Positions 1-64,000 of a DNA stretch of 64,000 nt are shown piece after piece. This DNA is from Macrostomum lignano. Its lineage: Eukaryota. The translations under genes were made by a program, and so were the position numbers. Within the stretch, counting starts at the first letter, position 1; the number at the start of each line of letters is the position of its first letter. The notes beneath the pieces were generated by a model that saw nothing but the letters and a program-made list of their open reading frames with translations, was not told the origin of the DNA and searched no databases. The stretch is from positions 375,693-439,692 of the forward strand of contig NIVC01000219.1 of NCBI GenBank assembly GCA_002269645.1. The letters run 5' to 3'.

Positions 1-64
1 TCAGGTACAGGCAATTTTTCGCTAACGAAATTTCCTATTGAAAACAAATTTGCCAGTTCTTCAG

Positions 65-2825
65 TCAATCAATCCGTCGTAACCATGGAAACGGATGCAG
101 ACGTTTCCACAGTATCCGGTCCAGAGGATGACGCCAGGCAGTCTGAATCCGTTCGGCTTCGTGCACCGGCTGCCGATTCTCAAGCATCCGCGGGGTCGTC
201 CGCCATCCTCCGGCATCACTCTGTCCCCGTGATGGACTCGTCCGATCCTCTGCAGCAGCAGCCTGCGGACGAGCTCTACGAAGCTGTTGTGTCTCTGCTC
301 GACGGGGGGTGAGTGAAAATTCTGCTCGGAAATTTCTATCAAGCACTGAAGTGCCTAGGTTCGATTCCATTGGTGTCAAGTGAAGTGGCACCTCCTCTCA
401 AATGAAGTGGCTCCCCTCTCAAATGAAGTGGCACCCCCTCTCAAATGAAGTGGCTCCCCTCTCAAATGAAGTGGCGTCCCTCTCAAATGAAGTGGCTCCC
501 CTCTCAAATGAAGTGGCTCCCCTCTCAAATGAAGTGGCTCCCCTCTCAAATGAAGTGGCACCCCCTCTCAAATGAAGTGGCGTCCCTCTCAAATGAAGTG
601 GCTCCCCTCTCAAATGAAGTGGCGTCCCTCTCAAATGAAGTGGCTCCCCTCTCAAATGAAGTGGCTCCCCTCTCAAATGAAGTGGCTCCCCTCTCAAATG
701 AAGTGGCACCCCCTCTCAAATGAAGTGGCTCCCCCTCTCAAATGAAGTGGCGTCCCTCTCAAATGAAGTGGCACCTCCTCTCAAATGAAGTGGCACCTCC
801 TCTCAAATGAAGTGGCGTCCCTCTCAAATGAAGTGGCGTCCCTCTCAAATGAAGTGGCGTCCCTCTCAAATGAAGTGGCGTCCCTCTCAAATGAAGTGGC
901 GTCCCTCTCAAATGAAGTGGCGCCCCTCTCAAATGAAGTGGCTCCCCCTCTCAAATGAAGTGGCACCTCCTCTCAAATGAAGTGGCGTCCCTCTCAAATG
1001 AAGTGGCTCCCCTCTCAAATGAAGTGGCACCTCCTCTCAAATGAAGTGGCGTCCCTCTCAAATGAAGTGGCACCTCCTCTCAAATGAAGTGGCGTCCCTC
1101 TCAAATGAAATAGCGCCCCCTCAAAAAATGGCGCCCCTCTCAAATGAAATGGCGCCCCTCTGAAATGAAATAGCGCCCCCTCAAAAAATGGCGCCCCTCT
1201 CAAATGAAATGGCGCCCCTCTGAAATGAAATAGCGCCCCTTCAAAAAATGGCGCCCCTCTCAAATGAAATGGCGCCCCCTCAAAAAATGGCGCCCCTCTC
1301 AAATGAAATGGCGCCCCTCTTAAATGAAGTGGCGCCCCTCTTAAATAAAATGACGCCCCTTGAGAAAAATGACGCCCCTCTCAAATGAAATAGCGCCCCC
1401 TCAAAAAATGGCGCCCCTCTCAAATGAAATGGCGCCCCTCTGAAATGAAATAGCGCCCCTTCAAAAAATGGCGCCCCTCTCAAATGAAATAGCGCCCCCT
1501 CAAAAAATGGCGCCCCTCTCAAATGAAGTGGCGCCCCTCTTAAATGAAATGGCGCCCCTCTCAAATGAAATAGCGCCCCCTCAAAAAATGGCGCCCCTCT
1601 CAAATGAAATGGCGCCCCTCTGAAATGAAATAGCGCCCCTTCAAAAAATGGCGCCCCTCTCAAATGAAATGGCGCCCGCTTCATAAAAATGGCGCCCCTC
1701 TCAAATGAAATGGCGCCCCTCTTAAATGAAATAGCGCCCCCTCAAAAAATGGCGCCCCTCTCAAATAAAATGGCGCCCCTCTGAAATGAAATAGCGCCCC
1801 TTCAAAAAATGGCGCCCCTCTCAAATGAAATGGCGCCCCCTCAAAAAATGGCGCCCCTCTCAAATGAAATGGCGCCCCTCTTAAATGAAATAGCGCCCCC
1901 TCAAAAAATGGCGCCCCTCTCAAATGAAATGGCGCCCCTCTGAAATGAAATAGCGCCCCTTCAAAAAATGGCGCCCCTCTCAAATGAAATGGCGCCCGCT
2001 TCATAAAAATGGCGCCCCTCTCAAATGAAATGGCGCCCCTCTTAAATGAAATAGCGCCCCTTCAAAAAATATGGCGCCCCTCTCGAATGAAATAGCCCCT
2101 GCTTCTCCAATCCCTCTGCACCATCTACTTACGTAAGTAGTATCATAAGCTATTTCCTGTCTCTGTCTGCATGGCTACGCCAACTCCCAACTGCAGAGAC
2201 GCCACCACCGCCGCAGAGGCAGCGACCGCAGGCGCCAAAGAATCCGCAGCGGCCGTTCGATCCTCCGCCGCCGTCTCCACCGACGATTTCCGTCGCCAAC
2301 TGGCCGCCAGCATTCTGTCGCCGTCTCCGTTTGTCCGCCTGGCCGAGCCGCACCTGGAGACCCCGGCTGGTCGATCCGGTTGCCTAGCAACCCATCTGCG
2401 TCGTCGCCTATCCCCGCCCGAAGACTCCTCGGCTCTGGGCAGATTTGTCGTAGCCGAATCTGAGCGCTACGCCTCGCAGATGTCAGCTCGGATGCGCGAC
2501 TGTCCGCCGTGCCTGGCTCTGCACTCGTTTCAGTCTCAACCGATCCGGACCGCCTTCCAGTCCATGGAGTTTCGCGATTCGCTGGCCGACTACCGGCGCT
2601 CGGATTTGACTTTGATCAGCTGCGGCAGCAGCAGCAGCGGTAATAATAATAAGGATAGCCAACAGCAGCAGCAGAAGTCGCAGGTGCAGCCGCCCATTGA
2701 CATGTTTAATTTGCTGCTGCATCAGCGACTCGGCTTCTTGTTGTGCGCCTATGCGCCTGGGGCGCCGAACTTTCCCAGGCCTTGCCGAGACCCGCAGCTG
2801 CGGACGGTGAGCTGGAAAATGGGAC

Positions 2826-2862
<37 letters not shown>

Positions 2863-2908
2863 GCCTGCCTGCCTGTCTGCCTCCCTGTCTGTCTGTTTGT
2901 CTGCCTGC

Positions 2909-2982
<74 letters not shown>

Positions 2983-3055
2983 GCTTGTCTGTCTGTCTGC
3001 TTGTCTGTCTGTCTGTCTGTCTGTCTGCTTGTCTGTCTGTCTGTCTGTCTGTCTG

Positions 3056-3114
<59 letters not shown>

Positions 3115-6100
3115 GATTGTCTGTCTGTCTGCCCGTCTGTTGTCTGTGTGTCTGTCTGTCTGTCTGTCTGCTTGTCTGTCTCTCTATCTGTCTGTCTGTT
3201 TTCTGGTCCTATGGTCCTAGTCTGTATATCTGTCTGTTTTGTCGATGTATCTATTTTTATGGTTAAATGATTGAACGTCACACAATATCCCGCTTAATCA
3301 ATCAGGTTGACATGTACGGCAGAGGCGACGTGAGATTATCGGACTTTCTGGAAGTTTTCTGCTTCCAAGCGGATCGAATGTAAGTTATCACACCCATTTA
3401 CGGCACTCCTACCGTCACTCTGTCAGTCACAAAGTCACTCCGCTTTGTCAATACAAAACTGTCGCTTTACCTAATGTCACTCCTACTATCACTTTCACTT
3501 TCACTCCCACTATTAATATCACTGTCACTCCTACAGTCCTACTATCACTCTCACTGTCACTCCCACTATCACACTCACTATCACTCCCACGTCCCACTAT
3601 CACACTCACTGTCACTCCTACTATCACACTCTGTCACTCCTACTATCACTCATACTGTCACTCCTATCACACTCACTGTCACTCCTACTATTACTCACTA
3701 TCACTCCTACTACCACTCACTATCACTCCTACTGTCACTCCTATCACTCTCACTGTCACTCCTACTATCACTCTCACTGTCATTCCTACTTTCACTTTCA
3801 CTTCCACTATTAGTATCACTGTCACTCCTACAGTCCTACTATCACTCTCACTGTCAATCACACTATCACACTCACTGTCACTCCTTTCACTCTGTCACTC
3901 ATACTATCACTCACTGTCACTCCTACTATCACTCTCACTGTCACTCATACTATCACACTCACTGTCACTCCTACTATCACTCACTGTCACTCCTACTATC
4001 ACACTCACTGTCACTCCTACTATTACTCACTATCACTCCTACTGTCACTCCTATCACTCTCACTGTCACTCCTACTATCACTCATACTGTCACTCCTATC
4101 ACTCACCGTCACTCCTACTATCACTCCCACTGCCACTGTCACTCCTACTGTCACTCCGCCTGTCAATCGCCAGATGCAATGAGGTGTCGCACGTGCGCAG
4201 CCCGGACCGTCAGGCCGGTCACCTGCTGTGCCACCTGCCCCTAGCGGAGCACACCCGCCGATTCGTAGCGGAATCTGGCTTCGTCACACTTGTGATTCGG
4301 CCTAGCAAAGCTGCTACTGACGGCCTGCCCTCGTTGGATCAGAATACAATCTTTGTTCGGTCTTGGTGCAGACGATGTCGACCGCAACAACATCATCAGC
4401 AGCAGCAGCAGCAGCAGCAGACATCGCAGACTGAACCCCAGCTGACTCCACTCTCAGAAGACGCCAAAGCGTTGAGTTTCGCTCAATTTCTCAGATTGCA
4501 CTTTAGCGAGCACCGACTGTCGACTTCCGCTTGTCGGCATTCTATGCACGCCGAGCATGTTCAATATTTTTACAAGGCCGGTCTAGTGGCCTGTTTCGAG
4601 TACACTCCTGTCTGTTTGAGATCGATTGTGATGCCTACTACTGCTATTGTTGTGCCGCTGGACATTACTAGGCAATTGTTGGAGTCTCAGGTGAGTTTCA
4701 ACCCTTTTGTAAGTCTTTTCTTAATCCTGAAATGTTACATTACATCTAAGAGTGTTCTAACTGGCTGAGTTCTTACGAGTTCATAGCTATATCTTTCACA
4801 GATATTTCATTATCTCATCTATTCTCACCCCATTCTAAGCTTCTCTTAATCTGAATCAATTATCACCCTATTCTCAGCCTCTCGTCATCTATTCTCAGCC
4901 CATTCCCAGCCTCTCGTCATCTATTCTCACCCTATTCTCAGCCTCTCGTTTATCACCCTCTCGCCATCTCTTCTCACCCTCTCGCAATCCATTTTCTCCA
5001 TCTAATCTAATCTAGTCTAGCCCATCCATTTTATTTACTTAGCATCTAAAAAGTCAGTCAAAACATATCCGTATTCAAGCCAATCTCATCTCATCCATCT
5101 CAGGTGAGCCGCCTCACCACAAGCGGCTACCGCCTGCTAGCGGACATCCAATCAATATACGTGACTCATGCCTATGCTCAGAAGGACACAGTTAGCCGCC
5201 TGAACTCCATTCACTCCGGCTGCAACGCCGAGCTCAGAGCATTCTTCGATGTTGACAGGCTGACTGCCGGACCAGAAGCTGCTGCGGTGGCCTTTTCTCG
5301 CAAAGCTGTGCTGTTCAAACAGTGGCTGACAGCCCTGATCGATCGGTGGCAAGGCCTGCTGCAGGAGGCTCTCATGGTTGAGTCCTCTGCAACTGTGCCT
5401 GCTCAGCCAGCTGCTGCTCCGGCTCCGGCTGCTGCACCTTCTGCATCTGCTGGGACAGCATCAACAGCCGCCTCGGGGACTGCGGCGCCAGTTCCTGCTG
5501 CTGCACCCGAGTCTGGCGTGACGCCGCCAGCGCAGTCTGCTGGCGCTGAATCACTGGAGCAACAGCAGCAGCAGCAGCAGATGCAGCGCAAATCAAGTAG
5601 AAGTGTTCTGGCTAAACGGCCGGCTTCTTCTCATGTCCCTGCTGTTCAGGTTAGCTGGCTGTTTGTTTGTCTGTTAGGGATTTGGGAGTTTTTTCAGCTT
5701 ATCTGAAGGACTTTCGAGGAAAATTATGGCCCAGCGACTGAGGATCTGGGAGGCTGGCCCAGCAACTGGGGATCTGGGAGGCTGGCCCAGCAACTGGGGA
5801 TCTGGGAGGCTGGCCCAGCAACTGGGGATCTGGGAGGCTGGCCCAGCAACTGAGGATCTGGGAGGCTGGCCCAGCAACTGGGGATCTGGGAGGCTGGCCC
5901 AGCAACTGGGGATCTGGGAGGCTGGTGGCCCAGCAACTGGGGATCTGGGAGGCTGGTGGCCCAGCAACTGGGGATCTGGGAGGCTGGCCCAGCAACTGAG
6001 GATCTGGGAGGCTGGCCCAGCAACTGGGGATCTGGGAGGCTGGCAGCCCAGCAACTGGGGATCTGGGAGGCTGGTGGCCCAGCAACTGGGGATCTGGGAG

Positions 6101-9100
6101 GCTGGTGGCCCAGCAACTGGGGATCTGGGAGGCTGGCCCAGCAACTGAGGATCTGGGAGGCTGGTGGCCCAGCAACTGGGGATCTGGGAGGCTGGTGGCC
6201 CAGCAACTGGGGATCTGGGAGGCTGGCCAAGCAACAGGATCTGGGAGGCTGGCGGTTGCCTAGCAACCGAGGATTAGGTACACCAGCTAAGATGAATCTA
6301 CAAAGACCCCATCTCCGCGCAGGTGTCTATACCCCGGCCAGACATTCTGCCCAACACGGAGACCTACTTTGTGCCTCCCATGGTCAGTCAGCCAGTCTGC
6401 GTGTACGCCAATGACCCCAGTTCAATCATTGCATTCGCCCTGAGCTCGCTTAAGCATCAGGACTTTGTGCGGCACTCCTGCCTTAATCTGTCTGGTGAGG
6501 TGCCTTCTGCTGCTGCTGGTGCGTCGGCGGCCAGTCACAGCAGGGTGCCGTCTGACCAGGCTGGAGGTGGGGCCTGCGGCACCGGATCGCCACCTGATGT
6601 GCCCACTGACCACGTGAGTATGAGAGTAGACTATAGAAGATATTATAAATAGATGAAGATTTCTATAGACAATTGTATGTGCGAGACTAGATGATTGGAG
6701 TGAGATTGTAGGTGTGAGACTAGATGATTAGAGTGAGATTGTAGGTGTGAGACTAGATGATTAGTGTGAGATTGTACTGCGAGACCAGATGATTAAAGTG
6801 AGATTGTAGGTGTGAGACTAGATGATTAGAGTGAGATTGTAGGTGTGAGACTAGATGATTAGAGTGAGATTGTAGGTTTGAGACTAGATGATTAGAGTGA
6901 GATTGTAGGTGTGAGACTAGAGGATTATAGTGAGATTGTAGGTGTGAGACTAGATGATTAGAGTGAGATTCCGTGCGTCAGACTAGATGTTAGATATATT
7001 GTGAGAATAAATATTAGAGTAAATAAGAACGAGTTCATCAATGGTGACTGCCAACGCCCCCATCGCAGGTAAAGTACAACCCAGCTCAGCGCGCGATCAA
7101 GATCGGCAATCACGCAGCCTCAGTGCTGGATGGCAACTCAATTGAGCAGTCGCTGACCTCCCGCCCCAGTTCCGCCAGCTTAGCCGGCGGTCACAAAAAG
7201 GACATTGTAGAAATCGAATTCATTGGCGGCGATTTGAAAATTTTCTGTCGAGTTTATCACGCCTGCAAGTTTCACGCCCTCAGGCGGGACATCCTGCCGC
7301 AGGGCGAGGCGGCGTTTCTTCACTCCATCAGCCGGTCCGCAGTCTGGGCCACCACTGGAGGCAAGTCTCGGGCCAGTTTCTATAAAACTGCCGATGATCG
7401 ATTTGTATTGAAACGCGTGTCCGAGTTCGAATCCGATTCTCTAGACGTGATGACGCCGCACTATTGTCAATACGTTCAGAAGCGGGCTCGGTCTGGCCTG
7501 CCCTGCTGCCTGGCTAAGATTGTTGGCATGTTCTTTTTGGCTTATAGCAACCCCAAGTGCATCGGATTGCAGCTGAAAGGCACCTACGTGCTGATGGAGA
7601 ATCTGCTCTATAACTGTCGGATTGATCGAGTTTTCGACTTAAAAGGCTCGGAGAGGAATCGGTGAGAATATCATTATCAGCATTTCAATTTGGGGATATT
7701 TCTGTGCATTATCAGCATTTCAATTTGGGGATATTTCTGTGCATTATCAACATCCCAATTTGGGGATATTTCTGTGCATTATCAGCATCCCAATTTGGGG
7801 ATATTCTGTGCATTATCAGCATCCCAATTTGGGGATATTTCTGTGCATTATCAGCATCCTAATTTGGGGATAGTTCTGTGCATTATCAGCATCCCAATTT
7901 GGGGATATTTCTGTGCATTATCAGCATCCCAATTGGGGATATTTTTGTGCATTACCAGCATCCCAATTTGGGGATATTTCTGTGCATTACCAGCATCCCA
8001 ATTTGGTTATATTTCTGTGCATTACCAGCATCTCAATTTGGGGATATTTCTGTGTATTATCAGTCTCCCAATTTGGGGATATTTCTGTGCATTATCAGCA
8101 TCCCAATTTGGGGATATTTCTGTACATTATAAGCATTCTAATTTTGGGATATTTCTGTGCATTATCAGCATCCCAATTTGGGGATATTTCTGTGCATTAT
8201 CAGCATCATAATTTGGGGATATTTCTGTGCATTATCAGCATCCCAATTTGGGATATTTCTGTGCATTATCAGCATCCCAAATTGGGGATATTTCTGTGCA
8301 TTATCAGCATTCTAATTTGGGGATTTTTCTGTACAATATAAGCATCCCAATTTGGGGATATTCTGTGCATTATCAGCATCCTAATTTGGGGATATTTCTG
8401 TGCATTATCAGCATCCCAATTTGGGGATATTTCTGTGCATTATCAGCATTCTAATTTGGGGATATGTCTGTACAATATAAGCATCCCAATTTGGGGATAT
8501 TTCTGTGCATTATCAGCATCCCAAATTGGGGATATTTCTGTGCATTATCAGCATTCTAATTTGGGGATATTTCTGTACAATATAAGCATCCCAATTAGGG
8601 GATATTTCTGTGCATTATCAGCATCCCAATTTGGGGATATTTCTGTGCATTTTGGGCATCCCAATTTGGGGATATTTCTGTGCACTATCAGCATCCCAAT
8701 TTGGGGATATTTCTGTGCACTATCAGCATCCCAAATTGGGGATATTTCTGTGCATTATCAGCATCCCAATTTGGGGATATTTCTGTGCATTACCAGCATC
8801 CCAATTTGGGGATATTTCTGTGTATTATCAGTCTCCCAATTTGGGGATATTTCTGTGCATTATCAGCATCCCAAATTGGGGATATTTCTGTGCATTATCA
8901 GCATCCCAATTTGGGGATATTTCTGTGCATTACCAGCATCCCAATTTGGGGATATTTAGGGATCCTCCATCAATCAGCAGCTTCCCCATTCTAGGAGCTA
9001 TTACTGTCAGGGGATACTACTGAACATCCCTAACTGAAATCCCCCAACGCACTCGGCAGGCACCTCACCGACGATGGCCAGACGGTGCTGCTGGACCAAA

Positions 9101-9465
9101 ACTTTGCCGACGTGTCCCTGGAGGAGCCGCTGTTTGTCCGGCGTCCCGAATGGCTGGTGCTGCAGCGGGCCCTGCTGTGCGACACCAACTTTCTGCGACA
9201 GCACAACATCATGGATTACTCGCTAATCCTTGGCCTAGCCGATGATCAAGTGATCTGCGGCATTGTGGACTACATTCGCGACTTTACCATTGATAAAATG
9301 GTGGAATACCTGTGGAAGAAAATTCAAAGCGAGCAGTTGCCAACTGTGATTAATCCTCAGCTGTATCAGGAGCGCTTTCTAGCCGCAATGAGTGTCAACT
9401 TTATACCTGTGCCGGGTCATTGGGACACTTTTAACCTGTACGAGTGCAATTATGACGATGAGTGA
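65..9465 (+). CDS. PIKFYVE: PIKfyve/FAB1 phosphatidylinositol-3-phosphate 5-kinase, 3' part (gene starts left of the window)
   Basis: Phase-consistent GT-AG exons: 65-308, 2197-2806, 3306-3379 (74-nt exon VDMYGRGDVRLSDFLEVFCF, missing from the ORF track), 4174-4690, 5104-5649, 6323-6613, 7069-7661, 9060-9465. Motifs: RDSLADYRR, RSWCRRC, CRHSMHAEHVQYF and the PIPK kinase motifs GGKSRASFYKTADDRFVLK, MENLLY, FDLKGS, MDYSL, PTVINPQLYQERF. Confidence 0.93.
376..2095. repeat. Intronic minisatellite, ~20-21 bp unit (ctctcaaatgaagtggcNccc), switching to higher-order variants after ~1100
   Basis: Direct tandem periodicity; lies in PIKfyve intron 309-2196. Confidence 0.95.
2822..3200. repeat. (TCTG)n microsatellite
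   Basis: Visible tetranucleotide run in a PIKfyve intron. Confidence 0.95.
3410..4165. repeat. Degenerate TCAC/CTA-rich simple repeat (tcactcctactatcac-like)
   Basis: Low-complexity tandem array in a PIKfyve intron. Confidence 0.85.
5728..6250. repeat. Minisatellite, 28/31 bp unit (ggggatctgggaggctggcccagcaact)
   Basis: Tandem periodicity in a PIKfyve intron. Confidence 0.95.
6680..6990. repeat. Minisatellite, 33 bp unit (gagactagatgattagagtgagattgtaggtgt)
   Basis: Tandem periodicity in a PIKfyve intron. Confidence 0.93.
7668..8960. repeat. Minisatellite, 35 bp unit (catcccaatttggggatatttctgtgcattatcag)
   Basis: Tandem periodicity in the last PIKfyve intron. Confidence 0.95.
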
Positions 9466-9778
9466 CCCGCGAAGCTTTGCGCTGTACTCTTGTGGAATTG
9501 AAATCTCAATCGGAAACGGTACCGCATGAAGTCGTGTGAGTCAATTCGAGGCGTGTTTGTGTATATATTTAGTAGTATGCGCTGTACTACGATTTGTGTA
9601 AGCGAATTCTAAATCTGCACTATTCAAGTTTGATTGTCTAAGAATATTTTATTGTTAATCATTTTTATCAGAGTTTTTTTTATCTGTCCTGATTTTTATT
9701 TCTATATGTATTCAAGTTTGTTAGTGCTTTCTACTCAGATTTGGAGATTATGTGGGAACTAATGATAATTTATGATTT

Positions 9779-11085
9779 GTGACCCAGACTCTTGTCACTG
9801 AGATTCTTGTGACTTTTCATACCGATCCCCACTTGACTTGTCACTCAGATCCCCACCTGACTTGTCACTCAGATCTTCACGTGACTTGTCACTCAGATCC
9901 TCACCTGACTTGTCACTCAGATCCCCATGTGACTTGTCACTCAGATCTTCACCTGACTTGTCACTCAGATCCTCACCTGACTTGTCACTCAGATCCTCAT
10001 CTGACTTGTCACTCACATCCCCACCTGACTTGTCACTCAGATCTTCACGTGACTTGTCACTCAGATCCTCATCTGACTTGTCACTCAGATCCCCACGTGA
10101 CTTGTCACTCAGATCCCCACTTGACTTGTCACTCAGATCCTCACCTGACTTGTCACTCAGATCCTCATCTGACTTGTCACTCAGATCCCCACCTGACTTG
10201 TCACTCAGATCCCCACCTGACTTGTCACTCAGATCTTCACGTGACTTGTCACTCAGATCCTCATCTGACTTGTCACTCAGATCCCCACGTGACTTGTCAC
10301 TCAGATCCCCACTTGACTTGTCACTCAGATCCCCACCTGACTTGTCACTCAGATCTTCACGTGACTTGTCACTCAGATCCTCATCTGACTTGTCACTCAG
10401 ATCCCCACGTGACTTGTCACTCAGATCCCCACTTGACTTGTCACTCAGATCCCCACGTAACTTGTCACTCAGATCCCCACGTGACTTTTCACACCGATCC
10501 CCACTTGACTTGTCACTCAGATCCCCACGTGACTTTTCACACCGATCCCCACTTGACTTGTCACTCAGATCCTCACGTGACTTGTCACTCAGATCCCCAC
10601 TTGACTTGTCACTCAGATCCTCACCTGACCTGACTTGTCACTCAGATCCTCACGTGACTTGCCACTCAGATCTTCACGTGATTTGTCACTCAGATCTTTT
10701 AGGTGACTTGTCACTCAGATCTTTTAGGTGACCTGTCACTCAGATCTTTTAGGTGACCTGTCACTCAGATCTTTTAGGTGACTTGTCACTCAGATCTTTT
10801 AGGTGACTTGTCACTCAGATCTTTTAGGTGACTTGTCACTCAGATCTTTTAGTTGACTTGTCACTCAGATCTTTTAGGTGACTTGTCACTCAGATCTTTT
10901 AGGTGACTTGTCACTCAGATCTTTTAGGTGACTTGTCACTCAGATCTTTTAGGTGACTTGTCACTCAGATCTTTTAGGTGACTTGTCACTCAGATCTTTT
11001 AGGTGACTTGTCACTCAGATCTTTTAGGTGACTTGTCACTCAGATCTTTTAGGTGACTTGTCAGTCAAATCCTCACGTGACTTAT
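9779..11085. repeat. Intergenic minisatellite, 24 bp unit containing the palindrome GTGAC-TT-GTCAC
   Basis: Tandem periodicity; the 3' third is a homogeneous variant (cttttaggtgacttgtcactcagat). Confidence 0.95.
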
Positions 11086-11657
11086 CTAATTAATTCTAAT
11101 TATATCTAATCACCACTAACGATGGTTCTGGCATATACTCTTTACCTATACTAAATATGCATAAATAATCTCGTTACAGCTTCCATGCGTTTGACAAATT
11201 GATTAAATTTCGTGAAAACTCACAAACCCCAACCAGTCTGCAGTGTTGTGTTTCCATCAAATTTAATTTTTTTTTCATATTTTCGCTTTCATATCAAAAA
11301 TGGAATCTATATTTTAAAGTTGCTATTTTGATTGATTGACAATTTGTCATAATTATTAACTGAAGTTGATTAGGTCCAGTGCTTGGTATGAATTTAGAGT
11401 TTTTTGTCCAAGTGATGTTGGTCGATAATTATTATTCCATTCACTGGTATTTTTTCCGCTTGTGGCATGCTCATTTCAAATCATTTGCCGCTAACCTTGT
11501 TTAAGCCACTGCTAACTTGAAAATTGCTTTTTTTAAATTAGAATGTGTGATTTTTTATAATTTATTAAATTATATTTTTCAGTACAAATGATTCGTTAAA
11601 CATAAACTGTTTTATTTTCTTTTTTTTGTAACAGCAAAGGTTTCAGTTAAAGGTTTA

Positions 11658-12482
11658 AGATTGCTAATCCCAACATGGGGTATTATCAGATTGCTAATCC
11701 CAACATGGGGATATTATCAGATTGCTAATCCCAACATGGGGTATTATCAGATTGCTAATCCCAACATGGGGATATTATCAGATTGCTAATCCCAACATGG
11801 GGATATTTTCAGATTGCTAATCCCAACATGGGGATATTATCAGATTGCTAATCCCATCATGGGGATATTATCAGATTGCTAATCCCAACATGGGATATTA
11901 TCAGATTGCTAATCCCAACATGGGATATTATCAGATTGCTAATCCCAACATGGGGATATTATCGGATTGCTAATCCCATCATGGGGATATTATCAGATTG
12001 CTAATCCCAACATGGGATATTATCAGATTGCTAATCCCAACATGGGGTATTATCAGATTGCTAATCCCAACATGGGGATATTATCAGATTGCTAATCCCA
12101 ACATGGGGATATTTTCAGATTGCTAATCCCAACATGGGGATATTATCAGATTGCTAATCCCATCATGGGGATATTATCAGATTGCTAATCCCAACATGGG
12201 ATATTATCAGATTGCTAATCCCAACATGGGATATTATCAGATTGCTAATCCCAACATGGGGATATTATCGGATTGCTAATCCCATCATGGGGATATTATC
12301 AGATTGCTAATCCCAACATGGGATATTATCAGATTGCTAATCCCAACATGGGGTATTATCAGATTGCTAATCCCAACATGGGGATATTATCAGATTGCTA
12401 ATCCCAACATGGGGATATTATCAGATTGCTAATCCCATCATGGGGATATTATCAGATTGCTAATCCCATCATGGGGATATTT
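11658..12482. repeat. Minisatellite, 30-31 bp unit (cagattgctaatcccaacatggggatattat)
   Basis: Tandem periodicity immediately upstream of the NUP35 splice acceptor. Confidence 0.95.
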
Positions 12483-12509
12483 TCAAACAAGCTCCTCATC
12501 TCCCCGCAG

Positions 12510-13742
12510 GAGCCGATGCTGATTTCTCCTCTTCAGGCGCAGCAGCAGCAGCATTCGCTGGCCTCCGCCGCAGGTCACCTCAGCCCCTCCTCGCCGCCAC
12601 CACCCATGGCAGCGGCAGGCTACATGCCGGGCTATCTGCTAGATGAAGCTTGGAACTCGCCAGCTGGAGCCCAAGCCGCCGGAAGCTATTACAGTGCGGC
12701 CGCGGTGCCCCCGGGTTCGAATCCTGGCCAGCTGCACTATTATCAGCAGCAGCAACAGCAGGCCCATTGGATGCTGTCTGGCGGTCCTGGGTTCGCTTCG
12801 CCGATGCACCAGCAGCAGCAGCTGGCATTGTCAACCGGTCACTATGGCAACCAGCAGTCTTCGTCGGCTTCGCCAATTCGAACTTCGCCCCCGTCGCCAA
12901 GACAATCGCTAACGGCAATGACTTCGGCGTCGGCTGCTGCTGCTGGCAGTCAGAAACGGCAGCCGCCGCCCACAACCAGCCTGTGGGCTCTGCAGCAGCA
13001 GCAGCAGCAGCAGCAACCTCCCCCTCCGCCGCCTCCACCACCGCCACCGCCCTCTCAAACCAGCACCCCGGTTCGTCCTGGGCTTCGCAACCATCCACAG
13101 CAGCAGCAGCAGCAGCAGCAGCAGTTCTTCTCTCCTGCAGCCAGCCTCAATAATCCTCTGGACACTTCAGCAGCGGCAGGAGCCGCAGGCGCTAACACAG
13201 ACGATGGCACCTGGGTGACGGTGTTCGGGTTCCCGTCTGGCTCGGTCAGCTTCGTGCTGCAGCAGCTGGCTCAGTGCGGTCGCATCGAACGGCACACGGC
13301 TCCAGCTGGCGGCGGCGCCAACTGGGTGCACGTGAAGTTCCAGAACCGAGTGCAGGCTAGGCGGGCCCTGTGCCGCAATGGCCGGGTGCTCAGCGCCAAC
13401 TGCATGATCGGCGTGCAGCCCTGCCAGGACCCGGCCGCGGCAGCTGACACCTCGGTGCCGGCCGCCATCTCCGGTACGCCGCTGGCTGAGCAGAACCAGC
13501 AGCATCAGTCGAATTTGAACGCCACGGCAGCCAATCAGAGCGCCAACTGCTCGTCCATGCGCTCATTGGCTGTGAGCCGGCTGGGCACTCCGGCTGCCTC
13601 CGCTGCCGTAGCCGGGGTCGCCGCTGGAACTCCGAGGTCAACTAAGATTTCCGCTTCCACGTCCGCTGTTGATGGCAGTCGGGTGCTGAGAGAGAATCCA
13701 GGACTGCTCAATAAGGCCATCAGCTATATGTTCGGCTGGTGA
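12510..13742 (+). CDS. NUP35: Nucleoporin Nup35/Nup53 (MPPN-type RRM)
   Basis: N-terminal EPMLISP and YMPGYLL; RRM TWVTVFGFP...NWVHVKFQNRVQARRALCRNGRVLSANCMIGVQPC; C-terminal GLLNKAISYMFGW amphipathic helix. Acceptor ccgcag ends at 12509; first in-exon ATG at 12516. Confidence 0.92.
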   Translation, partial: EPMLISPLQAQQQQHSLASAAGHLSPSSPPPPMAAAGYMPGYLLDEAWNSPAGAQAAGSYYSAAAVPPGSNPGQLHYYQQQQQQAHWMLSGGPGFASPMHQQQQLALSTGHYGNQQSSSASPIRTSPPSPRQSLTAMTSASAAAAGSQKRQPPPTTSLWALQQQQQQQQPPPPPPPPPPPPSQTSTPVRPGLRNHPQQQQQQQQQFFSPAASLNNPLDTSAAAGAAGANTDDGTWVTVFGFPSGSVSFVLQQLAQCGRIERHTAPAGGGANWVHVKFQNRVQARRALCRNGRVLSANCMIGVQPCQDPAAAADTSVPAAISGTPLAEQNQQHQSNLNATAANQSANCSSMRSLAVSRLGTPAASAAVAGVAAGTPRSTKISASTSAVDGSRVLRENPGLLNKAISYMFGW

Positions 13743-13784
13743 AAGCAGTGCATGTTTCTAGGTTATGCTGTTGGGGATTAACCA

Positions 13785-14400
13785 CGTGTCTCACTAATCC
13801 CTGAGATCCCATGTCTCACTTATCCCTGAAATCCCATCTCTCACTAATCCCGGAGATCCCATCTCTCACTAATCCCTGAGATCCCATGTCTCACTTATCC
13901 CTGAGATCCCATCTCTCACTTATCCCTGAGATCCCATCTCTCACTAATCCCTGAAATCCCATCTCTCACTTATCCCTGATGTCTCATCTTTCACTTATCC
14001 CTGAAATCCCATCTCTCACTAATCCCTGAGATCCCATCTCTGATTTATCCTTGATGTCTCATCTCTCACTAATCCCTGAGATCCCATCTCTCACTAGTCC
14101 CTGAGATCCCATCTCTCACTTATCCCTGAGATCCCATCTCTCACTTATCCCTGAGATCCCATCTCTCACTTATCCCTGAGATCCCATCTCTCACTTATCC
14201 CTGAGATCCCATCTCTCACTAATCCCTGAGATCCCATCTCTCACTTATGCCTGAAATCCCATCTCCCACTAATCCCTGAAATCCCATCTCTCACTAATCC
14301 CTGAAATCCCATCTCTCACTAATCCCTGAAATCCCATCTCTCACTTATCCCTGATGTCTCATCTCTCATTAATCCCTGAGATCCCATCTCTCAGTAATCC
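13785..14400. repeat. Minisatellite, 25 bp unit (ctcacttatccctgagatcccatct)
   Basis: Tandem periodicity starting just after the NUP35 stop codon. Confidence 0.93.
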
Positions 14401-15059
14401 CTAATTTAATTTCGTATTTAAATCCTAAAATTATACCTATACAACTATTTATTATATTCCATGGTTTGTTAAACACATAGGCTTATAATATTGATAATAA
14501 ACAGTTTACCAAAGAATCGCTTAAACCCATTCTGCCATTCATGCGATCGCTTAACTTATTCATTGCAATGTTTTTTAATAAAGTCGTGCCAATAAAATTG
14601 CGGAATCTTGTCAACAATCATTTTCATTGTCAGTTTCGCATTGTAAAGTACAGAATGTACTAAATGTTCCATCCGCCAGTTTCATATAATGGTATTTATT
14701 ATATTAGCAATCGTGCATAACAGCGATTAAATAGGGTTCAGCTCGACTTTGAATGAGTTTTATTTTGTAACACAGTTTTTTATTTGTTTATATTTATCCA
14801 CGATTTATAAAATATGCCAAGCTGCTCTGGGCCGAGTTGTCGGTGTTTTATTTGAATAATTATCGGAATAAATCGATAGTTGACCTGTTGAGTCTGTTTT
14901 GGGGCAAATTTTGCCCCGCAGTTTGCTCAGCGGCTTCGGTTTCCAAACTGCTTGAAGTTCTCGATGAAAGAAAAAATCGATAAAACTATTTTTTAAACGG
15001 TGAAATCACTTGTGTTACTGGGTTCGTTTTTTACAGGGGCTTGTGTCTTTGCCTGATGT

Positions 15060-15200
15060 CTGTGTGTCTGTTTGTCTCTCTGTCTGTCCGTCTGTCTGTC
15101 TGTCGTCTGTCTGTGTCTGTCTGTCTGTCTGTCTTTTTGTCTGTCCGTCTGTCTTTGTCTCTCCGTTTGTCCGTCTGTGTATATCTGTCTGTCTGTCTGA
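15060..15200. repeat. Compound (TCTG)n microsatellite with an embedded ~50 bp cassette also found at 38140 and 38350
   Basis: The block gtctttgtctctccgtttgtccgtctgtgtatatctgtctg is the reverse complement of two blocks in SPIDR intron 2. Confidence 0.85.
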
Positions 15201-15422
15201 CCGACGCCTGCCGAGTCCTTTATTTCCTATCTGCTGGATTGCATATGCAATAAAATGTCACCCTGGGCTGCATGCTTTTTCTGCTAAACGGGACTGCAAC
15301 ATCTGGAGAATTGCCTGGTCGAGATAAGTGCAGCAGTTTTGGTAGCTTTTTTAGTTGCTAAGACAATTTTGTCACGCACTTGAGCACCTGATAAACTGCC
15401 ATGGAGGTGTGTTAACAACCTC

Positions 15423-15431
15423 TATTTAAAC
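15423..15431 (+). promoter_or_regulatory. Candidate TATA box of the amylase gene (TATTTAAA)
   Basis: TATTTAAA about 60 nt upstream of the ATG at 15488. Confidence 0.5.
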
Positions 15432-15487
15432 ACAAACAACTTTTTGGTATTGAGTATTGTTTCTTTGGAAGAATATTTATTGAGAAC

Positions 15488-18400
15488 ATGCTGTGGATTG
15501 CTGCAGTTGTAGCCATAGGTAAGTCGCTGTATTTTTATAACTACTGATTACATGTAGGTTATTCGATTGCCGCTCCAGTGCAGGTGGGTTTCACTAAAAC
15601 CTATTCTAGTGCTGGATGTACTTTTAACACAGGAGTGCTACGTGTGATTTAAGCATCCCTGTTACTTTAAGTATCCTTTATACATGTACCACTTAGGGTA
15701 CCCTGACACACTTCAAGCACACCTAACACACTTCAATCGCACCTGACATACTTAAAGCACACCTGACACACTTCAAGCACACCTCACACACTTAAAGCAC
15801 ACCTGACACACTTCAATCGCACCTGACATACTTAAAGCACACCTGACACACTTCAAGCACACCTCACACACTTAAAGCACACCTGACACACTTCAAGCAC
15901 ACCTGACACACTTCAAGCACACCTAACACACTTCAATCGCACCTGACATACTTAAAGCACACCTGACACACTTCAAGCACACCTCACACACTTAAAGCAC
16001 ACCTGACACACTTCAAGCACACCTGACACACTTCAAGCACACTTGGCACACTTCAGTCGCACCTGACACCCGTCAATCAAAAACCCATACAGCCCTGGCC
16101 TCAGTGCCCGGCGCCGCGCCCTACAAAAACCCCAACTGCGACGGCAACCGTCACGTGGTTGTGCACCTGTTCGAATGGCGCTGGAACGACATTGCGGACG
16201 AGTGCGAACGATTTCTCGGCCCCTACGGCTACTGCGGAGTGCAGGTGTCTCCCCCTAATGAGCACCGCATAGTGACCAGCCCCTACAGGCCCTGGTGGGA
16301 GCGCTACCAGCCTGTCAGCTACATCCTGGTCAGCCGGTCCGGAAATGAGCAGGAGTTCAAAAACATGGTGGAAAAGTGCAACCGCAATGGGGTTCGGTGA
16401 GGGCATTGCGATTGAACTTCCACATTGGCTTGACTTCTGCCTTTGAAGAAAGGAGAGTAGAGAGAGGAGAGTAGAGAGAGGAGAGTAGAGAGAGGAGAGT
16501 AGAGAGAGGAGAGTAGAGAGAGGAGAGTAGAGAGAGGGGAGTAGAGAGAGGACAGTAGAGAGATGATAGTAGAGAGAAGAGAGTAGAGAGAGGGGAGTAG
16601 AGAGAGGACAGTAGAGAGAGGAGAGTAGAGAGAGGAGAGTAGAGAGAGGAGAGTAGAGAGAGGAGAGTAGAGAGAGGAGAGTAGAGAGAGGAGAGTAGAG
16701 AGAGGGGAGTAGAGAGATGATAGTAGAGAGAAGAGAGTAAAAAGAGGAGAGTAGAGAGAGGGGAGTAGAGAGAGGAGAGTAGCCAGAGGGGAGTAGACAG
16801 AGGAGAGGACAGACAGAAGAGTAGAGATATGAGAGTAGAGAAATGAGAGATAAGAGTAGAGAAGACACAGGAGAGTAGATGTATAATGTGGATATTAACT
16901 CGTCTTAACGAGTCTTACGTCTTACGTATTAACTCGTAACAGGGGAAATCGTTAAACTAATCGGATTGTGAAAATAAAACTCAGATTCTGATCAATAAAA
17001 TCTGCCGATATGTATCGAAAGAGCAATAACTTGACCTCCACAGCATCTACGTGGACGCTGTCATCAACCACATGGCGGGCGTGGGCGTCAGCGGTCGCGG
17101 CACCGCAGGCTCCTATTACGACTCGGGTAGGCAGGACTTCCCCGGAGTGCCCTACAGCGACTGGGACTTCAACGGGCGCGGCCAGTGCTCCACCGCCAGC
17201 TTGAACATCGAGAACTATCACGACCCGGTGCAAGTGCGCAACTGCAGACTTGTGGGCCTGACTGACCTGCAGACTGGCAAGGACTATGTGCAGCGGAGCA
17301 TCGCCGGGTACCTCAATAAGCTGGTGAGGACTACTGTAGCATAACGGGTTGGGGAACAGGTGAATGGGGGAACGAATGACAGATGATCCGTGGAACAGGT
17401 GTGAACAGGGGAACAGGTGAACAGGTGAACGGGGGAACAGGTGAACAGGGAAACAGGTGAACAGGTGAACGGGGGAACAGGTGAACAAGGAAACAGGTGA
17501 ACAGGTGAACGGGGGAACAGGTGAACAGGGGAACAGGTGAACAGGTGAACGAGGAACAGGTGAACAGGGGAACAGATGAACAGGGGAACAGGTGAACAGG
17601 GGAACAGGTGAACAGGAAACAGGTGAACAGGGAAACAGGTGAACAGGGGAACAGGTGAACAGGTGAACAGGTGAACAGGGGAACAGGGGAACATGTGAAC
17701 AGGTGAACTGGGGAACAGGTGAACAGGTGAAAAAGGGAACAACAGGTGAACAGGGGAACAGGTGAACAGGGGAACAGGTGAACAGGTGAACAGGTGAACA
17801 GGGGAACAGGTGAACGGGGGAACAGGTGAACAGGGGAACAACAGGTGAACAGGGGAACAAAATACAGTGATCAGGCTAGAAGCGGACCAACAGAACCGAA
17901 ACTCGCCCATAAAAACCCGCAGGTGGACATCGGAGTTGCCGGCTTCCGCATCGACGCGGCCAAGCACATGTGGCCGGACCACCTCCGCGGCATTCTCGGC
18001 CGGGTGAACAACCTGAACTCGCGCTACTTCGGCACCGGCAAGAGGCCCTTCGTCTATCAGGAGGTCATCGACCTGGGCGGTGAGCCGATCAAGAACTCCG
18101 AGTACACCCCGATCGCCAGGGTCACCGAGTTCAACTATGGAGCCCACCTGAGCAGGGCCTTCAGCAAGCACTACCCGCTGAAGAACCTGCAGAACTTCGG
18201 CGAGCAGTGGGGACTCATCCACAGCAACGATGCCATGGGATTTATCGATAATCACGACAACCAGGTGATGGGCGTTCACGTGTGTCTAACAGTTTGCGAT
18301 TTTGTCTAACAGTTAGCGATTGTGTCTAACAGTTTGTGATTGTGTCTAACAGTAAGCGATTGTGTCTAACAGTTTGTGATTGTGTCTAACAGTTTGCGAT

Positions 18401-20061
18401 TGTGTCTAACAGTTAGCGATTGTGTCTAACAGTTAGCGATTGTGTCTAACAGTTAGCGATTGTGTCTAACAGTTTGCGATTGTGTCTAACAGTTTGCGAT
18501 TGTGTCTAACAGTTCGTTGTGTCTAACAGTTTGCGATTGTGTCTAACAGTTCGTTGTGTCTAACAGTTTGCGATTGTGTCTAACAGTTAGCGATTGTGTC
18601 TAACAGTTAGCGATTGTGTCTAACAGTAAGCGATTGTGTCTAACAGTTTGTGATTGTGTCTAACAGTTAGCGATTGTGTCTAACAGTTAACGATTGTGTC
18701 TAACAGTAAGCGATTGTGTCTAACAGTTAGCGATTGTGTCTAACAGTTAGCGATTGTGTCTAACAGTAAGCGATTGTGTCTAACAGTTTGTGATTGTGTC
18801 TAACAGTAAGCGATTGTGTCTAACAGTTTGTGATTGTATCTAACAGTTAGCGATTGTGTCTAACAGTTAGCGATTGTGTCTAACAGTTAGCGATTGTGTC
18901 TAACAGTTAGCGATTGTGTCTAACAGTAAGCGATTGTGTCTAACAGTTTGTGATTGTGTCTAACAGTTAGCGATTGTGTCTAACAGTTAACGATTGTGTC
19001 TAACAGTAAGCGATTGTGTCTAACAGTAAGCGATTGTGTCTAACAGTTTGTGATTGTATCTAACAGTAAGCGATTGTGTCTAACAGTAAGCGATTGTGTC
19101 TAACAGTAAGCGATTGTGTCTAACAGTTTGTGATTGTGTCTAACAGTTAGCGATTGTGTCTAACAGTTAGCGATTGTGTCTAACAGTAAGCGATTGTGTC
19201 TAACAGTTAGCGATTGTGTCTAACAGTTTGTGATTGTGTCTAACAGTTAGCGATTGTGTCTAACAGTTAGCGATTGTGTCTAACAGTTAGCGATTGTGTC
19301 TAACAGTTAGCGATTGTGTCTAACAGTTAGCGATTGTGTCTAACAGTTAGCGATTGTGTCTAACAGTGATTTTCCCTAAAGGATTAATCAGCATAAGTAT
19401 CTAACAGGTGTTACACAAGTATCTAACAGTGCTATCTAGGATGTCTAACAGCCGCAAAACCACTCCCAACTCCCCTCAGCGAGGTCACGGAGGTGGCGGC
19501 GCCATCCTCACCTTCCGCCAGTCGAAGATGTACAAAGCGGCGACAGCCTTCGCTTTGGCTCATCCGTACGGCTTCCTGAAGATCATGAGCAGCTACCACT
19601 GGGACCAGCGCATCGAGAACGGCAAGGACAAGAACGACTGGATCGGACCGCCTGCCTACGGAGACGGCACCACCAAGCCTGTGCCGATCAACCCCGACCT
19701 CACCTGCGGCGACGGCTGGATCTGCGAGCATCGTTGGCGTCAGATCTACGGCATGGTGAAGTTCCGGAATGTGGTGTCGGGCACCGGCCTGAACAACTGG
19801 TGGGACAGCGGCAGCCACCAGATCGCCTTCTCCAGAGGCAACCGCGGCTTCGTGGCCTTCACTCTGGGCGGCGACCTCAGGACCAGCATTCGGTCCGGCA
19901 TGGCTGACGGCAGCTACTGCGATGTCATCAGCGGCGCCAAGGTGAACGGCAGGTGCACCGGCAAGACTGTCAGCGTTAGCGGCGGCGGCTGGGTGAATGT
20001 GCAGCTCGGCCAGAGCGAGGACGACGCCGTGTTGGCCATTCACGCCGAGTCCAAGCTGTAG
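15488..20061 (+). CDS. AMY: Secreted animal-type alpha-amylase (GH13)
   Basis: Exons 15488-15518 (signal peptide [14 protein letters not shown]), 16093-16396, 17044-17323, 17923-18264, 19480-20061, all phase-consistent. Motifs [37 protein letters not shown] (catalytic D), QEVID (catalytic E), DNHDNQRGHG (catalytic D), WICEHRW, and a C-terminal beta domain. Confidence 0.96.
15700..16070. repeat. Minisatellite, 20 bp unit (cacctgacacacttcaagca)
   Basis: Amylase intron 1. Confidence 0.92.
16452..16870. repeat. Purine-rich 12 bp repeat (AGAGAGGAGAGT)n
   Basis: Amylase intron 2. Confidence 0.92.
17350..17860. repeat. 8-9 bp repeat (GGTGAACA/GGGGAACA)n
   Basis: Amylase intron 3. Confidence 0.92.
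18283..19430. repeat. Minisatellite, 20 bp unit (tgtgtctaacagttagcgat)
   Basis: Amylase intron 4. Confidence 0.95.
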
Positions 20062-20065
20062 TGAC

Positions 20066-20532
20066 TCAGATTGATTTATTGATTTATTAGTTGATTGATT
20101 GGTTGATTGATTGATTGATTGATGGATGGATTGATTGATTGATTGCTTGATTGATTAACTGATTGATTGATGATTGATTGATTGATTGCTTGATTGATTA
20201 ATTGATTGCTTGATTGATTAACTGATTGATTGATGATTGATTGATTGATTGCTTGATTGATTAATTGATTGATTGATTGATTAATTGATTGATTGATGAT
20301 TGATTGATTGATTGGTTGATTGATTGATTGATTAATTGATTGATTGATTGATTGATCGATCGATTGATTCATTCATGGATTGATTGATTGATTGATTGAT
20401 TGATTGACTGCTTGATTGCTTGATTGATTAATTGATTGCTTGATTGATTAATTGATTGATTGATTAATTGATTGATTGATGATTGATTGATTGATGATTG
20501 ATTGATTGATTGATGGATTGATTAATTGATTA

Positions 20533-20567
<35 letters not shown>

Positions 20568-20568
20568 A

Positions 20569-20614
<46 letters not shown>

Positions 20615-20700
20615 CGATTGATTGATCGATTGATTGATCGATTGATTGATTGATTGATTGATAACAATTGATTGATTGATTGATTGATTGACTGATAAAA
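20066..20700. repeat. (ATTG)n microsatellite
   Basis: Starts 5 nt after the amylase stop codon. Confidence 0.95.
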
Positions 20701-20938
20701 ACAAATAAATAAATACAGAACCGAAACTCGGTTGCTTGTCAGCGCCATACGATTCTTAACAATAAATAAATGTCATTCATCTGCGATTTTAATTCTTTAT
20801 TGATTCTGCACAAGTTTTCCTGTATAGTTCCAAGCCATAGGGATTCGAACAGAAGTAGAGAAGAAATCTGTTAGAGTTTTGCACTTCAGTTAAAAAAGCC
20901 GATCGGGACAATGGCCAGTCATTTGACTTTATCTGAGT

Positions 20939-22142
20939 TCACTCATCGCTAACTATTTGCTCATGTCGGACCTCTGACACCTCGTGAGGCTCAACTTCCG
21001 TGTGCATCTCCTGCTGCTCCTCCTTCTTCTTTCGCCTCCTCTGCTTCTGGTCTCGCTCGTCCGCCGGAATCGAACCCCGCACTGCAGCCTTCGACACTAC
21101 AAAAGCGTCTGGTCGCGAGTTCAACGAGTGCATGCTGGGCCTCGCGCGCGGCTCCGCCAGCTGCTCCAGCCGCTCCGAAGCCACCCACAGCAGTGCCGAC
21201 TGGGGCACCTGGCTTCCAGGGTCCGCGGCCTGAGTGCGGCAAGAGCCAAGGGACAGTTATTTGATCTGTCCTGTCTATCTCTAGCTGACCGCTGATTGGC
21301 TGATACTCGAATCGCAGCTCTCAATGTCACCAGTTTCCCTGTCTATCCCTAGCTGACAGCTGATTGGCTGATAAGCGAATCGCAGCTCTCAGTGTCACCA
21401 GTTTCCCTGTCTATCCCTAGCTGACCGCTGATTGGCTGATAAGCGAATCGCAGCTCTCAGTGTCACCAGTTCCCTGTCTATCCCTAGCTGACAGCTGATT
21501 GGCTGATAAGCGAATCGCAGCTCTCAGTGTCACCAGTATTCCTGTCTATCCCTAGCTGAGCGCTGATTGGCTAGCCCATTTGTCACTATTTGTCACTATT
21601 TGTCACTCTCGAATAATTGACGAACCTGAAATTCGAAGCCCACTGGAAGAGGCTTTGGCAAACTCAGCCGCTCCATTCGCACCGAAAAAAAATGATGATG
21701 CTGCTGCTGCTGCTGACTTGAAGCAGACAGAGAAGCAGCTCTTCGACACCACTGCCATTCCGACTCAGCGGCCACATCGTCTTGACAGTTCGGCAGCCGC
21801 CGCTGTCTCCGCGGCGGAGCAGTGGCCAGGCGCGCCAGACGCTCCATTGAAGGCCCGGAGCAGCTGCTGCTGGTGCCGATGCCTCTCCGAGACGTCCTTC
21901 CTTCTGGTGGCTGCGGAGTCGGTCGTGGCTGACTCAGCTCGAGGATTCTGTCACTGACTGGACTCAACCGACGATCAACCCCCTTGCTGGGTGATTTCTG
22001 CTCGCCGCTGCCCCGCCTGCGGCGCTGTCTCGGCCGGCTGAGCTCGAGCACTCGAGACGGACAGCTGGCCGAGAGAGCGGCCGGCGGCACCGGCCAGATT
22101 GGATCGGGGGTGCCGCAGGAGTACAGATGAAGGTCGCGGTAG
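20939..22142 (-). CDS. THEG: THEG (testicular haploid expressed)-repeat protein, last two exons
   Basis: Exons ~21626-22142 and 20939-21229, phase 0 junction. Repeated motifs WPVPPAALSASCPSRVLELSRPR, DRILELSQPR, ERLARLATAP, RMERLSLPK, SERLEQLAEPR, AFVVSKAA. 5' end not resolved. Confidence 0.68.
21262..21575. repeat. 68 bp tandem repeat (~4.5 copies) containing GCTGATTGGCTG (reverse CCAAT box)
   Basis: gtctatccct recurs at 21341 and 21409; lies in the THEG intron. Confidence 0.9.
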
Positions 22143-22576
22143 CTGAGATATGCGGATGACAAGTTGACTGTTTGGTGGGTGACTTTGCGGAATGAAGGAG
22201 ACAGAATGCAAGTTTGTATAATGAAGTTAACAATAATGATAATGATTAAATCGCAGGAAGGTTGGGTTGCGGGCACCTACAAGTGCGCCGAAACTTTACT
22301 CAGGCACAGGATGTCCTGACTTTCTAAATGTCAGACAAGCTGGTCCCGCAAAGGATTGACGCAATTTTGACGCATGACGTCTTATGACAGCTTTATAAAA
22401 TTTTAGCTCGTGAATTAATTGCTGTCGTCAACTGGTTGAGCAACAGGAGCAGGTGAAACTAATATTGACTTAGCCCAAGTATATAAAAGAAGTTGTAGAC
22501 ATGGAGCAAGAACATGAATAAGAAAAATTGCAGCTCAATAAGAGCTCATTGAGGCCAGACACTGGCTTTCTTTTAG

Positions 22577-24170
22577 CAGTGCTTCAAGTGCCGCCCGTGC
22601 GCTTCGAAGCTCGGAGGCGGGGTTGTTGCTCGTCACGGATGTTCGACTGCCGACCGAAGTGAAGCCTCTGCACTACAATGTCACCCTGGCGCCCTACATC
22701 TACGGTAGTAATGCATCAGAGTTCTACTTCACCAGCTCCATGCAGGTGGGGCTCAGCATCGAAAACTCAACCAGAAACATCAAGCTGCACTCAGCCAGGA
22801 CCATCAAACTCACCCCTGCGGACTTTCGAGTCTTTGACAGCACCTCGAACAAGAGCTACGCCATCGCCAGCCTACGCCTACGCCCGGTTCAAAGCTCCGC
22901 TTCGATCTGATCTGCGAGGCTTGTACCTGATCTCGTACACCGAGAACGGAACTACAAAGTACCTGGCCACCTCTCACAGCTGCAACCGACTGACGCAAGA
23001 AAGCCGTTTCCGTGTTTCGACGAGCCGGAATTCAAGACCAGGTTCGACCGGAGCCTGGGGAACCAATGGGCAGGCGCGTCTCCGTCGTGAGATCTGCTCC
23101 CCTCCCCAAACGGACCGTTCCGGCTCGCTCCCCAGCAAGAACAGTGCCCAGCCCAACCATTACCGGCCGCCCTGGTCCTCCTTCTCTGCTTGGAGCCGGC
23201 ATTGAACCCAACCCAGGGCCCTGGCCCTGCGGAACTTGTAAGAAAGACTTCGGCAAATACAGTGGCTCCGTGCTGTGCAAGCAGTGGCACCACCTAAAAT
23301 GCACCAACTCTGACCAGGCTCACCGAATGGACTAACAGTTTTCGGTGCAGCAGCTGCAAACCTGCCATGCGTCCAACGGCCGGTGTCCACCTCATCAGTA
23401 ACTCCCCGCTCACCAGCGTTTCCTCTACGCCAGCACTGGGAGATGGATGCCCAGTTCGTGGCATCGGATCAGTGCACTCCCCAGCAGATCAGTTCCATCG
23501 GTAAGGACGTTACATGTACCCACATGTATTACAAAGCAGCATTCTTAACATGCTTCACGGCTTCGTCGGTGACGAGGTCTTTCGCAAAGGTGTCGGAAAC
23601 TACCTGCGTCAGAACAGCTACGGAAACAAATTCCACACCGCTCTCTATGACAGTCTGACCCGGCAGTACTCCGAGTCCACAAACAAGTCTCTCGACGTCG
23701 GCTCAGTGATGGATCGCTGGATCAAGCAGATGGCTACCCCGTGCTCAACTGTTTCGTCACTGCGACTGGACGTCTCACACTGACGCAGAACCACTTTCTC
23801 TGGAATGCCAGTCAAGTTCCGAGCTACCTGAGCGACTACAACTACACGTGGATCATCCCTGTCACCATGGGAACCAAGCGGAACCTCACCTCGGGAACTC
23901 CTGAGGACGTGTCGGGCTTTGTGAACTGGATGACCGAGAAGGAGCAGTCCTTCGAACTCGACAGCTCGGCCGATTGGTATCTGCTCAACCTTCGCTCGTC
24001 CGGCTTCTACAGAGTGAACTACGACTTGGACAACTGGAAGCGGCTCATCGATCAGCTGGTCTCGAATCACACGGTGTTCAGTCCGCAGGACAGGGCTCGT
24101 CTGCTCGATGACAGCTTCGCTCTGGCCAGTGCCGGCTATCTGGACTACAGCATCCCGCTCAACATGTCCC
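22577..24170 (+). pseudogene. M1 aminopeptidase (aminopeptidase N/ERAP-like) pseudogene lacking the catalytic domain
   Basis: N-domain [24 protein letters not shown] and frameshifted [15 protein letters not shown]; then SSILNML...MDRWIKQM(G)YP and ERAP1_C WYLLNLRSSGFYRVNYD...RARLLDDSFALA. No GAMEN or HEXXH motif; several frameshifts; truncated at ~24170. Confidence 0.85.
23060..23500 (+). mobile_element. Foreign insert, probably a non-LTR retrotransposon (CR1/L2-like) 5' fragment with a 2A-like motif and a degenerate PHD finger
   Basis: LLGAGIEPNPGP followed by CGTC...SVLCKQWHHLKC; sits where the aminopeptidase catalytic core should be. Confidence 0.55.
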
Positions 24171-24739
24171 TGAATGGAATTTTCAACCGTCTATTCGATC
24201 TTCAAACGAATGCGATTAGGGGGATGAAGTGATATCGGGCCTGAAGGATACTGACCCCTTCAATAGAAAAGCCATGCGAGAACTTCATCTTGTGGGGGCA
24301 GTAAAACAGCTCAAAACAGCTGGTTCTCAATAAAAGTTTCATGCAGTTTGGAACTTGTCAATGTTTGCACAAACGTCAATTGAATAATCCGGTCTTGACT
24401 ATTTGAACTCACAGAGCCTTGTGAAATGCCGCGAAATCCTTGGGTTTGGCCAGCTGCTCAATCCGACTGCTCAGTCGAGTTTCGCCGAGCAGCAGCGATC
24501 TTGGCGAGATGGGGAACAGCGGCTGCTGGTTGCCCCACTGCACCGCGGCCGCTCTGGACCTGCAGTGCGCGTTGTCAGACTGGGGACCTTGAGGGACTTG
24601 GCTGGGAAGTCACAGATAGGATTTAAATGCCCTGCTAATGCATGCAGCCGCATGAGATGAACATTTTGATGTCAAGGGCGACTTAAGAGCAACAGAATGT
24701 GGCTGGTATGACTTCTGACTGCTGGGTTGGGATCCACAT

Positions 24740-25180
24740 GAAGCTACTGGGATGGAATCTGATTGATGGGTGGGATCTGGTTAATGGGATGGGATGAGAT
24801 GGGATGTGATGGGATAAGTTACGAGATGTGATGGGATGTGATAGGATAAGTTACGGAATGTGATAGTATGTGAAGGGATGGGATAAGTTACGGGATTTGA
24901 TGGAATGGGACGTGATGGGATAAGTTACGAGATGTGCGAGATGTGATGGGATATGCGATGTGATAGAATAAGTTAGGGTATGGGATGTGATGTGATGGGA
25001 TGTGATGTGATGGGATGGGATGTGATGTGATGGGATGTGATGTGATGGGATGTGATGGGATGTGATAGAATACATGCAAGTTAGGGGATGGGATGGGATG
25101 TGATGTCATGGGATGAGATGTGATGGGATGTGATGGGATGGATGTGATGCTATGGGATGAGATAGGGTGAGATGAAATCT
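24740..25180. repeat. (ATGGG/ATGTG)n pentanucleotide repeat
   Basis: Visible periodicity. Confidence 0.9.
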
Positions 25181-25739
25181 GGCATTTCTGACTTCGCAGA
25201 CGCATAACTCACAAATTGTCGCACTGCATGTAGGCCCCAGCCGGTAGAGTCCAATAGTTGCTATGGTAACGACTTTTAGACATTTTTCGGACAACTGCAT
25301 GAAAAAGAATGCCCAACAGACAGAGACGCTGCAACTCAGTTTATCGCGTATAAATGCAGCAGTCTGTGACTGTGAGTTTCCATGGAGATCTATCCAGTAT
25401 TCCTCAACACAGTCTGAATATTTCACCCACTGAGCCTCACACAAATAAAAGCTGATCTGCAATATTAATGAGTCACAGTGCGACACAAGCAGGGCTGATT
25501 TTATTTATTTATTCACCTAGATTATCCGTGTCTGCTCAACGACAAGAGCAGCTAGTTAAACAATATATTTAAAATTATCATAGCAAGCAAAGCAAAACAT
25601 AATATTAGATAAGTTAATTAAAATAAAATCTGAGGACTGCACTTACCTAGCAATAAATGGTTCATGGAATTTGGCAATTGGCATTAGTCTCTTATGGGAA
25701 AGGGGTTGCCTGGACAAGAGATGAACAAAATGATTCTGC

Positions 25740-26372
25740 TAATCTAAGGACACAAATCTGCCGATTAGACACAAATCTGCCGATCTAAGGACACAAATCT
25801 GCCGATTAGACACAAATCTGCCGATCTAAGGACACAAATCTGCCGATTAGACACAAATCTGCCGATCTAAGGACACAAATCTGCCGATTAGACACAAATC
25901 TGCCGATCTAAGGACACAAATCTGCCGATTAGACACAAATCTGCCGATCTAAGGACACAAATCTGCTAATCTAAGGACACAAATCTGCTAATCTAAGGAC
26001 ACAAATCTGCCAATCTAAAGGCACAAATCTGCTAATCTAAAGACACAAATCTGCCAATCTAAGGACACAAATCTGCCAATCTAAGGACACAAATCTGCCA
26101 ATCTAAGGACACAAATCTGCCAATCTAAGGACACAAATCTGCCAATCTAAGGGCACAAATATGCCAATCTAAGGACACAAATCTGCCAATCTAAGGACAC
26201 AAATCTGCCAATCTAAGGACACAAATCTGCCAATCTAAGGACACAAATCTGCCAATCTAAGGACACAAATCTGCCAATCTAAGGACACAAATCTGCCAAT
26301 CTAAGGACACAAATCTGCCAATCTAAGGACACAAATCTGCCAATCTAAGGACACAAATCTACCAATCTAAGG
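25740..26372. repeat. Minisatellite, 22 bp unit (ctaaggacacaaatctgccaat); 5' part alternates 22 and 20 bp units
   Basis: Tandem periodicity. Confidence 0.93.
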
Positions 26373-26458
26373 AGAGAATGGTTGCCAACAAAGCAGCCAA
26401 GTAAAAGCTTTAGCCGAAAGGAGACACTGCAACAATTTACAAAAGGCAGAAGTTGGCA

Positions 26459-50713: not shown

Positions 50714-50800
<87 letters not shown>

Positions 50801-50810
50801 ATCTCTCTCT
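50714..50810. repeat. (CT)n microsatellite at the 3' flank of the Penelope-like element
   Basis: Direct. Confidence 0.95.
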
Positions 50811-51249
50811 CAGTTGTCAAGCTTCTTAGGGTTGATCTCGCCTTCTTGGGCAGCTTCAGGTTGGATAGAAGGGCCGTGCGTTTCTCCTCCAAAGTTCGCC
50901 AGGTTCTGACGCGTGCCACGGCCGATTGCTCTTTTGACGTCATTGCTGTCTAAGTCGGGCCTCGACTCGGTTCGTTTCTCCCGGCCGGTTTGAGTGCCAT
51001 TGTGCCTGCGGCGGGGTGTTGCTACTCACTGGAATGGAAAGAGGCTTTATTAGATTCGGTCATTCAAATTTGACTTTACAGTTGATTAATTGTTGACGTG
51101 ACAGTTGACGGTTGTGAAAGCTCTGATTGACAGCTCTAGGCCAGGTAAAAAGCGGTGCATTCGTTCTGTGCATGCAGGAACCAGGCCTGCGCACCCACAC
51201 CTGCCCAACATGCTGCTTGCGACGCCTGAAAACCAGCGTCCCGTCCAGC

Positions 51250-51790
51250 GTCAAATGTTGTCAAATGCTGGAAATCGACTCGGACATAGCAGCAATTCGC
51301 AAGTTGGGATTCCGAGTGTGCAGTGTGCATTTTAGTGAAAGTTATGACAGCTATCTTTCAAGACCATTGAGGGCCCTCAAGATCATTAGTAGGCTAAACT
51401 AAACTGACGTTGTCACACTAATGTAACTCAAGAACGTAGCTTTATTTTCTTCCTTGGCAAATATAATTTCACAGTATCTAATGACAACATTTTCCCGGTT
51501 TTTATGTCTTACTGGTTTCACCTGCAATGCCCAAATTATTGCTTAAACGTTTGCTAATTAATAAAAATAATCATCACTCAGTATACGTGCTACCAGTAGC
51601 ATTGTCATTAGCTTGCAAAAGTCAGTCAGGTAAGCTGACTGCTTTGTGAAGCCGCTGAAGGGAAACGTGTCGTATATTCATGTCGCAAACAAGGACAGCT
51701 GCAATCATTAAAAATGCACACTGTACACTTGCAATCCCATCTTGCGAACGGCTCCGCGATGTCCAAGTTGATTTCCAGCATTTGCCGCCA
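51250..51790. repeat. Imperfect inverted repeat (~85 bp arms, 51250-51335 and 51700-51790) encoding THAP-like fragments
   Basis: Plus arm QMLEIDSDIAAIRKLGFRVCSVHF; minus arm WRQMLEINLDIA / RKMGLQVYSVHF (frameshifted). Confidence 0.65.
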
Positions 51791-52183
51791 TTGACTCCAC
51801 GCCAGTCTGCTGATCGCACGAAGTTTTGCTGGTGTGATGTCAGTGTGTTTGCTGGGTGAGTCTTAAAACTCGAAAGTGTAAAATCGTTTCTTTATCCGTT
51901 CTGCCTCATCCATTTAAACTCATAATTTTGGCCAAATGTGCAAATGTGCAGACTTGAACAAATGTTGACGGGATGCTGTGCATCAAATTTAAAGAAACGT
52001 CGTGACTTGAAACGAACAATACGGAAGGCAACAATTCAGACCGGGTTAGTTGAGTATGATTAAAGCAGACAAGTACTCGTAGTACACAAAGTGTAAAACA
52101 ACAAAAGAGTACACAGAGTCCAAGCAAGGGAAGGCAGGTGGAAAGACAACAGAACTTTGCTTGGAAAGTAGTGTATTAGCTAC

Positions 52184-52360
52184 AGTAGTAGGAGTTATGT
52201 GCACTCTGCCGCAGGAATTTCCGTGGGAAAACCACGGGCCTATAGTGTGTAAACATAGCGCCTATGTAAATGCATAGGTGGACTCTGCCGCAGGGAAAGC
52301 CATGGAAAAGCCATGGGGGCCACATCGGGTGGGCATGGGGGCCCGGTGAGATAAAAAAGC
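52184..52360 (+). repeat. Candidate left terminal inverted repeat of the Polinton
   Basis: Starts AGTAGTAG; GC-rich with direct repeats CTCTGCCGCAGG and hairpin CCGTGG-gaaaa-CCACGG; partner end not in the window. Confidence 0.3.
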
Positions 52361-52399
52361 GCATGCTGGTATATGTACTGAAGGAAACTCATTATTGCA

Positions 52400-52430
52400 C
52401 CCACCCGACTCCGCCTAGAAAGTATATAAG
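52400..52430 (+). promoter_or_regulatory. Candidate Pol II promoter (GC boxes CCACCC/CTCCGCC plus TATATAAG at 52423) for the PC4-like gene
   Basis: TATA element 72 nt upstream of the ATG at 52495. Confidence 0.55.
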
Positions 52431-52494
52431 ATGGGCGATTTTTTGAGATTGGCTTCATGACGAAAGGAATTTTTGAGCATCTTTCATCTCATTA

Positions 52495-53232
52495 ATGGAT
52501 CTCTGTGACGGCTTCAAAGTCCAAGTGCAAGAGTACGAGGGTCATCGCTTTATTGCAATCCGACGTTTCTTCTCCTCTGAAAGCGGGCTCAGAGCGGGCA
52601 TCCCTGGCTTTAACCTCAATACATACCAATGGGAGAAGTTGAAGCAGCTGAAACGCCAGCTTGTGCACTCGGCAGTCAATCGGCACAACGTCACAGTCAA
52701 GCTTGGCTTTGATAAACTCGTTGTGGTCAGCAGGGGTATCATCTGGCTGAAGCGCCTGCCGGAAGACTGTACAGAGGATTATCTGCGGCGGAACTCAGTG
52801 GCGCTGACTCCCCGTCTCTGGAAGTCTCTGGAAGAACTCTGGAAGAAGGCCGAGTGGATCGACAACGAGCTGCGAGAGAAGTCGGCGGAGAGTGAGTATC
52901 AGCTGGAGGCCGAGGACATCAAGCATGAGGGCCAAGAAACTCTGCCGGTCAGCGAAGAAGAAGAAGAAGAGGAGAAGAGGCTGCGCATCGTCGAGTCGGA
53001 CAATGCAACCAGCTCGCCTGTTCTGCCAGAGACTTCAGTCGGGCGCATACCGCAGCAAGACAGCGACCTGTCGCACGACCCACTGTGGTACCGGTTCCGT
53101 GCTGCTTCAGGGCTCGGCAACAGCGGCTGTCACAAACGAAAGCTTCCGTGGCCCCTGCGCAGGCAAAATGCAATCAAGTTGCCCAAAGTGATCAATGGTG
53201 GAGAGGATGGTGACGCAGAAAAAAGTGCTTGA
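52495..53232 (+). CDS. PC4/Sub1-like ssDNA-binding or coactivator protein, probably two tandem PC4 folds plus an acidic tail
   Basis: KVQVQEYEGHRFIAIRRFF...GIPGFNLNTYQWEKL matches the PC4 pattern; second unit ends NSVALTPRLWKSL. Confidence 0.72.
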   Translation: MDLCDGFKVQVQEYEGHRFIAIRRFFSSESGLRAGIPGFNLNTYQWEKLKQLKRQLVHSAVNRHNVTVKLGFDKLVVVSRGIIWLKRLPEDCTEDYLRRNSVALTPRLWKSLEELWKKAEWIDNELREKSAESEYQLEAEDIKHEGQETLPVSEEEEEEEKRLRIVESDNATSSPVLPETSVGRIPQQDSDLSHDPLWYRFRAASGLGNSGCHKRKLPWPLRRQNAIKLPKVINGGEDGDAEKSA

Positions 53233-53455
53233 TAAACTTTTTAAGTGACTATGCATGGACATTGCTATGTCATCTGTATTGATGTCTAACAGTTCTATTT
53301 ATCCAGCTTTTTCAGCTTATTCATTAATGTCCTATTGAATGAGCTCGTTTAAAATTATAAATAAAATAAAATAAACATCTCTCTCTCTATAATTATGTTT
53401 GTTTACTGGTGAACTTAAGAATGCAAAATGAGTTTAATTTTTTCTCTAATTAAAA

Positions 53456-54523
53456 ATGGAAAAGATTTACTTTAACCCTGAGCAGCCAGCAAGCTTTTCT
53501 GGCTGCAATAAATTTATTAATGAAGTTCGCACGCAGGGTATCCGAGTGAGTGAAAAAGCTGCGAAAAACTGGCTTAACGATCAGACAGTCTACACATTAC
53601 ATAAGCCAGCAAGGAGGAATTATCCGAGGGCCCCAATCATAGTTCGAAGCATTGATGACCAATGGGAGTTGGATCTGGTGGAGATGATTCCTTTTTCCAA
53701 GTATAATAACGGCTACAGGTATATTCTAACATGCATTGATGTGCTGTCCAAGTACGGATGGGCGAGGGCATTAAAGAACAAGTATTCTATTGAAGTGAAG
53801 TCGGCATTCGAGAGCATATTAAGAAGTTTAAAGCGGCAACCGCGCACTGTTCGCACTGATCAGGGGAAAGAGTTTATCAACTCTACTTTTCGCCAATGCT
53901 GTATGGAAAGGGGAATCCTGGCATTCCCAACCAACAGTGAGCAGAAGGCGGCTGTTATTGAACGATGGAACCGAACTTTAAAGAGCAAAATGTGGCGCTA
54001 CTTCACCCATAATAGCACTCTGCATTGGCTTGATGTGCTGCCTAAGCTAGTGAAGTCCTACAACAAAACTTACCACAGAAGCATACGAATGGCACCAACG
54101 AATGTCAGCCAGGAGAACGAGTCCGAGGTCTGGATGAGCCTATATGACGGGAAAGCGATTGAAACTGTGGAAAAGCTGGGAAAGCCAAAGTTCAGCGAAA
54201 ACCAGTCTGTGCGGATTTCCAATGCACCCAGGCTTTTTAAAAAAGGGTACAAGGCCAACTGGAGCGAAGAAGTGTACACGGTGATGTCCAGAGCTCCAAA
54301 GCATTATCCCTACATGTACAAGATAAAAGACATGAAAGGAGAAGAGATTCGTGGGCTTTTTCACGAGCATGAACTGCAGGCCGTTCCGGAGTCGCAGCGG
54401 CTGTATGTGATTGAAAAGATTTTGAAGACTGAGAAGCGGCGGGGGAAGATCCGATATCTGGTCAAGTGGGCCGGCTACGACTCCACTGATTGGGTGGATG
54501 AGAAGGACTTAAGAAAAGTGTAA
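53456..54523 (+). CDS. Retroviral-type (rve/DDE) integrase with a C-terminal chromodomain
   Basis: QWELDLVEM, TVRTDQGKEF, IERWNRTLK (D-D-E intact); YVIEKIL...YLVKWAGYD chromodomain. Confidence 0.96.
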   Translation: MEKIYFNPEQPASFSGCNKFINEVRTQGIRVSEKAAKNWLNDQTVYTLHKPARRNYPRAPIIVRSIDDQWELDLVEMIPFSKYNNGYRYILTCIDVLSKYGWARALKNKYSIEVKSAFESILRSLKRQPRTVRTDQGKEFINSTFRQCCMERGILAFPTNSEQKAAVIERWNRTLKSKMWRYFTHNSTLHWLDVLPKLVKSYNKTYHRSIRMAPTNVSQENESEVWMSLYDGKAIETVEKLGKPKFSENQSVRISNAPRLFKKGYKANWSEEVYTVMSRAPKHYPYMYKIKDMKGEEIRGLFHEHELQAVPESQRLYVIEKILKTEKRRGKIRYLVKWAGYDSTDWVDEKDLRKV

Positions 54524-54553
54524 GATGCCGACATTGTGCAGCCATTCCCAATT

Positions 54554-55363
54554 ATGAGAAGCATCATTATTAGCAGCGAAAATGCTGAAGGTACTCCTAC
54601 TGACTTTCATTTTCACCTGCCTTCACCTATTTATTTGGATCGAAATGTGGACTATGAGGCAGGTCTGGCTGAAATCCATCTGCCTGCTGCATGGTTCAAT
54701 GTTGACGAGCCTTACTGCTTCACTGTCTCAGATGGTAGAGAGCATGAGGCCTTGGTTCTTCAACCCGGACGCTTTGCTAGAGTGGAGGAGTTGGTGGAGC
54801 GCATGAATGAGCTGTTGACCAACTCTGAGTCATTGTTCTTCGATGCAATGAGTGATAGGGAGTCTGAACTGGAAGCTGAAGAGTCTGGTTTAACGGGGCG
54901 AAGCAGCACTAGAGATATTGGCATAAAGTTTGAGATCCAAGAATTGAGAACGGTAGTGCTCAACAACACGGCTCGAGCAGAATTATTCCTTCCATCAAGT
55001 AAAATTCTGCAGTGGCTGGGATTCGGAAATCAGTCCGTGAAAATCCCACCTGGGCGCCAAGTTTCCACGTACCGCATTGGCTGCCCGCCCACCAATCTGA
55101 TCAACGTGCATTGTAGCATTGTGGAGTCAACTAATTGCAACGGGAACTCTCTGCTGCGAACTGTGAACATGAATCCTGAAGCCGGATGGGGAAGCTACTG
55201 GAGCAAAGTGTTTAAGAAAACAGTCTTCTTCCCCATTCAGAAAACAAATTTTCTACACAGCCTTCGAGTTCAACTGCGAGACATTTTTGGCTTCTCACTG
55301 ACTGCTCATAGCGGCAGCCCTGTTCTGCTCACAATTCTGATACGTGAGAGACCAATGCAATGA
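54554..55363 (+). CDS. Polinton minor capsid (penton-like) protein
   Basis: SIIISS...TPTDFHFHLPSPIYLD..YEAGLAEI, INVHCSIVE, SLLRTV, LRVQLRD...LTILIR pattern; typical position. Confidence 0.78.
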   Translation: MRSIIISSENAEGTPTDFHFHLPSPIYLDRNVDYEAGLAEIHLPAAWFNVDEPYCFTVSDGREHEALVLQPGRFARVEELVERMNELLTNSESLFFDAMSDRESELEAEESGLTGRSSTRDIGIKFEIQELRTVVLNNTARAELFLPSSKILQWLGFGNQSVKIPPGRQVSTYRIGCPPTNLINVHCSIVESTNCNGNSLLRTVNMNPEAGWGSYWSKVFKKTVFFPIQKTNFLHSLRVQLRDIFGFSLTAHSGSPVLLTILIRERPMQ

Positions 55364-55776
55364 ACTATCAGCAGCTGATTCGGCAGTATTCAGGGACTCG
55401 GACGGGAAATGAAAAGTCCATGCTCTATGGCTGCGGGAGTTTTCCTGGAATAATGACTTACCAGCCTCCTCCAGCACCTTCCATAACATCATCATCATCA
55501 TTAGCATCAAAGCCTGTACAAACCAGCAGTAGCAGCAGAAGCAATCGTACGAGTAATAGAAACATAGGAAATCAAGGACAGGCTAAAAAGGTGAATAAGA
55601 AGCAGGTGCGCATGAAGAAGAAGAAAAAAAGTGGCGAAGCACGCAAAACGAGCAAGGTCAGAACAAGCAAGCAACCTAAGAAAAGAACGACTAAAACACA
55701 GGCCAAGAAAACAGGCAAAAGAAACCAAAAAGTGAGCAAAAATACTGTGAAGCGTGTTCTAGACTCACTCTCATAG
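55360..55776 (+). CDS. Small Lys/Arg-rich protein, putative DNA-condensing core protein
   Basis: Very basic C-terminal half; LYGC-G fits the adenain cleavage consensus; lies between the capsid genes. Confidence 0.6.
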   Translation: MNYQQLIRQYSGTRTGNEKSMLYGCGSFPGIMTYQPPPAPSITSSSSLASKPVQTSSSSRSNRTSNRNIGNQGQAKKVNKKQVRMKKKKKSGEARKTSKVRTSKQPKKRTTKTQAKKTGKRNQKVSKNTVKRVLDSLS

Positions 55777-55778
55777 CA

Positions 55779-57054
55779 ATGGCTTACGGATTCAACCCGA
55801 GACTCGATTTGTTCAAGTCCCCCGTGCTGCAGACTGCTATTGAAAAATCCACATACGTTGATATTCACCCTGTGAACTCTATTGCTACTAACTCACCTAT
55901 TGAATTCGACTGCCATCCATCGGCTGATGAGTACACTGATCTGCTGAGCTCATTCCTGTATATTCGCTGTCGCCTAGTCCGGCTTGGCGGGGCTTTGATG
56001 AGGGAGGAGGTTCGGAATGCCGATGGAGTTGTCACTGAGCGCAGAGACAGTGGGGTGCATCCAGAAAACTTTGTCCTATCTACGGCATTCTCAGATGTAA
56101 TCGTGAGCATCAACCAGCGCATTGTCTCAGGCGGAGACCAGCTCTACCCCTACCATGCCTACCTAAAAGCTCTCATGAGCTCATCCGATGCTCAGCAGTT
56201 AAATTTCTACCCCGCCGGAACCCGAAACTGCTGCTGAGGGGCATGCCGAGAGCCACAGGGAGTCCCGCTGGGTGGAGTATGCGGGACCACTGCTCAGCGA
56301 CATCTTCCAGTGTCCTGTTCTGCTGCTGAACAATTTACACCTGCACATCAAGCTGATGCCCAGCGATGCTGCATTTGCCATCCGAACCCCAGATGAGAAC
56401 AACACAGCCTACCGAATGGAAATCTCCCACTGCATTCTGAACCTGCGCCGAGTCAAAGTGGCGCCTCACATCAGCCTAGCGCATGAGCAGGGACTTACCA
56501 ATCAGAACGCACTTTACCCCATCGAGCGAACCGAAATGCAAAACTTCATTCTACCACAGGGAATTCAGTCAAAAAACATTGAAGGATTCACCCATGGCAA
56601 ACTGCCTAAGTTCGTTATGCTGGTCTTCGTGAACCACCGAGCCTTCAATGGCCATCACCATTCCAGCCCCTTCGAGTTCCAGAGCTTCAACCTCAGCCAG
56701 CTAGCACTAAAGAAAGGTGGTGAAGCCATGTGCCACGCTGCATTTGCACCTGAGAATAATTCATTCGTGAGAGAGTACTTGCACTACCTGAAAAGCTGTC
56801 AGTCTGCCAGCCCTAGCAACTCGGTTCCGTGGGTCCCCTACCAGTTGTTCTCCAACGGCAACACAGCTTTCGCATTCGATCTCACGCCTGAGGGAGCGGC
56901 CCTGTGGTACGGACAGAAGGAGGGCAATTTGCGGCTGGAGATTCGCTTCCGACAGGCCCTGGAGGAGCCTGTATCTCTGATTGTTATGTGCCTGTATGAC
57001 TCACTGATTGAGGTCACCAAGCACAGGGAGATTCTGCTAGATTTTCCATCCTAG
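55779..57054 (+). pseudogene. Double jelly-roll major capsid protein, split by a frameshift near 56220
   Basis: RLDLFKSPVLQT...SPIEF...YTDL, LSDIFQ..LLLNN, HGKLPKFVMLVFV, PFEFQSFNL, FAFDLTP, GNLRLEIRF, LIEVTKHREI; ORFs 55779-56237 and 56272-57054. Confidence 0.9.
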
Positions 57055-57077
57055 GAGTACGCAGGCGCAACGCTAAT

Positions 57078-57617
57078 ATGGATGCTTTTCAACTGCTTAA
57101 ACTGGCTAAAAGCTTTTTGCCACAAAATAATTGTTTAATTATTGTCTTGAATTCAATAAATAAAACATCTTATGCTTTAAACTTTATTCAGCGAGCAACT
57201 CTCAAAAGAAATTTATCTCGATGTAAGTTTATTTTCTTTCTGCTTCCGTACAGCTCGTGATTCGGTCACTGGGTGGTTTGTTATGCTAATAAGGAGAATT
57301 CCATAGAACTCTTTAACTCTCTGGGCTGGGACTCAAGCACTTTAGACATCATTCACGGAGCACTGAAATCCTTTTGGTATTCTCCATTCTACTTACGTAG
57401 CAATGTGAATCGAATTTAGAGCTGCGACTCTGCTAAATGCGGTTTGTTCTGTCTCTTGTTTGTCTATCAAAAGTTTCGTTTCAAGCGCTCGTTTGAGTGG
57501 GTTCTGCGGCACCTCCATGCAAATCAGCAGAGCCACTTGAATGAAAGAATTCTGCAAAGGTTTGAGAGTTGCTTAAGAAAAAGAATTTTAATTAGAATTT
57601 TAAAATCAAGGATTTAG
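57078..57617 (+). pseudogene. Adenain-like cysteine protease with two in-frame stops
   Basis: Manual translation gives ...PYSS*FGHWVVCY...ELFNSLG...RI*SCDSAKCGLFCLLF, with catalytic His, an Asp-to-Asn change, a stop at the oxyanion Gln position and catalytic Cys. Confidence 0.85.
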
Positions 57618-57628
57618 CTCAACAGGCG

Positions 57629-58282
57629 ATGGAAACGCGTGAGCGGATAAACCGTTATGATGTGCGCCTGCGACAGGGAAGCTGCATGATTGTCAGCGGG
57701 CCTACAAATGCAGGAAAGACAACCTTCGTGAAACATCTGATCCAGTACAGGGATGTCATGTTTGATGTGAAGCCAGGGAGAGTTCTGTGGTACTATGGGA
57801 TTTCACAAGCAGCACACTCTGAGCTGAGCAGTCTCGGCGTGCACCTGCAGCAGGGATTTCCCAGCAGTATCGAGACCGCACTGAGACCCAATGACCTGGT
57901 TGGATTTGATGACCTGATTGAAGAAACTTCCAATTCTGCTGCTATGCGAAATGTTTTCACAGGAATTGCCCATCATTTGCCCTGCTTTCTGGTTATGCTG
58001 ACCCAAAATGTATTTTTTAAAGGGAAGGAGTTGAGAACAATGAGTCTGAATGCGATGTACTTTGTGATCATGAAGAACCCCAGAGACCAGCTGCAGATTG
58101 CAGCGCTGGACAGGCAGTGTTTTGCTGAGAAGCCCGGCTTTCTGCTGTCAGTGTTCAAGCACGTGACATCGCACGGCAGGGGAGCCTACCTGCTCCTGGA
58201 TTTTCACCCTTCCACCCCTGATGAGCTGCGCGTCCGGGCTCGAATCCTGCCCAATCATCGACCCCACCTTTTTTACACTTAA
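57629..58282 (+). CDS. Genome-packaging ATPase (A32/FtsK-HerA family)
   Basis: Walker A SGPTNAGKTT, Walker B FDDL, HH...LTQN, RTMSLNAMY, KNPRD. Confidence 0.95.
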   Translation: METRERINRYDVRLRQGSCMIVSGPTNAGKTTFVKHLIQYRDVMFDVKPGRVLWYYGISQAAHSELSSLGVHLQQGFPSSIETALRPNDLVGFDDLIEETSNSAAMRNVFTGIAHHLPCFLVMLTQNVFFKGKELRTMSLNAMYFVIMKNPRDQLQIAALDRQCFAEKPGFLLSVFKHVTSHGRGAYLLLDFHPSTPDELRVRARILPNHRPHLFYT

Positions 58283-58329
58283 GAATAACAGCCGAGATTT
58301 CGCCATTTGTTCTATATTCTGCAACACTA

Positions 58330-58644
58330 ATGAAAATGGAAACATTCGACTCACATGAAAGTTTGTTTGATATTCTCGCCTCACCAAAATATTCCATCAG
58401 CTTTAAACGCTTGTTGATCAGAGCGGGTCCAAAAGCCGTACGTGAATTTCTCATTGAGGCCTGCTACAACCTATTGCAAAACACTTTGTCGTTCTCACTC
58501 ACTGAAAAGGCAGCGCTGGTGAAGCAAAAGCAAATAATCCGCAAAATTTCTACACATCGAAGAACTGCGGATCTGCTAAATACGGGTTTTATCCAAAATT
58601 CTCTACATTCTAATAAAGCTAGTGAAGAAAAAGAAACAAAATGA
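58330..58644 (+). CDS. Conserved small Polinton protein, function unknown
   Basis: KRLLIRAG..VREFLIEACYNLL..LTEKAALVKQKQIIRKI pattern recalled from animal Polintons. Confidence 0.6.
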   Translation: MKMETFDSHESLFDILASPKYSISFKRLLIRAGPKAVREFLIEACYNLLQNTLSFSLTEKAALVKQKQIIRKISTHRRTADLLNTGFIQNSLHSNKASEEKETK

Positions 58645-59363
58645 ATAAGTTCTCAGAAATGGTTCTGATCCCCAAGTCAGAATACGATATGCTCACACAG
58701 AATTTGAAGCCAGTTGAGTCTGAACTCGACACTGCTGTGAGATATGCGCAGAGGAAATGCAATGATATTTTGCTTGCCGAGGATTGCCCAGACGATGTGA
58801 AAGCTGCCATGTACCATGATGCGATGAAGAATTTGCTGGCCAAGCGCAAGCGGACTGGAAAGGATGGTGTGGTAACTGCGAGAGATGCCAAGATGCTGAA
58901 AACTGATATTGCACCAAGCAGCTGGGGGGAAAAGATCACCCAATCCGTGCCGCAGAAGTTTAAAGCGAGAGCCCGCAGTCTATGGGCCATCCTATCTGGC
59001 AATCCCTCTCTGATTCGGGTGTCCGAAAATGGCGAGGCGCAAATTTCTGGGAAGACAATACCCTCCTCAAACATCCTGGATTTGTTTCACAGTGCGGTGA
59101 GGGATTCGAAATGTGCCAGCGAGCCGGTGGGCTGGAGTGAGTTTGTCTCATTGCTTCAAGACAAAAAGCTTTACATCCCAGCTTCGGCTATAGGAAAGTC
59201 AGTAAGGCAGCTAATTTCTAAACCTGCTGTTTCTCCACAGGCCGCCCCTGCTCATCATATAGTTAAGGGATTCGGGAGTGGGAGAGCCTGGCTACAGCTG
59301 ACCAGGAAAAAAAACTATTTAAGAAGGGGAACTGTGTCGGCTTCCCGACATCTGGCATCTTAA
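58641..59363 (+). CDS. Conserved Polinton protein, function unknown
   Basis: VPQKFKARARSL, GEAQISGKTIPSSNILDL, PVGWSEF, IPASAIG pattern; ATGA overlap with the upstream ORF. Confidence 0.65.
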   Translation: MNKFSEMVLIPKSEYDMLTQNLKPVESELDTAVRYAQRKCNDILLAEDCPDDVKAAMYHDAMKNLLAKRKRTGKDGVVTARDAKMLKTDIAPSSWGEKITQSVPQKFKARARSLWAILSGNPSLIRVSENGEAQISGKTIPSSNILDLFHSAVRDSKCASEPVGWSEFVSLLQDKKLYIPASAIGKSVRQLISKPAVSPQAAPAHHIVKGFGSGRAWLQLTRKKNYLRRGTVSASRHLAS

Positions 59364-59375
59364 CACCATCCGATC

Positions 59376-60221
59376 ATGAACTATATTGACTTCCAAGGCT
59401 TCCCACGCGAGAGATCGAGCAGAGATTTCGTTGTGAAGGAGCTGGCCATTGCTCAAGTCCGGGCAGGCAGTTACCATATCACTCATCACGTGTACGCCTC
59501 TCCGTTCTCATGGGAGAGAATCTCACCTGAGATGCAGGTGCATTACAGAAAGCTCTCAAAGAATTTTCATCATTTCAAGTGGACAGATGGATCCCGACCG
59601 TACATGCATTTGGCTAATGACATTCTAAACATTGCTTACGGCCCCACATGGACAAGCGGGGTGAAGAAGTCCATCTTTCTGACTGAGCTGCTTGGCAGAC
59701 AGGTGTACAACTTAGAGGATTTGGGATCACCTTTGATTCAAGCATCTGATACTGGTTGCGCAGTGAAAAATGTATTACTGTACTATAACTGGCTGAAGCC
59801 GAAGTTCTGTATCAACTTAAGAAGCGAGGTGTGCCCGCACCACTCAAAAGCTCGCAAAGACAGCACCACTGACAGAAAGGACTCTCTAAATGAGTACACC
59901 TGCGACAGCCCTGCGAGTGACCAATCTGGTCGGCGGCGTGGATCTGAGACTGGCTGGAGGCAGGGGTGCTCAGTTGCCTCTGCGGGAACTGGCTCTCAGC
60001 ATGGCTCATGTCATCTATCGTCCCGTCTGGCCCCGAGTGCTCATCAAGAGGATGCGGAATCCCAGAGTGACTCTATTGCTCTATCCGACTGGACAACTGA
60101 GTATCTGTGGCGCCCGGAGCTACTCGGCCTCAGTCAGGGCCGCTCGTCGCTTCGTGGCTATGCTGCATCGCAGAGTGCCTGCTCAACTGCTGCCTCGTCA
60201 ATCCATTTGTGTGAGGATTAA
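59376..60221 (+). CDS. DnaQ/DEDD-like 3'-5' exonuclease homolog (recognisable to about residue 140; tail overlaps the TBP ORF)
   Basis: YIDFQGF...FVVKELA, HHFKWTDG, VYNLEDLGSP, CAVKNV..YYNWL. Confidence 0.65.
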   Translation: MNYIDFQGFPRERSSRDFVVKELAIAQVRAGSYHITHHVYASPFSWERISPEMQVHYRKLSKNFHHFKWTDGSRPYMHLANDILNIAYGPTWTSGVKKSIFLTELLGRQVYNLEDLGSPLIQASDTGCAVKNVLLYYNWLKPKFCINLRSEVCPHHSKARKDSTTDRKDSLNEYTCDSPASDQSGRRRGSETGWRQGCSVASAGTGSQHGSCHLSSRLAPSAHQEDAESQSDSIALSDWTTEYLWRPELLGLSQGRSSLRGYAASQSACSTAASSIHLCED

Positions 60222-60456
60222 AACAATTACTGCTCATGGAAAGATCGATTTACGCACTGCTCTTTCCCTCGCAAGCCTTGTAAACGCCCTCCCAAACGCT
60301 CAGTATGAACCCGAGTCATTTTCTGCTTTGATCTGTAAGCTTAGATTCTGTAAATGCATACTTTTTCACAACGGCTCTTTTGTTTTAAGTGGTGCGAAGT
60401 CAATGAACATGTTACAGTATGATTTTTCTCTCCTTCTCAGCATTGTACGCCTGTAA
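59890..60456 (+). CDS. TATA-binding-protein (TBP)-like protein encoded by the Polinton
   Basis: Two TBP half-repeats: VTNLVGGVDL...IKRMRNPRVTLLLYPTGQLSICGARSYSASVRAARRF and ...YEPESFSALICKL...ILFHNGSFVLSGAKS. Intact 188-aa ORF, no introns, no N-terminal extension. Confidence 0.9.
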   Translation: MSTPATALRVTNLVGGVDLRLAGGRGAQLPLRELALSMAHVIYRPVWPRVLIKRMRNPRVTLLLYPTGQLSICGARSYSASVRAARRFVAMLHRRVPAQLLPRQSICVRIKTITAHGKIDLRTALSLASLVNALPNAQYEPESFSALICKLRFCKCILFHNGSFVLSGAKSMNMLQYDFSLLLSIVRL

Positions 60457-60459
60457 AAA

Positions 60460-61080
60460 CTGTTTTTCTCCTTTAAGGTCTGTAATTTAAATAAATATCA
60501 GACACTAAAAGCTGTTTAATCCATTTTAAAATAAGTACAATGAGATGGAGTCTTTTAATTTTCTTCTTTTATTTATCAATCATGAGGAAATAAAATCATT
60601 GCAGAAAGTAATATATAGCAACGAACAAAAAATTACAAGAGGGTGAGATATGAATCCTAAACGCTAAAAATAAAGAGTAAAAAGCAAGTTCGCGAAAAAT
60701 CAACGCACATGATTTGGTATACTGTACGTACTAAAAAATAAGAAACGGCATATTTACTTTTCTGAGCAATAGTTCGTGAGCAGAAAACAAAACACAACCG
60801 AATGCAAAGAACAGATCCAAAGCGACTGCATTTATTAATAGAAAATATGATTAAAATTGAGCAAATTGAAACGCCAGTCTATCTGTAGCACGAGTCGTGA
60901 AAACAAATTAAGTATGGAAGACGCAATCAGTGTCACAAAGCAGAAAGTTATCGTTTGAAGCTAAATGTCATAACTAATTTAGAATTATAATAATTTGTAA
61001 AATAATTGTGTAATTCCCGCATATAATGAGCAACCCTGACGCTACGATCACTTCTAATGCTCCTTAAAAACAGTCGTCAT
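60460..61080. terminator. AT-rich convergent termination/polyadenylation region between the plus-strand gene cluster and pPolB
   Basis: AATAAA-like signals on both strands (e.g. ~60490 plus, ~60568 minus). Confidence 0.45.
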
Positions 61081-61084
61081 ATAA

Positions 61085-64000
61085 CTAAAGCTGCAACTTT
61101 CGCTGCTTTGACCTGTCATCGGGTTTGCATACCGGCTGGCATTCTTCATCTAGAAGGCGCTGCTGCTCCTGTAGCTGCAAAAGTCGAAAGTGTCCAAAAG
61201 GAAGGCTTGAGTTGGGTCCTATCCAGGCTCTTTTGTCTTCCCAGATGCTTAGAGCCAACTTCTGTTGCTCGAGCGTGAACAATCTGTGGTTGATGCTACC
61301 GATGCGGCGAACAGTAAGTGATAGCTGAGTTGAGTCCCTGTAAACTCGCAGGTAGTCTTCGTGGCTCAAATTCCGCTTGACAACGCACGCTTGAATGCCT
61401 TTCGCCTTCTTTTTGTCAGTTGATGACTGCTTCGTTAGGAATGAGTACAACTTGGGCCGCAGCAGAATCCACTCTTCATTTTGTACACCAGCCGACTCAT
61501 CCTTAATGCAGCCCAGCTTTGCTTTTAAGCGATCGGAGTGAAGTAAATCGTCCTTGGGGAAGTTGGACGTGTCTAGAAGATCATGGGCAATCATTAAAGG
61601 CAGGGCATCCTTCCGAACGTCAATGTTTTCCAAGCAAAGAAACAACAAATCGGTGTCCCCGCCACAAACTCGAACACGCCCACCATCACGCTCCAGCAAT
61701 GGCTTCAGCTTGTCATACAGCAGCTCGTACATCACGATCTTTGATAGGTCAAGTACGCATTGCCCTATTGGAATAGGTCGATCCAGAGTCACTTGAGCCT
61801 TCTGTAGCTCAAATATGCTAAGGCTGTCAGTAATGATTGTAAATGACTTTAAATTAGGATTGGCAGCAAAGATTCTGGCCTTGTTGGTAGAATTGATAAT
61901 TCTAATGTCTCGTCTTTTGCGTACGTTCTCCATTGTCTTGCCAAAGAGACTGTTGTTCTTTAATTTATAGAAATCCTTTTCAAATTCATTTTCAGCCTTC
62001 GATCGCTTGTCACTATTCTTGGCGATATATGCGGCAAAAACTGGCTCTTGGTAGAACTCAATCATCGTGTGCACCTTGATCAGCTTCAAGCCATGTGCCA
62101 GATAGAACTTTAGCGCGGAAGAGTGCAACACATAAGCCATTTTGTTGTGACAGGTAAGGAGCAGTTTCTCAGAACCACGATATTCTTCACAATTACTTAA
62201 CTCGGAAAGCTCATGCTCCTCCTGCTGCTGATGTTCACGATGTTTTTGATGCAGCACATTCCAAAGCTGCTTCATGTGTGGCGGAAAGTCGTCAAATCTG
62301 GCTTTCCGTTTTTCGGGCGCGAACGGCAGATCTGCGGTACCATCATGAATTGTGGTTGGATAGTAAAGGTCGGCCTCAACGAGATAACCAACGGGTCCAT
62401 TTTCATTCAAGCCCAAAAATCTCTCTTCCGTCCAGCTGTTAACTTCTCCCTCACTAAGCCAACGGAAGCCTTTGACTGGGAGTGGCATTGTGAGAGCGTG
62501 GCCATAGAGATTGTTTGCGTCTACTGCTAGCAAACTTTTGGTTGGTTGACGATTAGCCGCTTCAGTGCTTTCAGCCATACTTGCCTGCACATGATGAATG
62601 TTGACAAAGCACATGCCACCACGAATGCCTCTCTCAAAGGTTCGATACATTTTGTTGTCGCTCAAAAGCTGAATGCCATTGCCACAAAGTGACTTAAGGG
62701 CGGAAGCGAATGAAAGCCCAGGTGTTGATACAAAATGGGCCGGATCCAGTCCATCTTCTCGGAGGCTGAGCCGGCGGAAATTCTCAAAAATATCCGCAAG
62801 TTGACGGATATCCAACTCAAGGTAGCAGAGCATATAATGACGCAAGTTAACCGCATCGAATTCGCGCCATGCTTTTTGAGCATGCTCATACTCTGCTAGG
62901 CTACATTCACAGTTGTTCAATCGATTGAAAAATTGCTCTCGCTAGGCAGTTGCGTATCACTGAGTACATGACTACCAGAAAGATAGTCGTACGGGAATAC
63001 TCCCTTTGAAAAAAGGACTTCATTGCTTACGTTTGGGAAATGCTCACGCATTCGAGCTGTCACTACGCATTCATCTTTCGGCAAAGTTGCAATTAGTTGT
63101 GCAATGCTACTGTGTAGAAACTGCAAGCTGTCGATAAACTGAAGTGTGAAGTTTAGTGGCCTCATCTTACCATCCTTTTCAAATTCATCGATTTTGAACT
63201 CAACCCGCATTGATAGGTATGCCTCGGCTGCTTGCGGGATGATGCTGATTTTCCAGCCAGGCATATCCCCAAGGGCGGTTGAGAAGATGAGGTGCAGATC
63301 ATAGCCACGCAAGTTGTGTAGAACAACTGGTAGAAAGCGGCGCTTTAGTCTGGCGAGTTTGTTGCATGAACTGCAGGCAGCACCACGGAACGCACCAGTC
63401 AAGTGATCGTGGTCCCAGTGCTTCTCACTAGAAGAGAAAATTCTTTCTTCACAATAGTGGCAGCAAACAGACTCATTAAATTTTCTAATGTCTGATTCAT
63501 GTTTAACGGCTGGCTTGTGACTGAACTCCTTGTTCCAGTCATAAATTTTTCGAGCCAGCTGCTCCAGAGAAATCAAAAATTCCTTGACGCATGCGTGTGC
63601 ATCAGAACTGCAAAACAGAGCTACATCCTCGCAAGGCCTACGCAACTGGCTAATTCCCTCTCGGGAGATTGTGATGTAGCCTGCAGCAGCTGGCACGTGC
63701 TCTGTTAGCTTGGTGATTGATGGTGTATTATCTATACAGCAGTAGTTGGAACGTTCAGTGCTTCAAAGTCGGCGTAGACGACAAAAGGAGGGCTCAGTGT
63801 CTTCTCCCAGGACTTGAAGCGCAGGAAGCAACTTTCTGGCTCAGGCATAATCTCTTTGATGGAGATCGAATCTTGGAGATTGCAATGCACTTGGTGTGAT
63901 TGTAAGATCTTTTTCGGTTCGAAAATTACTCAAGCATCGTTCACACACCTTCTTTCGATTTCGAAAACCTCCTTTGGCTGTTGAACAACCGATCGAGGCT
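61085..64000 (-). pseudogene. Protein-primed family B DNA polymerase with C2H2 finger, exonuclease and endonuclease VII-like insertion; several frameshifts; N-terminus beyond the window
   Basis: CERCLSNF..H..HC, VYADFEAL, CHYC..DHDHLTGAFRGAACSSCN, KGVFPYDY, DANNLYG, KLKNNSLFGKT, GDTD, KKKAKGI, EDKR; frameshifts near 62920, 63735, 63900 and 63960. Confidence 0.95.

Follow-up and report, generated by a model that had tools for sequence, protein, structure and literature searches.

A Polinton of about 16.4 kb in Macrostomum lignano carries both a TBP gene and a PC4-like gene, together with a box, YHTAAGAA, upstream of most of its cassette genes that is new here. As judged from its sequence, the element TBP retains the glutamates that bind TFIIB, and its DNA-binding face is altered. 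It is proposed, at about even probability, that the box is the binding site of this TBP, which would bring in host TFIIB and Pol II to transcribe the late genes, with the PC4-like product serving as an early ssDNA-binding protein.

The element, its copies and its cassette

The window (the whole stretch of 64,000 nt analysed, from contig NIVC01000219.1) holds the left 11.8 kb of the element at positions 52184-64000, and the window end is the end of its contig. The Polinton termini read AGTAGT, and the left TIR (52184-52335, plus strand) matches the right end (L037) at 96% over 159 nt. The right TIR, the recovery of which had been called for in the preliminary description, was found with the element's right end in contig C393. 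It is flanked there by AGCTAC, the same 6-mer that lies to the left of the window copy (52178-52183, plus strand) as a 6-bp target-site duplication. Such a duplication was also present in six of the seven other elements having both ends located. It is a known feature of Polintons/Mavericks, as are the TIRs with AG...CT ends, the pPolB (PF03175 above cut-off), the rve integrase (PF00665, E 6e-12) and the adenain-like protease (PF00770 above cut-off in a sister copy, the gene of the window copy being broken), all of which are present. The pPolB, rve integrase, probable ATPase, protease and TIRs are likewise shared with Polintons/Mavericks/adintoviruses in the available sections of Starrett et al. 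2021 (PMC8502044).

The TBP and PC4-like genes are both repeated over more than 130 loci of the host genome, and they recur in a second lineage, where identity to the first is 37% for TBP and 28% for PC4. Gene order differs between the two lineages, yet both keep PC4 and TBP, which are adjacent in lineage 2. The co-occurrence of the two genes across related elements, on which the preliminary description had staked its interpretation, was observed at 82/135 and 34/37 TBP loci. Both genes also lie inside the TIRs, as it had expected, with the left terminus at 52184 and PC4 starting at 52495. Nine elements were compared in greater depth; they represent only two core types and are not nine independent tests. 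The stretch itself was present in 20 of the 24 runs listed, with no RNA run on record among them.

Eleven plus-strand frames lie in the order first described and face the minus-strand pPolB. Following the PC4-like gene is an integrase with rve and chromodomain matches (53456-54523; Pfam rve E 6e-12, Chromo E 3e-5). Next come a putative minor capsid protein of 269 aa (54554-55363), named from its position and size, with a blank family search; a basic, Lys/Arg-rich putative core protein of 138 aa (55360-55776), named from its sequence and conserved position; and a putative major capsid gene (55779-57054), which falls into two frames in the window copy and is named from position, size and motifs. 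These capsid, minor-capsid and core labels, like that of the exonuclease below, are presumptive and come from position, size and motifs. Pfam, NCBIfam, PHROGs and PDB searches placed the submitted proteins in no family, and none gave a sequence match for the two putative capsid proteins, which in Polintons/Mavericks are a double jelly-roll major and a single jelly-roll minor capsid protein.

The adenain-type protease gene (57078-57600, end approximate; Peptidase_C5 E 4e-5 in the L004 copy) is interrupted by stops in the window copy. It is followed by a P-loop ATPase of 217 aa (57629-58282), the putative packaging enzyme, which is 45% identical to that of lineage 2 and has a Walker A motif; its matches are otherwise weak and generic to P-loop proteins (Pfam, NCBIfam, PHROGs), the packaging ATPase of Polintons/Mavericks being of the A32/FtsK type. 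ORF104 (104 aa, 58330-58644) is kept in all nine elements and in lineage 2 and received no family assignment. Its stop is overlapped by the start of the conserved ORF240 (240 aa, 58641-59363), for which an ESM Atlas search was blank. The exonuclease-like gene (59376-60221), putatively DEDD/MAEL-like, overlaps the TBP gene in another frame over its last 110 codons, and this overlap is seen in 12/13 distinct frames. Its product has D-x-Q instead of D-x-E in 4/4 lineage-1 rows and found no family match in Pfam and PDB searches. The protein-primed DNA polymerase B (61085-64000, minus strand; Pfam DNA_pol_B_2 E 1e-13) is cut by the contig end, and its reading frame shifts near 62,900 in the contig analysed.

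The TBP and the PC4-like protein

The element TBP (59890-60456, plus strand; Pfam E 4e-23) is a divergent, two-lobed protein of 188 aa, that is, a bare core. Its predicted model, built from an input alignment rich in ordinary TBPs, has the two-lobed saddle fold (pLDDT 95.4; TM 0.83 to human TBP), and a dN/dS of about 0.24 points to purifying selection. In TBP residue numbering, the equivalents of E186, E188, F190 and F207 are kept in 8/8 rows of the TBP clade, and those of F99, F116, V122, T124, N159 and V161 are changed in 8/8. The TFIIB-contact glutamates are E140 and E142 of the element protein. Among the residues of a canonical TATA-reading TBP, two of the four intercalating Phe and one of the two central Asn are kept. 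According to the available sections of PMC7221094, those C-lobe glutamates bind TFIIB, and a Phe-to-Tyr change at such a Phe position alters TATA binding.

The protein shares the two-lobed saddle and the C-lobe YEPE motif with cellular TBP/TRF2 and with nucleocytovirus TBPs. In the majority of viral TBPs the residues that contact TFIIB have changed and a viral TFIIB accompanies the protein, as described in part of PMC7221094; in contrast, the element TBP retains these residues, and a TFIIB gene was not detected. Identity to the host TBP and TRF2-like proteins is about 26-28%, and in a quick tree with long branches, an 11-row TBP clade (SH-aLRT 95) stands away from both. The idea that the element acquired its TBP from this host in recent times was therefore rejected. 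Members of the clade occur in JGI, ENA and Logan entries (P0009, P0040, P0157-P0160), all on short contigs. A metagenome scan gave 14 weak loci, the two examined being ordinary TBPs, and IMG/VR yielded nothing when scanned with the alignments of TBP and of the ATPase or with the ATPase itself.

The PC4-like protein (245 aa; 52495-53232, plus strand) is, as modelled, a tandem single-chain ssDNA-binding fold of the PC4/PUR type (residues 1-125) followed by an acidic tail. Its Pfam PC4 match (E 3e-5, 23.7 bits) lies just below the cut-off of 25, and relatives in the genome lie above it. The model (pLDDT 84.5) matches Pur-alpha at Z 10.2 and PC4 at Z 6.6, and its first repeat fits human PC4 with an rmsd of 1.4 A over 63 residues. 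The ssDNA-binding fold is shared with PC4/Sub1, Pur-alpha and, in the available part of PMC7549692, a phage T5 PC4 homologue. There are two repeats per chain as in Pur-alpha, unlike PC4/Sub1, in which two single-repeat chains form a homodimer; a single-repeat PC4 of its own is present in the host genome. The best BFVD match of the model is MOSUB of a Branchiostoma lancelet adintovirus (TM 0.73), ESM Atlas gave only leads under 0.9, and three outside relatives of the tandem form were found, all on short contigs.

Taken by itself, a PC4-like gene is no novelty among these viruses. In the parts of PMC8502044 available, labels in adintovirus Supplementary Fig. S2 include MOSUB, MAEL and SSDBP, and the legend of a MELD virus figure in the section on non-animal eukaryotes lists TBP. 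PC4/MOSUB is absent from the main text there, TBP being merely a legend label, and no promoter box or transcription programme was found in its sections and term searches. Similarly, term searches of the accessible text of PMC11131425, 10.64898/2026.10.13.758929 and 10.64898/2026.06.19.733378 gave neither TBP nor PC4, and the "PC4" in the accessible text of PMC11662393 is unrelated. Among the best 20-40 matches of larger literature searches, no description of a Polinton TBP-promoter system was found; Repbase or subscription annotations may hold one.

Two classes of promoter box

The box has the consensus YHTAAGAA, mostly CTTAAGAA, and is conserved in both lineages. In the window, 7/10 cassette genes have it 30-110 nt upstream, and in 5,000 trials with random window sets this degree of sharing was reached once or never, both for the window and for L159. 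On the plus strand, CTTAAGAA is found 42 nt before the integrase ATG (53414-53421), 46 nt before the minor-capsid ATG (54508-54515), 57 nt before the ATPase ATG (57572-57579), 52 nt before ORF104 (58278-58285) and 74 nt before the TBP ATG (59816-59823). The integrase box is present in 8/9 elements, though several of those upstream regions look unrelated, and the TBP box in 9/9, at 65-83 nt. Variants occur on the same strand as well. The variant TTTAAGAA lies 149 nt before the basic-protein ATG (55211-55218), placed alike in 9/9 elements, and again, as part of TATTTAAGAA, 58 nt upstream of the exonuclease-like start codon (59318-59325), where the other core type reads TATATAAGAA. The variant CCTAAGAA lies 104 nt before the major-capsid ATG (55675-55682), its lineage 2 counterpart being CATAAGAA at 107 nt. 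The protease gene has no box, and ORF240 lacks a full one.

Across the nine cassettes, box matches number 71 forward versus 3 reverse, and 62 of them lie 30-110 nt before a start. The cassettes have 1.1 matches per kb, as against 0.089 for host DNA and 0.018 for seven of the right arms. The coding of Leu-Arg pairs as TTA-AGA is found near starts and is rare elsewhere (Fisher p 0.003-0.035, four elements). In lineage 2, with the pattern fixed beforehand, 4/4 matches lie before starts (integrase, capsid, ORF104, exonuclease), some lineage-2 starts having themselves been found from the box; the random test is weaker there (8-16 of 5,000 with 6-mers and 7-mers, no signal with 8-mers). Simply counted across the window, CTTAAGAA is not significantly enriched (5 versus 2.35 expected; 7 of 100 shuffles). 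The signal of the box is one of position and strand rather than of raw count. Its TAAG core is also the late motif of baculoviruses.

The end genes belong to a second class, with canonical TATA boxes. Before PC4, where YHTAAGAA is absent in the nine elements, there is a TATA box, TATATAAG (52423-52430, plus strand), a putative early promoter that is TATA-type in 9/9 elements, and the right-arm terminal gene has a TATA-type box upstream in 9/9 right arms. Canonical AATAAA signals occur separately after PC4 and after TBP.

A candidate late switch and its alternatives

It is proposed that host TBP and Pol II would transcribe inward from the canonical TATA boxes at both ends, yielding the PC4-like protein at the left end and, at the right, the product of the terminal Cys/His-rich gene as well as, probably, a spliced pPolB. 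The remodelled DNA face of the element TBP would then bind YHTAAGAA, and its kept glutamate pair would recruit host TFIIB, so that the integrase, capsid and packaging genes and TBP's own gene would be switched on. The element TBP would be expected to prefer CTTAAGAA over TATAAAAG. Since the TBP gene itself stands behind the box in lineage 1, such a switch needs a starter, and the hybrid TATA/box before the overlapping upstream exonuclease-like gene is a candidate. PDB titles include complexes of wild-type TBP with single variants, T(-30) and G(-26) among them, so that host TBP may also read some versions of the box. The PC4-like protein would most likely serve strand-displacement replication as an early, single-chain ssDNA-binding protein. 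Equal weight is given for and against the wider idea of a one-protein orthogonal promoter system, in which a captured TBP, its DNA face re-tuned, would read a box of its own and work through host TFIIB and Pol II.

The preliminary description had envisaged that the element steers host Pol II with an early/late split through a module in which PC4 and TBP act together. The steering and the split are favoured by the two promoter classes, the purifying selection on TBP and the kept TFIIB-contact glutamates. One co-adapted module was not borne out: the two genes have different promoter classes, and they reassort independently in the nine elements (Spearman 0.38 and 0.19 for PC4 against the two TBP halves), in which PC4 does not track pPolB either (-0.16). 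It is considered unlikely that, beside the same TBP switch, the PC4-like protein is an early coactivator that melts promoters or stabilises the preinitiation complex. Its acidic tail and presumed early expression would suit such a role, and the retention of both genes despite differing gene order, their frequent pairing and their adjacency in lineage 2 speak for it. However, PC4 variants only 60-75% alike are paired with near-identical TBP N-halves; the PC4-like MOSUB is drawn on published maps of animal adintoviruses, among the legible labels of which TBP does not occur (PMC8502044, in part); and the phage T5 homologue is linked to replication in the available part of PMC7549692.

The reader of the box might instead be the late RNA polymerase of some large DNA virus that acts as helper, with a TAAG-type initiator, or a host factor, TBP being otherwise employed. 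Virophages use the promoters of their helper, the core of the box is TAAG, and a distance of 34-110 nt to the ATG suits an initiator no less than a TATA box. At 34-35 nt, reading as TATA would leave a leader of only about 5 nt, and some 30 nt downstream of the boxes the sequences show no obvious common initiator. Against this, the conserved unit YHTAAGAA exceeds TAAG and grades into TATATAAGAA, and the box and the identical TBP substitutions are common to both lineages; such a reader is considered improbable. Least probable is that TBP is a decoy sequestering host TFIIB or other partners, with the box as an RNA-processing signal at gene junctions. The keeping of only 2/4 intercalating Phe positions would fit a decoy, as would a C-terminal half that keeps its TFIIB-contact motifs while varying 55-76% in DNA, and the boxes do lie near gene ends. 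Several of them, however, are within the upstream frame, about 100 nt (basic gene) or 400 nt (exonuclease gene) before its stop, the AATAAA signals are separate, and the sequence after the boxes is purine-rich rather than a pyrimidine tract.

The proposed switch by the element TBP would resemble that of beta/gamma-herpesviruses, in which a viral TBP-like protein (ORF24/BcRF1/UL87), a variant late box and host Pol II are combined. In the available sections of PMC4893493 and PMC7498053, late genes have a TATT box and early genes a canonical TATA, and the late complex comprises six viral proteins, its TBP binding Pol II via an extra N-terminal domain. The element TBP, in contrast, is a bare 188 aa with TFIIB glutamates kept, a YHTAAGAA box and no known partners. 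The element system may thus work like the herpesvirus preinitiation complex, yet it is not a member of it.

If true, the proposal would mean that a 16-kb integrating animal DNA virus has a minimal version of the late complex for which herpesviruses use six proteins, and Polintons would gain a regulated early/late cycle like that of true viruses. It would also be a case of a TBP-DNA pair re-specified in nature while still working with host TFIIB, and would bear on how TATA specificity can change. With one small protein, an 8-nt box, two promoter classes and more than 100 copies in the genome of a laboratory flatworm, the element provides a concrete test of gene control in Polintons.

Element structure and genomic surroundings

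From window position 52184 onward, eleven plus-strand genes are opposed by a minus-strand pPolB, as the preliminary description had claimed for a cluster converging on pPolB. The window stops where its contig stops (NIVC01000219.1, 375,693-439,692). The right end, whose recovery had been proposed, was read in contig C393 of the same genome (sister loci L037 and L038), whose sequence beyond window position ~56,000 agrees with the window at 100%. The left terminus of the window element is AGTAGT; the right terminal inverted repeat (TIR) in C393 matches the left end at 96% over 159 nt, and the 6-bp flank at the window's left end, AGCTAC, recurs at the right flank. Arithmetic from both sets of coordinates gives an element of ~16.4 kb. 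Identity between the two sequences rises abruptly near window 56,000, from 97-98% to 100%. C393 is probably chimeric or misassembled, or else recombinant, because the terminus and flank of its own left end are unlike those of its right end.

The window copy is damaged, with the capsid gene in two frames, stops in the protease and a frame change in pPolB. Pfam matched the rve integrase, TBP and DNA_pol_B_2 in it, with PC4 slightly below the cut-off; Peptidase_C5 matched the protease of a sister copy. By its TIRs, target duplication, pPolB, integrase and protease, the element is a Polinton, and its capsid proteins are putative. Between elements whose PC4 and integrase are 98% identical, the termini differ and pPolB is 63% identical (window 52184-52335 against sister loci L004, L009 and L157); in the same comparison, the two termini of each single element match one another. 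The termini may travel together with the polymerase arm.

In the host DNA flanking the element, a broken reverse-transcriptase/GIY-YIG remnant, which we take to be Penelope-like, is present at window 48094-49790, and a similar one borders the right element end in L037. Tandem-repeat arrays are abundant there, around a minus-strand open frame of 966 codons that contains LHQDPN(K/Q) as a long heptad repeat (39993-42893).

Two classes of putative promoter

TAAGAA was counted upstream of 8 of the 11 genes in at least six of nine elements (upstream k-mer counts). The 64 kb of the window contain CTTAAGAA five times, always in plus orientation and always 42-74 nt upstream of a gene start: those of the integrase, the minor capsid protein, the ATPase, ORF104 and TBP. 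The TATA-like box YHTAAGAA ([CT][ACT]TAAGAA) has 71 forward against 3 reverse matches in nine cassettes; 62 of these stand 30-110 nt ahead of a start, and nearly all the others are a site 148-149 nt ahead of the basic gene, a putative core protein. As this pattern was derived from the same data, the best-shared k-mer of the real upstream windows was compared with random window sets in 5,000 trials. The observed sharing was reached by 0-1 of 5,000 sets for the window element and by 0 of 5,000 for the sister L159, in which the position used for one start was 5 nt out. The box has 24 matches in 269 kb of strand of host DNA and 2 in seven right arms. In L173, a copy of a second lineage in the same genome, the fixed pattern gave four forward and no reverse matches, ahead of the start of the integrase, the capsid, the ORF104 and the exonuclease gene; the random-set test is weaker here, at 8 of 5,000 with 6-mers, 16 of 5,000 with 7-mers and none with 8-mers, and among the seven starts used one is not an ATG.

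By plain count, a TATA-type box and no YHTAAGAA precedes PC4 in 9/9 elements and, in 9/9 right arms, the terminal gene on the pPolB side. The protease gene and ORF240 have no box upstream, each lying immediately downstream of a boxed gene. TBP is preceded by the box in lineage 1, that of the window, and by canonical TATAAAAG in lineage 2. In 8/9 elements, a hybrid TATTTAAGAA or TATATAAGAA box stands ahead of the exonuclease-like gene that overlaps TBP.

GTAAACA, presumably a forkhead-type site, occurs in the window TIR (52249) and ahead of the terminal gene in several elements (L037 2373 and 2943; sister L015 7445-7479); it is absent from the window's 52 kb of host DNA. The pPolB frame of L037 is open for 76 codons ahead of its first ATG (5926-6154), beginning at a pyrimidine tract that ends in CAG, and comparable ATG-free extensions exist in several elements. 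Judging from sequence, pPolB may be spliced from the promoter of the terminal gene. This gene, upstream of pPolB in L037 (3078-4562), encodes a Cys/His-rich N-terminus, a long Pro/Ala/acidic repeat and an acidic segment, with no useful Pfam family. It occupies the place of the 'Oncoid' genes in PMC8502044 and is a candidate early activator.

TBP and the PC4-like protein

The predicted TBP structure is a complete saddle (pLDDT 95.4, TM 0.83 to human TBP), modelled on an alignment of mainly ordinary TBPs. The protein is 26-28% identical to host proteins and clusters apart from them with ten other rows, JGI, ENA and Logan proteins among them. In what we take to be yeast numbering, 8/8 clade rows retain N69, E186, E188, F190 and F207, and 8/8 are altered at F99, F116, V122, T124, Q158, N159 and V161; F99 is replaced by Pro or His, adjoining Trp in six of the eight, and F116 by Tyr. 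According to PMC7221094, both glutamates (E186, E188) serve TFIIB binding, a Phe-to-Tyr change at a universal TBP position alters TATA binding, and most viral TBPs, diverged at the TFIIB contacts, carry their own TFIIB. The element TBP, in contrast to most of these, keeps the glutamates, and a Pfam sequence search found no TFIIB among the element frames. Its DNA specificity would thus be altered and its partner would be host TFIIB.

The exchange boundary between the shared core and the variable right arm lies at about codon 110 of TBP (window 59890-60456 and sisters). Elements of one core type are 94-99% alike in the first half of the gene; the second halves are only 55-76% alike, despite which YEPE and FH motifs are kept in all of the latter. 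In 12 of 13 distinct frames, the exonuclease-like frame stays open for 110 codons inside TBP (window 59890-60221); the chance of this is ~0.024 for one sequence, and dual coding is possible.

The PC4-like protein comprises two PC4-like repeats within one chain. Of solved structures, Pur-alpha fits it best (Z 10.2, rmsd 4.0, 116 residues), and human PC4 and the phage T5 homologue each align to one repeat. Among viral proteins it aligns best with the MOSUB protein of a lancelet adintovirus (E 1.5e-4, TM 0.73). Given this match and the presence of the MOSUB label in Supplementary Fig. S2 of PMC8502044, the gene type is already recorded for the adintovirus group and is not new.

Genome searches with TBP and PC4 gave the best ~150 matches each, of 230 and 281 candidates respectively. 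Split fragments were merged, six lineage-2 PC4 rows were removed, and a partner was accepted at up to 17 kb upstream of TBP if it shared the strand. Among the matches listed, PC4 is upstream of TBP in 82/135 loci, 16 have no room on the contig and 37 are unpaired, some of them probably because only the best 150 candidates were scored; PC4 lies within 2.5 kb of TBP in 34/37 lineage-2 loci, where it is head-on to TBP. The expected co-occurrence in related elements is thus borne out among these matches. Gene order is identical in seven further mapped elements. Lineage 2 is 37% (TBP), 28% (PC4) and 45% (ATPase) identical to lineage 1. Pairwise dN/dS, from non-independent pairs, is ~0.24 for TBP (142 pairs) and 0.34 for PC4 (22 pairs); the capsid gene stands at 0.07 and the integrase at 0.08. 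The host's own TBP, TRF2-like and PC4 genes gave three matches apiece. In the lineage-2 copies read, pPolB is reduced to a remnant: only its start is left in L165, L166, L167 and L173, of which L167 and L173 also retain part of the integrase. L165 and L166 are two short copies, head to head, and many lineage-2 TBP and PC4 matches lack stops.

Across nine elements, the central segment that begins with the minor capsid gene and ends midway through TBP exists as two near-identical types; PC4, the integrase, the remainder of TBP and pPolB each vary independently. The correlation of PC4 is 0.38 with one TBP half, 0.19 with the other and -0.16 with pPolB; therefore, neither a co-adapted pair with TBP nor a tie to pPolB is supported.

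A possible transcription programme

From the observed genes, conservation, predicted folds, residue changes and two box classes, we infer every step of a programme to which we give an even chance. Host TBP would at first drive transcription of the end genes. The element TBP would then recognise YHTAAGAA, bringing host TFIIB and Pol II, and this box-dependent step would switch on integrase as well as the virion and packaging genes. Being itself behind the box, the lineage-1 TBP gene would need a starter, for which the hybrid box ahead of the overlapping exonuclease-like gene is a candidate. The PC4-like protein would serve replication as an early ssDNA-binding protein. Of the earlier idea that the element redirects host Pol II, the two box classes and the retained TFIIB glutamates favour the general part, and PC4 as TBP partner is unsupported.

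Against the proposed programme, independent evidence is limited to two core types and one distant lineage, structures exist of wild-type TBP on single box variants, and leaders would be very short where the box sits 34-35 nt from the ATG. It is unlikely that the PC4-like protein is a coactivator of the same TBP-driven switch. A helper virus polymerase or a host factor might read the TAAG core of the box, which we also consider improbable. That TBP is a decoy and the box an RNA-processing motif is the most doubtful reading.

TBP is a legend label for MELD viruses in Starrett et al. (PMC8502044). Among the top-ranked papers of a mainly open literature, no description of a Polinton TBP-promoter pair was found. 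The element is not a member of the beta/gamma-herpesvirus TBP/TATT system; by analogy with that system, as described in PMC4893493 and PMC7498053, the element TBP and its box may work in a similar way.

What the first reader, a model, noticed from the sequence alone, without database searches (positions are those of the whole stretch)
59890..60456. A Polinton/Maverick encodes its own divergent TATA-binding protein
Seen: an intact, intronless 188-aa two-repeat TBP fold embedded in the viral gene cluster, with no RNA polymerase gene in the visible part of the element. Compared with recalled eukaryotic TBP, the second repeat keeps both DNA-kinking Phe residues (ESF, LFHNG) and the acidic stirrup YEPE used for TFIIB contact. 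The first repeat instead has W and Y at the Phe positions and a diverged stirrup, and the second-repeat Asn is Thr. Established: TBPs occur in NCLDVs that also carry their own RNA polymerase; TBP is not a core Polinton gene. Inference: this TBP could recruit host TFIIB/Pol II to element promoters with altered TATA specificity, or act as a competitor of host TBP. I cannot confirm novelty without a search.
Basis: partly seen in the sequence, partly recalled or inferred. Interest (0 to 1): 0.92.

Follow-up and report, generated by a model that had tools for sequence, protein, structure and literature searches.

The report
Polinton-encoded TBP with altered promoter box
A virus-like Polinton element in many copies in this flatworm genome carries its own altered TATA-binding protein, and most of its virion-type genes, plus that protein's own gene, sit behind an unusual TATA-like box, which suggests a one-protein switch that turns on late genes using the host's machinery.

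Summary
Confirmed: 59890-60456 is an intact 188-aa two-repeat TBP (Pfam E 3.7e-23; AlphaFold pLDDT 92; TM about 0.8 to cellular TBP) inside a Polinton. There are 93 near-full matches in this genome, dN/dS is about 0.1, and a second Polinton family here carries a TBP about 36% identical. (C/T)TTAAGAA lies 41-73 nt before six element genes, including TBP itself (10 of 10 copies), while the two end genes carry canonical TATA boxes. The protein keeps both TFIIB-contact glutamates but has replaced Pro191, reported to exclude non-T at TATA position 1; the box starts with C. Best reading (0.55): host TBP fires the end genes, and the element's TBP reads the box and recruits host TFIIB/Pol II for late genes and its own gene. 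Binding and expression are untested. Corrections: Pro48 rather than Trp47 aligns to Phe99, the gene overlaps an upstream ORF by 332 nt, and this copy is broken and cut by the contig end. TBP in such viruses appears in print as a figure-legend label (Starrett 2021). This scan found Polinton TBPs before on other DNA, one with a shared box.

The parts
52184..52335 (.). Left terminal inverted repeat; the element starts with AGTAGT
   Evidence: Window 52177-52335 matches the opposite end of a near-identical copy at 96%, and the match to that copy's same end begins at 52184. AGTAGT ends with 6-bp flanking duplications in 4 of 5 other copies.
52423..52429 (+). Canonical TATA box (TATATAA) before the PC4-domain gene; candidate early promoter
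   Evidence: TATATAA or TATAAAA at -76 to -84 in 6 of 7 other copies. Function inferred.
52495..53232 (+). PC4-domain gene, 245 aa
   Evidence: PF02229 E 3.3e-5, 23.7 bits, just under the cut-off of 25
53414..53421 (+). CTTAAGAA box, 42 nt before the integrase ATG
   Evidence: within 170 nt of the ATG in 5 of 6 other copies
53456..54523 (+). Retroviral-type integrase with chromodomain, 355 aa
   Evidence: PF00665 E 6e-12; PF00385 E 2.6e-5
54508..54515 (+). CTTAAGAA box, 46 nt before the 269-aa gene
   Evidence: 5 of 5 other copies
54554..55363 (+). 269-aa ORF, putative minor capsid protein (label by position only)
   Evidence: No Pfam or PHROG match; conserved in place across copies
55211..55218 (+). 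TTTAAGAA box, 149 nt before the basic ORF and putative major capsid gene
   Evidence: same spacing in 6 of 6 other copies
55360..55776 (+). 138-aa basic ORF
   Evidence: conserved in place
55779..57054 (+). Putative major capsid gene (label by size and position), in two pieces in this copy
   Evidence: Two frames here; a single frame of about 427 aa in other copies; no Pfam, PHROG or PDB sequence match
57078..57600 (+). Adenovirus-type protease region, broken in this copy
   Evidence: Stops in all frames; the homolog in another copy matches PF00770 at E 9e-5
57572..57579 (+). CTTAAGAA box, 57 nt before the ATPase
   Evidence: 9 of 9 other copies
57629..58282 (+). P-loop ATPase, putative packaging ATPase, 217 aa
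   Evidence: Walker A GPTNAGKT visible; only weak P-loop hits; Pox_A32 found no match in this genome
58278..58285 (+). CTTAAGAA box, 52 nt before the 104-aa ORF
   Evidence: 7 of 7 other copies with changed flanks
58330..59363 (+). 104-aa and 240-aa ORFs of unknown function
   Evidence: No family match; syntenic counterparts in family B. The 240-aa ORF has no box of its own in 0 of 9 copies.
59316..59325 (+). Hybrid box TATTTAAGAA, about 58 nt before the 281-aa ORF
   Evidence: TATTTAAGAA in 5 and TATATAAGAA in 4 of 10 other copies
59376..60221 (+). 281-aa ORF: conserved head of about 165 aa (DEDD-like by recalled motif only) and a 110-codon tail overlapping TBP in another frame
   Evidence: Overlap is 332 nt in 8 of 8 copies measured. 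The tail is kept free of stops but its sequence drifts. Atlas look-alikes are unnamed arthropod proteins, with Maelstrom as a 0.88 lead.
59816..59823 (+). CTTAAGAA box, 74 nt before the TBP ATG, inside the upstream ORF
   Evidence: present in 10 of 10 other copies at 64-79 nt
59890..60456 (+). Element-encoded two-repeat TBP, 188 aa
60490..60495 (+). AATAAA 34 nt after the TBP stop; candidate poly(A) signal
   Evidence: Sequence; inference
61085..64000 (-). [quoted passage not shown]
   Evidence: PF03175 E 1.2e-13; pieces; a 1205-aa frame in another copy; the contig ends at the window end

Best explanation
The gene is a working late-transcription factor of the Polinton, an altered-specificity TBP. 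SHOWN: a TBP fold under purifying selection in a fixed place in two Polinton families; two promoter-like classes, canonical TATA before the two end genes and (C/T)TTAAGAA before integrase, the putative capsid genes, the ATPase and the TBP gene; both TFIIB-contact glutamates kept; a changed DNA-binding face shared by both families. INFERRED: (1) host TBP starts the end genes (PC4 domain; the ORF ahead of pPolB); (2) the element's TBP binds CTTAAGAA as an 8-bp TATA variant, tolerating C at position 1 because Pro191 is replaced by Ser; (3) it recruits host TFIIB and Pol II, since the element has neither; (4) because its own gene carries the box, it feeds back on itself and acts as an early-to-late switch. 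How the first molecules are made is not explained.
For: Box statistics: TTAAGAA lies in the -100..-16 window of 6 of 11 genes against 0.81 expected (P 5e-5), and the best 7-mer of random position sets reached 6 in 2 of 3000 trials. All 5 CTTAAGAA of the 64-kb window lie before element ATGs, none on the other strand; 5 observed against a shuffled mean of 0.23, maximum 2 in 300. Sense 57, antisense 3 over 9 related arms, which are not independent. The box is kept while its flanks change. It tracks starts rather than stops: the TBP box is 74 nt before the ATG and about 400 nt before the stop of the ORF it lies in. Family B (TBP about 36% identical) has related boxes, CTATAAGAA before two genes of the one long locus read and CTATAAAAG before TBP in 3 of 4 copies. 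One copy of a third, distant Polinton-like family with no TBP match lacks TTAAGAA in the 90 nt before its putative capsid, ATPase and integrase genes. Residues: E140, E142, F144, F159, Y65, N12, V14, K111, T112 and K155 are invariant in 9 of 9 aligned relatives. Pro191 is S, T or N in all 21 element-type rows. PMC1636458 (passages) says Pro191 is proposed to exclude any base but T at position 1, that G is accommodated at positions 3 and 6, and that changes at I194, V203 and L205 alter position-2 specificity; K155 sits at V203. PMC7221094 (passages) names the two glutamates as the TFIIB contacts and says they have diverged in the viral TBPs it studied, several of whose viruses have their own TFIIB; here they are kept and no TFIIB is found. 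Selection: dN/dS about 0.10 in both halves against a 77%-identical copy.
Against: The link between protein and box is a correlation in two related families of one genome, with a single, very distant negative control. The TBP gene sits behind the box it would need to read, and its ATG is buried in the upstream ORF, so first synthesis is unexplained; the earlier scan note on another genome reported the opposite arrangement (TBP gene without the box). Family B's boxes (TATAAGAA, TATAAAAG) should suit host TBP. The 240-aa ORF (0 of 9), the protease (0 of 5) and pPolB have no box within 170 nt. No consistent initiator stands out 25-38 nt after the box. The first kinking Phe is lost (Pro or Trp), so DNA bending may be weak. 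The residue after E142 (Leu189 in cellular TBP) varies among S, T, L, M and I. TAAG is also the core of baculovirus-type late promoters (recalled).
Confidence: 0.55

Rival explanations
1. The element TBP reads the box, but not through ordinary stepwise TBP-TFIIB-Pol II assembly. It needs an element-encoded partner (the overlapping upstream ORF, the 104-aa or 240-aa protein, or the PC4-domain protein), as herpesvirus TBP mimics need viral partners.
For: The 104-aa, 240-aa, 281-aa and TBP genes form a block kept in order in both families. The overlap frame is kept open by selection in both. The first repeat has lost F99 and has a remodelled stirrup. KSHV ORF24 pre-assembles with ORF34 and Pol II (PMC12529657 abstract).
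Against: The TFIIB glutamates are invariant. The protein is a bare 188-aa TBP core with no extra polymerase-binding domain.
Confidence: 0.17
2. The box is read by something else (host TBP/TRF2, another host factor, or the polymerase of a helper virus using a TAAG-type initiator), and the element TBP has a different target.
For: The host has its own TBP and a TRF2-like paralog. Family B's boxes are near-canonical. Virophages and Polinton-like viruses are described as depending on giant viruses (search listing). TAAG late initiators are known from baculoviruses (recalled).
Against: CTTAAGAA breaks the position-1 rule proposed for Pro191-bearing TBP, and the host TBP has that Pro. The element has canonical TATA boxes, AATAAA signals and an integrase, which fit nuclear Pol II transcription.
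Confidence: 0.15
3. The protein is a decoy that binds host TFIIB or TBP regulators (Mot1, NC2, TAF1) and damps host transcription or defence, without sequence-specific promoter recognition.
For: The TFIIB stirrup is kept while the first-repeat stirrup and F99 are lost. The protein is very basic, pI 11.3 against 9.8 for host TBP.
Against: The DNA-facing residues have changed to a set that is invariant across families only about 36% identical, which implies a specific DNA ligand. A decoy does not explain the box.
Confidence: 0.1
4. A captured host TBP gene carried as a passenger and decaying.
For: An AU test does not reject a clade with host TBP (p 0.195). Host TBP is also intronless. Some copies are broken.
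Against: dN/dS is about 0.1; 92 of 93 near-full matches have no stop; identity to host TBP is 29%; position is fixed in two families.
Confidence: 0.03

Closest known systems
Cellular TBP (PF00352; human 1cdw, yeast 1ytb, Pyrococcus 1ais) and the host's own TBP (L035)
   Same: Two-repeat saddle (TM 0.80-0.84); F190, F207, an aromatic at F116, N69, V71, E186 and E188 kept
   Different: 24-29% identity; no N-terminal extension; F99 to P (or W), Q68 to T, V122 to S, T124 to C, Q158 to K, N159 to T, V161 to T, P191 to S, V203 to K; encoded by a mobile element in many copies
Beta/gamma-herpesvirus TBP mimics (KSHV ORF24; PMC12529657 abstract read, PMC7498053 search listing only)
   Same: A viral TBP-like protein that would direct host Pol II to a non-canonical late-promoter box. 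This is what the element TBP most likely works like.
   Different: ORF24 is a large multidomain protein that pre-assembles with Pol II and ORF34, and a section heading of that paper calls its model incompatible with direct TFIIB binding. The Polinton protein is a bare TBP core that keeps the TFIIB glutamates.
TBP-like proteins of large DNA viruses (PMC7221094 passages; poxvirus VITF-3, PMC12917281 abstract; BFVD hits)
   Same: Virus-encoded TBP fold; structural hits in BFVD at E 1e-11 to 1e-5 and 8-19% identity
   Different: That paper finds the TFIIB-contact positions diverged and co-evolving with viral TFIIB, and VITF-3 works with a viral polymerase. This element has no TFIIB or polymerase and keeps the host-type glutamates.
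Polintons/Mavericks/adintoviruses and MELD viruses (Starrett et al. 2021, PMC8502044)
   Same: pPolB, rve integrase, protease, ATPase, terminal repeats, 6-bp duplication. [quoted passage not shown]
   Different: That legend is the paper's only mention of TBP or TATA in its main text; the figure was not available, so which virus carries it is unknown to me. No promoter class or mechanism appears in the section I read.
Yeast altered-specificity mutant TBPm3 (PMC1636458 passages)
   Same: Changes in the C-terminal repeat near I194/V203/L205 that shift recognition of the 5' end of the box
   Different: Laboratory mutant reading TGTA; here natural changes (V203K, P191S) co-occur with a CT start

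Membership tests
TBP family (PF00352) | Two tandem TBP repeats forming a saddle | tested here: met
   Pfam 2 stretches, 81.6 bits; model and Foldseek
TBP family (PF00352) | Four intercalating phenylalanines (F99, F116, F190, F207) | tested here: not met
   F144 and F159 kept; F116 is Y65; F99 aligns to P48, or to W47 with a shift
TBP family (PF00352) | Two C-terminal stirrup glutamates that contact TFIIB | tested here: met
   E140 and E142 invariant in 9 of 9 rows and in all 21 element-type rows
TBP family (PF00352) | Binds and bends a TATA-type box | not testable with these tools
   Only a co-occurring box was shown
TBP family (PF00352) | Physical binding to TFIIB | not tested
Host TBP/TRF2 paralogs | Nests within the cellular TBP or TRF2 clade | tested here: inconclusive
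   Element TBPs form their own long-branched clade, SH-aLRT 96-98 in quick trees, but a clade with host TBP is not rejected (AU p 0.195)
Polinton/Maverick | Protein-primed family B polymerase | tested here: met
   PF03175; adjacent to TBP in 9 of 10 other copies fetched
Polinton/Maverick | Retroviral-like integrase | tested here: met
   PF00665 E 6e-12
Polinton/Maverick | Terminal inverted repeats and 6-bp target-site duplication | tested here: met
   Inverted repeats of 145-674 bp in 5 of 6 copy pairs compared; duplications in 4 of 5 copies; spans 12.1-17.1 kb in 4 copies
Polinton/Maverick | Adenovirus-type protease | tested here: met
   PF00770 E 9e-5, over cut-off, in another copy; broken in the window copy
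Polinton/Maverick | A32-like packaging ATPase | tested here: inconclusive
   Walker A motif present; Pox_A32 gave 0 matches among 150 of 375 candidates scored
Polinton/Maverick | Double and single jelly-roll capsid proteins | tested here: inconclusive
   No Pfam, PHROG or PDB sequence match; not folded; labels rest on size and position
Herpesvirus TBP mimics (ORF24/BcRF1/UL87) | Large protein with TBP-like and further DNA- and polymerase-binding domains | tested here: not met
   188-aa bare core
Large-DNA-virus TBP/TFIIB/RNA polymerase systems | Cognate viral TFIIB and RNA polymerase in the same genome | tested here: not met
   A TFIIB profile found nothing under E 0.6 in 11 element loci; ORF list of one end-to-end copy

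The most novel reading that the evidence does not exclude
Some animal Polintons run the smallest viral late-transcription system yet described: a single bare TBP, re-tuned to read a box that host TBP reads poorly, plugged into host TFIIB and Pol II. Because its own gene lies behind that box and its start codon is buried in an upstream frame that selection keeps open, it would form a self-latching switch between a silent integrated state and virion-gene expression, with TBP face and box co-evolving between Polinton lineages.
Probability: 0.3. Interest if true: 0.88.

Novelty: new variant of a known kind. Interest (0 to 1): 0.72.

Why it matters
How Polintons time their genes, and whether animal Polintons can run a virus cycle without a helper virus, is open. 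An element-encoded TBP with a matching box gives a direct test: map transcript starts, and measure binding of element and host TBP to the box. If right, small integrating DNA viruses reached the herpesvirus solution (own TBP, host Pol II) with one 188-aa protein. It would also supply a natural altered-specificity TBP-promoter pair for studying TATA recognition, in a laboratory flatworm that holds two such families.

Tried and rejected
Expression: no RNA holder listed, and no reads were laid, so expression and transcript starts are untested. Relatives with genomic context elsewhere: the TBP alignment in IMG/VR gave 35 pattern matches and 0 confirmed; the putative capsid protein gave 2 and 0; metagenome contigs gave 14 loci at 24-39% identity, and the 5 I read had no Polinton gene. 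The unnamed relatives P0003-P0005, P0010, P0041 and P0170-P0174 lie on contigs of 3 kb or less whose context I could not fetch. Fold of the upstream ORF head: single-sequence model pLDDT 41, not searched further. A second control family (L064, L065) held only polymerase remnants and was useless. Patikoglou 1999 was not held, so residue rules come from PMC1636458. The careful 134-row tree did not finish; both trees are quick trees. The script stopped before the family B dN/dS, which was not computed. Considered and rejected: the box as a poly(A) or stop signal (it tracks starts; the TBP box is about 400 nt before any stop of its host ORF); the box as a splice acceptor or branch point (no pyrimidine tract before it and no consistent AG after it); in-frame upstream-ORF/TBP fusions (P0007, L037 and open frames of 358-391 aa) as the real gene, since they are a minority and any frameshifting indel in the overlap could produce them.

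Full report
1. Observation. The ORF at 59890-60456 (+) is a 188-aa protein without stops. It matches Pfam TBP twice (E 3.7e-23) and solved archaeal and eukaryotic TBPs. It folds as a TBP saddle (pLDDT 92; the alignment included cellular TBPs) with TM about 0.8 to human, yeast and archaeal TBP. Against the host TBP and a profile of non-element TBPs (yeast numbers are recalled labels), the second repeat keeps F190, F207, E186 and E188. The first kinking Phe aligns to P48, with W47 one residue earlier; a one-residue shift cannot be excluded.

2. Context. The element begins at 52184 with AGTAGT and a terminal repeat. Then follow a PC4-domain gene, an integrase with chromodomain, a 269-aa ORF, a basic ORF, a putative major capsid gene, a protease region, an ATPase, ORFs of 104, 240 and 281 aa, TBP, and a convergent pPolB. 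The capsid labels rest on position and size only. This copy has broken capsid, protease and polymerase frames (mutation and assembly error cannot be told apart) and is cut by the contig end. Other copies have inverted ends, 6-bp duplications in 4 of 5 cases and spans of 12-17 kb. Database names place the closest homologs in the flatworm Macrostomum lignano.

3. Copies and selection. The genome search gave 152 matches from 150 of 230 candidates scored; 93 are near full length at 76-100% identity and 92 of those have no stop. The assembly may hold duplicated haplotypes, so these are not copy numbers. All 10 other copies fetched had element genes beside TBP, 9 with pPolB. Against a 77%-identical copy, dN/dS is 0.066/0.656 in the first 110 codons and 0.28/2.8 in the rest. 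A search with a cellular TBP found the host TBP, a TRF2-like gene and a second Polinton family. Family B has 24 near-full TBP matches, about 36% identity to this protein, and the same gene block. Unnamed relatives of both types occur in Logan, ENA and JGI data on contigs too short or unreachable for context. In quick trees the element TBPs form one long-branched clade apart from host TBP (SH-aLRT 96-98), but a clade with host TBP is not rejected (AU p 0.195), so the origin is open.

4. The promoter box. An earlier scan note on another genome (e1-7879962, unchecked) reported a Polinton TBP with a shared TATAAAC box, and I looked for one here because of it. All five CTTAAGAA of the 64-kb window lie 42-74 nt before element ATGs (integrase, 269-aa ORF, ATPase, 104-aa ORF, TBP), and TTTAAGAA lies before the 281-aa and the basic ORF. 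TTAAGAA is upstream of 6 of 11 genes against 0.81 expected, and the best 7-mer of random position sets reached 6 in 2 of 3000 trials. Across other copies the box is kept while flanks change: TBP 10 of 10, ATPase 9 of 9, 104-aa ORF 7 of 7, basic ORF 6 of 6, 269-aa ORF 5 of 5, integrase 5 of 6. It is absent before the 240-aa ORF (0 of 9), the protease (0 of 5) and pPolB. The two end genes instead have canonical TATA boxes (PC4 6 of 7; the ORF ahead of pPolB 6 of 6 rows). The 281-aa ORF has a hybrid, TATTTAAGAA or TATATAAGAA, in 9 of 10 copies. Family B shows CTATAAGAA and, before TBP, CTATAAAAG. One copy of a distant TBP-less family lacks the box before its structural genes, a weak control.

5. 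Fit of protein to box. Read as an 8-bp TATA variant, CTTAAGAA departs from TATAAAAG at positions 1, 2 and 6 (and has A at 8). PMC1636458 (passages) states that the C-terminal repeat contacts the 5' half, that Pro191 is proposed to exclude non-T at position 1, that G fits at positions 3 and 6, and that I194/V203/L205 changes alter position 2. Here Pro191 is Ser (Asn in family B) and V203 is an invariant Lys, while host TBP keeps both. Q158K, N159T and T124C are shared by both families, with V161 and V122 each Ser or Thr. PMC7221094 (passages) identifies the two glutamates as the TFIIB contacts and reports them diverged in the viral TBPs it studied; here they are invariant and the element has no TFIIB. 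This fit is inference from residues; no binding was measured or modelled.

6. The overlap. The 281-aa ORF runs 332 nt into TBP in another frame (8 of 8 copies; 389 nt in 2 of 2 intact family B copies). Its tail drifts in sequence, yet stops are avoided (the region was bounded by the observed stop, and one family B copy with an earlier stop was left out). One reading is that this keeps TBP from being translated off upstream transcripts, so that it depends on its own box. That is speculation, and a short overlap would do as much.

7. Mechanism. Most likely (0.55): host TBP starts the end genes; the element TBP reads the box, recruits host TFIIB and Pol II, and drives integrase, virion-type genes and itself. 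Rivals: it needs an element partner (0.17); the box is read by a host or helper factor (0.15); decoy (0.10); passenger (0.03). The weak points are the unexplained first synthesis, the single distant control, and the lack of expression or binding data.

8. What is known. It works most like herpesvirus TBP mimics (PMC12529657, abstract and section headings) but is not one. It differs from large-DNA-virus TBP systems in lacking a viral TFIIB and polymerase (PMC7221094 passages; PMC12917281 abstract). Starrett et al. 2021 list a TBP-like gene in the legend of their Figure 5 (PMC8502044: passages, section 3.4, and one supplement file searched with 0 hits; preprint 10.1101/697771: passages; figures not seen). 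Library searches pairing Polinton or Maverick with TBP, TATA or promoter terms (listings only) showed no paper devoted to a Polinton TBP or its box. Term searches of four surveys' main texts found no TBP or TATA (10.64898/2026.06.19.733378, 10.64898/2026.10.13.758929, PMC11161782, PMC10748475). Their supplements, Repbase and subscription journals were not seen and may list such genes. This scan noted Polinton TBPs on two other genomes, none by place or sequence here; those notes are unchecked and are not independent support.

9. Verdict. A real, selected, Polinton-encoded TBP with a conserved non-canonical box before late-type genes and its own gene. It is a new variant of a known kind (a viral TBP steering host Pol II) and is directly testable. 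Interest 0.72.

Noticed in passing
window 59890-60456 against L003, L011, L034: The TBP gene is a mosaic: 95-100% nucleotide identity over the first 300 nt and 70-87% after. pPolB is 58-65% identical in copies whose ATPase is 97% identical. A recombination point seems to lie between the two repeats, so the second repeat travels with the polymerase arm.
   Followed up: partly
window 59890-60221: The upstream ORF's frame is kept free of stops across the first TBP repeat: 0 of 13-16 at-risk third positions are T in each of 8 family A copies, against 35-39% at other positions (P about 0.001). Family B gives 0 of 12-13 in 3 copies (P about 0.013; a fourth copy with an earlier stop was left out). 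The tail's sequence still drifts. Unexplained.
   Followed up: partly
L037-L044 (family B): A second Polinton family with its own TBP: 24 near-full matches at 85-100% identity, the same gene block and overlap frame. Its helix 2 is acidic where family A and host TBP are basic (approximate alignment). In the one long locus read, pPolB lies upstream on the same strand as the structural genes.
   Followed up: partly
L062, L063 (family C): An AT-rich Polinton-like element with no TBP match. Several of its ORFs have TATAAA or TAAAA directly against the start codon, which recalls promoters of cytoplasmic large DNA viruses (recalled) and may point to a helper-dependent element.
   Followed up: no
G000: At least two further groups of pPolB-bearing elements (open frames near 867 and 1478 aa) outside the TBP-linked families.
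   Followed up: partly
L035:510-1166 (-), L036:629-1600 (+): Host TBP is intronless with a short N-terminus (218 aa). A TRF2-like paralog is also present, each at three places in the assembly.
   Followed up: partly
L017:2578-4062: A 494-aa ORF with no Pfam match between the terminal repeat and pPolB, behind a canonical TATA box and very variable between copies (25-67% identity). pPolB has no box of its own.
   Followed up: no
window 47267-50080: A PiggyBac-type transposase fragment (PF13843) and a GIY-YIG-bearing, Penelope-like remnant lie just left of the Polinton (the Penelope label is recalled).
   Followed up: no
window 27757-34138 (-): Two tandem copies of an RWD-RING-IBR (RNF14-like, label recalled) ubiquitin ligase gene; host genes for Nup35 (12471-13742) and an alpha-amylase (about 17072-20061) also lie in the window.
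   Followed up: no
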